From Pecten maximus (taxonomy: Eukaryota), in assembly GCF_902652985.1 (NCBI RefSeq), contig NC_047020.1:31992001-32056000 (forward strand): 64,000 nucleotides of DNA, written 5' to 3'. The notes under the pieces are model-generated. The model was not told the origin of the DNA and did not search any database. It saw only the letters and a list, made by a program, of their open reading frames with translations. The position numbers and the translations under genes were made by a program. Positions 1-64,000 of this stretch are shown here, piece by piece. How positions within the stretch are numbered: the first letter of the stretch is position 1; each line of letters starts with the position of its first letter.

Positions 1-69
1 GTTATCAGTCACCTTTTCGTGTTTTTTTTTTAAAGAATTTACTTACTTTATACTTTACATTTTTATAAA

Positions 70-460
70 ACAAATTTGACTCCTGTGACTCTAAGAGTAA
101 GTCAAGGTCATCCTTTTACACTTTAATCCCAGCATATAACATTCCCAACATAAGGCCTCTAGGCCTCCTTGTTAAGAAGACAATATTTTAGAACATTTGA
201 AAACATATGTCCTTGAAAGCAGTTCAAGGTCATTCTTTTGAACAAGAGGCCCATGACATGAGTTTTGATGTGTAAAAAGGAGGTGTTCTCTTTACATGAA
301 GATTTGAACACATCTGATCTCTATGACTCTAAAAGACTTTAAAATAACTTGATAGTCCTTCTTTTCAGTAATTATTGCTACTTGCACAATACCATGATTC
401 TGGGTTTCTTCTGAAAGGTGAATAAGTTGTTCATATTTTAGCACAATTGACAACTATGAC
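70..460. repeat. Degenerate relic of the ~145-bp HINE core repeat
   Basis: Decayed copies of TTTGACYCCTGTGAC..TCAAGGTCAT..TTTGAACAA and CCCAGCAT motifs, as in the arrays at 20.9-25.6 kb. Confidence 0.5.
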
Positions 461-1589
461 CTACATGTACAGAAGGGAGGGTTGAAGCATGCATTTAGGT
501 GAAGTGTTGATATATGTGGTTTGATGCTCCCTACCTGTGTTTTTTCTTTCTCAAGAAGCTGAGAAACTGGTTGGTTTGCCTTTTGTGGTAATGTCATTGG
601 GTGAGACAATTTACCCTAATTGCTCTCGATGTAGTTTAAATTAAATGACTTTATTTTCCAAAAATCATGTTTTAAATACACCATATAATAGAAACGTCAA
701 GTAACAAAGTACTGTATTATGGCCAGGCACTATATGTTGTTCAGTGAGGTAGTCACAAACTACTACATGGAGGCCCTGCTTTAAAATGGCCTCAGTTGTT
801 GATTGGGCACAACAAATTGTGACTTTCACTTAACAAAACTGGTAACACTTTATCACAGTATGTATTGTGTTACATTTCATGCATGGTTAATATACATGGA
901 AAAGAACAATAAACATATTGTGTTTGCTTTAAACATTTTATTAATAACATGACATTTTTGTAGATACAAATTTTTTTTGTAGAAGGGAAATAGATATTTT
1001 CATATCAATGTATAAATAGAGGAATTATCGACTACCTGAGATATGGACTACAGCAATAACGTCCTGTTAAGTTTACATTACTTGCATATAATACTATCTG
1101 AATATGCTGTTTCGAATGAATTATGTTTTTATGGAGGGATTTTTACCCTTTCTTTACAGACCTGCCAGTGATGCTCTCCATTTAATTATTACTAAAGGCT
1201 ATATTTTTTTGGATTGATACTGATCAATGCATGCAATGGTGGAATTATAGTATAGATTAGTATAGCTTACAGATTTCTTTATTACATGATATTAAAGTAG
1301 AACAAAAGGTATACATAACAATATTTCCACATTAAACAAAGAATTGGTAAAAGCTAAATACAATTATTTCAACACTGTTAAAGCAATCATAGAGTCATTT
1401 GATGTCTTCAATATTAAGATAATATCTTTTTTTAATGATGTCACATTTTCATGAAAAAAGTTACTAAAAAAATGATTACAATAGTTTGCATATTCAAAAG
1501 TTCAATATCAACGTCATGATAGTGTATGATCTTTTGAATATTGATTAAGTGAGTGTATGATAATCAATTGTTTTCCCAGCATCCAATAT

Positions 1590-2572
1590 AGTGGATGGAA
1601 GACTTTGGTTAAACGTCCTTTCCATGGTACAGTATAGTGATAATCAATGTTCACAGTTGATGGAATACTTTGGTCAAACATCCTTTCCATGGTACAGTAT
1701 AGTGGTAATCAATGTTTACAGTGGATGGAAGACTTTGGTCAAACATCCTTTCCATGGTACAGTATAGTGGTAATCAATGTTTACAGTGGATGGAAGACTT
1801 TGGTCAAACATCCTTTCCATGGTACAGTATAGTGGTAATCAATGTTTACAGTGGATGGAAGACTTTGGTCAAACATCCTTTCCATGGTACAGTATAGTGG
1901 TAATCAATGTTCATGGTGGATGGAAGACTTCAGTCAAACATCCTTTCCATGGTACAGTATAGTGATAATCAATGTTCACAGTGGATGGAAGACTTTGGTC
2001 AAACATCCTTTCCATGGTACAGTTTAGTGGTAATCAATGTTTACAGTGGATGGAAGACTTCAGTCAAACATCCTTTCCATGGTACAGTATAGTGGTAATC
2101 AATGTTCATGGTGGATGGAAGACTTCAGTCAAACATCCTTTCCATGGTACAGTAAAGTGGTAATCAATGTTCATAATGGATGGAAGACTTTGGTCTTCAA
2201 ACATCTTTTCCATGGTACAGTAAAGTGGTAATCAATGTTCACTGTGGATGGAAGACTTTGGTCAAACATCCTTTCCATGGTACAGTTTAGTGGTAATCAA
2301 TGTTCATAGAATTAGTGGATGGAAGACTTTGGTCAAACATCCTTTCCATGGTACAGTATAGTGGTAATCAATGTTCATGGTGGATGGAAGACTTCAGTCA
2401 AACATCCTTTCCATGGTACAGTAAAGTGGTAATCAATGTTCATAGTGGATGGAAGACTTTGGTCAAACATCCTTTCCATGGTACAGTATAGTGGTAATCA
2501 ATGTTCATAATGGATTGAAGACTTTGGTCTTCAAACATCCTTTCCATGGTACAGTATAGTGGTAATAAATGT
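1590..2572. repeat. 65-bp tandem repeat, ~15 copies
   Basis: Unit GTGGATGGAAGACTTTGGTCAAACATCCTTTCCATGGTACAGTATAGTGGTAATCAATGTTTACA. The predicted ORFs recur every 65 bp. Confidence 0.95.
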
Positions 2573-3349
2573 TTGAAATATTTTTAATTCTTACCATTAT
2601 TATATAGGTAATTAAGGATAAAAGAAAAAAAATAGAAGTCAAATGAAGGCAATGTGACATCAGATATATGTACAAATCATAGTTTGTCATCGTAACTCAT
2701 TATCTTCATGGCAAAAAGTCCTGTAATCGTATTTGAAAAACAGTACAAGATATGTTAACAAGCATGACACAATGATAATCATTCAATTTTCAAAACTATT
2801 TTGTAGATAGTTGTTGGAAGTCTATATATAATATTTAGATTAAAATGTACATTTTACATCTATATTTATAAATACATACAGAAGATTTTTGTTATGACAT
2901 TGCTGACAGGACTCTCTACTGTAAATGTTTTGTTTTAATTCTTAGCATAGAACTCGCTACTTTTTCTTATACAACTCCATTTAAGGGGTTGACAATAACA
3001 GTATTTTGGGTTGGTATATCACTCAGCTGCTGGCAGTTTAGCACAGTATGTGCTTTGAACATCAACGTGAAGTCACAAAGCTGCATTATAAGGTGGGGGT
3101 TTCCTGTATTGTTGGAATTGTAGAAAACTGAAACATAGCAAATCCATACTATAGAGATATTAGATATAAGAATTAGTGGCACATATGGAGAAAGCTAAGA
3201 AAATAGATCTAATGTGCACACATATGTCTGGAAATTTTAGCAGCATCCTAGCAGCCATGAGCTGTTGTGTAATACTGTCAGTGTCAACCCCTGTGATCAA
3301 AACCCCACCCCTCCCTTTACTGATTCACACATTCAAACAGAATAAAAGG

Positions 3350-4135
3350 AACAAGAGGCCCATGGGCTTTAACGGTCACCTGAGATTTGAAATATTTCAG
3401 TTAATTTAAATGACCCATTTTAGCCCCGCCCATCAGCCCCTGGGGGTCAGTCAGGGCCAACATGTGTATACCATCAAACTGCCATCACAAGCTGATAATG
3501 TTTACGAAGTTAGAATTAATTCCAATACTAATCAAACAAATTATAGTCAAAAAGGTGATTTCCCTTCAAAACTATAGTAAAGTTTACCCCCTCCCCAGGG
3601 GGTCAGTCAGGGCCAACATGTGCATACCATTATTTTGTCAACCCATGCTTATAATGTTAACTAAATTATATTGAATTCCATTACAAATCCAACAAATAAA
3701 AGTAAAAAATGTGATTTCCCTATATAAACTATAGTAAAGTTTACCCCCACTCCAGAGGCAAACATGAGACCCCTGGGTCATGAAATTCACAATTTTGGTA
3801 AAGCACCTTAAGACCCTTCCATCTACGAAGAGTGTTTGATTCCATCATACCTGAGAGTAGAGAAGAAGATTTTTGAAATTTCAGTCAATTTGACCCTTTT
3901 TAACCCTGCTCCTCAGGCCCCTGAGAGGTGAGGACCATATAATTCACAATTTTGGTTGACCTTTAGCCATAGAAGCTTCCTGCCAAATTCCTTGAATTTG
4001 GTTTAGGGGTTTTGGAGAAGAAGTCGAAAATGTAAATTGTTTACGGACGCATGACAGACGATGCACGGCGGCCGACGACGGACAAAAGGCGATTAGAATA
4101 GGTCACTTGAGACTTTGTCTCAGGTGACCTAAAAA
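3350..4135 (-). mobile_element. Complete non-autonomous Helentron-associated element (HINE)
   Basis: Minus strand: T-run, subTIR+IR hairpin AGGTCACCTGAG-ACAAAGT-CTCAAGTGACCT (4100-4130), GTC/GTCC microsatellite, two ~156-bp core repeats, 3' subTIR CTCAGGTGACC, palindrome GCCCATGGGC, CTCTTGTT end. Confidence 0.85.
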
Positions 4136-4239
4136 CAAAAAGCAATTAAAAAGAAAAGTGGAGGGCCGGAAGAACTGCATTCCCCCCAAAAAATATTTTT
4201 GTTCATTCCGGTTTCGTCTTGGATGCTACAAAGTGATGT

Positions 4240-7200
4240 CTAAAAAGCAGAATAAACAAGTTTGTGATCTGACCAGCAACATTCTACAGTGCTTGATATA
4301 CAATTTTGTTCATTCGTAAAAATTAGGTCAAGTTTAGAACCAAAGTCAGTTGTGACACATGATACAACCTGTCTGCAATTGAATTCTGACTCCATCCAGT
4401 GTAGAAATGTTTCGTTTTCTGAGGTATCAACATTAAAATCTCCTAAAATGACAAAAGGTTCATCGGTGTTTATCACAGGTTTTATATGGTGTCGAATTTG
4501 TGCTTTTAGATTTAAATACGAGCATTTTGGTGATTTGTAAATAATGGCAACTTGAATTTTCTTGTTTTCCTTGCTGACATTGGCAATCATGCACTCAAAA
4601 TCAAATGAAGTGAAGATATATTTTTTTGCAAATTGAATGTTTTTGCCAAAATAAATTGCTTGTCCATGATGTGGAGTCTGAGTGTTTTGTTGGTCATTTC
4701 TCTCAATACAAAAACCTTCAAGCTTCAAACTGTCACTTGAATTACTCGTTTTCAGTTTTGTTTCTGCAAAAGCCAACACATCAGCTGCTATAATATTGAA
4801 ATCATGTCTGATATCTTTGATATGTAATGGTAAAGACCTTACATTGAGGAAAGCTACTTTGAGTTTGTTAGAGGAGAGAGTGTAAGGTGGTATGTAGCAC
4901 AACTGTAATGGAGCCTCCGTGTACATCCGCAGCATTTCATCTGTAACTGCAGTGTCAACTGAAATTTTTTGTTCATTGAGATTTATAATGTGCAAGTCAG
5001 ACAGATTTCTTACACGACTCATTGCTACATAGTGCATATGTGGCTGTTTTCTAGTGGAAGTCATGTCCACTACAACTTTGTTTAAAGTGCATCCTTGTGA
5101 TTTATGTATGGTTTTAGCTGCTGCTGGTCTGAGTGGAAACTGTATCCTGATGAAGGATTTTCTGTTGTACAAAAATGTGCGCTGTGTATCAAATATGGGA
5201 GTCCAGGTAGGCAAAATGTGGTGTGAACGTAAATGTTTATATGTTGACCTAGCTTCATTTCCAGTTGTATCATCCTCAAACTGTACCCATACAATGCTGG
5301 GTCTGTCTGTGTTTGATTGCTTGTATTCTATGTATTTTACATGACAGCATGCACCATTGACAAGCCCATCTTCAATGTTTAAATTGACAGTGATTTCATA
5401 CGCCATACCAACAGCAATGGGAGCAACATTGAGTAATCCTCCTGTCTTGCTGATTTCATTTGGAAGTGCTCTTACAAGCCTCTCTTTTACATTTGTAGGA
5501 ATGTCGCCAACAGCTGTATCAAGTGATGGTATTCTGACTTTGGTGTTTTCTGTTTGTTCAAATATATTATCATTGAAATTGTCTACTTGTTTGTTTGTTG
5601 TGAACAGATGTGGGGCCTCTTTTGGATAATTTATGTCAGTTGGTTTGACAACTCGTGACATCAAAGTGGAAAGATCTGATTCAGATAGCCTGCCATTTAC
5701 CATACAACGCATTCTGTTCAGAAGTTCAGCAAAGTCTCTGTCATCTTTCTGACGCATGATTTCATTCAGTTCGTGTACTGTAAATAATGCTTTCCATATG
5801 TTTGTTGCAAGTGGACCCAATTGTTCTTGTAGATTTTGAAATATCCAGTGGTCCATCACAGGTTTCAACTGATAAAGGTCACCAATAAGAATGACACTAA
5901 CTCCTCCAAACAACTGTTTTTGATTACCTTTGATTCTCTGCAAACATTCATTAATCAGTGAAAACATTTTGTTTCCAACCATGGAAACTTCATCTATGAT
6001 GACAATAGACAAATCTCTGTATTTAACCCTGAGTGAATTCAGTGTGTCTGAATCAACATGGTAGCTCTGATAACCACGGTTTGGAAGGATTTTAAATGCA
6101 GTGTGTATTGTTGTACCATTGATGTTATGAGCAGCTTTTCCTGTTGGTGCACATAAGAGAACTTTGCAGTTTTCTGGATTGTCGCCTTCTCTAGCACAAA
6201 GATGTCTTTTCAATGCTTGGTACAATGTTTTGATAACAACAGATTTTCCTACACCAGCACCACCTGTTAAGAATGCATACAATGGACAATCTTTTGTTTT
6301 GATCCAGTGCAACACATGCAAGAAAAATTCCTTTTGTTTTATATTTAGTTTGCGTACGAGTTCCAGGTACTCTGTGTTTGGCAATATGTTAGGTGTATAG
6401 TCTATATTTGGGAATGTTTGTGATACACCGATATCAATTCCAATATCATAATCTTTGTGAGAGGCACTCTGTGGTTTGTAGTACACAAATTGTTCACTAT
6501 CTCGTGAGCCAGCTTGATCATCTTCCTCCTCAATATGCTGTGTCAATGGTGCAATTTGGTCAAATTCTTCACCCATGTCATCTGTTGCTGTTTGTAGGGC
6601 AATATCAAGTTCATCTGCATGATGTTCATATTCAATAAGTTTGGTGTCAACAATGTGTCTAACATGCTCATAATGTTCTTGGAATGTACTAAATCCCCCT
6701 AGTAAGTCAGTATCCTCTTTTCTCCATGGCAGGAATAATAGAAGTTTTTCTCTGTAGTGGTTTTCTGGGTCAGTCTTTGCATTGTATCGCACATAGCGAA
6801 TTATTTTTATATTTTTTCTACGTTTAAACACAATCCCATTTGGCATGGTGAATGTTGTCCAGTTTTCTGAAATAGTTACGGTTTCATCCTCACTGTCAGA
6901 ATCAGACATAATTATGTCATCATCATTGTTTTCCTCTTTTTGGTCTTTTTTCTTTGGATATGTTATGTCAAGTTCCGAGACATAATCTGCCAAACACATT
7001 GTTTGAAGCTGTTTTGGTCGTTTTGAATAACGTTTCACAACATTATCTGATTCAATGTCAGTAGATTGTGGTGGAAGTTCTTCCAATATATCTTTTTGCT
7101 TGAGAAGAAATGTCCTTTCACTTGCCTCTGATGTGTTGATAAAAACAACATCTCTAGATGATTTGGTGAGTGGAAGTTGGAGTGTAAGATATGCTGCTTC

Positions 7201-10200
7201 TTGTGCACAAACTTCAACACTGTTTAAAAATTTGTTGCCCATATGTCTTACTTGACGCTTGATATCCATATTTCCTTTTCGTGCTTCTTTACAAGCTTCA
7301 TCAAGGAGTATACTCATTCCTCTTTGGGATTTGCTGATATAAGCCACAATGTACACAGCACATGCATAAGGATCAAGTACAAATTGTAGATCATGATTAG
7401 CGTTCCATGCCTGTAGTAAGGATGTCATGTACGGATTGATTCGTACCTCAGACGGCTTTCGTTTAAGAAAGACCTTTGGGGACTTTAGAGATGATCTAAT
7501 ACACAAGATGTACTCTTCTTCTGACATGTTGGCCACATTTTCAAGAAAGCTGTTAAACGTCAAATGCTCTGCATCTTTCATATCTGTAATTTTCTTCTGT
7601 AGTTCTTGGTATTTCTTTTTTAGATTTTCATGATCCTCATCTAAAGGCTCCAATACCATAGTTTTGGACATTGGCGGCAATGGAAAGCCAAATCTACATA
7701 CAGGTTTTCCTTTCTTTCTGCATGTTTTTGAGTGTTTGTGTGTTTGTATATCGATATGCGAGGAGAGATGATCTTGTACATTTGCATTGCAAGAAGTATG
7801 TTTGTCAACAAATTCTGATATTGCTTGTGCAGAGTCCTGTTTGTATTTAGGAGCATTTTGTACCCACATCAACATGTGTATATGGGGCGAGCCTCTGTGT
7901 TGAAATTCTACTCGATAAAAATAATCTGTCAAAATGCCAAGTGGAGCATGGTCAGACTTGAGTACAGTAGTAATGAAGTGTTGAACTCTGTGATCAAAGT
8001 ATCTTGCACATGTTATAGGGTCTTTTTGTACCAAGCTTGTTTTGTCGTTCCATGTCATGTTGATTATTTGGTCTTCAGTGTAACAAAGTTTGTCGTTCAA
8101 CTCACCAAGTATTCTCAACAGATCATGCCATCGGGTATCACCGGCAGATAACGAACCAAACCAAGTTGGTAGTCCCAGTTGTCTTATCATAGCAAACACA
8201 TCTTTTTTCCTTTTTTCTAAGTAAGGCGGAGAGTTTCTTAGAGTCCTGAATATGTAATAACCTTCATCAAGATTAACTAATTTGTTCATATGTGAAGAAT
8301 TTAAGGCATCTGCAGCAGTTATATTTTTCCCTTTGCTTTTGCATCTTCTGATAGCCAAATATACTTTGTCAGATATTTGTTTCATTTGGATTTTCTTCAT
8401 TTTAAAGAAAATATTTGGAACCGAGTTTGCAGCTCTTCGGTCTACATGACGGAGTTCCCACTTTACAATGTCACTATAGTGGACCTTCACTTCTCTTTGT
8501 GAATTTTCAACTCTACTTTTACCACAGAAAATGGCAGGAAAAGATAACTCCTCTGCATTTTTGTCAGAATATAAACTCAAAGGATGTTGACCTTCTCCAG
8601 GTGCAAATGTGTATGTTGAATCACATTGAGGACAAATAGGTTCTATCAATGTATCTGAATTGCCAATTACTCTTTCTGTTTGATCAATTTCACTGAATGT
8701 GTCAGATTCATTTCCTCCATCATCTGATTGATCAGCACTTTCACTTGAAGGATTTGCCATGAAAGAATGAATAGATTCATCAGCTGAGGTGTTCAGTTTC
8801 GAAATCCATTCTTCATCAATTTCAATGCCAGATGATTTATATAGATCACTGTTATTGAATAACCAGTGGAGAGCCTGAAGTACTTTGTAAGGGCGTACGT
8901 TTTCTGTGAACTCACACTTATTGTAAGCCAACTTTCGTTTTATCCTAACTGGTATGGTTGTTTCATCAAACTGGCGGGGTAGTGCTTTGATTGTTGGTTG
9001 TATGTCTACTGGAACATTCACAACATTGCCATGAATACTCAATTGACCACCTCGAGGGAGTTCTCTCATCTGCATGAAAGGTATGCGTAAAGCAACCAAT
9101 CTCTCTTCAAGTTGATGTAAATCCAGTTCAAATGGTAAGGGAGGAAATGACAATTTATTTGCAGTTGACAAAGTTGGCAGTTTTTTATTTTTCAAACTTA
9201 ATGAACATGTTCTACATATCCATTCTTTTCTATCTTTGGATTTGAAACCTGTGCTACATCTTTGAAAAAGGGGGGAGAGTTCAATGTTTGAAGGCAGCTC
9301 TGTAACTGAATGTCTAAACCATGTTTGGTGACAACAGGTGCATACATATGTTGGACCATCAGCAATAGCTTTGTGGAATTTATCAATAGTAATGTCCAAG
9401 GTAGACCCACACTTAAATTGTTTTTCCTTTAAGGACATGGCTGGGTCTTTTCTGATTTTTCTTTTTGATTGTTTGCCTTTTAGTCTTTCTTGTACAATAC
9501 TTGACAAAATTTGTCGTGATGACTGTTTTGCCACCCTTTCTTTTTCTACATAATATTTTGAAAGTCTAGCTTTCTTTTTACTCTGAAGTTCTCTTGCTCT
9601 TTCTTCCTGTCTAAAGTGTTCATTTGTTCTTGCTTTCCTTTTGTGTGTTATTTCTCTATCTTTTTCTATTTTTCTGTATTCATCATTAAGTCTTGTTTTT
9701 CTTTTACTTTCTGCTTCTCTGAGCTTTTCTTTGCCTCTGTACTCATTATCAAGCCTGGCTCTTTTTTTGCTTTCCATTTCTTTAAGCTTTTCTTTGCCTC
9801 TGTTCTCGTCATCAAGTCTAGCTCTTTTTTTGTTTTCTATTTCTCTGAGTTTTTCTTTGGATCTATACTCATCATCAAGTCTGGCTCTTTTTTTGTTTTC
9901 TATTTCTCTGAGTTTTTCTTTGTCTCTGTAATCATCATCAGATCTAGCTTTAGTTTTGCTTTGTTTCTCCCATTTTTTTTCTTTGTCTCTGTACTCATCA
10001 TCAAGTCTAGCTCTTTTTTTGTTTTCTATTTCTCTAAGCTTTTCTTTAGATCTGTACTCATCATCAGATCTTACTTTAGTTTTTCTTTGTTTATCCCGTA
10101 TTTTTTCTTTAGTTCTGTACTCATCAGCAAGTCTGGCTTTCTTTTTTATGTGCATTTCCAAAGTTCTTTCTTTACTTCTGAACATATCATCAGATCTAGC

Positions 10201-13200
10201 TTTTGCTTTATTTTGTACTTCTTTCAGTCTGAAATTCTTATTCAGTCGTTGTATTCTTTTGTAATTCCGATTATAAATTTTTCTTTGTTCCCTTTCTTGA
10301 TTCTGAAAAATTTCACGATTATGTAAAGATTTTGCTTCACTGATTTTTTTAACTTTTTTTTCATTAAGTTCTTTTTGAACCTTGAAATACACTTCAAGTT
10401 TATCAAATATTTCATTGTTTTGTTTCTGGTGGACACAGGGAGGTGGATGTGGAGCAGTAACATTCTGTTCAGGTTCTAATGTAACACAACGCAGTTTATC
10501 AGAACAATGTTGTGCAGAAAGAGGCAAATATAGCTTTTGTTTTGTGCCCAGGCCTTGGCTTTGGGAAGCTTGGAGCTCATTGGGTAAAATTGATATATGT
10601 CTTTCTTCTGTATTCTCATCACTTCTCGAGAGGTGTTCTTCTTTAACTGTTACAGCAGTAACTTCAAATGGATCATGTACAGAATAGTTCATTGACACTC
10701 CCAAATTAAGACAATGTTCATACACCTGCTGAATAGTTGAGAAAGTCAAAAGAACACTTTTCCCATTTGGTACTTGCAAACCAGAGACACTTCTAGAATG
10801 GGAATCGAAAACAAAATACTTATTTGCTCCTTTTATGACAATAAATGTATTTCCCTTAAAAGTGATGAAAGCACCATTACTCTCCTGTTGATCTAGAGCC
10901 AAATTCAATGCTTCATATAATGTGAATGATAGGAAAATATCCAAGTCTTGACCTGTGTTTCCCATTGTTCCCTGAAGTGATTCTTGAAATTCAAATTTGT
11001 AAATTTTGTCATAACATTCCAGCTGCCTTGGTATTTCTTGTATAGATACATACTCATTATGCATAGTAGAACTGCGACATAACAATCCATACATTTCATC
11101 ACCTTTTATTAATGTATGATCAAGATCTGAGGATGTCCATGATGTCATACATTTTTCTCTACTCAATACAAGAGCAGACAAACTATTAAGGACACACTGC
11201 TTTCCAGAATTTTCTAAAAACCTATCATGGCCCTGGTGAAAATGTCCTTGAACCACTGTTTTAACACAGGTTTGACTAAGATATTGTACTTCTTTTTCAA
11301 TAGGTTGGATGACTGAATCATTTGCCATTGGAACACATTTGGGTGGTTTTATTTCCTTTTTTTTACTTTCTGTGTCAATAACGGATTGAGTGTGGATATT
11401 ACAGACACCAGTATCTCTTTGTATACAACTACCTGCGAATGCTTCAACATTGTGTGGATCATTTGCTACATTTAAAACAGGTTCATAGTGTGCTTGATAC
11501 TGATGTACTAGGTATATGGCTTCTTGTTCTACTTCATTGTTCCTGTCTACTTGTTTTGCAGAGAATTTCATCCAGGACAGCATATTTTCCTCATATATGT
11601 AAATATCTGTATGTAGTAAATCAGCAGAGGAAAGAATTTCAACTTCTGTAGCCCAGGTACCATTTTCAAGCATACGCCTTTTTTTGACCCAGTCATGAAC
11701 AGACTTGTAACCTGATCGCAAGTGGCTGATGTATTGCTTTTCCTTTTCTAACATATGACGTACAGTAGCTTGTCGTAATTGACCATAGTGCAATTCGTTA
11801 CCAAATATACTGTAGGATAAAGCTCTAAAAAAACAGTTGCCATCCCCCTGTATTTCCTTTGTCTGTACTGGTTTACCCAACTGTTTAACATCACAACAGG
11901 TAGACACAGAGGTTGATTCAGCTGTTACACCAAACATATTTGCTAGTTTCTGTTTTGTGGCTGTTGATAATGGACTATAAGTGAATTTATCTGGCATAGT
12001 TTGTTTTTCAAAGATGACATCTTCACCAGAGTTTTTTTTACTACTAGATATGTCATCTTTTTTCTGGTTGCTGTTTGTTTGAGTGAGAACTCTTTGGAGT
12101 AAATCCTTTTCAATATTTGGTTCAGACAACATTTCTATTCTTTTTTGTATCAGCTGTTTCATATTCAGAGAAATCAAAACTGGCTGGTTTTCATTGTCAA
12201 CAGTAGTATTTTTCTTGTCATGTGATGTGGTTTTGTTCGTTCCGTTTGTGTATTGTTGTTTGTTGAATTTACGCTGGATTATTCTCCTATATCTTTTAGC
12301 TTTCGATGTCTTTACTACATGATTTGTTAAATCAGGAGGTGACTCGTTCAATGTGCTACAATCATTCTTTGTTGAAATTGAAGGGTCAGTTTTGTTTGTT
12401 TTCTTTGTAATATCAGTAGTATTGTTTTCGTTTTTTCTTTTATAGCCTGAAGAGCTTTTGCATACTTTTTTGGTACTTCTCTCTTTGATTTGTTTGGAGC
12501 TTTTCATTTCAGTATCTGTGCATGTTTTGATTTTGAGATTTTTTGTTTTAATCCTTTTTCCATTTGATGGTTTTTGACAAGAGTATCTTAATTTTGATAC
12601 AGGCATTTTTTTCCTTGGCCTTTTGTCTATGGCATTCATATGCGACAGTTTCTGTTCCTTTGTTGGAGGTTTTCTCCTGTCATATTTTGCTGTGATAAGC
12701 ATGATGTTATAAAGTTTTCTTTCGTCTTTTTTCACATGCTTTCTTTCATTCACATTCTTTTTATCACATAAAACTGCTTTATCATGTGCAATTCTTTCAA
12801 CTGTGGTTTTGTGTGGTTTGTTTGATTTTCCAAACAAATCAGACATTGGTTCACTAGATTCTTCGTGCTTTGATTTATATCTTGTTTCCATCATGATTTC
12901 TGATCTTCTTCCATGCATTGTCTCAATGTCCATTTCGTAAGATTCAACTTTTGGATCATTATTTATTTCAGAGCTTTGTTCAGTTTCTTGTTTTGTCTCA
13001 AGCATATCTTCAGGGTTTGATTCAAGCATACTAAGGCAGTTAATTTCACAGTTTATTTTATTGAAGCTTGTTTGATAAGAATTCATTTCACCAAAGTTTG
13101 TTTCAATGACTGTTTTAATTATGGAGTCAGATTTTGTTTCACAGTTTGTTTCATAGTTTATTTCAGGCTTTGTTTGACAGTTTGTTTGATAGTTTGCTTG

Positions 13201-13854
13201 ACAGTTTGTTTGACAGTTTGCTTGACAGTTTGCTTGACAGTTTGTTTGACAGTTTGCTTGACAGTTTGCTTGACAGTTTGCTTGACAGTTTGTTTGACAG
13301 TTTGCTTGACAGTTTGTTTGACAGTTTGCTTGACAGTTTGTTTGACAGTTTGTTTGACAGTTTGCTTGACAGTTTGTTTGACAGTTTGCTTGACAGTTTG
13401 TTTGATAGTTTGCTTGACAGTTTGTTTGACAGTTTGCTTGATAGTTTGCTTGATAGTTTGCTTGACAGTTTGTTTGATAGTTTGCTTGACAGTTTGTTTC
13501 ATAGTTTGTTTCATAGTTTGCACAGTTTGTTTCATGGTTTTTTTCAGGCTTTGTTTCACAGTTTGTTTCAGAGTTTTCATAGTTTGTTTCAATGATTTTT
13601 TCAGATTTTCTTACTGTTTTAAGGAGGGCAGTATCCTCACAGTCTCTGATACTGTTTTTACCGAGGCCAGTATCCTCAGTCACGTCACTCGTCAGGTCTC
13701 TGATACTGTTTTTACCGAGGCCAGTATCCTCAGTCAAGTCAATGTCTCTGATACTGTTTTTAACGAGGCCAGTATCCTCAGTCACGTCAGTCCGTAAAAC
13801 TGCCACCTGGGACTTCTTCACCAACGACTTCTTCCAGAATCTTCTGCGAGGCAT
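4240..13854 (-). CDS. Helentron/Helitron2 Rep-helicase-endonuclease polyprotein (~3204 aa from MPRRRF)
   Basis: Uninterrupted ORF. OTU (GDGNCFFRAL...HYEPV, ~11870-11470); tegument-like DUB (GHFHQG..GKQC..FDSH, ~11260-10660); charged ~21-aa repeats; CxxC/CxxC and LEERLVALRIPF region; HUH Rep (VEFQHRGSPHIHML, YIVAYISK); PIF1 helicase (GGAGVGKS, IIDEVSM, GDLYQL, TIHKSQG, YVAMSRV); APE endonuclease (NVRSL, AETKL, GDFN, SDH). The ATG at 13854 has GCCATG context just after a splice acceptor. Confidence 0.95.
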   Translation of the reverse strand: MPRRRFWKKSLVKKSQVAVLRTDVTEDTGLVKNSIRDIDLTEDTGLGKNSIRDLTSDVTEDTGLGKNSIRDCEDTALLKTVRKSEKIIETNYENSETNCETKPEKNHETNCANYETNYETNCQANYQTNCQANYQANYQANCQTNCQANYQTNCQANCQTNCQANCQTNCQTNCQANCQTNCQANCQTNCQANCQANCQANCQTNCQANCQANCQTNCQANYQTNCQTKPEINYETNCETKSDSIIKTVIETNFGEMNSYQTSFNKINCEINCLSMLESNPEDMLETKQETEQSSEINNDPKVESYEMDIETMHGRRSEIMMETRYKSKHEESSEPMSDLFGKSNKPHKTTVERIAHDKAVLCDKKNVNERKHVKKDERKLYNIMLITAKYDRRKPPTKEQKLSHMNAIDKRPRKKMPVSKLRYSCQKPSNGKRIKTKNLKIKTCTDTEMKSSKQIKERSTKKVCKSSSGYKRKNENNTTDITKKTNKTDPSISTKNDCSTLNESPPDLTNHVVKTSKAKRYRRIIQRKFNKQQYTNGTNKTTSHDKKNTTVDNENQPVLISLNMKQLIQKRIEMLSEPNIEKDLLQRVLTQTNSNQKKDDISSSKKNSGEDVIFEKQTMPDKFTYSPLSTATKQKLANMFGVTAESTSVSTCCDVKQLGKPVQTKEIQGDGNCFFRALSYSIFGNELHYGQLRQATVRHMLEKEKQYISHLRSGYKSVHDWVKKRRMLENGTWATEVEILSSADLLHTDIYIYEENMLSWMKFSAKQVDRNNEVEQEAIYLVHQYQAHYEPVLNVANDPHNVEAFAGSCIQRDTGVCNIHTQSVIDTESKKKEIKPPKCVPMANDSVIQPIEKEVQYLSQTCVKTVVQGHFHQGHDRFLENSGKQCVLNSLSALVLSREKCMTSWTSSDLDHTLIKGDEMYGLLCRSSTMHNEYVSIQEIPRQLECYDKIYKFEFQESLQGTMGNTGQDLDIFLSFTLYEALNLALDQQESNGAFITFKGNTFIVIKGANKYFVFDSHSRSVSGLQVPNGKSVLLTFSTIQQVYEHCLNLGVSMNYSVHDPFEVTAVTVKEEHLSRSDENTEERHISILPNELQASQSQGLGTKQKLYLPLSAQHCSDKLRCVTLEPEQNVTAPHPPPCVHQKQNNEIFDKLEVYFKVQKELNEKKVKKISEAKSLHNREIFQNQEREQRKIYNRNYKRIQRLNKNFRLKEVQNKAKARSDDMFRSKERTLEMHIKKKARLADEYRTKEKIRDKQRKTKVRSDDEYRSKEKLREIENKKRARLDDEYRDKEKKWEKQSKTKARSDDDYRDKEKLREIENKKRARLDDEYRSKEKLREIENKKRARLDDENRGKEKLKEMESKKRARLDNEYRGKEKLREAESKRKTRLNDEYRKIEKDREITHKRKARTNEHFRQEERARELQSKKKARLSKYYVEKERVAKQSSRQILSSIVQERLKGKQSKRKIRKDPAMSLKEKQFKCGSTLDITIDKFHKAIADGPTYVCTCCHQTWFRHSVTELPSNIELSPLFQRCSTGFKSKDRKEWICRTCSLSLKNKKLPTLSTANKLSFPPLPFELDLHQLEERLVALRIPFMQMRELPRGGQLSIHGNVVNVPVDIQPTIKALPRQFDETTIPVRIKRKLAYNKCEFTENVRPYKVLQALHWLFNNSDLYKSSGIEIDEEWISKLNTSADESIHSFMANPSSESADQSDDGGNESDTFSEIDQTERVIGNSDTLIEPICPQCDSTYTFAPGEGQHPLSLYSDKNAEELSFPAIFCGKSRVENSQREVKVHYSDIVKWELRHVDRRAANSVPNIFFKMKKIQMKQISDKVYLAIRRCKSKGKNITAADALNSSHMNKLVNLDEGYYIFRTLRNSPPYLEKRKKDVFAMIRQLGLPTWFGSLSAGDTRWHDLLRILGELNDKLCYTEDQIINMTWNDKTSLVQKDPITCARYFDHRVQHFITTVLKSDHAPLGILTDYFYRVEFQHRGSPHIHMLMWVQNAPKYKQDSAQAISEFVDKHTSCNANVQDHLSSHIDIQTHKHSKTCRKKGKPVCRFGFPLPPMSKTMVLEPLDEDHENLKKKYQELQKKITDMKDAEHLTFNSFLENVANMSEEEYILCIRSSLKSPKVFLKRKPSEVRINPYMTSLLQAWNANHDLQFVLDPYACAVYIVAYISKSQRGMSILLDEACKEARKGNMDIKRQVRHMGNKFLNSVEVCAQEAAYLTLQLPLTKSSRDVVFINTSEASERTFLLKQKDILEELPPQSTDIESDNVVKRYSKRPKQLQTMCLADYVSELDITYPKKKDQKEENNDDDIIMSDSDSEDETVTISENWTTFTMPNGIVFKRRKNIKIIRYVRYNAKTDPENHYREKLLLFLPWRKEDTDLLGGFSTFQEHYEHVRHIVDTKLIEYEHHADELDIALQTATDDMGEEFDQIAPLTQHIEEEDDQAGSRDSEQFVYYKPQSASHKDYDIGIDIGVSQTFPNIDYTPNILPNTEYLELVRKLNIKQKEFFLHVLHWIKTKDCPLYAFLTGGAGVGKSVVIKTLYQALKRHLCAREGDNPENCKVLLCAPTGKAAHNINGTTIHTAFKILPNRGYQSYHVDSDTLNSLRVKYRDLSIVIIDEVSMVGNKMFSLINECLQRIKGNQKQLFGGVSVILIGDLYQLKPVMDHWIFQNLQEQLGPLATNIWKALFTVHELNEIMRQKDDRDFAELLNRMRCMVNGRLSESDLSTLMSRVVKPTDINYPKEAPHLFTTNKQVDNFNDNIFEQTENTKVRIPSLDTAVGDIPTNVKERLVRALPNEISKTGGLLNVAPIAVGMAYEITVNLNIEDGLVNGACCHVKYIEYKQSNTDRPSIVWVQFEDDTTGNEARSTYKHLRSHHILPTWTPIFDTQRTFLYNRKSFIRIQFPLRPAAAKTIHKSQGCTLNKVVVDMTSTRKQPHMHYVAMSRVRNLSDLHIINLNEQKISVDTAVTDEMLRMYTEAPLQLCYIPPYTLSSNKLKVAFLNVRSLPLHIKDIRHDFNIIAADVLAFAETKLKTSNSSDSLKLEGFCIERNDQQNTQTPHHGQAIYFGKNIQFAKKYIFTSFDFECMIANVSKENKKIQVAIIYKSPKCSYLNLKAQIRHHIKPVINTDEPFVILGDFNVDTSENETFLHWMESEFNCRQVVSCVTTDFGSKLDLIFTNEQNCISSTVECCWSDHKLVYSAF
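9550..10330 (-). repeat. In-frame ~63-bp repeats encoding charged helical units (KARLDDEYRxKEKLRExExKK)
   Basis: About 10 imperfect 21-aa units in the ORF translation. Confidence 0.85.
13134..13595 (-). repeat. In-frame 12-bp minisatellite encoding (NCQT/NCQA/NYQT)n
   Basis: ACAGTTTGYTTG repeats. The overlapping repetitive ORFs in other frames are by-products. Confidence 0.95.
13620..13790 (-). repeat. In-frame repeat encoding TEDTGLGKNSIRD (~4 copies)
   Basis: GGCCAGTATCCTCAGTCA / TCTCTGATACTGTTTTT repeated. Confidence 0.85.
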
Positions 13855-13861
13855 GGCTAAT

Positions 13862-13880
13862 CTGAAATAACAGCAAACAA
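13862..13880 (-). promoter_or_regulatory. Splice acceptor immediately upstream of the Helentron start codon
   Basis: Minus strand TTGTTTGCTGTTATTTCAG|ATTAGCCATG. Confidence 0.65.
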
Positions 13881-14639
13881 TATCTTGATTGATCATAGAC
13901 AACAAGATTAATTGATAACTGATTTGATTTCATCCTTACTTCTTATGTGTGAATCATAGCATTTTATCTCTCTTGGACATGTATTAAATAAATGTTAACA
14001 TGGTTAGTCCAGAACTAAAACACTGGCAGGTCCGCAAGAACCTAACCATGTGGCTGTATATATTAGGTTAGAGATCTGGACTGTTAAAAAACAACTAAGA
14101 CTATCCTCTGGAGGCCAACTCATACCCCCTCACTCCACTACCAATGAGTTTATTTATGGAATAATTGTAATTGTAATACAGGGTCAAGGTCAATTTAGAT
14201 TTCCGATACGAGAAGGTAAATTCTACCTCTTATAGATCAAGCACATTTATAATGTATAAGAATTATCTCTAGTAATAAAGTTTAGTTAAAATCTCGTTGC
14301 ATTTGTATGATGATGACTAATAGTAATGGGAAACCATTACAAAAGTCCCCCAAACACCTTCCATATTCCCGAAGATGCAAATGTGGTCTCTCTGGCAACA
14401 AAACAGATACAGTTGAATTTGCACCAATCAGAAGCCAGTAAATGACGGCCATTTTCTTACAATGTGAAACTGAGGTTGTAAATATATACCAAATTTCATC
14501 AAAATTGGTGCCATTTAGGCCGACAGCCATTTTGTTGAAAATTTCAACTTTTTTTTTTATACAAAATTAAAGTTCATCATGTTTTCAACCTTCCAACAAA
14601 GTTGAATTGAATTTCATTGAATAGTAAAAGAGTTATGAT

Positions 14640-15480
14640 AAACTAGAACTGTCGCCAGGATAGCCGACTAATACCTCTACAATCTGCTGCAGTCAATGGA
14701 CAACTGTTATTTGGAGGCTAACTAAGATAATCTGTGCATGCCACTATTTCTGAAATTCAGAATGGCTAGAATATGTGTTGTTCATAATAAAGAGAATTTA
14801 GTCATAAGTTTTGTTGAAATCAGTCCATAGGTTTAGGAAGAGTTGTCTGGAACCTGTTAATAATGACTAGTTACCATGGCAACAAAAACTTTGGAATTTA
14901 AACAGATGCATGCACATATGCACATGTTCTCTAACATTTTGACCGATTGAATGGAAACCTGATATAAATACATTATGCACATCTACAGATTACGCATATC
15001 TACAATGTATAAGGATTATTGCCAGCAAGTTTTGTTGAAATTCCCTCAGTAGTTTATGAGTATAACCAATACAATTTTTGACAGAATATGCAGCCAATAC
15101 CCTTCAACACTTGATTTCTATCTAAAGTGTGACCTTAACTTTTAACCTTCAAATCTGAAAACCAATCCCAATAAAGCACTTACAATAAGGAAGCACTTAT
15201 ATCAAGTTTGAGGTAGATTGTTTTGAAGTACAAATTGATTGGAAAAAGCAAACTAAAGTTACTGTATAGAAACTTGATTTCCTATCTTTAGCAACATTTA
15301 CCTTGACCTTTGACACACAGAAGCAATAAGAAAGCACTGTATGAAGTTTGAGTTTGATTGGCCCAAAGAAATTAAAATTATTGAAGGGAAATAAAAGTTG
15401 ATGGACAGACAGAAGGATCGTTATATCTACAGACAGAAAGACAAACAGACAACCTGATCCAGTACCCCTAACTTATTCAA
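14640..15480 (-). mobile_element. Degenerate HINE/pearl-like non-autonomous element(s)
   Basis: AACTAGAACTGTCGCC end, TGACCTT motifs, duplicated internal block, (ACAG)n microsatellite near 15405-15450. Confidence 0.5.
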
Positions 15481-15840
15481 ACAAAAATATACATTATACA
15501 TGTACTTTGATATTTATCTTGATTTCATGTTGCTTATGTCACACGTGCACAAATGTACCCAAATAAGAAATTCATTTATCAAAAATAGGAAACTAGCAGC
15601 TTTTCTGTCAAACCAGGACTACTATTGTATCTTTCATCCCCCAAAACCTTTTCATATTATTTTCAGCTTAACTGGACAATATGTCAATATTAACCAATCA
15701 GAAGCATTTATAACATTTTCTATAGTAATTGTTCTGAAAATAATGTATTTCATAAATAAAAAGCATAATTATAGAAGTTACATCATTTGACAAACTTTGA
15801 ATGAAATTTATCCAAGAACTGTGTAAAGAGACCAGCTAGT

Positions 15841-17155
15841 TACTGTATAGCGTGAAATTTTAGCAGTCATAAAATTTTGCGATTTGGTCCTGAAAACTAA
15901 AAGCAAAAAATTTTGGCGGGTTAAAATTTTGTAATTTCCCTTAAATCAATGGTTTTAATTTGGCGTTGAGCAAATATATTACCTACCGGTATATATATAT
16001 AATGTTATGTCCATACACCCTATCCATGTTGATCAACAGTGTTAACATAAGTTCATTAAATGGTATTGGTAGATATATATAGATGGCTTTCTTTACGTAC
16101 ATGTATCATAAGTAAGTTGTTCACCAGCTATTCGTATGTACCTGCATTTTGGCTGACAGTTTCCAGGCAACAACCAACGTTAAGCATCGGCGTTACTCTT
16201 GGGAGTTATCAAAGGTAAATGGCAGTCGGAACGAAAACTATTGGCAAAATTGAAATTTTCGCGTCTTTTTAATTGGAGGTGTTAAAATTTTACAGTTTAA
16301 ATTTTGGCAATCTATAAAGGGGTCGACATTAACTTTTTTCTGCACTTGTCCCTTTGGACAAGTAACATTTATATCCACTTGTCCGAATGGAATTATCACT
16401 TGTCCCACTTAAGTTAAATGATGTTTTTCAATGACTGTGTATCATGCAGTAAAATGATAACATTGCAATGACAACTATATTACTGATATTTATTGGTGTT
16501 TTGTCCAAGTTACATAATGAAGAGAAAAAAAATGCTACTGACAGCCTATTTTCGATTTACAGAAACTAAACTAGTCTAATAAGAATAGAAATCAACTGAA
16601 TAAAACATGAATATAATTGTAGAAATGCAATAGTGCATAAATATCTGAAATACTATATTTGCTAAATCTTGCAATAAATAGCGAGCCTGCATCTGTTGCT
16701 ACTTTAGTCCTTCAAATACACTTGCAATTTCCTTGTACACTTTTATTCATATTCCTTCTTTTTCCAATATGCATATTCAATTCAAAGACACCAATTCGGC
16801 CGATTGAATATTTTTGAAAAACACAGAAAGTTTAGTTATCATCTGCATTAGTGTTCTGAATTAAACTATTTTCGTTAATATGAAAAAGTCACTTCCAATG
16901 TACACTATCCATGTTTTCCTTTCTTTTTAATCATAGGTATAAGGTGAAGTCTTGTGAATGTTGATTTCAGAATATAAATAAACAACATGAAGACAATATT
17001 TGTTACTTGTCCCGTCGGACAAGTGTTTTGATACTTTCACTTTTCCGACAGCAATTTAGTCTGGTACCGGACAAGCGGACATGCAAGCCTTAATGTCGAC
17101 CCCTGCTATATACTCTCCAAATTAAAGCCCCGCTAAAATTTCCTACTATACAGTA
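15841..17155. mobile_element. Tc1/mariner-type MITE interrupted by a nested element
   Basis: TIRs TACTGTATAG....AAATTTTAGC / GCTAAAATTT....CTATACAGTA, including the TA target dinucleotides. Confidence 0.75.
16318..17105. mobile_element. Nested hAT-like MITE
   Basis: TIRs AGGGGTCGACATTAA / TTAATGTCGACCCCTG, with repeated subterminal ACTTGTCC/GGACAAG motifs at both ends. The TSD is only partly visible (CTATA). Confidence 0.75.
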
Positions 17156-17599
17156 TCATGTTGGCCAAAATTTCTGTGGAAAATAACTCTGAATGCGCAT
17201 CTTCTATGACATTCCTGTTTGGTTTTCTTCATATTGGTTTGAAATAGTTTGGTAGTCACTCTGGTGAAAATTGATGCAACTTAATAACTTTCAGGGAAAC
17301 AACATCATGAGTAATGTGTTCAAAATGGGAGGTGTAAGCAGTAAAAAGATGTAAAGATGGGTACAATTCATGACATTGACAAAATGAGTTAAATTCTCAG
17401 AATTTGTTTGGATTGGAGTGTGTTTTCCATCAACACTTTCTATCTTGAAAATGATGTAAGAGGATTTTTTACAAATCGTTCTTTTTATATACATTTTATA
17501 CCTGTCTAAACTTTAATGCAGACCTCCAATTGTTCTTTCTCAAAGTAGAGATTTTCTGTAATAATTAATATTTTAACCAAGCACAGTGCTTGTATCAAC

Positions 17600-18430
17600 A
17601 TAACGAGATCTCAAAGGGATCTTGCCACCCATCATTGAATGATCTTTATAGTTTTCATGTCAAACTGATCTTCTCTATATTTTTCCTCTCATTTATTTTA
17701 TAACATGAACACATGGAACCCACGTGTGAAGTCCAAGAAAAATCCTTCCAGTACTTTTAAAGAAATATTGTAACATATTTCAATTCTCAAAATCCAAGAC
17801 GGCTACCTGTTGGGAACTGCCAGATGAAGTTTGAGAAATATCCCTCATTTGTACAGAAATAGCAATAACAAACTTCAATTGTCAAATCCAAGATGGCGTC
17901 CTATTGGTCATGTTGTTTTCCTATTTGTCCCAAAATGCAATATGTACCACTAGGGACCAAGAGGAACCTACATATGAAATTTGAGAAAGATCCCTTTAGT
18001 ACTTTCTTAGAAATAGCGATAACAATTTTTTATTGTCCAAATCCAAGATGGCTGCCTGTCAGCCATGTTGTTTTCCGACTGATGCCGAAATGCAATATGT
18101 ATAACTAAGGACCAAGGGCAACAAACATATGAAATTTCAGAAAGATCCCTTCTGTACTTTCTGAGAAATAGTGATAACAAACTTCAACTGTCAAAATACA
18201 AGATGAGTGCAGATCATCAATGTTGTTTTCTGATCAATCTCAAAATGCAATGTGCACCACTAAAGACCAAGGGGAACCTACATATGAAATTTGAGCAAGA
18301 TCCCTTCAGTATACTTTTTAAGAAATAGTGATAACAAGAATTGATTACAGACAGACGGACAACTAATTAACGTGTAGTGTAATACTACTACACAGAGGAG
18401 GATGTCCCACAATATATGGGGGCTTAACTT
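17600..18430 (-). mobile_element. HINE/pearl-like element with ~155-bp core repeats
   Basis: 3-4 units containing CCAAGATGGC and GAAATTTGAGAAAGATCCCTT, followed by an ACAGACAGACGGAC microsatellite. Confidence 0.6.
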
Positions 18431-19279
18431 CATTCTAGCCGTGTTAGCTTACCAGGTAGATTTATAATAAAAAATCTTTAAGGAAATAATTTTCAATAGA
18501 CAAACATTTTTATTTTTATCTAACAATCATATTATTTCCCAAGAAAAATCACACTATAATTCATGTATGGGAAGAAATTTCCTTGAAGGAAATGTCATAA
18601 AAAGTCATAAAGGTTGACAATTAAGACTTGGTATCATTGCAGAGCTGATAACTTTGGATCATTTACTGATATTGCATGTCTATGAGTTTATCTTTTATAG
18701 CATCTAATCAAGGTATTCTATTGGTGGCATGGTCTAAACACTAGTCTCAACACTAGTATAAGGCAGGGCGATTTGAACAGCCCACCATGTGATGATGGTG
18801 GGCTAAAAAAGTGCTAGTATCAATATCAAAAGAATGAACACAAATTATTTGGTTTACAAAGTGTCAATGTTATTATACATGAATGATTAGCATTTCTGCT
18901 GTTTATGTATCAAAATAAAGTACCATACATTAACTGATAACACTACTTTGTGCTGAACTGCATCAAAATCATACAATATGTCAAATCTGTATAAACAGAC
19001 CACTCATGGGGAAATCTTAATTGAACTAGACTGTTCTTTTTGTTCTATTCACTTAAGATATACCTGAAGCAATGCAAAATATGCAATATGTAAAAAAAAA
19101 AACAATCTCCAGTTGACAAGTTGTTCAGGACATTGCAAAAGCTAGATTTAATGTATTTTTGTAATCATTAATTTTGTGAGACTTTCTAAATAACACAGCA
19201 TATCAAATAATTATCAAATTTACCTAACAAATTATTTCATTATTTTTTATGTTTTCATGCAATATATTTTAATTCCTTT

Positions 19280-20080
19280 CGTTGCTGAATCCTGGTCCGG
19301 ACACCGTCCCGATTATTCGTCACATTGCTGTATTTCCTACTTCATAATGCGACTTTTTCAACAGATATTGAATATCTGTCATACATGTTTCAAAAACTAT
19401 ATAAATCATGATTTTAAAGCAGAATGACTGTTGATGTATTCCTTTCTTGACGTCTCAGCAAAAATACGCGTTATATCAGTCAAATCATTGACCGATCTCA
19501 AGTAGACTACAGTTGATATGAAGGCCTTCATCGTATAAAATCTACGAAACTCTTGCTTAGGTTTACGACAACGCTCCGCTCTGAAAGAGTTAATATATCT
19601 GTTGGATTGTATTAAAAACTAAATAACACTTCGAACAATAGACGACAACTTGAATAATTACTAGTATAGACGTATTCGATGCACAAAGCTCTTATCTGGA
19701 ACGCGACAGACGGAAGTGCCTAACCTAGTTTACGGTCCAAATATATTAGTTTACGGTCCAAATATATAAGCCTATGTCAAATTGGCACTGACTGGTCTCA
19801 TTCTTAAAATATAAAAACATTAACAGTGTTTACATTATCAATCAAACCACCCTTCAACTCTTTTAAAGCGGGCAGTAGCACTAGCTTTGCAATATATCCA
19901 ATTGTTCTCAGCAAAATATACGACGCCGCCATCTTACCTATAAAGGAGATATGAAATAACACGTGACATCAGAGTTATCAAAACGTTTGAAATTTCCCGT
20001 CGATTTCAAGCGCAAAAGGGACAAATGTAGACTTGCCCAAGTTCCAGTGGGGAATGAAATGTTCCACTCGGCTTACACGT
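19280..20080 (-). promoter_or_regulatory. Candidate CpG-rich promoter island
   Basis: Visibly more CpG than the flanks. YY1-type AAGATGGCGGC (minus, ~19926-19936), CACGTG (~19960), CCAAT (minus, ~19781-19785), ETS-type CGGAAGTG (~19711), tandem 21-bp duplication TAGTTTACGGTCCAAATATAT. Confidence 0.45.
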
Positions 20081-20859
20081 TAAATAATAAAATTACACAG
20101 AAACAAGATCATATAAATTTGCTATTTCATAATCTTAGCTTAGGTTATTTTTACCCTTTTTTTAAAATTTACTTTTGATGTCCTTATAATTATCAGCTAT
20201 AATTGCAATTTAGTTTCATAATAACATTTTTTTTTAATTTCTTTTTCTTAACAGCTCATGTATAGGCCTGTATGTTTTGCAAATGTTTAATCTAAAAGAC
20301 AGAATTTAACTATTCTTTAAACCAATGGAAAATAACACATGTTCAGGGATATATTTCAATGGGAATAAGATAAATTCTGAGAAAAACATCCAAAATCATT
20401 ATACATTTATTACCTATTCACTTATATCATTCAAGCAGCCTTATTCAGGACAAAGGACAAAAAATTTCAAAGTTACATATCTTATCAAAAGTTTCCAAGT
20501 TCATGTTCAATACTTGCAATCATAGTCAACAGTTATATATATAATTACTATAAATCAGTGCAAATATTGAACAATACACATATATTATCTTTGCATAACA
20601 TAATTTTTCATTTAATATCACACTGCTGATGGCTGATGAACCTTTAATTCATGTATTTCTCTTCTGCACATCACCAACATGGAAATCTTCTTCATCAGAA
20701 TAATTTGATAAATATCACTTAACAGCTTAACAGATTAGGTGAAAAGAATAAGGTGATTGCATGTGACAACAATGTTTAAACAAAGTTCCGAAAGCTATGC
20801 TGAAGAAAACATGTGAAAAATCTCCAACCTCTGCATATACCTCTTGACACAATTTCAAA

Positions 20860-22376
20860 TGATTTGAACCATGTGGTCTTCAATGTAAGTCAAGGTCATA
20901 CATCTGAACCAGCATACCATTGGCCTACTTAAAAATCATTTTTAAAGATTTAAACCTATTTGATCCTGTGACCTTTAATTAAGGTCAATGTCATTCATCT
21001 AAACAAATGTAGTAGCCCTTAACCCTAGCATGCTACAGGCCCAATATCAAGTCCCTCATTTGAACAAACTTGACATCCCTTCACCCCAGCATGCTACAAG
21101 CCCCAATATCAAGTCCCTGGGTCTCTTGGTTATTGAGAAGTCGTTAAAATTTTATAGTCTATTCTACCTTTGTGACCTTGAATAAAGGTCAAGGTCATTC
21201 ATTTGAACAAACTTTGTAGCGCTTCAGCCCAGCATGCTACATGCCAAATATCAAGTCCCTGGGCCCCTTGGTTATTGAGAAGAAGTTGTTTAAAGATTTT
21301 TGTCTGTTTGACCCATATGACCTTGAATGAAGGCCAAGGTCATTCATTTGAACAAACTTTGTAGCCCTTCACCCTAGCATCATACAGGCCCAATATCAAG
21401 TCCCTTGGCCTCTTGGTTATTTAGAAGTTGTTTGAAGATTATAGCTTATTTGACCCATATGACCTTGAATGAAGGTCAAGGTCATTTATTTGAACAAACT
21501 TTGTAGCCCTTCACCCCAGCATGCTACAGGCCCAATATCAAGTCCCTGGGCCTTTTGGTTATTGAGAAGAAGTTATTTAAAGATTTTTGTCTGTTTGACC
21601 CATATGACCTTGAATGAAGGTCAAGGTCATTTATTTGAACAAACTTAATAGCCCTTCACTCAAGCATGCTACAGGTCTAATATCAAGTCCCTGGGTCTCT
21701 TGGTTATTGAGAAGAAGTTGTTCGAAGATTATAGCTTATTTGACCCATGTGACCTTGAATGAAGGTCAAGGTCATTTATTTGAACAAACTTTGTAGCCCT
21801 TCACCCCAGCATGCTACAGGCCCAATATCAAGTCCCTGGGCCTTTTGGTTATTGAGAAGAAGTTGTTTGAAGATTATAGCCTATTTGACCCATGTGACCT
21901 TGAATGAAGGTCAAGGTCATTTCTTTGAACAAACTTTGTAGCCCTTCAGCCCAGCATGCTACAGGCCCAATATCAAGTCCCTGGGCCTCTTGGTTATTGA
22001 GAAGAAGTTGTTTGAAGATTATAGCCTATTTGACCCATGTGACCTTAAATGAAGGTCAATGTCATTTATTTGAACAAACTTTGTAGCCCTTCACCCCAGC
22101 ATGCTACAGGCCCAATATCAAGTCCCTGGGCCTCTTGGTTATTGAGAAGAAGTTGTTTGAAGATTATAGCCTATTTGACCCATGTGACCTTGAATGAAGG
22201 TCAAGGTCATTTATTTGAACAAACTTGGTAGCCCTTCAGCCCAGCATGCTACAGGCCAAATATCAAGTCCCTGGGCCCCTTGGTTATTGAGAAGAAGTTG
22301 TTTAAATGAAAAAGTTGACGCCGGACGCCGCACCATGGCATAAGCTCACTTGCCCTTCGGGCAGGTGAGCTAAAAA
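20860..22376 (-). mobile_element. HINE with ~10 tandem 145-bp core repeats; 3' end not recognisable
   Basis: Terminal hairpin AGCTCACTTGCCC-TTC-GGGCAGGTGAGCT (22343-22371) plus A-run. The 145-bp period includes TGACCTTGAATGAAGGTCAAGGTCA. Confidence 0.85.
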
Positions 22377-22799
22377 TCACTGCATAACATGTACATCGAC
22401 ATATGGCCCTAACATTCCTGTGTAGTTTCAATGAAGTGAGGGGGAGTAGTCCAGACAAGATATGTCTCATCATAACGTTTATATTGGTTACCATGGCAAC
22501 CAAATGACATCTATTGTTTTGGAAAATAGAACCATTGTAATTGCCATACATCAAAACCCTAATATACTCATTTTTAGCTATATCTTAATCAGTCAATCAG
22601 AAGCCTCTATTTTGTTTGCATAGTAACACTTCATTAAATACCTGAACATCAAATTATTTAATAAAGTACACCACTTCATCAAGTTACCATGGCAATCATA
22701 ATTTCTGAAAAAAAAGAGAAAAAAACAAAAAGAAGAAAAAAATCTTCATGATCTACACAAGATTACAATTCAAAATGACCTCTGTACCGACTGACTCAC

Positions 22800-25700
22800 T
22801 TTTTTCTTTGGGGCATACACTGGTTCCTCCTCTTGCTCCTCTCCATTGACTCCATCAACTTTATTCTCCATCGACAATGCAGCTAGTTCAGCAGCAACAT
22901 CATCCTCCCTGTTCAATGTTAGGAACATGTTTTACATAAACAGACATGAAGTCACTTTGAAATGACCATAAACTATTGTCATACTTTGTATGTGACACTT
23001 CTTTGTGAAAACATATTGAACTAAAAAATGAGCATATTAACTATGAAGAGTTCTAGACATATTATCAACTGACCTGGTTCACCTTCCTTAATGACTAAAG
23101 CTGTTGGTAGGATGTTAAACAATACACAATCAAAAGACCTGATTTGGTCAGAAGAATCCTGACGTTTGTCCTATCATATCAAAAAATCAATTTTTAAATG
23201 CTACAATTAATGTACAAAGATACATTATTCTTTTATACAAATGTGATAACTACACAATAAAACTGAACTCAGTTTTTCTACTTGATGGTCCTTGAAAGCA
23301 TTTTTTCGCCTTTGGTTTTGACCTGATTACTGTAGGGGACATTCAATGATATAGCCAAATACTGCCCTTATGAACACATTAAAATAAAATTTACCAATCA
23401 TCATCATCCTTTTTCCTCCTGCTCTTCTTTTTTCCTGCTGACTTTGTTGCTGGTTTAACATTTTCCTCGTTTGCTTTTTCTGAATTTAAGACTGGGTCTG
23501 GAATATCATCATCACTACAAAGAAAAACATAATTTTTAGGTCAAGTTGTCAGACTGTATGGCTTATATCAGATTTATAATTATTTCTAATAAAGTACTCA
23601 AAAAAAAAAAGAAACAAACAAAATTAATTCCCAAATGAAATCTATGTTGTCCTTGACAGGCTCTACAGGTACATCCATACCCTACATTAGGACAATAACA
23701 CAATATCTCTCTGAACTGTAGACCACTAAAGAAACTTGCACCAAAATTTAAACCAACTGTTGACAGACAGACGGATGACTAGACAGCTGGTTGGACACAA
23801 ATGTATGCCTATCGTTGACTAATAATAACAAGGGCCCAATGGGCCCAAATCGCTCACCTGCAATGCAGTGATCTTTTCATTTATGGATCCTGCAGTTATT
23901 TGAAAGCATGCTACAGGACCAATATAATGTCTCTCTGCACTTTGGCTTTTCACTAAAAGTCATTTAAAGATTTAAGCATACTTGATCTACGTGACCTTGA
24001 ATGTGAGTCAGGGTCATTCATTTGAACAAACTTGGTAGCCCTTCACCCCAGCATGCTACAGACCCAATATCAACTCCCTGGGACTCTTGGTTATTGAAAA
24101 GAAGTCATTTAAAGATTTTAGCCTTTTTGACCCCTGTGACCTTGCATGAAGGTCAAGGTCATTCATTTGAACAAACTTAGTAGCCCTTTACCCCAGCATA
24201 CTACAAACCCAATATCAACTCCCTGGGACTCTTGGTTATTGAGAAGAAGTCGTTTAAAGATTTTAGCCTTTTTGACTCCTGTGACCTTGAATGAAGGTCA
24301 AGGTCATTCATTTGAACAAACTTGGGAGCCCTTCACCCCAGCATGCTACAGGCCAAATATTAGGTCTCTGGGACTCTTAGTTATTGAGAAGAAGTCGTTT
24401 AAAGATTTTAACCTTTTTGACTCCTGTGACCTTGAATGAAGGTCAAGGTCATTCATTTGAACAAACTTGGTAGCCCTTCACCCCAGCATGCTACACACCC
24501 AATATCAACTCCCTGGGACTCTTGGTTATTCAGAAGAAGTCGTTTAAAGATTTTAGCCTGTTTGATTCCTGTGACCTTGAATGAAGGTCAAGGTCATTCA
24601 TTTGAACAAAATTGGTAGCCCTTCACCCCAGCATGCTACAGACCCAATATCAACTCCCTGGGTCTTTTGGCTATTTAGAAGAAGTAGTTTAATTTTTTTT
24701 TAGCATATTTGACCCCTTTGACCTTGAATGAAAGTCAAGGTCATTCATTTGAACAAACTTGGTAGCCCTTCACCCCAGCATGCTACAGACCCAATATCAA
24801 CTCCCTGGGACAGTTGGTTATTGAGAAGAAGTCGTTTAAAGATTTTAGCCTTTTTGACCCCTGTGACCTTGAATGAAGGTCAACATTATTCATTTGAACA
24901 AACTTGGTAGCCCTTCACCCAGCATGCTACAGACCCAATATCAACTCCCTGGGACTCTTGGTTATTGAGAAGAAGTCATTTAAAGATTTTAGCCTTTTTG
25001 ACCCCTGTGACCTTGAATGAAGGTCAAGGTCATTCATTTGAACAAACTTGGTAGCCCTTTACCCCAGCATACAACAAACCCAATATCAACTCCCTGGGAC
25101 TCTTGGTTATTGAGAAGAAGTCGTTTAAAGATTTTAGCCTTTTTGACTCCTGTGACCTTGAATGAAGGTCAAGGTCATTCATTTGAACAAACTTGGGAGC
25201 CCTTCTCCCCAGCATGCTACAGGCCAAATATTAGGTCTCTGGGACTCTTAGTTATTGAGAAGAAGTCGTTTAAATATTTTAGCCTTTTTGACTCCTGTGA
25301 CCTTGAATGAAGGTCAAGGTCATTCATTTGAACAAACTTGGTAGCCCTTCACCCCAGCATGCTACAGACCCAATATCAACTCCCTGGGACTCTTGGTTAT
25401 TCAGAAGAAGTCATTTAAAGATTTTAGCCTTTTTGATTCCTGTGACCTTGAATGAAGGTCAAGGTCATTCATTTGAACCAAGGTGATTCATTTGAACAAA
25501 CTTGGTAGCCCTTCACCCCAGCATGCTACAGGTCCAAGATTAGGTCTCTGGGCCTTTTGGTTATTGAGAAGAAGTTGTTTGAATGGAAAAGTTGACGCCG
25601 GACGGACGACGGACGCCGCGCCACGGCATAAGCTCACTTGCCCTTCGGGCAGGTGAGCTAATAAACTAATAAACACCAATGTTTTCTAATTGATTTGGTC

Positions 25701-27096
25701 ATCACAGTATGAATGTTTATGTTTTTGTTGAGATCAATAAGAATTCTACCTGGACATCAAATTTTGAAAAGAATATATACTTATATATATAGGAAGCAGA
25801 AGACGTGTAGACAAAGAGTCTGTATATTGTGATTCAAGAACAGTAAGTCGGATTAGCAATCTATCCATGAATCGAAGTGCACTTGCAGGTAGGATGTAAG
25901 AATGGCACAATGTACTTGCTGCCCATGTCACTTCTGCATGATCCTAAGAGCAAAACAATTTTGGATTTTATTGTTTCTCCTCTTTCTAAACAGCTTTATG
26001 TCTCACATGACATAGCCTCATTTTGGTATTTTAATTGAGTTTTTTCCCTTGTGAGGAAGCGAGGCTTTGGGTTTTGCTCTCTGGTCAAGACATACATGTA
26101 TGTACTAGAGCCGTGGTACTCCTGCTTGAGGCACGGCATTCTGGAAGTGGAAAGACTGGTGTGGCTGTTGACAGTATAATGTAACTAAGTGGGATTTTTA
26201 CTGGGGATGTTGTCAGCAGTTACATGCTTTAGTGATGAGGTAACACAATAAAGTCAACGTCAGTTTGACACTATCAGAAGTAGTTAAATATGGATATTAG
26301 TGGGAATATACTGCACTCTCCCAAAACACACATGCATGCATCTCACACAAAAGGGAGTCTGTCCTTAAATCACCTTAGCTGTTCATGTTAATATGATATT
26401 AAACAATTTACAAACAGAAAAGAGGATTGGTGCACGATTAATTTTCCTCCTGTTAGTTTGGTGTCTACAGCTAGAACAGTGTTATATGGAGTAAGTGGAC
26501 ATGTACCCGGAATTGGTGGTCAGACTCAGGTTCAATACATACATATACATGTAGCTCAAGTGATTAAACAGGGTTCACCTGTGTGTAGTTTAGTTTGAAC
26601 TCTTTCTATTTTTTATGAGTAGTAAGTTACTTTGAATATATAATTTATCAATTATTCAGTGACATAATATAATCGGATAGGATTTCGTCATTTGGGAAAA
26701 TGCCACATAGGTGAAATTGATTTTTTTCCTTGTTTCAGTAAAAGTGTAAAATTTCATAGGAGAAGGAACGTTGGATGCTGGATTTCGTGTCATGTTTTAT
26801 ATACACTAACAAGAAAACCGATATTTAACGGACATGATTCACAAACAAAACAAACCCATACTGACACAGGTTCAATTTTTTAAAAGTAAGCCAGATAGTT
26901 GACACTAAACAATCAAAGAGGTGATAATTCAAATCAGCTGTCACAAAATATGTGTATCCATTTATAAACATTATCAGTACCACGATATTGCACCATCGCA
27001 GAACTTTTCACGTATGGAACCGGGTAACAATAACATAGTGTACACTTACAACTCTTCATCCTGCCCCTTTTTCCCTTTGTTCTTTGGTTTACCCAT
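22800..27096 (-). CDS. EIF5B: First three coding exons of a probable eIF5B gene (27096-27050, 23514-23395, 22908-22800); rest not found in window
   Basis: GT-AG exons join in phase (2,2,0) to MGKPKNKGKKGQDEEFDDDIPDPVLNSEKANEENVKPATKSAGKKKSRRKKDDDDWEDDVAAELAALSMENKVDGVNGEEQEEEPVYAPKKK. This resembles my recollection of the metazoan eIF5B N-terminus (MGKK..., KKK.D..EDD...EL..LS.E). The sequence is low-complexity, so the identity is less certain than the exon structure. Confidence 0.6.
23827..25660 (-). mobile_element. Complete HINE with ~11 tandem 146-bp core repeats, inside intron 1
   Basis: Same hairpin as at 22343 (25631-25659), GGAC/GAC microsatellite, and opposite end AACAA-GGGCCCAATGGGCCC-AAATC-GCTCACCTG (palindrome + subTIR). 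Confidence 0.9.
26050..26410 (+). mobile_element. Possible decayed SINE
   Basis: GGTCAAGAC...CTCCTGCTT..GCACGGCATT...CAGTATAATGT.ACT..GTGG...AGTG..G..ACA.TAAAG resembles conserved invertebrate SINE central domains, with a ...ATTAAACAA tail. Recognised from memory only. Confidence 0.35.
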
Positions 27097-27099
27097 TCT

Positions 27100-27260
27100 T
27101 CTAGAACGAATATCATGAATTCTAGATACTGTCTCTCAAGTTTTACTGAAAAATTATATTTTTTTCCGTGTCAAAGGCCTTCAATATTGTCGATTCTCGA
27201 CTTCTATGTGCGCATGGAGTCGACGTTTCCGGTTGCAATGAATACTGGGATAGGGGAGCA
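27100..27260 (-). promoter_or_regulatory. Promoter/5' leader of the eIF5B-like gene
   Basis: Local CpG enrichment. Minus-strand CCGGAAA (ETS-like) and ATGCGCAC (NRF1-like half site) just upstream of the ATG. Confidence 0.45.
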
Positions 27261-28284
27261 AACAGTGATCATATTATGATGATCAGGGATCATTTATTAT
27301 TTGGAATGACGGTGATCTACGGTATAACATATATACTTCTATAAGATTTACAATAAAATAATTACTACGTCCTACCAAAAACATGATCTCATCAAGTATA
27401 TTGGAATATATAAAGAAAACTAAATGATATATAGCCAGTTTAGCCCCTCCCACTGGTGGTCTGGCTTTGGTGGTTGATTATCACTGGGTGACTTCAATAG
27501 ACCTGTATCACTGTACAATTAGAGGAATCTTTAATATTCAACATTTCCCTCATTTTTGACCAAATTATAAATTAACATGAAGATATCCTATATAGATATA
27601 TTATATGTTTATAACTAAGAATGAATCTTAACATCTCTCACTTCTTCTGCTTAGTAAACTCTGACTGCGAATAAATTAGCATATACGCAGTGAAAAAAGC
27701 TCAGCGGTTTAATAAGCCCGGGAATCGGTAATATAATTATGACGTCGTCTATTTGAGACGTTACAGGAACGTCAACTAGACGGCATCATTTTGAAAGGAC
27801 TGATCAACGCAATTTTAACGTTTTATCCTTGTACCCAATGATCTCTGCACAAAAAGCTAACATCAAGTGAGTATTTTGTCGAAAACTAAACTGAATATTG
27901 CGGAAATGAGTGCATATTTAACTTTTCCACGATCTAAGCTAACAATAAATGGTTGAAGCGTACATTTCCTAGAGAACATTTTGACCCCGTCACTACTAAA
28001 TCTGTGTCAATACACGCTGTACTTGACAACCATAGTTAATTCGAGACGGAAAAAGTGGATTGTAAATATATCAATTAATTAAAACGTAAAAGGTATTAAA
28101 CAAAAATGTTGAGTTGTTTCTATTAATTTTGTTAACAATATTAATACTGGTGTCTTTGCGTTGATTCACTGGAACTATATTATCTTAGCAACCTTGGCTG
28201 CCATAGCTACCAACGTCGCAACACACCGTGCATTTTATTTTCTTCGTACTGTATTTTAACGATTTGTTTGATGTAAATGTAAGA

Positions 28285-28473
28285 ATTGTACCTCATTTTG
28301 ACAGTGCATACGGTAGATTCTAGTATGCCCGCAGTTTGCAACGATCATATCCTATGGAGCGCTACTGCGTATACGGTAGTATGTCCGCAGTTGGAAACGA
28401 TCATATCCTATAGGATATGTTCGCTGCCAGCTGCGGGCATACTACCGAATATGCAGTCAAAATGAGGTACAAT
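28285..28473. repeat. Fold-back inverted repeat with internal duplication (MITE core)
   Basis: ATTGTACCTCATTTTGAC..GCATA...TAGTATGCCCGCAG arm versus CTGCGGGCATACTA..TATGCAGTCAAAATGAGGTACAAT. Confidence 0.75.
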
Positions 28474-29099
28474 CCTTTTCCGCCTATCCTGACCTTAGAC
28501 ATACAGTTAAAATATCACGTGACTTATTGTGATTCCCACAGTACCCAAATAGATCGCCATGGACCGCTTATGAAGTCATCGCTTAAACAAAGCGAATTGA
28601 TCAATTAGACAGAAATTTTACACTTTCTATCCATGGATGTGTCTTGTCGACGTGTTAGTTTCTTTACGTTCTACTTTATTTAATTTTCTATCCAAATGAA
28701 AACTGAAAATTAATTTCAACAGGGTTTCGATTGGATCTATGATTAGAAAAATGTAAATAAGAGTGATACTGTTTTAAATATAAAAAAAATAACAATGAAC
28801 CATCAAAATAAGCTATTATTATAAATACTAAATAGTGAGTCTACTTAATTTTAAATTACAATATGTTTTCAACTACGGGTTTTCATTTTTTAATACCAGA
28901 CCATCAGAGGAGCACTTTTTAAGAATATGATTTTAGTCTGTACATAGGGTAAAAAACAATGAGACATTGTAAAACTTGGTCCTCCGATGAACTCTTTAAA
29001 AAAAATAAGTTTGGAGAAAATAGATATTAGTCTGTGATAAAACTGGTATTGAGGAACCTCTGATTGACATTCTGGTTTATAGGATTTGTTGTATGTGGA

Positions 29100-29380
29100 C
29101 CCACAACAAGAACAAGTTTAAGTTTGGGCCTGACAGTTGCTCTACCACTCTATAAAATGATACGTTTGTATATTTTTCATTTGACTCTAGGATTTCGTCT
29201 GAGAAAGTTATATATTGATTTTTGCATTTTATGCTTTAATGCATTGTTTATATGCTCTTTTATTTTAAGTTTTGTTTTAATAGCAATGCCTAGATATTTT
29301 ACTGAACTAACAGAAGATAGAACCTTGCTGTGGAGAATATAGTTATATTTTAGGAAATTATGCATATAGTTCAGACAGTA
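29100..29380 (-). pseudogene. LINE reverse transcriptase C-terminal fragment
   Basis: VSSVKYLGIAI...HIN...NFLRRN motif series. Confidence 0.55.
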
Positions 29381-31199
29381 TACTACAATTTAAGGATGGA
29401 ATGAAATATATACAATGTATATATATATATGAAAAAAAAAACAATGAGCAGCGGCACCTATATGTCTCCTTGTAATTAACAGTGTCTGATTCAGAACTGA
29501 TAGTTTGATAATGACACTGTCATCAATGGGCGGGTGTATTCGGTGAAATCTTGTCAAACGTAAAATGCAATGCCTCATCACTGGATTTAAGGATTTAAGG
29601 CGTGAAATACACTAGAATGCAGGATTTTGCATTTACCTGCTAACATTTTTTCCAGGGGAGTACCCCCGACCCCCCGTAATTTGGCACGCTCCCCCCCCCC
29701 CCCCCCCCTCCCCCTCCTGTATCCGACCTTGCTCATTGTATTCTCCGTTTACTTTCCTGACAGGAAATGGAATCTCTAGCGGCCTTGCTCTTTTGTCGTG
29801 TATTAATTTTCAATATAATTTCTATCTTATTTCTATTCCATGATTATAATCAATGCAATACACCAAACTTGTCTCTTCTCTTTATATCAACCGACGCGCT
29901 AATCTTATTCCGATTTACCAGAGTTGCTTCCCTTTGTACGACTAACTCGTGTTTGCCCTGCAGATTGGTGAAATGTTTGTTTGTGATGGCATGTAGATCA
30001 ATTTTGGATATTATGGAAATTCATTTTTTTTCAAGATGGCCGACAAAACTAAGATGGCCGCCATTATTAACAATTCAGTAATGTATTTTGGATTCCATCA
30101 TTATTGTTACTGGTACATGTCTAAATCTTGTAACTGTTCTCAACTGACAACTTTAATAATTGAACATATGATAAATTTCCAATATGATTGATAACTGATA
30201 GTCAATTATATAAAATTATGTATTTATTTAATCATGTTTTCTTTCTAAAACATTATGTATATGTATACAAGACATGCCCATTTCTTCAATGGCGATACAC
30301 ATATATAATATAGGTAATTTTGGCTACTTGAAAATATTAACATATTTCTCCTTTTTCTCGAATGCTAATGAGCTTAAATTCTTTGCGTTTATACCAAATT
30401 TGGTTATAACTCGCTGTATACGTAAAAAAACATTAAAATTCCATTTCTCGGATTTTAATGGTTCCCGCCTTATACGCCTACACATTAACACTATATTTGG
30501 AAAAAGACAATCACGTGACAAAATAGTAACCATTACGCATAAAGCATCATAGTTTCAAAGTCCAACCAATCACACGAATTAAGTATAGACACGTGCAACG
30601 TGTTCCTACGTATTCATTATAATCTATGCACGTGCCGTTTTTGTGCAACATTGGATCCAGCCACACATGGCTTGGAAATTAAGATAAAGGGAGCAAATAC
30701 TAGAATATCAAACCAACTGGGACATGTAAATAAAGAACGGTAGGGAAAGTAGGGATGCTACTATCTAGAAATGGAAAATTAACAACTGGGAAATTGGCAT
30801 GATCCATTTTTTTTCTCATTTTTATTTTTATTTTTCCAAGTTCAACAAACAATATTACATTCAACTAATTAACCCGGAGGTCAAAGCGGAAAGTGTAACT
30901 TCCACAGAGGTTACTAATGAGCATCGTTATTGTGATCCATCTCCATACTTATCATACAGTTCAGTTGTAAGCTGTAGATACTTGTTACACTCTAAGTAAA
31001 GAACTCGGTAAGCGGCTTTGATGTTGAAGATTCTTTAGTGCCATTGAATTTAAGTTCGACGGGGCGATGGCCATGGGCAATTGGAGAATATTTTTTAATA
31101 TTATATTAATATGTCAATATTATCATAACGTCAATAATTCTAAATGATGAATTGAATATCTGCCAGATCTTTGTTGTCTGTTCTGATATGCCTTTTATT

Positions 31200-31693
31200 A
31201 GAATAAGCCTAAAAAGTGGGTTTTGGTGCCAAAAAAATAAGTCCACTAAATTGTAAAATGCCAAAAAAAAGAATGTGATTTTTTTTCTGCGCATGATTTT
31301 GCCATAACATCACTCCTGGACCTCTAATGAATGTATAAACCAAATTAAAAGGGTGTGAGGTGTATACTTTTGGACTTACAAGCTTTCCAAAAACTTGCCC
31401 CAAAAACTTTAAAGTGGGTTTTGGTGCCAAAAAAGTTAAGTCCACTAAATGGTAAAATGCGAAAAAAATCACAAATCTTTTCTACATGATTTTGCACTAA
31501 CACCACTCCTAGACCTCTAATGAATGTATAAACTAAATTAGGAGGGTGTGAGGTGTATACTTTTGGAATTACAAGCTTTCCAAAAACTTATCCCAAAAAC
31601 TTTATAGTGGGGTGGGACGCCGACACCAACGCCAACGCGGACGCCGGGGGTACAGCATTAACTCACGGTTACTCGTAACCGGTGAGCTAAAAA
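31200..31693 (-). mobile_element. Truncated HINE
   Basis: Hairpin ACTCAC-GGTTAC-TC-GTAACC-GGTGAGCT plus A-run (31661-31693), (GACGCC)-like microsatellite, two ~198-bp repeats. Confidence 0.75.
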
Positions 31694-31719
31694 TATGTGT
31701 TTTCTAAGAAACATTGATC

Positions 31720-32500
31720 GTAATATCTCGGAATAACGACATGTTTATTTCCGTTGAGTTATCTCGTAACATTTTACGACATAAATATTGTGACTTGACC
31801 TAGTTACCTCATAACATTTTATGACTTAGTTATCTCGTCAATACGACTTAGCTATTTGATATTTCGACATAGCTATTGCGTTACATTTTACGACATAGTT
31901 ATCTCGTAATTTTGGCTTAGTTATCGCATGACAATTACGACTTTGTTATCTGTTAATTTGATTTGGATATCACGTGACATTTTACGACTAAGTTATCTGT
32001 TAATTCGATTTGGTTATCGCGTGACATTTTACGACATAGTTATCTGATAATTACGACTATTCAACTAGTATTTCGATTTGTTTATCGCGTGACATTTTAC
32101 GACATAATTATTTTATAATTACGACTTAGTTATCTGTTAGTTCGATTTGGATATCACGTGACATTTTACGACATAGTTATCATATATTTACGACTTAGTT
32201 ATCTAGTATTTCGACTTAGTCATAGCGTGACATTTTACGACATAGTTACCTCTTGATTAGTAATTAATTATTGCACGACATTTTACAACATAGCTATCTT
32301 GTAATTACGACTAAGTTATCGCTTTGTATTTTACAACATAGCTATCTTGTAATTACGACTTAGTTATCGCGTGAAATTTTACGACATATCTATCTTGTTG
32401 TTACGGCTAAATTACCGCTTGACATTGAATGGCATATTTATCTCGTAAATACGAGTTATCTCCAAATCATAAATCGTAATTAAGACCCTATCATCTCGTA
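31720..32500. repeat. Degenerate 20-23-bp minisatellite
   Basis: Recurring TTACGAC(T/A)TAGTTATC and GTGACATTTTACGAC. Confidence 0.8.
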
Positions 32501-32641
32501 ATCGCAACAATGTGATGACTGTAATGATCAATTTGAGTCGATCCTTGATTTTGTAGACACCCATTGACAGCAATTTTCGAATTGCATAACACATATAACT
32601 ATAGCTTATTCTTTTTTTCTATCGATCATGACCAAGGGAAC

Positions 32642-32695
32642 GATTCTTAAGCTGCTAAACACGACCCTTGTTGAGTGTTTGGCAGCTTAAGAATC
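32642..32695. repeat. Near-perfect hairpin
   Basis: GATTCTTAAGCTGCTAAACAC...GTGTTTGGCAGCTTAAGAATC. Confidence 0.8.
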
Positions 32696-33104
32696 TTACT
32701 TCGATGATTGCGACACTCCTATCTCGCTACCAAGGGGATGAATGACGATTTTTTTCTTACACTGTTTAAATATTGCCGGTACATTAATGTAAGGCACTAC
32801 TGGTGACGTGGCGTAAATGAATTGTCAATGTGACGTCATACAATTGTTGTGAACGGCATATGTTGCTTGTGTCAACCATAGGGCGAGATAAGAACATCTC
32901 ACAACTGTAAAAGTGTGGATTTCCCTGTCCAGGATAAGAGAAAACAGATTCAAACATGGGTCTGTTCCGGGGACAGGGATATCTCAACCTAAGTGCAAGA
33001 TTTTGACAAGTCAGCACGAGGCTTGCCGACGTTATGTTATTGAAAGCAGCGTCATATAGCGCGTGCCAGCTGTCTTTACCCAATGTGTGAGATCGATTTT
33101 TCTC

Positions 33105-33968
33105 ACACTAGGGAAAGATGACCCTTCATATGCTACAGTGAAAAGGCGGGCGGCGGAATTTAAGCGCGGCCGATAGAGCCTTGATGATGACCCCCGTCCT
33201 GGAAGGCCTGTCAATGTTGCAACCCCAGAGTTGGAAATGAAAAGAGTACATTCCATTCTGACCGAGGATCTTGCGATGAGAAAGCTTTCGGCCCGATGGA
33301 TACCAAGACTTCTGACAGTTGATCAGAAGCACACCAGGCGCCCATTATCGCGTGCTAATCTGAATCTTTTAGAGGAAGATCATGCCACCTGTCTTCAGTG
33401 ATTTGTCACTATGGATGAAACATGGGTCCATCATTTTACCCCAGAGGCCAAACAGCAATCGAAACAATGGAAGCATCCTGGCTCTCACCCGCCAAAGAAG
33501 GTTGTTCCATCAGCTGGGAAGGTTATGGCCACGGTTATCTGGGATGCGGATGGTATTCTGCTGATAGATTATCTCCAAAAGGGCCAAACAATCAATGGCA
33601 CACACTATGCTTCACTGCTGATGCACTTGCGGGAAAATATTAAACTTCAGCGCAGCGGAAAACTCACTAAAGTTGTGTTATTCCATCAGGACAATGCTCC
33701 CGTTCACAAGTCTGTCATTGCCATAGCTGCCATTCACGATTGTGGCTTTAAATTTATTGAATATCCGCCTGATTCACATGATCTCGCCTCATCAGACATT
33801 CATCTATTTTCAAAACTGAAAACAGCTATTTCAGGCACCAACTTTCAGTCCGATGATGACGTCATACATGCAGTGGATGACTTTCTGAACAGTCCAGAAA
33901 AGGAGTTCTATAAAAGTGGCACAGAGGACTTGATACTAAAGGGGATTACCGGGTATGTTGAAAAATAA
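33105..33968 (+). pseudogene. Decayed mariner (DD34D) transposase
   Basis: PSYATVKRRAAEFKRGR*SLDDDPRPGRP; MDETWVHHFTPE, FHQDNAPVH, YPPDSHDLASSDIHLF. Contains a stop, frameshifts and an internal deletion. Confidence 0.92.
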
Positions 33969-34019
33969 TACAATATGTCCGGCAAAATTCAAATTCTTCA
34001 ATTATTGACTTGACGTCAC

Positions 34020-34490
34020 TGTGCTGTTTCATTGAAGTCATACAGTTGTTATAAATGGGTAAAACGGGTTAAAACCAGACATTTTGGTTTTTGGTGATGG
34101 AATTATAGATCAATGGTTATTCTGACTGGGATTTGTTCATTTGTAAGTATGGGAGACAGTAATTAAAACTGTTCCGTAGATAGATATGCCATCCCTCGTG
34201 TAAGAGTGTGTCTGGCTAGAACTCAGCAAATCTCCTACTGACCAGTTGAACCCTTACAATGTAGACACACTTTGTATTTCAAGTAGTTAGTAGATAAGTA
34301 TATTATTTCATATGTTGTATTGTATTGATTATATGTATAATGAGATAACATTGTTTATAATGACGTTAGTATATACACTCTTGTATTTTCACGTTATTAC
34401 CCTGTAAGCCATGTACATTGTTCTGTCATATTGACCTCTTGTTACACACTTTGTGTGTCTTGAGTGAATAAAAAATCTTGAAATCTTGCT
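34020..34490 (+). mobile_element. LINE 3'-end fragment
   Basis: Degenerate coding-like stretch ending in AATAAA followed by an (AATCTTG)2 tail. Confidence 0.4.
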
Positions 34491-35443
34491 AAAAATAGAA
34501 AGGGATATGACGCGTTCAACAAACTTTATGTGATTCGGAAAAGTTAGAGAAGGCTCAACATGAAGCTTCTTGAATAATTACTGGGTTACCGTCATCTGCT
34601 AGAAACGATTCATTATATACAGAAACAGGTTTAGAATTACTTTCAGATAGGAGGAAAAGACGAAAACTGCAATTGATTTATAAAATGGATAGGCATCATA
34701 CACCAAATTTCATAACAAATTTACTTCCCACTACCGTTGGAAAAAACAGATGCGGTCTTAGAAATAGTGAAAATTATAGAATTCCAAACGTCTAATGATC
34801 TCTTACAAAGCAATCTTTTCTACCTTCATCTTTGATGATGTGGAATGCTCTTGGCGATGATATTAGATCCATGCCCTTCTCTTCTTTCAAGTCCGCTTTA
34901 ATTTCAAAAGTACATTATTCAGTCCCCCTTTACTATTTAAGAGGAGAACGAAAACTTAATATTATCCATTATCCATTATCCTAAATTGAGACACAATTGC
35001 AGTGCTCTCAAATATGATCTTTACTATGCAAACCTGGTTCAGGACTCAAATTGTATTAATTGTGGCTACCCTTGTGAGAATGCCTATCCCTTCTTTGAAT
35101 ACCAGACTTACTCAAATGCCCGTGCTGCCCTTTAATCATTAACGTAGTTTGAATATGAATATATCTCTAAGATTGCTGCTGTTTGGTAATGAAAATATGT
35201 CTTTGGATTTAAATTGTATTATGTAAATTTTATTAGATCCAGCGGAAGATTTTGAAATGTTTAATTATGATATTATGACTTTATACAAATTAGTATTTTA
35301 TTGATGTATTGTAATTAACAGTCTATGTTGTCATCTGTCTGTATAATTGTTGTAAGGAGATAGCTTCATAAGTTGCTATAACTTGTGTCGGATGCTTTTC
35401 ACCGATTTTGGTTAATAAAATATGTTTACAGTCAAAGTCAAAA
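34490..35443 (+). pseudogene. CR1-like LINE 3' end
   Basis: Fragments WNAL, YYLRGERKLNIIH, KLRHNCSALKYDL, CINCGYPCENAY; tail AATAAA...(AGTCAA)2. Confidence 0.7.
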
Positions 35444-35944
35444 GTTCCACAAACTTAACTAATGTAAGGGATGTGCAAATCACATACAAGGTTAATATCA
35501 AGGCTAGTTTTGACCTTTAAGTTCTGTTGACAATTCACTCGTGCAAATTAGAATTAGAAAAAGGCAATGATAAGATGTTTTCCAGACCTCAATCAAATAC
35601 ATCAGTAAATACTGTATAGTGTATACTATAAGTAAGACAGACAACTTATGGGTAATCAGCAGAATTAAGAAGAGTAATACGCCAGTAATTTCCGACACTA
35701 ATTCGGCAGTTTGGATGTATGTCAACTGTGCTATCCACTCATATTTGTCCGGGATTTCCTCAAGTATCCTCTTAATACGAGCTGTGCATAATTTCCGCAG
35801 CACGTGCCAACTAGCTGCCTTCTAAGGGTTTGAATTTGCCGTTTTAAACTTATAGCTTCCGGTTAAGTGTTTGAATATTTTTCTATCATAAACGAGTTTA
35901 TCGACAGTATGGTATCCTCCATTTGCACTGCATATAACATATGG

Positions 35945-36470
35945 TGATAGTACCCAAATCGGATCACCAAACGAACATTCTCTTCATTCGATCAAAAGGT
36001 GTTTCAAAATGCAAAATCAGCCACAGCTTAACTGAGTTACTTTTGTTAATAGTATTTTTAGAACGCTTTCCCGAATGCCAGTTTTCAATATTGTAGACTT
36101 CAAAATTTATTTTTGTAAGCCCATCACGATATTAGAATAATCTTAAAAATTTGAATAAAGAAATAAAGAAAACAAGTCTACCGTCTAAATTTTTGTCTTT
36201 CATCCCATAAATAATAATAAAAAAACACCCAAAACAAACAAATAAACTTTGGCTTACACGCACCATTTTTAACGACTTAACAAAAACTTTTTCTAGTGTC
36301 ATTGAATTCGTAAATTTAACAACAATTTATAGTACATTGTACATAGCCAATGATACAAATGGCTATGCATTCCAACTACACGTAATTTAAACTTTGAACA
36401 CAGTTGTTGGTAAAATGTTTTTGTCAAAAGTGATCCGTTTTGGGTACTGGCCCGATTTGGATACCGTCAC
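35945..36470. mobile_element. MITE
   Basis: Imperfect TIRs GTGATAGTACCCAAATCGG / CCGATTTGGATACCGTCAC. Confidence 0.6.
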
Positions 36471-36495
36471 TTTAAAATGGTATAATATACATGTA

Positions 36496-36654
36496 TGTAA
36501 CAGTGCGCAGGATTAATTAAATTTAAATCACTGTCTCCGCTAGGGATCAAACCCGGGACCTCTGGCTTACTAGTCTTACGCTCAACCGATCGAGCTAAAG
36601 AGAAGATCTCTCTAGCCGAGCGGTATATTGCGGCTAGTATTTACCAGGGTTACA
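36496..36654 (-). mobile_element. 159-bp solo LTR containing a tRNA-derived sequence (Helenus-type TRIM-like)
   Basis: TGTAAC...GTTACA termini and 4-bp TSD TGTA (36492-36495, 36655-36658). Internal tRNA-like segment 36532-36603 has A box TAGCTCGATCGG, AGT at the anticodon position and B box GGTTTGATCCC. The anticodon stem does not pair. Confidence 0.75.
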
Positions 36655-36666
36655 TGTATAACACCA

Positions 36667-37915
36667 CTGACGAGTCCTAGAGGGACTAAACAGCTGCGTG
36701 ATGTCCCTAACATCACTAAGAGTCCTCGAGGGACTAAACAGCTGTATGATGTCCCTAACATGACTGACGAGTCTTAGAGGGACTAAACATCTGCGTGATG
36801 TCCCTAACATCATTGACGAGTCCTAGAAGGACTAAACAGCTGCGTGATGTCCCTAACATCACTAAGAGTCATAGATGAACTAAACAGCTGTTTGATATCC
36901 CTAACATCACTGATGAGTCCTAGAAGGGCCAAACAGCTGTATGATGTCCCTAACATCACTGATGAGTCCTAGAAGGGCCAAACAGCTGTATGATGTCCCT
37001 AACATCACTGACGAGTCCTAGAAGGATTAAACAGCTGTATGATGTCCCTAACATCACTGATGAGTCCTAGAAGGACAAACAGCTGTATGATGTCCCGAAC
37101 ATCACTGACGAGTCCTAGAAGGACAAACAGCTGTATGATGTCCCTAACATCACTGACGAGTCCTAGAAGGACAAACAGCTGTATGATGTCCCTAACATCA
37201 CTGATGAGTCCTAGAAGGACAAACAGCTGTATGATGTCCCGAACATCACTGACGAGTCCTAGAAGGACCAAACAGCTGTATGATGTCCCTAACATCACTG
37301 ACGAGTCCTAGAAGGACAAACAGCTGTATGATGTCCCGAACATCACTGACGAGTCCTAGAAGGGCCAAACAGCTGTATGATGTCCCTAACATCACTGACG
37401 AGTCCTAGAAGGACAAACAGCTGTATGATGTCCCTAACATCACTGACGAGTCCTAGAAGGGCCAAACAGCTGTATGATGTCCCTAACATCACTGACGAGT
37501 CCTAGAAGGACAAACAGCTGTATGATGTCCCGAACATCACTGACGAGTCCTAGAAGGGCCAAACAGCTGTATGATGTCCCTAACATCACTGATGAGTCCT
37601 AGAAGGGCCAAACAGCTGTATGATGTCCCTGACATCAGTAAGAGTCCTAGATGGAATAAACAGCTGTATGATGTCCCTAACGTCACTGATGAGTCCTATA
37701 AGGGCCAAACAGATGTATGATGTCCCTAACATCACTGACGAGTCCTAGAAGGACTAAACAGCTGTATGATGACCCTAACACCATTGATGAGTCCTAGAAG
37801 GACTAAACAGCTGTATGATGTTCTTAACATCACTGATGAGTCCTAGAAGGACTAAACAACTGTATGATGTCCCTAACATCACTGACGAGTCCTAGAAGGA
37901 CTAAACAGCTGTATG
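36667..37915 (+). repeat. 48-49-bp minisatellite (~26 copies) with hammerhead-ribozyme-like unit
   Basis: Unit CTGAYGA-GTCC-TAGAA-GGAC-(T/C/-)AA-ACAGCTGT-A-TGATGT-CCCTA-ACATCA. Confidence 0.9.
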
Positions 37916-38499
37916 ATTCAAGCCAAATTGATTTTACTGTCTCCAACTCTCAATTTGTAATTTTGTTTTGGTATTTGCTAATATCATGTGTCTTTTGTGT
38001 CATCAAACTCAACATGAACTGGAATAATCCCACTGGCCACAATAGTCACTGAAAGATACAGCCTCCTTAACTTAAGGTCAAATCTCAATTATATTTCCCT
38101 TACATTTGTCATTGTTTACCAATCTACAGACAACACATGGATCATGATAAATCAAGATCAAACATAAACAAGGAAAAAGGATGTCCTGAATAGAGGGACA
38201 TCAAGCGGAAACTGATTCCCTGATGTAAAACGTTACATTTTTCTGTTATTTTTTTTTCTATATTTTTCAGATGTAGCTCATTACAGGGAAGGATATTAAA
38301 ACGAAAGTATTGTATGAACTTTGTAAAGTATATTAGCAATTCTATGTAGGTGTGGTGTTTTTAGACCCTCTGTCTTCATAGGCCCAATGTTTCGTATGGC
38401 GTAATTAGTGATTTTTGTTTTAGACCCACTACTTTAGTACATAGATGTTTTGTTCTAGGCCAACTGCCTTAGCACAGATGATTACTGAAGAGGATTTTT

Positions 38500-39420
38500 T
38501 ATTTCAGGCCCACTACCTTAGTACAGAGGGTTTTTATTCTAGGCTCGCTGTATTAGTACAGAGGGTTTTTATTCTAGGCCTACTGCATAAGTACAGAGGG
38601 GTTTTATTCTAGGCCCGCTGCATAAGTACAGAGGGTTTTTATTCTAGGCCCGCTGCATAAGTACAGAGGGGTTTTATTCTAGGCCCGCTGTATTAGTACA
38701 GAGGGTTTTTATTCTAGGCCTACTGCATAAGTACAGAGGCTTTTTATTCTAGGCCTGCTGCATAAGTACAGAGGCTTTTTATTCTAGGCCCGCTGCATAA
38801 GTACAGAGGGTTTTTATTCTAGGCCAGCTGCATAAGTACAGAGGCTTTTTATTCTAGGCCCGCTGCATAAGTAAAGAGGCTTTTTATTCTAGGCCTGCTG
38901 TATTAGTACAGAGGGTTTTTATTCTAGTCCCGCTGTATTAGTACAGAGGGTTTTTATTCTAGGCCTACTGCATAAGTACAGAGGCTTTTTATTCTAGACC
39001 CGCTGCATAAGTACAGAGGGTTTTTATTCTAGGCCCGCTGTATTAGTACAGAGGGTTTTTATTCTAGGCCTGCTGCATAAGTACAGAGGGTTTTTATTCT
39101 AGGCCAGCTGCATAAGTACAGAGGCTTTTTATTCTAGGCCCGCTGCATAAGTAAAGAGGCTTTTTATTCTAGGCCCGCTGTATTAGTACAGAGGGTTTTT
39201 ATTCTAGTCCCGCTGTATTAGTACAGATGGTTTTTATTCTAGGCCTGCTGCATAAGTACAGAGGGTTTTTATTCTAGGCCCGCTGCATAAGTACAGAGAG
39301 TTTTGTTCTATACCTGCTGCATTAATACAGATGATTTTTAGTCAAGGCCTGCTGCATTAACATAGGATTTATTGTTATAGGCCCACTTCTTTAGTAAAGA
39401 GGATTTCTGTTCCTGGCCCG
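38500..39420. repeat. 35-bp minisatellite
   Basis: Unit GTACAGAGGGTTTTTATTCTAGGCCCGCTGCATAA. Confidence 0.95.
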
Positions 39421-41230
39421 CTGATGTCATAAAGAGTTACTGTTTTTTAGGCCAACTCCCATTGTATAAAGTGTTTTGTAGGCTCAGAACCATCAAATAC
39501 AGTTTTTCCAAGTCTACTACCTTCATGCATAAGAGTCATCCCCATTCACTGCCGTACAAAACTGCTATGTACACACATTGCCCTTATTTGTCATCTATCT
39601 ACTAAATTGGATAAAATTCGTTTTAGTCAAGACATTCATTGCAAAATGACAACAATGTATAAACTGCGGTCATCATTTGGATCAATTGCTCTTCGACACA
39701 GGGATAGGCTTTTGCGAAGAACAATTATACCTCGCCCTTCACCGAAAAATACAGCACGAGGATCCGGAACGCTTAATCCTGAAAATCCCAATAAATCCTG
39801 AATGGGAAACAGTAATTCTTGTTCCTCTTTTGTCTTGGTGTACTCTTGTCATCTACATTAATAATATGCTATATAGAGCTGTGTCCTACGTACGTCTTTG
39901 GGAAATGTCCACTTAAAATGTTCGGGTTATTGATTAAGTGTTCTCTTAAGATGACAACACATGCCACCATTAGATGTCAATAACGTTAACCTGACCTCCG
40001 AAGTGTTTATTGTTCTACTTTAATCCTTTTAACTTCCGGGTTGAACGGTAAACATTTTAGAACATGTGTGACCCAATGAACCTGTTATAAGATAGAACCA
40101 GTTGTTTAGCTTTGCATCGAATTGATGTTGAACAGTACACATTGTTTATTTACTCATCAATTACATGCTATTTAGGATACTACAGCTGTAATTTATTATT
40201 AGCTTATAATTGCTTTTATCTCTGACTCTGTTGGTCTTTTGATAAATGTAAATTTGATGTTGGTTGTTGTCCTGACCCGATTGGATTATTGTCGTGACGT
40301 CATAAATTGTAGTAAATTCACCATCTAGGGTTAGGGTTAAAAGAGAAATGAATAATCTTTTCGGAAGAGGAAGGGACAGTAGTAGGGTCATAAAGGAAAA
40401 TTTGAAATAATTTTAGTTTGAAATAATGTTGTTGTTTATTCTTTAAATATACGAATCTATATCATATATAGTAACATCATACGTATATTTGTGAATTCGC
40501 ACATTTACTTTGTATTAGGTTTTGTCTCTCAAGCGTTACGTCTACTGTTGATCTCGGTCTGAAATGTCTTTTAATTGTATTACCACTGAGTTTTACAAAA
40601 AAGTTTTATTGTAAACATTTCAAACATTTCTAAACAGTGAAAACAATACATTTTGTATGTGTATAATAATTTTTCGTAATAGGCTAGTGAATCATTTACG
40701 GTATACATGATACAAACATGTATAAATATACATATATATATATAACTTGCCGTAATAGGCTTGTGAATCATTTACGTTATATCAATATATATATGAAATA
40801 ACTTGTCGTAATAGGCTCTATACAAATTTTCCTGTTCACAAACACTAATATTATATCATATTGATATTAAAAGGAAACTATTTGGATTTGTTTTCATCTC
40901 TCTTCTTGATCATTTCCGGATCACCAAACGTTCATTCGAAATATGTCCTCGTAGACCACGTGACATTTCCGTGTCTGTGCAATTTCTGGTGATTAGATGT
41001 GCTGATTGTGCTATTGTATACAAAGCAATGAAAGAACCAGTTTTCTAAACATGCCAACACATCTGTAGATATTGGTGTGAAGAAATGGTAATAAATAAAT
41101 CAACATGAAGATATTCCCTACTTTAACACTGGTCCTACCGAATCACTCTGACAAAATCCATGACGTTTATTACAGGTATTATTATCATTATTATCAACGG
41201 GTTTAATCTCGGCTATTACGACCTGTGAAC

Positions 41231-41650
41231 GAGAGAGGAGAAGAGAATTGGTATAGTACGGTAAGAAAGGGAGATAGAGAGAGGAGAAGAGAATTGGTAT
41301 AGTAAGGTAAGAAAGGGAGATAGAGAGAGGAGAAGAGAATTGGTATAGTACGGTAAGAAAGGGAGATAGAGAGAGGAGAAGAGAATTGGTATAGTACGGT
41401 AAGAAAGGGAGATAGAGAGAGGAGAAGAGAATTGGTATAGTACGGTAAGAAAGGGAGATAGAGAGAGGAGAAGAGAATTGGTATAGTACGGTAAGAAAGG
41501 GAGATAGAGAGAGGAGAAGAGAATTGGTATAGTACGGTAAGAAAGGGAGATAGAGAGAGGAGAGGAGAATTGGTATAGTACGGTAAGAAAGGGAGATAGA
41601 GGAGAGGAGAATTGGTATAGTACGGTAAGAAAGGGGGATAGAGAAAGGAG
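41231..41650. repeat. 46-bp purine-rich minisatellite (~9 copies)
   Basis: Unit GAGAGAGGAGAAGAGAATTGGTATAGTACGGTAAGAAAGGGAGATA. Confidence 0.95.
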
Positions 41651-41699
41651 ACTGGGAAGTCGTCCTAAAATACATCTATGATTTTGAAAAGGCAACTCC

Positions 41700-41881
41700 T
41701 TATCCAAAACGTTTCCCCATCCTTACTCTGCCTAAGCCTAACAGCTGGGCCGCGTTTTCACGCCTTCTCTTTCTTGAATACCACAGAGGGTCTATTTCTT
41801 GTGGGTTGGACATTCCCATACGGGCCGACGTTTTAAGTCCTATCCGGCGGACTGGGGATTCGTCGTTATTGTTGTTAGAGA
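41700..41881 (-). CDS. Candidate terminal exon of a neuropeptide-precursor-like protein
   Basis: After CCCTAG|: SNNNNDESPVRRIGLKTSARMGMSNPQEIDPLWYSRKRRRENAAQLLGLGRVRMGKRFG*, with basic cleavage sites and a G-KR amidation signal. No upstream exon or signal peptide identified. Confidence 0.3.
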
Positions 41882-41882
41882 C

Positions 41883-42169
41883 TAGGGATTTATAGGGATT
41901 TAGAGGGATTTATAGGGATTTATAGGGATTTAGAGGGATTTATAGGGATTTAGAGGGATTTATAGGGATTTATAGGGATTTATAGGTAGGGATTTATAGG
42001 GATTTATAGGTAGGGATTTATAGGGATTTATAGGGATTTAGAGGGATTTATAGGGATTTAGAGGGATTTATAGGTAGGGATTTATAGGGATTTATAGGGA
42101 TTTATAGGTAGGGATTTATAGGGATTTATAGGGATTTAGAGGGATTTAGAGGGATTTATAGGGATTTAT
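41883..42169. repeat. 10-bp G-rich repeat (TAGGGATTTA)n
   Basis: About 27 units with GAGGG and TAGGTAGGG variants. Confidence 0.95.
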
Positions 42170-42339
42170 ATTTGTTGTCCTTTCACGATATCCTACTCTA
42201 ACACAATGTCATGTTGTATACATATCAACTGTTCAAAATGTCCACTCTCTGATGTAACCACTCTGTGACTTCCGTTTGTCTAACGTGCCGACAGTTTTAT
42301 TTTATCTAATAGTGAATTACACATTGTGAATGTTAGTAG

Positions 42340-42595
42340 AGGGGGTCATGTGACATTAAAAAGGCGGGATTATTTTGTGTTGGTGTAGTTTTTTTCAAAG
42401 TTGACGAAATGGTAAGGCAATGTAAATATACGTATTGAACAGTGGTTTTAATGTTGTTATAGTCAATATGACAGCAAGATGTATGATGGGCAAATGTAGC
42501 ATGGGAACCCTAACGGGTTCCCATGCCATTTGCCCACCAAACATCTTGCTGCCATATCGACTATAACAACATTAAAACCACTGTTCATTGCTTAA
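42340..42595. mobile_element. Fold-back element, copy 1 (~150-bp palindrome)
   Basis: TGAACAGTGGTTTTAATGTTGTTATAGTC...GGGAACCC-TAAC-GGGTTCCC...GACTATAACAACATTAAAACCACTGTTCA. A homologue lies inverted at 54340-54606. Confidence 0.8.
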
Positions 42596-42659
42596 ATGGA
42601 AGAAAGTTCAAAGTGAAGAAAAAAGTGATTGTTTCCAATTGCTAGGCGTAGAGAAGTAG

Positions 42660-43980
42660 TCATGATAGTATGAGATAGGTGATAGGACAGGCTTAAGGTA
42701 TGGGGAAGAGAAGGTTCCTTTACTTTAAATGGACGGGGAGGTACCTGCTGCTGTGATGGTATGAGATGGGTGATAGGACAGGCTTAAGAAGGTATGGGGA
42801 AGAGAAGGTTCCTTTACTTTAAATGGACGGGGAGGTACCTGCTGCTGTGATGGTATGAGATGGGTGATAGGACAGGCTTAAGGTATGGGGAAGAGAAGGT
42901 TCCTTTACTTTAAATGGACGGGGAGGTACCTGCTGCTGTGATGGTATGAGATGGGTGATAGGACAGGCTTAAGGTATGGGGAAGAGAAGGTTCCTTTACT
43001 TTAAATGGACGGGGAGGTAACTGCTGCTGTGATGGTATGAGATGGGTGATAGGACAGGCTTAAGAAGGTATGGGGAAGAGAAGGTTCCTTTACTTTAAAT
43101 GGACGGGGAGGTACCTGCTGCTGTGATGATATGAGATGGGTGATAGGACAGGCTTAAGAAGGGATGGGGAAGAGAAGGTTCCTTTACTTTAAATGGACGG
43201 GGAGGTACCTGCTGCTGTGATGATATGAGATGGGTGATAGGACAGGCTTAAGAAGGGATGGGGAAGAGAAGGTTCCTTTACTTTAAATGGACGGGGAGGT
43301 AACTGCTGCTGTGATGGTATGAGATGGGTGATAGGACAGGCTTAAGAAGGTATGGGGAAGAGAAGGTTCCTTTACTTTAAATGGACGGGGAGGTACCTGC
43401 TGCTGTGATGATATGAGATGGGTGATAGGACAGGCTTAAGAAGGGATGGGGAAGAGAAGGTTCCTTTACTTTAAATGGACGGGGAGGTACCTGCTGCTGT
43501 GATGATATGAGATGGGTGATAGGACAGGCTTAAGAAGGTATGGGGAAGAGAAGGTTCCTTTACTTTAAATGGACGGGAAGGTACCTGCTGCTGTGATGGT
43601 ATGAGATGGGTGATAGGACAGGCTTAAGAAGGTATGGGGAAGAGAAGGTTCCTTTACTTTAAATGGACGGGAAGGTACCTGCTGCTGTGATGGTATGAGA
43701 TAGGTGATAGGACAGGCTTAAGAAGGTATGGGGAAGAGAAGGTTCCTTTACTTTAAATGGACGGGAAGGTACCTGCTGCTGTGATGGTATGAGATGGGTG
43801 ATAGGACAGGCTTAAGAAGGTATGGGGAAGAGAAGGTTCCTTTACTTTAAATGGACGGGAAGGTACCTGCTGCTGTGATGGTATGAGATGGGTGATAGGA
43901 CAGGCTTAAGAAGGGATGGGGAAGAGAAGGTTCCTTTACTTTAGATGGAAGAGGAGGGTACCTGCTGCTGTGATGGTATG
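42660..43980. repeat. 91/94-bp tandem repeat (~14 copies)
   Basis: Unit TGATGGTATGAGATGGGTGATAGGACAGGCTT(AAG)AAGGTATGGGGAAGAGAAGGTTCCTTTACTTTAAATGGACGGGGAGGTACCTGCTGCTG. Confidence 0.95.
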
Positions 43981-44239
43981 GTGTAAATGTATCTTAGAAA
44001 ACGGACCTCCAGTCCCGTGTCTGTTAAGTGACTGGATGGTTTGATAACCAACGAGTATGTGGATAGCTACTCTCGGGGTGGGTAACCAAGTCAGTCTGCA
44101 TAATTGTATCGTCCAATGTGTTGTGCCAGACTCCTGGTATTCCTATACTGCGTTCCTCGTGGGTCCTAGTCAACATTATCTGTATATTATATCTAGCAGT
44201 TGTCGAGTGCGGTATGCATACTTTTCAAACGTCTATAGT

Positions 44240-45370
44240 ACTCTTATAGAACGACTAGCTGGTGATACATTACGCTGGATCCAATCCTTCCTGAGAGAAC
44301 AACGATAGTGACATTGGATCAACTGTATAGGACGACAAAACCTTCGGGGTTCCTCAAGGGTCCAATCTGGGACCAAGAAAATACTGTCTTTAAAATCAAT
44401 CGGGAAAATTTATCGTCGACATAGCCTTCAGTACCATTGTTATGCCAACGACACGCAGATTTACATGGTGATCAGACCCAAGGACAACTCGAACGCAATA
44501 ACAGCAAGCCGAAAGGCATGAACTCCAATAAGCTAAATCAGGAAAAGACAGAACTAAATGTAATAGTCTTTTCCCATAACTGTCAGCACACTTAAGATCT
44601 CCACGTAAAGGTTGGTGCCCAAACTATTGAGGCAGTCCAAGCTGTGAGATACCTTGGTGTAAACTTTTATAGCTCTGTGAACATGGAAACAAACGTAAAC
44701 ACTATCGAAAGTATCTGTTATTACCAAATCAGGAACATTGGGTGTATCTGGCAGTTCATCACCACAGATGTATGCAAGACATTGGTACATTCGTTTGTTA
44801 CTTCTCGATTAGACTTTGGTAATGCCTTGCTCTTTGGTGAATCTGATGCACTGATTAGAACATTGCAGCATGCCTGGTGCTTTATTCGTTGCATTTGTTA
44901 CCTATGCGTTTCAGGTCACAGCACAAGATTTTGATGTACGTACGCATAAATGGAACAGCTCCAGAGAATTTACAGGAAGTTGTCACTCTCTACCAGCCGT
45001 CACGATCACTACGATTGTAAACAAAATCCTTGTTATGCGTTCCAAACTCTCGTACGATGACTTATGGTACCCGATGATCTGGAAAGGCAGTGACCACTTT
45101 ATGGAATAGATTACCGCCTGTTACTAGGAAGTCGAAAACCCTGACTAAGTTCAAGAAGGTTAAAACTCATTTGCTTACGTGTGCTTTTTAGAGTCTCTTC
45201 CAGAGGTCGTGTACATGTTATCACATAACTGCTCGAGTCTAAATGTCGTTTATATATGTTCTGTACTTTTGAGTAACGCTAGGAATAAAATGAAAATGTT
45301 ATACATGTATTTTGTAATGTGAAGCGCATCAGAGTAACTTTACAAATTAGATAGTACGCTGTATAAATGT
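44240..45370 (+). pseudogene. L2/CR1-group LINE RT remnant
   Basis: LRWIQSFL, GVPQGSNLGP, YANDTQIY, RYLGV, KTLVHSFVTSRLDFGNALL across broken frames. Confidence 0.85.
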
Positions 45371-45839
45371 TGTACATGTATGTAATCACTATTATAACTC
45401 GGATCCCCGGGGGTACGTAACTGAATATTTTGACTAGAAAAGCCACGTTACTTGAAGTAGAGAATATACAACTCGGTTATATACCCAGGGGTGACACAAC
45501 TGCTCTGGTGTCATATAATGTATCAGTTAACGGATAGTCAGTAGGCAACGATCCTGGTACAGTCCCTTCGGGTACCTCGGTAACCTAGCTAGTGTGTTAT
45601 ATTGTAGCTGTGCCATAGCGTCATACGCCTCGAATCTCCTGTCAGATACCATTACCTGTGTATTCCGATATATTCTAGGTAAATGATTTAAGATATTTTA
45701 GCGTACGGTAAGTGGCGATTCTCCGTTTCCCCAGTGGGACTAGTAATTGATTTGTTTGAAGCTATAGCGATTTTATTTTTATTTAATTCTTGTAAACAAT
45801 TCTGCTGTAGCAGTTGTAAGTTTCTAGTATGAAAAAATA

Positions 45840-46330
45840 CAGAAAGGACATTTTGGCTGTTGTTGTTTCTTAATGATACTGATAGTACAGTTTAATTTAG
45901 TTTTATCTGGTCTAAGTCTAGATATGATGACATCATCTTAGTTATTGTGGCCATATAATTTTGTCTTCTTAAAAGGGGTTTCGATCATTTGCCGGAGGTG
46001 ATTATTATGATTTTTTACCCAATTATTATTTCATTTTAGAATAATTTTTTTTTGTAAGTTTTACATCTATACCGATTTCGCCATGTGTCCCTGGCTAGTT
46101 CATCAGCTTTTTCGTTACCTTGGATATCTACATGATACGACACATCTGCGTTTTGTAATAAACATAATACGGACTTTAAGGCGACATGTCTGGCACTATT
46201 TCTGGTTTCTATAAACCGAAGAGCAGAAAGACCCTCTGAGAGTATGATTACGTTTATAGAAAGGATATAATCTTCTCGCAAAAAAAGGCAGAACTGCTCT
46301 AGGGCGTAGTATTACAGAAAATATCACAAA
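45840..46330 (-). pseudogene. RNase H fragment of an I/Nimb-group LINE
   Basis: HVDIQGNEKADELA motif. Confidence 0.6.
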
Positions 46331-46559
46331 CAAAATGTCGTGACGGGAAAGGGATGTATGTCAGCATCAAATATTGCGTATGATGTGTGATGAAAAACAC
46401 AGGAAGTTGATTTATCATCAAATTAAGATAAAAATAAATAATGACTTCGATCTTATATCGATTGAATAGTGATACTTCGAAGCGTAAAGTACTTGTTTAC
46501 CGTAAAAACCGGAATTAAGGATTAACGTTGTATCAATCAACATCCAGGCTGAGGTCAGA

Positions 46560-46735
46560 AGGAAGTCACGTGCTGGAGATGACATGTACATCTCGGTATA
46601 AGAGGGCACGTGCTCACACCATCGGGCAAGTCTAAGTGGAGATTTCCAACGACAATGGTTATTACAAATTCGTAAAACAAAGATTTAGCGCACAACGAGA
46701 GTTCCTCGATCAATTTCTCAGGATCATCAGTAAGT
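46560..46735 (+). promoter_or_regulatory. Probable GPCR promoter and non-coding first exon
   Basis: GTCACGTG (46565), TATAAGAG (46597), CACGTG (46607), donor CA|GTAAGT at 46730, and acceptor TTTTAG| at 47471 before the ATG. Confidence 0.5.
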
Positions 46736-47495
46736 TTTCTCAGTTTTTATTTTATCTCGACATATTATTTCCTGTTGTCTTATCCTTTTGTAACAAAAAT
46801 ATGTCGTCAATTTGCATAATTTTATCACTAATTACGTAATTGCGTCGTGTATTTTGTGGTCGACATCATGATACCAGCTGGAATTATGTCCGTATGCGAT
46901 GTTGATATACCTAGTAGTTTCGTTATCATCGCCCTTCACCTCATTTCAAGAATGTGACACAACCCGTTTTATCGATTATTACTTGGAATTCTTGTTTTTT
47001 AACAACAATATACATGGAATTAAACATAATGATCAAATAAATTAAGGTTCATGCATGTATTACTTCTAGGTTTGATATTTACAACCGTTACTTTGTTTTC
47101 TTATCCTAAATGTGAGCTGGACAAATTTTTTTGTCGACTGGAAAGATGTTTCTGATAGCTTAGTGTATATATTATATTCCAATCTGATAAAATGAACATT
47201 TATCACATAAACTTCCTGCTATCCAGCTTGATCAAATCCTCCAAATTATTTATGTCTTTAAAACCTGTCAAAATGTAAGCTTTCTGCGTTATGTGATAAA
47301 AAGTATCTTAAATGCTCGTCTCATAAAATGAGACTTTCGCCAAGACTTGAAGAAAAAAATAAAATAAATCTAAGACTCGTTTCATAGAATCACATTATGA
47401 AATGAAACCCAATTTAAAACCCTATATATTTGAAACCTGTGTTTTATGATAACATCTCTTGTATGTTTTAGGATTCACCGACTGTACATCACGAT

Positions 47496-48665
47496 ATGAA
47501 CATCCCGATCAGTGCATCCCGCCCGGACTTTGTACTACCAAACTCCACACTGAACGGAACAACTTTCCTCATCCGTCGGGATTACCTATCCAAGCTAGAA
47601 TGGCCGGGGTTGGTCCATGTGACGTTCCCGGTAATCATACCGATTCTGCTAATTCTTGGTATCATCGGGAACTCGCTGACAATTGCCGTGCTATGGCATA
47701 AGAACATGCAATCCACTACAACCATCCTGCTGTTCCGATCCCTTGTCATTACGGACATGGCGGTCAGTTTGGTGTGGTCATTGAATGGTGTATCAGAATA
47801 TTACTTATTCCAGATACCGGAAGGTCAGTCCTATTACCTGGACGTGGTTTACCCGTGTATATACATCTTCCTTCTCTACCTCATATACTTCTTCCGGGGC
47901 GTCAACATCTGGATCACGGTGACGCTCTGTGTAGAAAGGTTTATCTACGTCTGTGTTTATTACAAGGCAAACGTTATATGTACCAAGAAAAGAATCACAA
48001 TTGCCCTTGCAGTCATTGTTGGATTCTTCTTTGTGTTCAGCATACAGCAGCTGATCGAGTTTAAGCCAGTTAGCTATCCATGCTACGGAAGCCTGTGTTA
48101 CATAAATGAATTTACAGAGGTTGGAAAATCATTTTATTATTCCAAGGGGCCATTCTGGTTTAACATGTTAATGTACAACATTCTCCCGACTATACTTTTG
48201 GGATCACTTAGTATCCCCATCATCTGTAAACTCTGCACTATGTACCGGAAACGAGTACAGATGATGAACACAACTCAATCAAGTGGAACTCTTCAACGAA
48301 AGGAAACAAATGTGACCATTGTTCTTTTGCTGATCGTGTTGTTTTCGGTATTGTCAAACCTGAACGGTCCTTACCTTGTGGCCGTTTACGTATACAGCAT
48401 TTACAATACCAGTTTCTTTTATCTTATTTGTATATTCAATACTATAGTTATTCTTAACTCCTCCATAAATTTCATCATCTATGGTATTGTTGGAATTAGG
48501 TTTCGAAGAATTCTTATAAAAATGTTAAAACAGACATACTATAAAATATTAAGGAAACCTCTACCGGCCAAAGTCAGGCGTGCAACCGTGAAAGAGGAGC
48601 CAGCTTCTAATGACAATGCGATAGAGTTAACTTCGAATGACACAACGCTTTACAATGGTATTTAG
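47496..48665 (+). CDS. Class A GPCR, FMRFamide/peptide-receptor-like (389 aa, single coding exon)
   Basis: Seven hydrophobic segments; GIIGN (TM1), SLVITD (TM2), ERF (DRY position), NSSINFIIY and FRR (TM7/helix 8); N-terminal N-glycosylation sequons. Confidence 0.92.
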   Translation: MNIPISASRPDFVLPNSTLNGTTFLIRRDYLSKLEWPGLVHVTFPVIIPILLILGIIGNSLTIAVLWHKNMQSTTTILLFRSLVITDMAVSLVWSLNGVSEYYLFQIPEGQSYYLDVVYPCIYIFLLYLIYFFRGVNIWITVTLCVERFIYVCVYYKANVICTKKRITIALAVIVGFFFVFSIQQLIEFKPVSYPCYGSLCYINEFTEVGKSFYYSKGPFWFNMLMYNILPTILLGSLSIPIICKLCTMYRKRVQMMNTTQSSGTLQRKETNVTIVLLLIVLFSVLSNLNGPYLVAVYVYSIYNTSFFYLICIFNTIVILNSSINFIIYGIVGIRFRRILIKMLKQTYYKILRKPLPAKVRRATVKEEPASNDNAIELTSNDTTLYNGI

Positions 48666-48969
48666 ACCTCTAGATATGGGAGTTTACGGATCAGTGTTAA
48701 AGCTAGACTGGGATGGTTTCTTTAAGATTAAAATTATGTGGTTTGTATCTAGTTATTTAGAAACAGTGAATATTTCTTACAAAGGCAAATGGGAATGGAT
48801 ACAGCGATGTGGAAGACAATGAGACATAACTCAACATAACACGATGTGACTTAAGGATTAGTATTGTCATATCAGTTTATTTGTCAAACCTACAAAGACA
48901 ACAATGGCTTGGGATGAATGTACAGTGTGTATTGGGGATTGTAAATGGATAATAGAACATCACCATCGA

Positions 48970-49874
48970 CATTGTGTCGTAGGACTATACCAATCCTAAT
49001 GTGACATTGTGACGTAGGGTAATACCAATCCTAATGTGACATTGTGACGTAGGGTAATACCAATCCTACAGTGACATTGTGACGTAGAGTAATACCAATC
49101 CTACAGTGACATTGTGACGTAGGACGATACCAATCCTACAGTGGCATTGTAACGTAGAGTAATACCAATCCTACAGTGACATTGTGACGTAGGACGATAC
49201 CAATCCTACAGCGACATTGTGACGTAGGACGACACCAATCCTACAGTGACATTGTGACGTAGGGTGATACCAATCCTACAGTGACATTGTGACGTAGGAC
49301 GACACCAATCATACAGTGACATTGTGACGTAGGGTAATTCCAAACCTACAGTGACATTGTGACGTAGAGTAATACCAATCCTACATTGACATTGTGACGT
49401 AGGGTGATACCAATCCTACAGTGACATTGTGACGTAGAGTAATACTAATCCTACAGTGACATTGTGACGTAGAGTAATACCAATCCTACAGTGACATTGT
49501 GACGTAGAGTAATACCAATCCTACAGTGACATTGTGATGTAGAGTAATACCAATCCTACAGTGACATTGTGACGTAGAGTAATACTAATCCTACAGTGAC
49601 ATTGTGACGTAGAGTAATACCAATCCTACAGTGACATTGTGATGTAGAGTAATACCAATCCTACAGTGACATTGTGACGTAGAGTAATACCAATCCTACA
49701 GTGACATTGTGACGTAGAGTAATACTAATCCTACAGTGACATTGTGATGTAGAGTAATACCAATCCTACAGTGACATTGTGACGTAGAGTAATACTAATC
49801 CTACAGTGACATTGTGACGTAGAGTAATACCAATCCAACAGTGACATTGTGACGAAGTGTAATACCAATCCTAC
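48970..49874. repeat. 35-bp minisatellite (~25 copies)
   Basis: Unit GTAATACCAATCCTACAGTGACATTGTGACGTAGA. Confidence 0.95.
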
Positions 49875-50290
49875 ACATAAACAGCAGACACACAAACACA
49901 GAAGACACATAAAGACAGAAGACACATAAAGACAGGAGACACATAAACACAGAAGACACATAAACACAGAAGACACACAAACACAGTAGACACATAAACA
50001 CAGAAGACACATAAACACAGCAGACACCTACACACAGAAGACACATAAACACAGAAGACACATAAACACAGCAGACACACAAACACAGAAGACACATAAA
50101 CACAGAAGAGACACAAACACAGAAGACACATAAACACAGAAGACACATAAACACAGGAGACACATACACAGCAGACACATCAACACAGAAGACACATACA
50201 CACAGAAGAGACATCAACATAAAAGACACAAGAAACACACAAACACAGAAGACACATAAACACACAAATAACAAAACCACAAAAACACAA
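49875..50290. repeat. 17-bp AC-rich minisatellite
   Basis: Unit TAAACACAGAAGACACA. Confidence 0.9.
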
Positions 50291-50974
50291 TGATGTATCA
50301 ATGTCAAACCTTCCTTTTTTAAATACTTGTTTCTGTTATATAATAAATAATAAACGTATATGTAATATCAGTAAATAAACAGTTTATAAAGATATTTCAG
50401 ATATAAAATACTTGTTATTGTACGGTAAACTACATTGAAATAATAGATTCCTCAAATTCTGGCCCCGTCAATCTATATTTGGTTTCTCCCTGTATAGCTT
50501 GACGTGTATTTTGGATCTTTTGTACCTCCCCATACAGATTTTGATTTTTCTTTCTGTCTATTTTGATTTTTTTGGTCGCATCCTTGGCATCAACACTTTC
50601 GGCCTTATAGTCATTTAACTGATATCTTGGGTGTCTTTTTTACAGTCTTTTCTAAGGTAGAAAACTGAAGTAAATGATGAACATAAGTGTGTGTCACTAC
50701 AGCTGTGTTCAGTGATGTACCGCAAGTTAGTATCAAAATTGGAGTTTAATCAATATACAATGTTGTTTACAGATAATAATTATACACAAACATGTTATAC
50801 CGGAAGTGAGTGATCTAGAAGGGAGAATAAGAGGATACATTCGTTATCTACCTGACACGTCACTCACTTCCACCATCATTAGCACATGATAGCAGCTTGT
50901 CATCCACATGTGTGTACGTCATAGGATTATTAACAATGATTCTTAATGATGATACCGTAGACGTCAAAAGTAAG

Positions 50975-52848
50975 ACCAGACGACACAACACTAGTGACAA
51001 GTTCACGTGGATTAGACGAGACAACAGTTGGGATATGACAACATCGTTCACATGACAACATATAGATGAGATAACATTGTACACGTGACAACATAGACCA
51101 GACTAAACCGTTCACGTGACAACATAGACCGGACAACACCATACACAGGGCAACATAGACCAAATAACACCGTACACGTGACAACATAGACCGGACAACA
51201 CCGTACACGTGACAACATTGACCGGACAACATCGTACACGTGACAACATAGACCAGACAACACCATACACAGGGCAACATAGACCAGATAACACTGTACA
51301 CGTGACAACATGGACCAGACAACACCGTACACGTGACAACATGGACCGGATAACACCGTACACGTGACAACATAGACCGGACAACACTATACATGTGACA
51401 ACATAGACCATACAACACAGTACACGTGACAACATGGACCAGACAACACCGTACATGTGACAACATAGACCGGACAACACCGTACACGTGACAACATAGA
51501 CCGGACAACACCATACACAGGGCAACATAGACCAGACAACACCGTACACGTGACAACGTAGACGGGACAACCCCGTACACGTGACAACATGGACCGGATA
51601 ACACCATTCACGTGACAACATAGACCGGACAACACTACACGTGACAACATAGACCATACAACACTGTACACGTGACAACATGGACCAGACAACACCGTAC
51701 ACGTGACAACATAGACCAGAAAACACTGTACACGTGACAACATAGAACAGACAACACCATACACAGGGCAACATAGACCAGACAACACCGTACACGTGAC
51801 AACATAGACCGGACAATACTGTTCACGTGACAACATAGACTATACAACACTGTACACGTGGCAACATAGACCGGAAAAGACTGTACACGTGACAACATAG
51901 ACCGGACAACACCGTACATGTGACAACATTGACTGGACAACACTGTACACGTGACAACATGGCCCAGACAACACCGTACACGTGACAACATAGACCGGAC
52001 AACACCGTACACGTGACAACATAGACCATACAACACCGTACACGTGACAACGTAGACTGGACAACACTGTACACGTGACAACATAGACCATACAACACCG
52101 TACACGTGACAACCTAGACCGGACAACACCGTACACGTGACAACATATACCATACAACACCGTACACGTGACAACATGGACCGGATAACACCGTATACGT
52201 GACAACATAGACCGGACAACACCATACACAGGGCAACATAGACCAGACAACACCGTACACGTGACAACATAGACCGGACAACACCGAACACGTGACAACA
52301 TAGACCGGACAACACCATACACAGGACAACATAGACCAGACAACACCGTACACGTGACAACATAGACCATACAATACTGTACACGTGACAACATAGATAG
52401 GACAACACCGTACACGTGACAACATAGACCATACAACACCGTACACGTGACAATATAGACCAGCCAACACCGTACACGTGACAACATGGACCATACAACA
52501 CTGTACACGTGACAACATGGACCAGACAACACCGTACACGTGACAACATGGACCAGACAAGACCGTACACGTGACAACATAGACCGGACAACACCATACA
52601 CAGGGCAACATAGACCAGACAACACCGTACACGTGACAACATAGACAGGACAACACCGTACACGTGACAACATAGACCAGACCAAACCGTACACGTGACA
52701 ACATAGACCATACAACACCGTACACGTGACAACATAGACCGGACAACACCGTACACGTGACAACATAGACCAGACCAAACCGTACACGTGACAACATAGA
52801 CCATACAACACCGTACACGTGACAACATAGACCGGACAACACTGTACA
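50975..52848. repeat. 31-bp minisatellite (~58 copies)
   Basis: Unit ACACGTGACAACATAGACCGGACAACACCGT. Confidence 0.95.
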
Positions 52849-53425
52849 CAAGAATTACCCTATAACTAGACGTTACTGTGCACCCTCGCTATGTAGAATT
52901 ATAACTAATACTAATCACTTATCATTGATTTCTTGCTTATCTTCATTCTTATAACAGTCCCGTCCATGTCCAGTTTCTTCAGTGTAGAAATCTAAATATA
53001 AGAAAATATATACGCATGTAGTTTTAAAGCTTTTTAAATCGTAGTAAGGAAAGTTATCCAAAACATTTTAACAAAGTATTTATGTTACTAGGTAAATTTG
53101 CGTTTTTTTATTTGAAAACTACTCCAACTTCTCCGTTTTATGACCTTTTTGTTACTTAAGTAGATCACTTTTACCTCAAATAATAAACTACTTAATTACG
53201 TGTGTATCTTAAATATCATGTTATGCACATATGATAATCAGGAAATCCTTATGTATGGAAGTACAGGATATCCGGATTAATAAACATTGTTTCGCCCAAA
53301 ATGTCTCTATTATGCAACACAAGGTTTATATCATTTCAAAAAACATATTCTTGTACGTTGAACTTTCCATCACCTTTTATTAGTTAAGCAATGCATATAA
53401 ATCTACATTTATATGTAATATGATA

Positions 53426-53612
53426 ATATGTTATTAAACAACTGAAATAAACTAAAAATATAAAACTAAACTAATTTCAATTATTATTTAATTCCGTATA
53501 TGGTTTCACGAGGCGTGGTATATATGTTATTAAACAACTGAAATAAACTAAAAATACAAAACTAAACTAATTGCAATTATGATTTAGTTCAGTATATGAT
53601 GTCACGAGGCGT
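53426..53612. repeat. ~97-bp tandem duplication
   Basis: ATATGTTATTAAACAACTGAAATAAACT...CACGAGGCGT occurs twice. Confidence 0.85.
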
Positions 53613-54339
53613 AACCAGCACCGCCAGGTTGTATATTTATTTACAACCAAGCAAGATATACAGCTGTATACAAAACAATTGCGCAAACACAGTCACAGCA
53701 CTCTTTCGCACACACCTAACTATATACAGTTTGGGGAAAACCGCCAACTTGCGTATAATACGCAAATTCGCTTATTATAGGCCAATTGGAGAATGGATTT
53801 GTTACTAAAACTAGTGATTAAACAGTTTATTTTGAAATATATTATATACTGGCGATTTAATTTACATAGGTAAATAATATTTTGCATAAATATGTTTACT
53901 GAAAGTGTTGTCTACCTAGAAACTTGATGTTAGTCTACTGGAAATATTGTATACATTTTTGGTACTTTACGAGGTGTAAATAATATTCATTTTTGCACTT
54001 GTATGATGTGTCATGATTAAATAAATGCTACTTCGACGAAAATTTTAAGAAAGTTAACTTTAGAGTGATTTTGGCTATTTTTGATAAAACAAAACAAAAC
54101 AAAACAAAACCAACAAAACAGTTGGTGATTTTTCCAAACCGGATAAATAGGCCCCAGGTTTACAAATACTTCACCCTACATAAAAGGACATTTCGTTCTA
54201 CACAGATACAAGTTTTAATCAAGTCTATGCACATGTTTTCCGCCATGCTCCAAAAGTGTTATAATTCATATGTGCGCGTGGTTCCCGTGGTTACTCAAGA
54301 CTTCTCCATGATGTAGAAAACGTTTCAGGTGTCTGATAT

Positions 54340-54606
54340 TAAAGCAACGAACGGTGGTTTTAATGTTGTTAAAGTCGATATGGCAGCAAGATGTATGCAT
54401 GGTGGGCGAATGGCATGGGAACCCGATAGAGAACCCGTTAGGGTTCCCATGCCATTTGCCCACCATACATCTTGCTGCCATATCGACTATAACAACATTA
54501 AAACCACTGTTCAATACTTGTATTCACATTGTGTTACCCTTTTCGTCAACTTTGGAAAAAAATGAACCAACAAAAAAGTCTCACCATTTTTAATGTCACA
54601 TGACCA
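54340..54606. mobile_element. Fold-back element, copy 2 (inverted relative to 42340-42595)
   Basis: Same palindrome plus the reverse-complemented flank CGTCAACTTTG...TTTTTAATGTCACATGACC. Confidence 0.8.
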
Positions 54607-55249
54607 ACTGGGTGTTATACATGTAGCCTGAGGCACTGGGTATTATAGGCGTATGGTGGCAACTGCCTCTTAGCATTGTGTCAATGGGAAAATGCGGAGC
54701 AAATGTAGATAAAGGACATAAAGAGGTTACCTACAAGGCATAACCAATGACATATAGTCCCTAATCTAGCTATGATACCTAGTACAACATTTTACATGCC
54801 TTCAGTATTTTTAACGGTTGTCGACCCTTTAATGGTCATGGCCGGGCCTAATGGCCGATACTGTCAGATGCTAAAGTTATTCAGAAAACATGCACAGTAA
54901 CGTTTTCGCACAAAATTAGTTATTCATCGACGTTAATAGTGGATCAATAAATAGGAAAATGTTGGCAAAAGTGAAATTTGTCGTTTTCATTAAAATATAT
55001 CAATATTTTGTCGGTGTTCAAGGGTGTGCAGTATTCTCGATTCATGAAAGATACATTATTATCCTACCTGCACGTGTGTTGTCCTGTACTTATGTAATAT
55101 GTACTACATACATTAAGTGGAAACTATCATAAAAAGTACATTAACAATGATTTCCAGTGAATATGAGTTTCATTCTCCTATCAACAAGTAAATACATATT
55201 TGGCAACACTCACATCGACTCCCAGATAGCTGCAACCGGACACAGTCCT

Positions 55250-55699
55250 TCACAAAAACAGGACACGCTTCCTATATACCACAGCTTCGAATGGCACAAA
55301 AACAGGACACGCTTCCTATATACCACAGCTCCGAAGGGCACAAAAACAGGAAACGCTTCCTATATACCACAGCTCCGAAGGGCACAAAAACAGGAAACGC
55401 TTCCTATATACCACAGCTCCGAAGGGCACAAAAACAGGACACGCTTCCTATATACCACAGCTCCGAAGGGCACAAAAACAGGAAACGCTTCCTATATACC
55501 ACAGCTCCGAAGGGCACAAAAACAGGAAACGCTTCCTATATACCACAGCTCCGAAGGGCACAAAAACAGGAAACGCTTCCTATATACCACAGCTCCGAAG
55601 GGCACAAAAACAGGAAACGCTTCCTATATACCACAGCTCCGAAGGGCACAAAAACAGGAAACGCTTCCTATATACCACAGCTCCGAAGGGCACAAAAAA
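55250..55699. repeat. 44-bp minisatellite (~10 copies)
   Basis: Unit GCTTCCTATATACCACAGCTCCGAAGGGCACAAAAACAGGAAAC. Confidence 0.95.
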
Positions 55700-56069
55700 C
55701 ATCATTAGCACCCAGCTCATTCATTGTCGAGATGAACCTCTAAACACCTCCTCAGTCAAAGTTCTGCCTGTCACTACCCCATCCCACCTTGGACACCGTA
55801 AAATACATTGAAAGAACATGCTTAGCTTTAGTTCCACACCTTACTGAGTTGACCGAGACACCCATGGTCCCCTACACTTGCCAGACCAGTTTTGGCCCGG
55901 GTGACAGCACGTGCACTACACGTGTATAAATGACCTGTCAACCTCAATAGTACACAATGTATAGTAAGTAGTATCCTGACATATGATCATGTAATAAAAC
56001 GCTTATTTTGTTTACATTATCTTAATAAACCAAATCACACAGAGGGGACGCTGAGTTGATGATTACATT

Positions 56070-56570
56070 ATATGCGGAATATGTGAATAAATGGAAATGG
56101 TGTGTGGGGGCAAGTCAACATATATGAGAAAGGGTTTTGGGAAATGAAAGGTATGGCGTGAAGAATGTAAATATGTGTGGGATAGTATTCGGGGGAATAT
56201 ATATACATTGTCTGGACATGTAAAGATATATGTGAAATGTATGTAAAGGTATGTGAGAATTGTATCTGTGGAATGTAAAGATGTGTGAGAAATGTATGTG
56301 GGGGATGTAAAGGTATGTGAGAAATATATATGGGAATGTAAACGTTAAGGCTTTTTCCGGGGAATGAAAATGTACGTGAAGGATATATCTGAGGATCAGG
56401 GGAATGTAAAATCGTTGTCTGGGAAATGTTAATGTATGTGAGAAATGTAGTAGAATAGGAATGCAAAGAAGTCAATGCATGTATGGAAATTTAAATACAT
56501 GGTCTGTGCAATGTAAAGATATGTGAGAAACGTATCGGGTAAGTGTACAGATATGCGGGTTTCTAGAATG
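56070..56570. repeat. Degenerate ~33-bp repeat
   Basis: Recurring GGAATGTAAA..TATGTGAGAAATGTAT. Confidence 0.65.
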
Positions 56571-57285
56571 AACTTATGGTGCAGTGGACAATGCCATTCA
56601 ACAGACAGCGGTGGTCCCACGGCAATGCTCGACCACGTGGATTGTATGTAGAAGCTCAAGTTAATCAATAGACATCTCCATTTTAAGCGTAGACGTGCTA
56701 TAGCTCGACGACTCTGTTTGTTAATAATTGAAAATTACATCCTTGAATAATGATACACTGATTGTGTGTGTGTGTTTTGTCTTGTGGCTTGCATTTCGAA
56801 CAACATAATCTTACAAATCAGTATATATATCTATAAATATCCATCAGTATACATATATATCTATAAATATCCATCAGTATACATATATACTTATTAACAT
56901 CCAACTAAACACCACCTACGATGTTTTCTAATTAATAACAAAAGGCCTTCGGCCAACGACTTATCGACCAAAAGGATCATTTGCACAAACATAACGATAT
57001 TGTTCGTTGTTTATCTACTAAACTTATATAACTGTTCTATGTTCTATGTCTGTAAATGGATGTTTCTGATTTACTTGTGTCTTGATAAAGGGACCAGTTT
57101 CTCCAATATAATACTCAGTGCAATTTTAGAGTTACACCACATATTGGTATTCGCAGTGAATTTAGTCCCTCTAATATAGTGTGATTCTCCTTCATTTGAT
57201 CACTGTATTTTGTTATCTTATACTTATATTGTGGGAATCTGAATTGAATCAAAGATTTATAAGATTTGAAACAAATAAAAACAAG

Positions 57286-60200
57286 TCACAAATGTTCGTC
57301 ATACGCTGTGTTTTCGTAAGCATTTTTGACCTTTTCGGTATCATTTTTTCTGTGTTGACGCCATACTTGTATAATTTCCTCGGCAGGTGGCGCAATGATC
57401 GCGAAAGCAGCTCCGACCATGCACCACACCTGACAGGCTGTGAGCCAGCCTGAAAACTGCTCGTACGTCAAAACTTCAAAACTCAACATTACTGCTGGAA
57501 AGACAACCAGGAAAAACAAAACGCTGATACCGCCTCCTATGTAAGCTACCCATTTGGCAGGGCGAAATATGGCGGCCATGTTTTTCCCTGTTATTTTCGT
57601 ATCATGAGGAATCTTTGAAAGTTCTTCTTTATAGAGATTTCTCCATGGGTTCAGCGGGTTATCAATTGAAAGGGTCTTTTCCCATTCTTTCCCTGCATCC
57701 TCTGTAGATCGGATATTGTTCGTACATAAAGAAATGACTATTGTGACCACCGAGCTGGTGATGACACCTGCTCCAATACCGGCCAGAAGGCTGTATTCAG
57801 TCGAGGTATTCACCATGAAGTTTCTCAGGCCATCCTTATGGGCTGTTTCTCCCACCACCAGGATCCCTGTGATTGCTGCTATGAGCCCACTGGCACTCCC
57901 TATCAACATACGACGTACGAATTAGATATTAGCTGTCAATAAGATGTTTTAACTAAAGAAATCCCGATACGACATTAATACTGTCCGAATCCGTATATTT
58001 TGATCTTAAAGTTTCAAACAATTTCAGGGGGAAAAAAAAGAAAAAAAAAGAAAGAATAATAATAATAATACTAAAAAAAGATAAATTAATAAATCATATG
58101 AAATCATTATACATTTAAAGGAAAGTTTCTTAACTATGATTTTTCTCTTTAACCCAACAATATCTTGCCATGGAAAATTATGAAATAATAAGTGATTTCC
58201 TTAAGATAAGGAATTAATAAAGACCTGGTAGGATGTTCATCATCTATACATTACGTACAGTTGAATATTCATTATAGTCCAAACTTTACCTCAATATGAA
58301 ATTAATTTAGAGGAATACATGTATTAGATCATACCTGCAATAACCCCAGGAGCTGTACTCTTAGACCAAGCAATAGTGAGAAGAAGGGGTATCAGGAATG
58401 GACTAAGGAGGGCCTGTAATGTAAATACGGCCCAGTTCAAGTTTACACCGGAAGCCATAACCAGGAGACCGTAAGGAACAACACCAATGGTAACCCAGAC
58501 TATACACCAGCTCTTGTAGTGGATCAACAGGTCCTCATAATGACGGTACAGTCCATGCTTAACACAACCATATTGGACACCAAAGTTCTTACTTCCGCTC
58601 ATGCGTATTTTTACATCCTCTTTACAGTCACGGCAGTCCTCGAACGGTTTACAAACACATAATTCCGTTTTTGCTGAATCCTTTGCCGATACTTTCTCTT
58701 TGCCACACAGCAAGCAACTTGTCGGCGAGGAGGACTTCCTGTAACGGAAATTTAAAAGAAAACCATGATAAATCAGAGCAAACTACTGTCAAGGGAATTA
58801 TGGCTGCTTGTACACGTAAAATGACGTCGATTTGTAATTCTAATTCTGCACTAGGTGACGTAACTGCACTCGTATAGTATGACGTACGGACGTTGATTTG
58901 GTCAATACATCATTATGTAGACAGCAAAAGCACAACTTCGTAGGGTTAGATTCTGGAGTTATGTACCATCAATTGTGGGTGTTTTAACTTCAAATAAAGG
59001 CCCGGTATACTTCACACTAGAGAAGCTCCACCCCCTTCCCTCCTAACGATGAACTTCCACCAATAATTTGCACATTGAATGTTTAACACAATTGATTATT
59101 AAGTAAATTACTGACATGTCTAAACCACACAAATGATAAATCTATCGACCTGTAAACTAAGAACAGACTTTCAGCGCAAGACAGAAGTACATTTGACTCA
59201 CCGGAAGTGGAAAATAATAGCTGTTATACCAATTTACTATGTATATTATCACAAATAACAACTACGCTACCTGTATGGGTTGACGTGGGTACGGTATATG
59301 TCATAGACGATGATGGAAGATACCGCCATCACCTCCCCAGATCCGGTTGACATAAGTGCCATAGTTACCATGGTGATGAGTAGGTATCCCCCTTGAGTTC
59401 CCATCAAGGTTTCCATCACGAATGGAGTTATGTATCCTTCAAAACATATTATACCATCATATACAATCAGGATGAGAAGGTTGTTTCAGGTGTGTTTATA
59501 TTCGCTATTTTTGAGAATGGACGAACATGGGGAATACCTTTAAATAATAGATAATAGAGGAAAGTATGGACGTTCAATCAGTTTGTTGTTGGATTTTAAT
59601 CAATTTTAGCTGTTTGTTAAGCTCAAGACTTCATGACAGAGTCGACTCAAGCTTCCGACACGCTCTATAAAGTAACAACCCGCTGTTTCATAATGTTGAC
59701 CTAAAAAGACGCACCGTTTATATTTCCTTTAACCGACTCGAGAGATATATTTATGTGGAATTATGTAGAAATTTCTACCACATAAACTGTTGTAAATCTC
59801 TTGTGAAGAAACAGGCGTTTGTTATTTCTATTGCACTATAACGGTGAGAATGACTATCGCCTTAAAAACTTATCAAAAATTGATTCCTTTTATTTCTAAT
59901 ACAATCTTAACGCCTTGCTCCTTATCATTTTATCATTTTTATTTTTAATTTCAACATTCTAGAGCTATATCGGCAAAGCTTACCGGAATCTATGTCACTT
60001 GCAGTAAGCAAATGTGTGCCGTTTTGATAACCCAAAGACATATACGTCATCGCTGACGTCAATGCTATGGTTGTTGGAATGGCGAACCAAACGTAGGCTG
60101 CTATAAAGAATCCAAGGACTCCTTGAGCTGGCTTTGCCGCTATCCTACTCTGCCAGTTGGCCTGGTCACAAAAACTTAGCGACGTAGCCATGAAAAACAG

Positions 60201-62493
60201 CATAATACCATAAATAATTCCTGACCTTGATCTGAAGGTCATGAGGGAATTTTCATGGTTACCATCCGGTCCAGCAATACATGTCATTGCCTCATACATC
60301 GCTTCGTTCGTGGCGTAGTCCTGATTTGGCCCTTTGTCAGTGTAGCTGACCATAACCACAAATACCAGCAAAGTGACGAAGGTCAAGGCCGTGTTAAAGT
60401 ACGAGATGTAGAAGGTTGTCCCAAGTCCCCCGATCAGACAATATGATCCAAACAAGACAGCTAGAATGAGAATGACGAACTCGTCTGAGGAGTCCTTTAC
60501 CAGCACGTGCAGACTAGCCTTTCCCGCCAACACCAGTGAAGTCATGGTTACGAGATTCGCCAACAGTGCCACACAACAGAAGTAGATGTGAGCAACCTTT
60601 CCAAATCTAGAGTAGATAATCTGTCAAATTAAATAAGAAAAATCAACCTGAAAATAGGCTGACTGTTCCTGGAGCGATAAACCCACTAAACAAAAATATT
60701 AATTTCAGGAAATCTTATGATAGACCACAATATGATATAAGAGTATATCATCATTAATAACACAGACTGAAAGTTGAAATTTTTCCAATGTTTGGAAAAA
60801 AAAGAAAAAGTTAAAGTATGGCAAAAGAACTTAGGAGCGACATATTGACCACAAAGTGTGTTTTTATGAAAAGAAATTAACTAATTGCTACCTGAAGGAA
60901 TGTTTTGGCCCCGGGGGCCCGAGTCTTGAGATGTATAGACAACATGGGGAAGAGGAGGATGTCGAGGACGATTCCAATGGAGAAGAACAGTGATCCACCC
61001 AATCCAGTCTGTAACAAAATCATGTGAAGTAGCGGCACGTCCTTATAACGTATCAAAGATTCTTGTTTTCAAAATACTGCTGATAGAGCATTGCCATGGA
61101 TATTTAAGAATTAGTATTTTAAATGAAAATGCAATGAGGCTTGTGAAGAATGGTACATCAAGTTTTCGTCTTTTTGCATTCCCCGACAGCCAAATATATG
61201 GTATGTTGCGATGCGATGAATGAGCAGGTGGATTTGTCTAAACCATGGTTTTAATTAATTGTTTGAGTCGGCTTTTTTCTAGCACATGCTTTTTTTAATC
61301 GATAATGAGATAAGTAATTTAGATTCAAGAGCGAACATTTCTAAAGAGATGGACAAGTATTTATTGTTATAATGGTACATGAAAAAAAAAAAATTCACGT
61401 TTTTTAATGTAGTTGTACGACTGACAGGAATTTTGGGTCGAGGTTAGTTTTTGAAACATATTCCAAACAACAGGCACTTGTCGCATTCATATGTATGCAT
61501 TTAATTTGTTTTGCAGGGAAACAGTTTAGCGTAAAATTGGTTTGACAGCAATATGGTGACCAGATGTTGATGGTCGTGATCATCTTTGACCGTCCAGTAT
61601 TTATCCACTAAATTCGACTTTCAAAAAGCCAAAAGTTGCTTCCTATAACTACCATAGCTTGCTCCTAACAGTACACTCATATGTAAACAACTATGGCATC
61701 TGTTTTGAGAAATACCTTGATGGCAACAGTGGCACTTTGGAGGAAGTCTGCTGGCCACAACATCTGTGACGTCACAGTAACGGCGGTGAGACTGAGAGTG
61801 ACCTTGCCTCCGGCGTCGAAGGCGGTGTCAAGGTTGTGTTGGTCGTGGTACACATGCCGTCTGAGGGCAGATTGTATGAGTGCGAGGGTGACGGACAAGC
61901 CCCCAAACCCAAGCAACATCAACAGGGCCGCTTCATGCTTTTCCAGGGGAGGATGCAACCTAAATCGATGTAGATTTTCCAGCAATTAATATAAATAGTG
62001 AGCGTATATAAGTCAAAAAGAAAAAAAGAAAAAGAAGAAGCTATTTGCATCACAGCTCGTCGCGTGAATGTATCAGCACAAAAACATATGGTAATGCAAG
62101 ATTGCATGTTATATTATATCGTTGAATACATACATGTGTAATGTTACCGAATTTTGTGTCGAAATATGCTTTGAGAATAATGTACGATGTTGTAAAAATG
62201 ATTGGTTCCTTGCAATTATGTAATTTGGCAAAGTAAAATGGCCACCACACTATCTGAAAGGGTGGACATTTTTGTATATAATGGCATATCTAATTTGTCG
62301 AATTGTTTAGTGAAGTCATTGCAATTTCATTACAAATGATCAGTTTAATAATTTGACACTTATTTTAACAAGCAATGTGTAAATTGCTAGAATTATAAAT
62401 GATCGTAGTTATAATAATAACAACTTACAATGAATCTTGATCGGCCTGAAAATCTTGAAGTGACGTGGTACAGTTGTCATAGAAACCAGACAT
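57286..62493 (-). CDS. Sodium:solute symporter family, DUR3-like urea transporter (7 coding exons, 748 aa)
   Basis: Exons 62493-62429, 61959-61716, 61008-60892, 60620-59984, 59436-59271, 58738-58335 and 57899-57286 are all GT-AG and in phase (2247 nt). Motifs FDAGGKV, KTRAPGAKTFLQII..RFG, GGLGTTF, DQANWQSRIAAKP, MSTGSGEVMAVSSIIVYDIY..NP match DUR3-type SSS proteins. Confidence 0.88.
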
Positions 62494-62997
62494 GACGAAT
62501 TGCAAAGTGCAGAAAAGACAGCAAGGTGCAACGGACGTGATCTCGTTCGTACTGAAATCAACATCGAATTACATTTCCTTATACGATTCTGTTTACAAAA
62601 ACAGATGGTTACTTTACTGAAGGCAAGTTTGTCCATTATCGCTTTGAAATAAAGTTGCTCCATTACAGACTTTTTTCTTACTTCTGATCGAAGCGGTAAG
62701 AATTAGGCAAGGATATACGCATACTCGTATATTTATACGAAGAAATTGCAATACATTACATTGAAAACACAAATACAAGCTTAGCCTATGAAAGCCAGCC
62801 ACTACATAAATCAGTTATGTAATGATATTGATATCTCTAAAAGTGTATTGCAGCAAAGCACAGTATTGGGTAATGCTACTGTAAGGTCACACGATATACT
62901 CTGATGTTGAAAAGTTAATATTTCTATATGCCCTGCCCATTGTTAAGGTAAAATTTATTTATTTATTTAATTCCTAATACAGACATTAAACATTGAG

Positions 62998-63284
62998 TAC
63001 TGCAAATCACTTTTTTTTTCGCGTGGATTTTTTTCTCGTGAATACACAAGGATAATCAATCGTCAATTCAAATTCTACCGATTATTTGAAAAAAAAAAAA
63101 TATCTGGACGGTCGCCAAGCTATCGGTTAATGAGGCTTGCGGGGGCCATGGCTCTAATAGCTCATTATTCGTCAATTTAGAGTCATTTCCAGATCAATAT
63201 TCTCAAAATAATGTATTCGCGAATGTGTCTGAAGAGGTAAGTTTGCGAAATAAAGTATTCACGAAAGATGAGTTATTTACAGTA
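62998..63284. mobile_element. Mariner-type MITE remnant
   Basis: Ends TACTGCAAATCACT / AGTTATTTACAGTA with TCGCG/CGCGAA subterminal motifs. Confidence 0.55.
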
Positions 63285-63529
63285 ATGTCACATACTCTAC
63301 TAGAGTTTATCGTCATCCCTATTTCTATGCGAGTTTTGTCCCTTCCACTGTTTGTCAGTTGGGAATATCTTGATCTGTTATGACTAGAGTATACAGTATT
63401 ACAACTGTTTTAGTCTGGATGAACTAGCTAGTTGGCTATGAGTTTAACATCTTCCATGTGTCAACCTTATAACGTGAAAGCTTCATCCTATAGACTGATG
63501 CATATTTGACTTAAACGACAAAAATAACT

Positions 63530-64000
63530 TATTCCACACTCTGGTGAGCTGAAAAATTTCATCACAAACTCTGGTGTGCCAATAACTTAATCACACACTC
63601 TGGTGAGCTGTAAAACTTTATCACACACTCTGGTGAGCCGAGAACTACATATCACACATTTGGTGAGCCGAGAACTATATCACACACTCTGGTGAGCTGT
63701 AAAACTATATCACACACTCTGGTGAGCTGTAAAACTTAATCACACACTCTGGTGAGCTGAAAAACCTTATCACACACTTCGATGAGCCGAGAACTATATC
63801 ACACACTCTGGTGAGTCGAAAAACTTAATCACACACTCTGGTGGGCCAAGAACTTTATCACACATTTGGTGAGCCGATAATTATAGAGCACATTCTGGTG
63901 AGCTGTAAAAGTAAAGCACACACTGGTGAGCTGTAGAAGTATATCACATAATCTGGTGTGCCAAAGAACTATATCACACACTCTGGTGAGCAGGAGAATT
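63530..64000. repeat. ~31-bp minisatellite running off the window
   Basis: Unit ATCACACACTCTGGTGAGCTGTAAAACTAT and variants. Confidence 0.9.

What the first reader, a model, noticed from the sequence alone, without database searches (positions are those of the whole stretch)
4240..20080. Intact giant Helentron ORF organised like a host gene (spliced leader, own CpG promoter): possible domestication
Seen: 9.6 kb without a stop, with catalytic motifs of five enzyme domains apparently intact, and a clean splice acceptor 7 nt before a GCCATG start. The 6 kb upstream contains several decayed and nested insertions, followed by a CpG-rich stretch with YY1/ETS/CCAAT motifs. I could not find dedicated Helentron termini hugging the ORF. 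Inference: old insertions in the leader combined with a pristine ORF suggest purifying selection, either as a domesticated gene or as a very large element with an intron-containing 5' UTR.
Basis: partly seen in the sequence, partly recalled or inferred. Interest (0 to 1): 0.7.

Follow-up and report, generated by a model that had tools for sequence, protein, structure and literature searches.

The report
Giant mobile Helentron, not domesticated gene
The intact 9.6-kb gene is the core of a 22.5-kb rolling-circle transposon of a known group (Helentron) that sits in an intron of the translation-factor gene eIF5B, has two more intact full-length copies elsewhere in the genome and appears to be missing from this spot in other DNA samples, so it is very likely a recent jumping gene with a likely spliced leader, not a host gene.

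Summary
The 3204-aa ORF (OTU, herpes-tegument deubiquitinase, DUF6570, Rep, PIF1, AP endonuclease; motif residues intact) lies inside a ~22.5-kb element. Its ends are 8.5 kb upstream (22376) and 4.4 kb downstream (~181 bp outside the window). They are textbook Helentron ends (subTIRs, 3' palindrome, T-run site) and split an older repeat in intron 3 of eIF5B. Two more intact full-length copies (22.3, 23.3 kb) share these ends at unrelated loci, with deletion derivatives and 1280 exact copies of the 5' end. In 3 of 3 DNA runs a contig leaves the host flank at the boundary without entering the element (likely empty allele; continuation letters not shown). dN/dS is about 0.1 in the core on every branch, so selection is real but belongs to mobile lineages. 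The acceptor before the ATG recurs in diverged families; no spliced read was seen. The 5' end carries the 145-bp satellite of the genome's HINEs, making this a likely autonomous partner. This scan noted a similar giant Helentron in another genome (e1-7908760). New member of a known kind.

The parts
1..22376 (-). Whole autonomous Helentron, about 22.55 kb. It continues about 181 bp beyond the window's left edge; the 3' subTIR, palindrome and T-run lie at G000:C6:~31991817-31991852
   Evidence: Homology with copies A and B starts and stops at these points and the flanks are unrelated; the flanks are two halves of one older repeat
22343..22376 (-). 5' end: T5 run, subTIR and its internal inverted repeat (hairpin)
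   Evidence: fold -11.5 kcal/mol, z -5.4; 1280 exact matches of a 30-nt piece in the genome, control 0
21058..22303 (-). 145-bp satellite array (8.6 copies) directly behind the 5' end, part of the element
   Evidence: TRF; same position in copies A and B and derivative N1
19400..19960 (-). CpG-rich promoter-like patch with YY1-like and ETS-like words; an NRF1-like palindrome found in 4 of the 5 other copies in full (shortened by 1 nt in the fifth) is lost here. Function inferred
13862..19400 (-). Likely 5'-UTR intron (donor not located) holding nested non-autonomous elements; 90-91% identical to copies A and B over aligned columns
17600..18810 (-). Nested HINE-like element with 155-bp central repeats, shared with copies A and B; holds a 395-bp insert private to this copy (18758-18364)
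15841..17155 (.). Nested TIR element shared with copy B, holding two inserts private to this copy: a TIR element at 17104-16318 and a 227-bp piece at 16089-15863
13855..13880 (-). Splice-acceptor-like site, 7 nt before the ATG
   Evidence: kept in A, B and D; directly before the ATG in diverged elements E, F, G, H, J
4240..13854 (-). Single 3204-aa ORF: low-complexity N-terminus, OTU, VTD deubiquitinase, charged repeats, DUF6570, Rep, PIF1 helicase, AP endonuclease
11485..11850 (-). OTU domain (D671, C674, H789)
10792..11238 (-). Herpes_teg_N / VTD deubiquitinase domain (C887, D1017, H1019)
7339..8463 (-). Rep (HUH) domain with the Helentron signature (FYR before motif 2, S1989; H1991, H1993; Y2168, Y2172)
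5005..6351 (-). PIF1 helicase (Walker A K2537, Walker B D2621/E2622)
4264..4845 (-). AP-type endonuclease domain
3350..4133 (-). HINE-like element of another family nested in the 3' tail, present at least in part in copies A, B, C; not the end of the large element
1590..2573 (.). 65-bp tandem array in the 3' tail, shared with copies A, B, C
22800..22908 (-). Host eIF5B coding exon 3, spliced across the whole element to exon 4 (L026, near 9391)
   Evidence: RNA contig of run X4, depth 864, joins exon 2, exon 3 and exon 4; downstream exons match eIF5B
23395..23514 (-). Host eIF5B coding exon 2
27050..27096 (-). Likely first coding exon of host eIF5B
   Evidence: Read from the sequence: ATG, donor site and frame fit exon 2; not covered by a laid run
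23826..25663 (-). Separate non-autonomous HINE with the same 5' end and 145-bp array, a similar 3' subTIR and palindrome but a different stretch before them

Best explanation
This is one intact copy of a low-copy family of ~22-23-kb autonomous Helentrons (HLE2, endonuclease-bearing subgroup), inserted in a T-run in intron 3 of eIF5B, likely recent and polymorphic there, and its gene-like leader (promoter-like patch, likely intron, acceptor before the ATG) belongs to the mobile element. Shown: ends, copies, site, domains, dN/dS. Inferred from known Helitron biology: the leader is transcribed and spliced to the acceptor at 13861; the Rep domain nicks at the 5' end, the helicase peels off one strand up to the 3' palindrome, and the copy is pasted into a T-run without a target duplication. 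The two deubiquitinase domains would shield the protein from degradation (proposal of PMC9741609). The same protein would move the many satellite-carrying HINEs that share the 5' end. The intron tolerates insertions while the ORF does not, so lineages that keep transposing gather nested elements only in the leader and tail.
For: Full-length copies A (C17, 22.3 kb, 3178 aa) and B (C14, 23.3 kb, 3093 aa) are intact with the same ends and unrelated flanks; partial copy C shares the 3' end. The last ~40 nt match at 39/40, 40/40 and 39/40, against 87-93% in the next 60 nt (the window includes a few flank T letters). Three paralogues of the host repeat (L074, L078, L079; picked from 11 examined) run from the 5' flank straight into the 3' flank. 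In 3 of 3 DNA runs (3 studies) one contig matches the flank with 0 differences down to exactly 22372 and goes on for 975, 292 and 634 letters off the element, at depths 16.5, 45.4 and 28.1 against 17, 56.2 and 26.2 for nearby unique DNA. Changes private to this copy in aa 1551-3204: 49 synonymous, 22 non-synonymous, w 0.12; A 0.09, B 0.15 (Fisher p 2e-18, about 24 stops expected if neutral). Internal-deletion derivatives N1 and N2 keep the array and promoter patch and lack the ORF. AG precedes the ATG in 6 of 9 further loci examined (D, E, F, G, H, J); in the other 3 no N-terminus was found. E, F and G also begin with a HINE-type 5' end plus a 156-157-bp array 6.9-9.3 kb before the ATG.
Against: The letters of the three contigs beyond 22372 were not shown, so 'empty allele' is read from where the match stops; another rearrangement at the same base is not excluded, and one DNA run may be the assembly's own source. 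No splice joint into 13861 was among the 15 joints shown of 559; runs X1 and X2 (probably one data set) hold a contig that reads through the acceptor unspliced with 0 differences. No near-identical sister copy exists in this assembly (best 97%). This copy has lost the NRF1-like word that the others keep, so its own promoter may be weaker. The donor site and start site were not located. The neighbouring HINE differs from the element just inside its 3' end, so it is not a simple deletion derivative. Transposition was not observed.
Confidence: 0.9

Rival explanations
1. A domesticated Helentron gene: fixed at this locus, kept intact by host selection, with a host-type promoter and intron.
For: w 0.12 on this copy's own branch with no stop in 9.6 kb; four to five inserts private to its leader; no sister copy above 97%.
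Against: Element absent from a flank-spanning contig in 3 of 3 DNA runs; both ends intact; the same selection pattern and leader in copies A and B at other loci; broken and deleted relatives typical of a transposon family.
Confidence: 0.03
2. A mobile family that the host keeps as a whole: single insertions come and go, but individuals need at least one working copy, which would explain strong purifying selection on an enzyme that should act in trans.
For: w 0.09-0.15 on all three terminal branches at dS 0.06-0.085; the three best matches and the window copy show no break in the parts read (A and B whole, C its 3' part); run X4, shown to be RNA, holds 0.60 of the ORF's sampled words.
Against: No direct evidence of benefit. 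Turnover of active lineages gives the same pattern, and both readings were already offered for 9-10-kb Helitron ORFs in Paramecium (PMC13085455). ORF reads in X4 may be host pre-mRNA or come from another copy.
Confidence: 0.06
3. The element is mobile but the leader is not spliced: the true promoter lies close to the ORF and the 6 kb upstream is passenger DNA.
For: Unspliced read-through contig at 13830-14160 in X1/X2 and no joint seen; leaders of the diverged families do not align with this one.
Against: A T-rich tract plus YAG sits 0-7 nt before the ATG in families with 60-70% protein identity; the 400 bp upstream of the acceptor are CpG-poor (o/e 0.22); both deletion derivatives keep the distal CpG patch.
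Confidence: 0.2

Closest known systems
Helentrons and their HINE/DINE-1 partners (Thomas et al. 2014, PMC4067079; passages seen)
   Same: subTIRs, 5' inverted repeat, 3' palindrome, T-run site, Rep-helicase-endonuclease protein with the S-type motif 2, deletion derivatives, tandem repeats inside
   Different: Here the element is ~22.5 kb with 8.5 kb before the ATG, a likely 5'-UTR intron and a satellite array inside the autonomous copy; I saw no such layout in the passages read (supplements not opened)
HLE2 subgroup b of HELIANO (Li et al. 2024, PMC11417382; passages seen)
   Same: DUF6570, Herpes_teg_N, OTU and Exo_endo_phos with RepHel; T-T insertion; autonomous copies matched to long-known non-autonomous families in Xenopus
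   Different: No tree was built here; subgroup assignment rests on domain content
Zebrafish VTD Helitrons DrT1/DrT2 (Erven et al. 2022, PMC9741609; passages seen; PDB 8ADD)
   Same: VTD plus OTU in one Helentron ORF (as in DrT2); catalytic C, D, H kept; reported also from molluscs
   Different: Activity of this protein is untested
Cg_HINE satellite-carrying elements of Pacific oyster (PMC7492417, PMC7992393; passages seen)
   Same: 5' subTIR + inverted repeat + GTCC-type microsatellite (copies A, B), central satellite array, 3' subTIR + palindrome
   Different: The oyster papers could not link HINEs to an autonomous element; here intact autonomous copies carry the same 5' end and array. The organism here was not determined
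Paramecium Helitrons (PMC13085455; passages seen)
   Same: 9-10-kb ORFs under purifying selection (dN/dS 0.15) in elements that stayed active
   Different: A separate clade at chromosome ends; not HLE2

Membership tests
Helentron (HLE2 with endonuclease) | Rep (HUH) and PIF1 helicase in one ORF | tested here: met
Helentron (HLE2 with endonuclease) | C-terminal AP endonuclease | tested here: met
   Exo_endo_phos aa 3004-3197, above cut-off
Helentron (HLE2 with endonuclease) | Rep motif 2 with S between G and P, and F/Y-x-R before it | tested here: met
   F1979 Y1980 R1981, S1989 against the rule in PMC4067079
Helentron (HLE2 with endonuclease) | DUF6570 marker domain | tested here: met
   aa 1556-1684, E 1e-21; marker per PMC11417382
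Helentron (HLE2 with endonuclease) | subTIRs at both ends and a 3' palindrome | tested here: met
   5' hairpin z -5.4; the 3' stem-loop forms (6 bp) but is not better than shuffles on its own, z -1.0
Helentron (HLE2 with endonuclease) | Insertion in a TT/T-run without target duplication | tested here: met
   T5 and T4 runs at the ends; paralogous uninterrupted repeats; exact number of T letters owned by the element not fixed
Helentron (HLE2 with endonuclease) | Placement in the HLE2 clade of a RepHel tree | not tested
   No reference set at hand
Helentron (HLE2 with endonuclease) | Rolling-circle transposition activity | not testable with these tools
   Only dispersed copies and a likely empty allele
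Domesticated transposon gene | Fixed at one locus | tested here: not met
   Flank-spanning contigs without the element in 3 of 3 DNA runs (continuation letters not shown)
Domesticated transposon gene | Single copy with decayed or lost ends | tested here: not met
   Three intact full-length copies with intact ends
Domesticated transposon gene | Purifying selection on the ORF | tested here: met
   not specific, since it holds for all three copies
Domesticated transposon gene | Orthologue in synteny in related species | not testable with these tools
   The genome has no relatives in the genome search

The most novel reading that the evidence does not exclude
Satellite-headed giant Helentrons are a distinct design: 5' end plus satellite array, a CpG promoter, a multi-kb 5'-UTR intron that acts as a safe landing strip for other elements, then a ~3000-aa double-deubiquitinase RepHel-endonuclease. 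They are the active autonomous drivers and the source of the satellite-carrying HINEs whose partners were not found in oyster, at least two such families (145-bp and 156-157-bp arrays) run in parallel in this genome, and the strong selection on each copy's own branch reflects a preference of the enzyme for the copy that made it.
Probability: 0.35. Interest if true: 0.55.

Novelty: new member of a known kind. Interest (0 to 1): 0.3.

Why it matters
It removes a false candidate for transposon domestication and shows why such candidates arise: the ends of these elements lie many kb from the ORF, and purifying selection acts on mobile lineages. It also supplies natural, intact, probably recent autonomous Helentrons that share their 5' end and satellite with over a thousand short elements. 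That makes two points testable: whether autonomous Helentrons generate and spread satellite-carrying HINEs (left unresolved for oyster in PMC7492417), and what the endonuclease and deubiquitinase domains do in transposition. A 22.5-kb same-strand insertion with its own acceptor in an eIF5B intron could also disturb a core translation gene in carriers (inference).

Tried and rejected
No RNA holder was listed by the look-up of sequencing runs; this blank is no evidence. Laying X1, X2, X4, X8 on 13600-21050 at 85% likeness was swamped by repeats: 15 of 559 joints were shown, none a splice into 13861, and no first exon could be placed. The lack of cover at 19327-19824 in X1 and X4 is not used. A search for a second haplotype of the flank in the assembly found only 70-90% paralogues. 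The first 3'-tail alignment failed on a bad anchor and was redone. A donor-like AG|GTAAGA at 19939 is kept in the 6 copies, but it overlaps the YY1-like word, so I do not call it the donor. An in-frame fusion of host exon 3 (phase 0) to the acceptor was rejected by reading the sequence: the ATG lies 7 nt behind the acceptor, out of frame. The nested HINE at 4133-3350 was considered as the 3' end and rejected: copies A, B and C extend past it to the same distal end. A search of this genome's earlier notes gave nothing. No protein-database search, structure prediction or tree was run; they would not have changed the verdict.

Full report
Observation. The minus strand holds a stop-free frame at 4240-13929; the ATG at 13854 gives 3204 aa. 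Pfam finds OTU, DUF6570, Helitron_like_N, PIF1 and Exo_endo_phos. Residues 870-1090 alone match Herpes_teg_N and the zebrafish Helitron deubiquitinase structure 8ADD. The 21 motif residues I checked are present here and in copies A and B; the 18 outside OTU are also present in diverged elements G and H, where no OTU residues aligned. The acceptor-like site 7 nt before the ATG, the nested insertions and a modest CpG patch are all in the sequence.

Ends. A 1.2-kb piece of the ORF gave 40 matches in the genome, 3 of them at 97% over the full length besides the window. Homology with copies A (C17:18.55-18.58 Mb) and B (C14:6.88-6.91 Mb) runs from window 22377 to about -181. At the 5' end a T-run precedes a subTIR that folds with its inverted repeat (z -5.4), followed by a 145-bp array. 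At the 3' end the reverse subTIR is followed by a palindrome and a T-run. Flanks differ among all copies. Lengths are about 22.55, 22.3 and 23.3 kb. Copy C shares the 3' part, is split by about 10.6 kb of other DNA and stops at an assembly gap. The two host flanks are halves of one older repeat: in 3 paralogues that I picked from 11 examined, the 5'-flank match runs into the 3'-flank match within a few bases.

Host gene. Exons at 27096-27050, 23514-23395 and 22908-22800 lie upstream on the same strand and further exons lie downstream. One downstream exon matches eIF5B at E 2e-46 (Pfam IF-2). In run X4 a contig of depth 864 joins exon 2, exon 3 and the exon beyond the element, so the host splices the whole site out as intron 3.

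Empty site. In 3 of 3 DNA runs laid on 22355-23000 (X5, X8, X9; 3 studies) a contig matches the flank with 0 differences to exactly 22372 and continues for 975, 292 and 634 letters that do not fit the element, at roughly the depth of nearby unique DNA. The letters were not displayed, so the identity with the downstream flank is inferred. X8 also holds leader pieces identical to this copy at depths 11-33 against 45-56, which fits a heterozygote or a sister copy elsewhere; it may be the source of the assembly. Contigs show presence, not absence, so filled alleles are not excluded in any run.

Selection. Between copies dS is 0.06-0.085 and dN/dS 0.26-0.28 overall, 0.02-0.25 in the DUF6570, Rep, helicase and endonuclease parts, 0.3-0.4 in the deubiquitinases and 0.7 or more in the linkers. 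Changes private to each copy in aa 1551-3204 give 0.12, 0.09 and 0.15. About 24 stops would be expected at this copy's private divergence if it were neutral. Leaders are 90-94% alike with many large indels; the last 40 nt are 98-100% alike against 87-93% next to them. Selection on the ends points to transposition, not to a host function (inference). If every private non-synonymous change in the core arose after insertion, the copy has sat here for at most about 0.6% divergence (22 of 3928 sites; inference). Purifying selection on 9-10-kb ORFs of active Helitrons is in print for Paramecium (PMC13085455).

Leader. The promoter-like region occurs in 6 places at 79% or more. YY1-like and ETS-like words are kept; an NRF1-like palindrome is kept in the others and lost here; CCAAT is not well kept (names recalled). 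Some nested elements are shared by the copies and so travel with the element; five segments of 150-460 bp (about four inserts) are private to this copy. Of 9 further loci examined, 5 have YAG directly before the ATG (E, F, G, H, J; F and G are 98.9% alike in the leader and count as one) and D has it 7 nt before; in 3 no N-terminus was found. E, F and G start with a related 5' end and a 156-157-bp array 6.9-9.3 kb before the ATG, and F carries an extra 1.9-kb HINE in its leader relative to G. So the layout is a family trait. Direct proof of splicing is missing: no joint into 13861 among 15 shown of 559, and one unspliced contig across the acceptor in X1/X2, whose kind is not on record. X4 is RNA and holds 0.60 of the ORF's words, which suggests that some copy is transcribed, but host pre-mRNA could give this.

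Partners. A 30-nt piece of the 5' end has 1280 exact matches, control 0. N1 (C17:25.0 Mb) keeps the 5' end, array, promoter patch and part of the intron and jumps to the tail; N2 (C17:20.26 Mb) keeps the array and promoter patch and jumps to the last 1.2 kb with the 3' end. The HINE at 23826-25663 shares the 5' end and array but not the stretch before the 3' subTIR, so partnership by shared ends is likely and direct descent is not shown.

Known and new. Domains, ends and site fit Helentrons / HLE2 subgroup b (PMC4067079, PMC11417382, PMC9741609; passages only). Helitrons up to 39 kb are known in maize through gene capture (PMC6431247). The oyster papers found no autonomous partner for satellite HINEs. 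Five searches (listings and abstract starts only) showed no paper on a Helentron 5'-UTR intron; Repbase entries, subscription papers and supplements were not seen and may hold such elements.

Verdict. A real, intact, probably recent transposon of a known group; domestication about 3%. Interest 0.3, for the autonomous-partner link and the gene-like leader.

Noticed in passing
window 23826-25663; L026 ~6700-8806: The eIF5B gene holds two more elements with the same 5' end and 145-bp array, in the introns before exon 2 and after exon 4: three insertions of one family within about 30 kb.
   Followed up: partly
L086-L090, aligned at window ~20600: The five other copies carry about 600-750 bp that this copy lacks; read by eye on the opposite strand it looks like the 3' end of a CR1/L2-type LINE ORF. 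Not tested.
   Followed up: no
G000:C13:1.606-1.646 Mb (L045-L048) and C13:8.378-8.418 Mb (L041-L044): A second family with a 156-157-bp array at the 5' end: G has an intact 3106-aa ORF; F is 98.9% alike in the leader, has an extra nested HINE and a broken ORF.
   Followed up: partly
G000:C17:25.001-25.012 Mb (L091-L092): Derivative N1 jumps from the intron (window ~14851) to the nested HINE in the tail (~4118); the ORF may have been lost by recombination between two nested repeats.
   Followed up: partly
G000:C14:11.73-11.75 Mb and C3597: Several 90% copies of the element's last 180 bp lie close together, two of them 565 bp apart; possibly tandem rolling-circle products.
   Followed up: no
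window 20085-20424: Runs X1/X2 and X4 (RNA) hold contigs identical to this stretch, upstream of the CpG patch; a first exon, a divergent transcript or host pre-mRNA are all possible.
   Followed up: no
window 13133-13576, 13637-13789, 9649-10222: In-frame repeats (12, 48 and 63 bp) inside the ORF change in copy number between copies without breaking the frame.
   Followed up: partly
window 47472-48665 (+): A 397-aa stop-free frame outside tandem repeats, probably an exon of another gene.
   Followed up: no

What the first reader, a model, noticed from the sequence alone, without database searches (positions are those of the whole stretch)
36667..37915. Minisatellite built from ~26 head-to-tail minimal hammerhead ribozymes, all missing catalytic G12
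Seen: each + strand unit maps onto the hammerhead core. C3-A9 = CUGA(U/C)GA, varying mostly at the free position N7. Stem II is GUCC/GGAC (the GGGC variant keeps a U-G pair). Then xAA, helix III as the perfect palindrome ACAGCUGU, a GUA cleavage triplet, and stem I UGAUGU/ACAUCA closing into the next unit. Established: metazoan minimal hammerheads linked to Penelope-like elements and retrozymes have palindromic helix III and cleave as dimers, and G12 is the general base. Seen: G12 is T, C or deleted in every copy I read. Inference: either a dead ribozyme seeded a satellite (loss of cleavage would let multimers survive), or this is an ultra-short retrozyme-like array whose 49-nt monomer is nothing but ribozyme.
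Basis: partly seen in the sequence, partly recalled or inferred. Interest (0 to 1): 0.8.

Follow-up and report, generated by a model that had tools for sequence, protein, structure and literature searches.

The report
Dead hammerhead ribozyme minisatellite in scallop
A 1.26-kb stretch of king scallop DNA is made of 26 head-to-tail copies of a 48/49-base unit that is a whole hammerhead self-cutting RNA motif and almost nothing else, but every copy lacks the one guanine that does the chemistry, so it is most likely a ribozyme fossil amplified as ordinary satellite DNA.

Summary
Tandem Repeats Finder gives one array at 36659-37917: period 49, 25.9 copies, 91% matches.

Each + strand unit maps onto the hammerhead:
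- a 6-bp helix I
- CUGAYGA
- a 4-bp helix II (GUCC/GGAC, or GGGC)
- position 12, then AAA
- the palindrome CAGCUG, then U and A

Position 12 is T in 11 units, C in 8 and deleted in 7. It is never G.

Rfam finds nothing at gathering score. At relaxed thresholds the only convincing hits in the 64-kb window are hammerhead models on this array (type III, 29-39 bits against a cut-off of 48.5; E down to 1.6e-6). A 55-nt stretch folds into the three-way junction (z = -4.1).

Near-identical cores that do carry G12 are common as solitary type I hammerheads in animal-host metagenome contigs, and those pass Rfam's cut-off.

The array edges carry T12 plus further core lesions. The centre is homogenised as a 97-nt higher-order repeat. 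Core positions vary as much as stems.

Best reading: a canonical metazoan (retrozyme-type) hammerhead that was already dead and was amplified and homogenised at the DNA level. I found no Penelope-like element (PLE) reading frame, no shared flanks and no other copy. The rest of the scallop genome could not be searched. Interest is modest.

The parts
36659..37917 (+). Whole minisatellite: 26 units of 48/49 bp. Each unit is a hammerhead-derived motif plus a 5-nt linker that serves as loop 1.
   Evidence: TRF gives period 49, 25.9 copies, 91% matches. Unit parse. The flanks show no similarity to the unit, so the edges are sharp.
37224..37278 (+). Example of one complete hammerhead-like fold (55 nt, type III permutation). 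Helix III pairs CAGCUG of one unit with CAGCUG of the next. Helix I is a hairpin UGAUGU-loop-ACAUCA. Then come the core CUGACGA, the helix II hairpin GUCC-UAGAA-GGAC, C at position 12 and AAA.
   Evidence: Rfam Hammerhead_3 scores 39.0 bits, E = 2.1e-6, covering model positions 1-54. The minimum-free-energy fold is the three-way junction, -17.5 kcal/mol, z = -4.07, with 0 of 200 shuffles folding as well.
37040..37620 (+). Homogenised centre: 12 nearly identical units. 48-nt units (position 12 deleted) and 49-nt units (C at position 12, mostly with GGGC) largely alternate, giving a 97-nt higher-order repeat.
   Evidence: Pairwise unit differences are 0-4. The mean is 1.2 at lag 2 against 2.18 at lag 1. 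TRF also reports period 97.
36659..36892 (+). Degenerate left edge. All units have T at position 12. There are further lesions: GCG in place of GUA in three units, G5 deleted in two, C3 to T in one, and a broken helix II in the unit at 36845.
   Evidence: These units differ from the central units at 4-14 positions.
37621..37917 (+). Degenerate right edge. Position 12 is T in five units and C in one. One unit has G5 deleted, one has C3 to T, and there are helix I and helix III substitutions. The array ends 4 nt after a GTA triplet.

Best explanation
This is a hammerhead-derived pseudo-ribozyme minisatellite.

Origin (inferred): a single canonical metazoan type I hammerhead, of the kind carried by animal non-LTR retrozymes and PLE-related repeats, became the whole repeat unit: a 44-nt motif plus a 5-nt linker. 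The founder already lacked the general base G12, most likely carrying U12.

Growth (inferred from the pattern): the array then grew and was homogenised as DNA, by unequal crossing-over, gene conversion or replication slippage. This region of the Pecten maximus genome is very prone to minisatellites.

RNA behaviour (fold shown, inactivity inferred): if the + strand is transcribed, neighbouring units can still fold into the hammerhead three-way junction, with helix III built from the CAGCUG palindromes of two adjacent units. Without a guanine at position 12 the fold should not self-cleave at any useful rate. No ribozyme function is expected.
For: Derivation from a hammerhead:
- Hammerhead models give the only convincing Rfam hits in the window, and all of them lie on the array.
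- The core, helix II and helix III match the Rfam type I consensus CUGAcGAGUCC..GGACGAAAC and more than 120 natural G12-bearing hammerheads.
- The architecture equals the published canonical metazoan type: helix I 6 bp, helix II 4 bp, and a short helix III with a palindromic loop (PMC4209133).
- The minimum-free-energy fold of 55 nt is the three-way junction.

Dead:
- G12 is present in 0 of 26 units.
- G12 is the general base, and G12A costs about 1e5- to 1e6-fold in rate.
- No unit reaches an Rfam gathering score.

Dead from the start, and evolving as DNA:
- Both diverged edges carry T12 and extra core lesions.
- Distinct variant states per site are 0.55 in the core, 0.54 in the stems and 0.91 in the loops plus N7.
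- The N7 C/T polymorphism lies in a CpG.
- The centre is nearly identical, with a 97-nt higher-order period (TRF periods 97 and 146).
- The window holds about 20 other unrelated minisatellites.
Against: - Only one locus could be examined. The scallop genome itself could not be searched, so G12-intact parents, other arrays and shared flanks remain unknown.
- The repeat unit coincides almost exactly with the limits of the ribozyme. A retrozyme-like RNA route would produce that naturally; a random DNA duplication would produce it only by luck. There is ascertainment bias here, since the array was noticed because of this coincidence.
- In the homogenised centre the few variable sites (N7, one loop 1 base, 11.2 A/G keeping a wobble pair, position 12) are all positions a folded hammerhead would tolerate. 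That could hint at structural constraint, but it rests on only 4 sites.
- Inactivity of U12, C12 or a deleted position 12 in a tandem context is inferred, not measured.
Confidence: 0.7

Rival explanations
1. The array is the DNA copy of an ultra-short retrozyme. An active ancestor made up of little more than the ribozyme was cut out of multimeric RNA, circularised and reverse-transcribed by rolling circle (by a PLE enzyme), and the multimeric cDNA was integrated. G12 was lost afterwards and the loss spread by homogenisation.
For: - The unit limits coincide with a complete hammerhead plus 5 nt.
- Animal type I hammerheads typically sit in tandem repeats that are expressed as circular RNAs (PMC7229834).
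- Retrozyme family consensus lengths down to 51 bp have been reported (preprint 10.64898/2026.07.22.740005).
- The 97-nt higher-order repeat could equally be a dimeric template.
Against: - No unit carries G12, not even at the little-homogenised edges, where T12 is uniform.
- The array ends do not lie at the cleavage site, and no target-site duplication is visible.
- No PLE reverse transcriptase or GIY-YIG reading frame was found among window ORFs of 120 aa or more, or among ORFs of 85 aa or more within about 10 kb.
- A 49-nt circle cannot form helix III by itself.
- The array fails the preprint's own criterion of two consecutive complete hammerhead motifs.
Confidence: 0.12
2. The array is the central tandem repeat of a DNA transposon, a non-autonomous Helentron or a tandem-repeat-bearing MITE, as is common for bivalve satellite-like arrays. 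The transposon captured a hammerhead-derived segment as filler.
For: - An apparently intact 3221-aa Helentron-type ORF lies in the same window.
- In the Pacific oyster, satellite-like arrays are carried by Helentron non-autonomous elements (PMC7492417).
- The window is crowded with short arrays.
Against: - No inverted repeats were found around the array.
- The array flanks match no other array's flanks and no sequence next to the Helentron ORF.
- Oyster HINE repeats have units of 100-500 bp, mostly 160-180 bp.
- The test is weak, because only 64 kb could be compared.
Confidence: 0.1
3. The units are still catalytic. A U or C at position 12, or the deletion variant read as A12, works in the extended tandem or dimeric context, possibly with another group acting as general base.
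For: - Apart from position 12, about 15 of the 26 units have a flawless core and flawless helices.
- Rare natural core variants do keep activity (PMC3088659).
- From my own knowledge, the N3 pKa of uridine is close to the N1 pKa of guanosine.
Against: - G12A alone costs about 1e5- to 1e6-fold in rate.
- Three different states at position 12, including a deletion, coexist. That is the signature of an unconstrained site.
- Position 12 is not among the tolerated natural core variants named.
- The array scores below every Rfam cut-off.
Confidence: 0.04
4. The resemblance is chance: an ordinary minisatellite whose unit happens to look like a hammerhead.
For: All 26 copies descend from one unit, so the resemblance counts as a single event. 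Rfam gathering scores are not reached.
Against: - A single unit gives E of about 5e-5 against 4227 families over the whole 64 kb.
- The match covers core, helix II, helix III and loop 2, close to natural hammerheads that pass Rfam's cut-off.
- None of the other arrays in the window gives such a hit.
Confidence: 0.03

Closest known systems
Animal non-LTR retrozymes (tandem repeats with type I hammerheads, e.g. Mytilus galloprovincialis, Acropora millepora, axolotl; PMC7229834)
   Same: Head-to-tail repeats, each carrying a type I hammerhead with a 6-bp helix I, a 4-bp helix II and a short palindromic helix III that can pair between neighbouring copies. Low GC. Also found in a bivalve.
   Different: Published units are about 150-450 bp (350-390 bp in mussel) and carry non-ribozyme sequence. 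Here the unit is 48/49 bp and is essentially only ribozyme. Every copy lacks G12. No RNA evidence is available.
Very short vertebrate non-LTR retrozyme families (consensus lengths 51-972 bp; preprint 10.64898/2026.07.22.740005)
   Same: A unit length of about 50 bp, meaning little more than the ribozyme, has a reported precedent.
   Different: Those families were selected for complete hammerhead motifs in at least two consecutive units. This array fails that criterion. It is a mollusc locus rather than a vertebrate one.
Hammerhead-bearing satellite DNAs: newt satellite 2, Schistosoma Sm-alpha, Dolichopoda pDo500 (PMC6155905, PMC2837043)
   Same: Satellite DNA whose transcripts can form hammerheads, with dimeric 'double hammerhead' pairing through helix III.
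   Different: Those have units of about 330-500 bp with intact, experimentally active cores.
PLE-associated minimal hammerheads (min-HHR; PMC4209133)
   Same: Palindromic helix III, and dimeric action is expected.
   Different: The min-HHRs described there have a long helix II (7-8 bp), a short helix I (4-5 bp) and often a bulged base, and they sit in PLE terminal repeats. The scallop unit has the canonical 4-bp and 6-bp helices, and no PLE was seen nearby.
'Cryptic mutant hammerheads', meaning decayed genomic copies with core mutations (PMC3088659)
   Same: Hammerhead-like sequence with a disqualifying core mutation. Presumed to be non-functional.
   Different: Those are scattered single copies. 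Here one dead copy has become a 26-unit array.

Membership tests
Hammerhead ribozyme (Rfam clan CL00010) | Core C3 U4 G5 A6 N7 G8 A9 | tested here: met
   21 of 26 units read CTGA[C/T]GA. 2 have C3 to T and 3 have lost G5.
Hammerhead ribozyme (Rfam clan CL00010) | G12, the general base | tested here: not met
   T in 11 units, C in 8, deleted in 7, G in 0 of 26. No alternative register places a G there: reading the deletion variant as A12 also turns the 15.1-16.1 pair into C-G.
Hammerhead ribozyme (Rfam clan CL00010) | A13 A14 A15.1, U16.1 and H17 (not G) | tested here: met
   A13, A14 and A15.1 are present in 26 of 26 units. U16.1 plus A17 is present in 22 of 26. Three edge units have C16.1 and G17, and one has U17.
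Hammerhead ribozyme (Rfam clan CL00010) | Three helices around the core | tested here: met
   Infernal aligns the full length of the type III model. The minimum-free-energy structure of 37224-37278 is the three-way junction, z = -4.07. In a 147-nt transcript the palindromes compete, and only helices I and II survive in the centroid structure.
Hammerhead ribozyme (Rfam clan CL00010) | Rfam gathering score | tested here: not met
   No hit at gathering threshold. Best scores are 39.4 bits against 48.5 for type III and 25.9 against 34 for type I. G12-bearing metagenome relatives score 35-52 bits on the type I model.
Hammerhead ribozyme (Rfam clan CL00010) | Self-cleavage | not testable with these tools
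   Needs an in vitro transcription assay.
Animal non-LTR retrozyme | Tandem repeat with at least two consecutive units holding complete hammerhead motifs (criterion of preprint 10.64898/2026.07.22.740005) | tested here: not met
   It is a 26-unit tandem repeat, but no unit has a complete core.
Animal non-LTR retrozyme | Unit length in the published range | tested here: inconclusive
   At 48/49 bp the unit is far below the 150-450 bp range and just below the 51-bp minimum in the preprint.
Animal non-LTR retrozyme | Expression as self-cleaved linear and circular RNA; mobilisation by a PLE | not testable with these tools
   No transcriptome access. No PLE reading frame was found in the window among the ORFs scanned, which is weak negative evidence.
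PLE min-HHR | Long helix II (7-8 bp), short helix I (4-5 bp), location in PLE terminal repeats | tested here: not met
   Helix II is 4 bp and helix I is 6 bp. No PLE was found nearby.
Helentron non-autonomous element (HINE) central repeat | Conserved left and right flanking modules shared by all copies; insertion in T-rich sites without target-site duplication | tested here: inconclusive
   No shared flanks or inverted repeats within the 64-kb window. Other genomic copies could not be fetched.

The most novel reading that the evidence does not exclude
The array is the genomic footprint of the smallest retrozyme-like replicon yet seen. That would be a 48/49-nt RNA (or a 97-nt dimer) consisting of a hammerhead alone, amplified through circular RNA and rolling-circle reverse transcription. 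In the stronger version, its position-12 variants still cleave in the tandem double-hammerhead context.
Probability: 0.06. Interest if true: 0.75.

Novelty: new variant of a known kind. Interest (0 to 1): 0.3.

Why it matters
If the best reading is right, this is a tidy example of how a ribozyme motif from a mobile element can be stripped to its bare catalytic fold, die, and live on as ordinary satellite DNA. It is useful in three ways:
- as a caution for ribozyme annotation, because it sits just under the Rfam cut-offs;
- as a data point on how transposable elements give rise to satellites in bivalves;
- as a natural 'G12-null' control set for hammerhead studies.

It would matter much more only if the RNA route or residual catalysis were shown. 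That would set a lower size limit of about 49 nt for retrozyme-like replicons.

Tried and rejected
1. Alternative registers that would put a G at position 12 (shortening helix II, or reading the deletion variant as A12). None gives a legal core.

2. Looking for a G12-intact copy elsewhere in the window. The Rfam E-value scan of all 64 kb and motif searches with mismatches found none outside the array.

3. Looking for the satellite in other collections:
- Satellite-specific patterns found nothing in viral contigs or in prokaryote genome contigs.
- The single metagenome scan returned only solitary canonical hammerheads and no hammerhead-only arrays.

4. Using the reading frames that the 48-nt units open by accident (37039-37311 on +, 37005-37298 on -) as handles to find sister arrays through protein databases. 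There were no homologues, and neither product is on record. This route could only have found arrays whose unit length is a multiple of three.

5. Transposon context. No inverted repeats. No flank shared with other arrays or with the Helentron. The flanks show no residual similarity to the unit. No Pfam hit in 8 small ORFs within about 10 kb.

6. A PLE link for the metagenome relatives. Long open frames near them were a BEL/Pao element, Kelch and guanylate cyclase genes, or unassigned. None was a PLE.

7. A test for selection on the fold. Variant states per site do not separate core from stems, and the sample is too small and too non-independent for more.

It was redone by coordinates.

Full report
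**Source.** The window has no N. An intronless receptor ORF in it (47496-48665) is encoded, letter for letter, on NCBI assembly GCA_902652985.1, record LR736843.1. That accession is the one cited in the king scallop Pecten maximus genome paper. From my own knowledge it is the xPecMax1.1 assembly. By arithmetic, the window is about LR736843.1:31,992,001-32,056,000 and the array about 32,028,659-32,029,917. It is not human sequence.

**Observation.** Tandem Repeats Finder reports one array at 36659-37917: period 49, 25.9 copies, 91% matches, with weaker periods at 97 and 146. I cut it at the putative cleavage site into 26 units of 48 or 49 nt and aligned each to a reference unit taken from the window. 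A unit reads as follows:
- helix I 3' strand UGAUGU
- CCCUA
- helix I 5' strand ACAUCA
- CUGA(C/U)GA
- GUCC, UAGAA, GGAC (GGGC in 7 units)
- position 12
- AAA, CAGCUG, U, A

Counts per feature:

| Feature | Count |
|---|---|
| Intact C3-A9 | 21/26 |
| A13-A15.1 | 26/26 |
| GUA triplet | 22/26 |
| CAGCUG | 23/26 |

Position 12 is T in 11 units, C in 8 and absent in 7. About 15 units are flawless apart from position 12.

**Is it a hammerhead by model?**
- At Rfam gathering thresholds the window gives nothing.
- With E-value reporting, the only convincing hits in the 64 kb are hammerhead models, and all lie on this array. The other sub-threshold rows (MIR1507, AfaR) fall far below their cut-offs. 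Hammerhead_3 scores 29-39 bits (cut-off 48.5; E = 1.6e-6 in a 2-kb search, 5e-5 for the whole window). Hammerhead_1 scores 23-26 bits (cut-off 34).
- The Infernal alignment shows the true topology. Helices I and II are closed hairpins inside a unit. Helix III pairs the CAGCUG palindrome of one unit with that of the next. This makes a 55-nt, type III-permuted hammerhead with a gap or mismatch exactly at G12.
- The 55-nt stretch 37224-37278 folds into that three-way junction as its minimum-free-energy structure (-17.5 kcal/mol, z = -4.07).
- A lone 49-nt unit keeps helices I and II but cannot form helix III. In a 147-nt transcript the palindromes compete with each other.
- The roughly 20 other minisatellites in the window serve as a negative control. 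None gives a hammerhead hit.

**Natural relatives.** One metagenome scan used the core with position 12 left free.
- These contigs carry animal genes (Kelch, guanylate cyclase, a BEL/Pao element), so they are host DNA in host-associated metagenomes. The host was not verified.
- The hits are solitary type I hammerheads with the same GUCC/GGAC helix II, the same ACAGCUGU helix III and similar A-rich loops.
- 107 of 123 have G12. The rest have A (13), C (2) or T (1). 115 of 123 have a GUC triplet.
- A sample of them passes Rfam's type I cut-off (35-52 bits). The Rfam type I consensus itself reads CUGAcGAGUCC-CAAAUA-GGACGAAAC.
- The scallop unit is therefore one position away from the commonest animal hammerhead core. 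Its helix sizes (I 6 bp, II 4 bp, III 2 bp plus a palindromic tetraloop) are those published for canonical metazoan type I hammerheads, which work as dimers (PMC4209133). They are not those of the PLE min-HHR.

**Dead or alive.** G12 is the general base (PMC6155905). G12A slows a full-length hammerhead by about 1e5- to 1e6-fold (PMC2553840). Published screens disqualify any core mutation (PMC3088659). A pyrimidine or a deletion at this site is expected to abolish useful cleavage. This is inferred, not measured.

**How the array evolved.**
- The two edges are the most diverged units (4-14 differences from the centre). They all carry T12 apart from one C12 unit on the right.
- The edges also carry additional lesions: GCG triplets, a deleted G5, C3 to U, and a broken helix II.
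- The centre (37040-37620) is almost uniform. Units two apart are more alike than neighbours (1.2 against 2.18 differences). This is a 97-nt higher-order repeat in which deletion and C12/GGGC variants largely alternate.
- This is the usual picture of DNA-level homogenisation. It suggests T12 was the founder's state.
- Distinct variant states per site are 0.55 in the core, 0.54 in the stems and 0.91 in the loops plus N7. The core shows no special protection.
- The N7 C/T polymorphism lies in a CpG.

**Context.**
- The flanks have no similarity to the unit. They match nothing else in the window and show no inverted repeats.
- A weak tRNA-like segment, probably a SINE head, abuts the left end on the minus strand.
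- No PLE reading frame was seen.
- The window holds an apparently intact 3221-aa Helentron-type ORF and many unrelated minisatellites. In oysters, such arrays ride on non-autonomous Helentrons (PMC7492417). That link could not be tested here.

**Comparison with known systems.**
- Hammerhead-bearing tandem repeats are well known: newt satellite 2, Sm-alpha, pDo500, and retrozymes of 150-450 bp including one in a mussel.
- A 2026 preprint reports family consensus lengths down to 51 bp.
- Decayed 'cryptic mutant' hammerheads are also known.
- What is unusual here is the combination: a unit that is only ribozyme, 26 copies, and every copy lacking G12.
- It fails the defining tests for an active hammerhead and for a retrozyme, so I file it as a hammerhead-derived pseudo-ribozyme satellite, a variant of a known kind.

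**Limits.**
- The scallop genome and transcriptome could not be searched.
- Searches of viral and prokaryote collections were blank.
- Two protein-level searches that used accidental ORFs in the 48-nt units were also blank.

**Verdict.**

| Reading | Confidence |
|---|---|
| Dead-ribozyme satellite amplified as DNA | 0.7 |
| Former ultra-short retrozyme | 0.12 |
| Transposon cargo | 0.1 |
| Residual catalysis | 0.04 |
| Chance resemblance | 0.03 |

Interest is 0.3.

Noticed in passing
window 4240-13905 (-): One uninterrupted 3221-aa ORF with OTU protease, DUF6570, Helitron_like_N (Rep), PIF1-type helicase and a C-terminal Exo_endo_phos (AP-endonuclease-like) domain. This is the domain set of an autonomous Helentron, and it appears intact. 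It contains in-frame tandem repeats (63-bp units at 9649-10222; 12-bp units, 37 copies, at 13133-13576).
   Followed up: partly
window, whole: Extraordinary density of unrelated minisatellites. Examples: 65 bp x15 at 1590-2573; 35 bp x27 at 38496-39423; 46 bp x9 at 41231-41651; 94 bp x14 at 42663-43980; 35 bp x26 at 48968-49875; 31 bp x58 at 51037-52849; 44 bp x10 at 55251-55698; 30 bp x15 at 63535-63991. None resembles a hammerhead.
   Followed up: partly
window 21058-22303 and 23957-25478; also 75-245: A 145-bp satellite occurs in two blocks about 1.6 kb apart, with 90% matches within each block. A diverged piece of the same repeat lies at the window start, next to the Helentron.
   Followed up: no
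window 36532-36604 (-): A tRNA-like segment with D-arm and T-arm boxes is recognisable (Rfam tRNA 12.7 bits, below cut-off; ARAGORN finds no tRNA). It is probably the head of a tRNA-derived SINE. The SINE's presumed 5' end would then lie within about 15 nt of the left edge of the hammerhead array. A Pol III promoter in it would point away from the array.
   Followed up: partly
window 40000-44000: Strong G-over-C strand skew (+0.29 to +0.49) across the purine-rich arrays at 41231-43980.
   Followed up: no
window 33411-33968 (+): A 185-aa ORF with a mariner-type transposase DDE domain (Transposase_1, E = 1e-20). It is a fragment of a Tc1/mariner element.
   Followed up: no
window 47496-48665 (+): An intronless 389-aa rhodopsin-family/Srw-like GPCR gene. 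It was used only to identify the source assembly.
   Followed up: partly
window 37039-37311 (+) and 37005-37298 (-): Where several 48-nt units (a multiple of three) follow each other, the array opens artefactual 90-aa and 97-aa reading frames with 16-residue repeats. They have no homologues and are not on record as genes. Automatic gene callers could mistake them for genes.
   Followed up: yes
loci L001-L120 (metagenome contigs): Hundreds of solitary canonical type I hammerheads sit in a few conserved flanking-sequence families on contigs that carry animal genes. About 13% have lost G12, mostly to A. Almost none is in a short tandem arrangement.
   Followed up: partly
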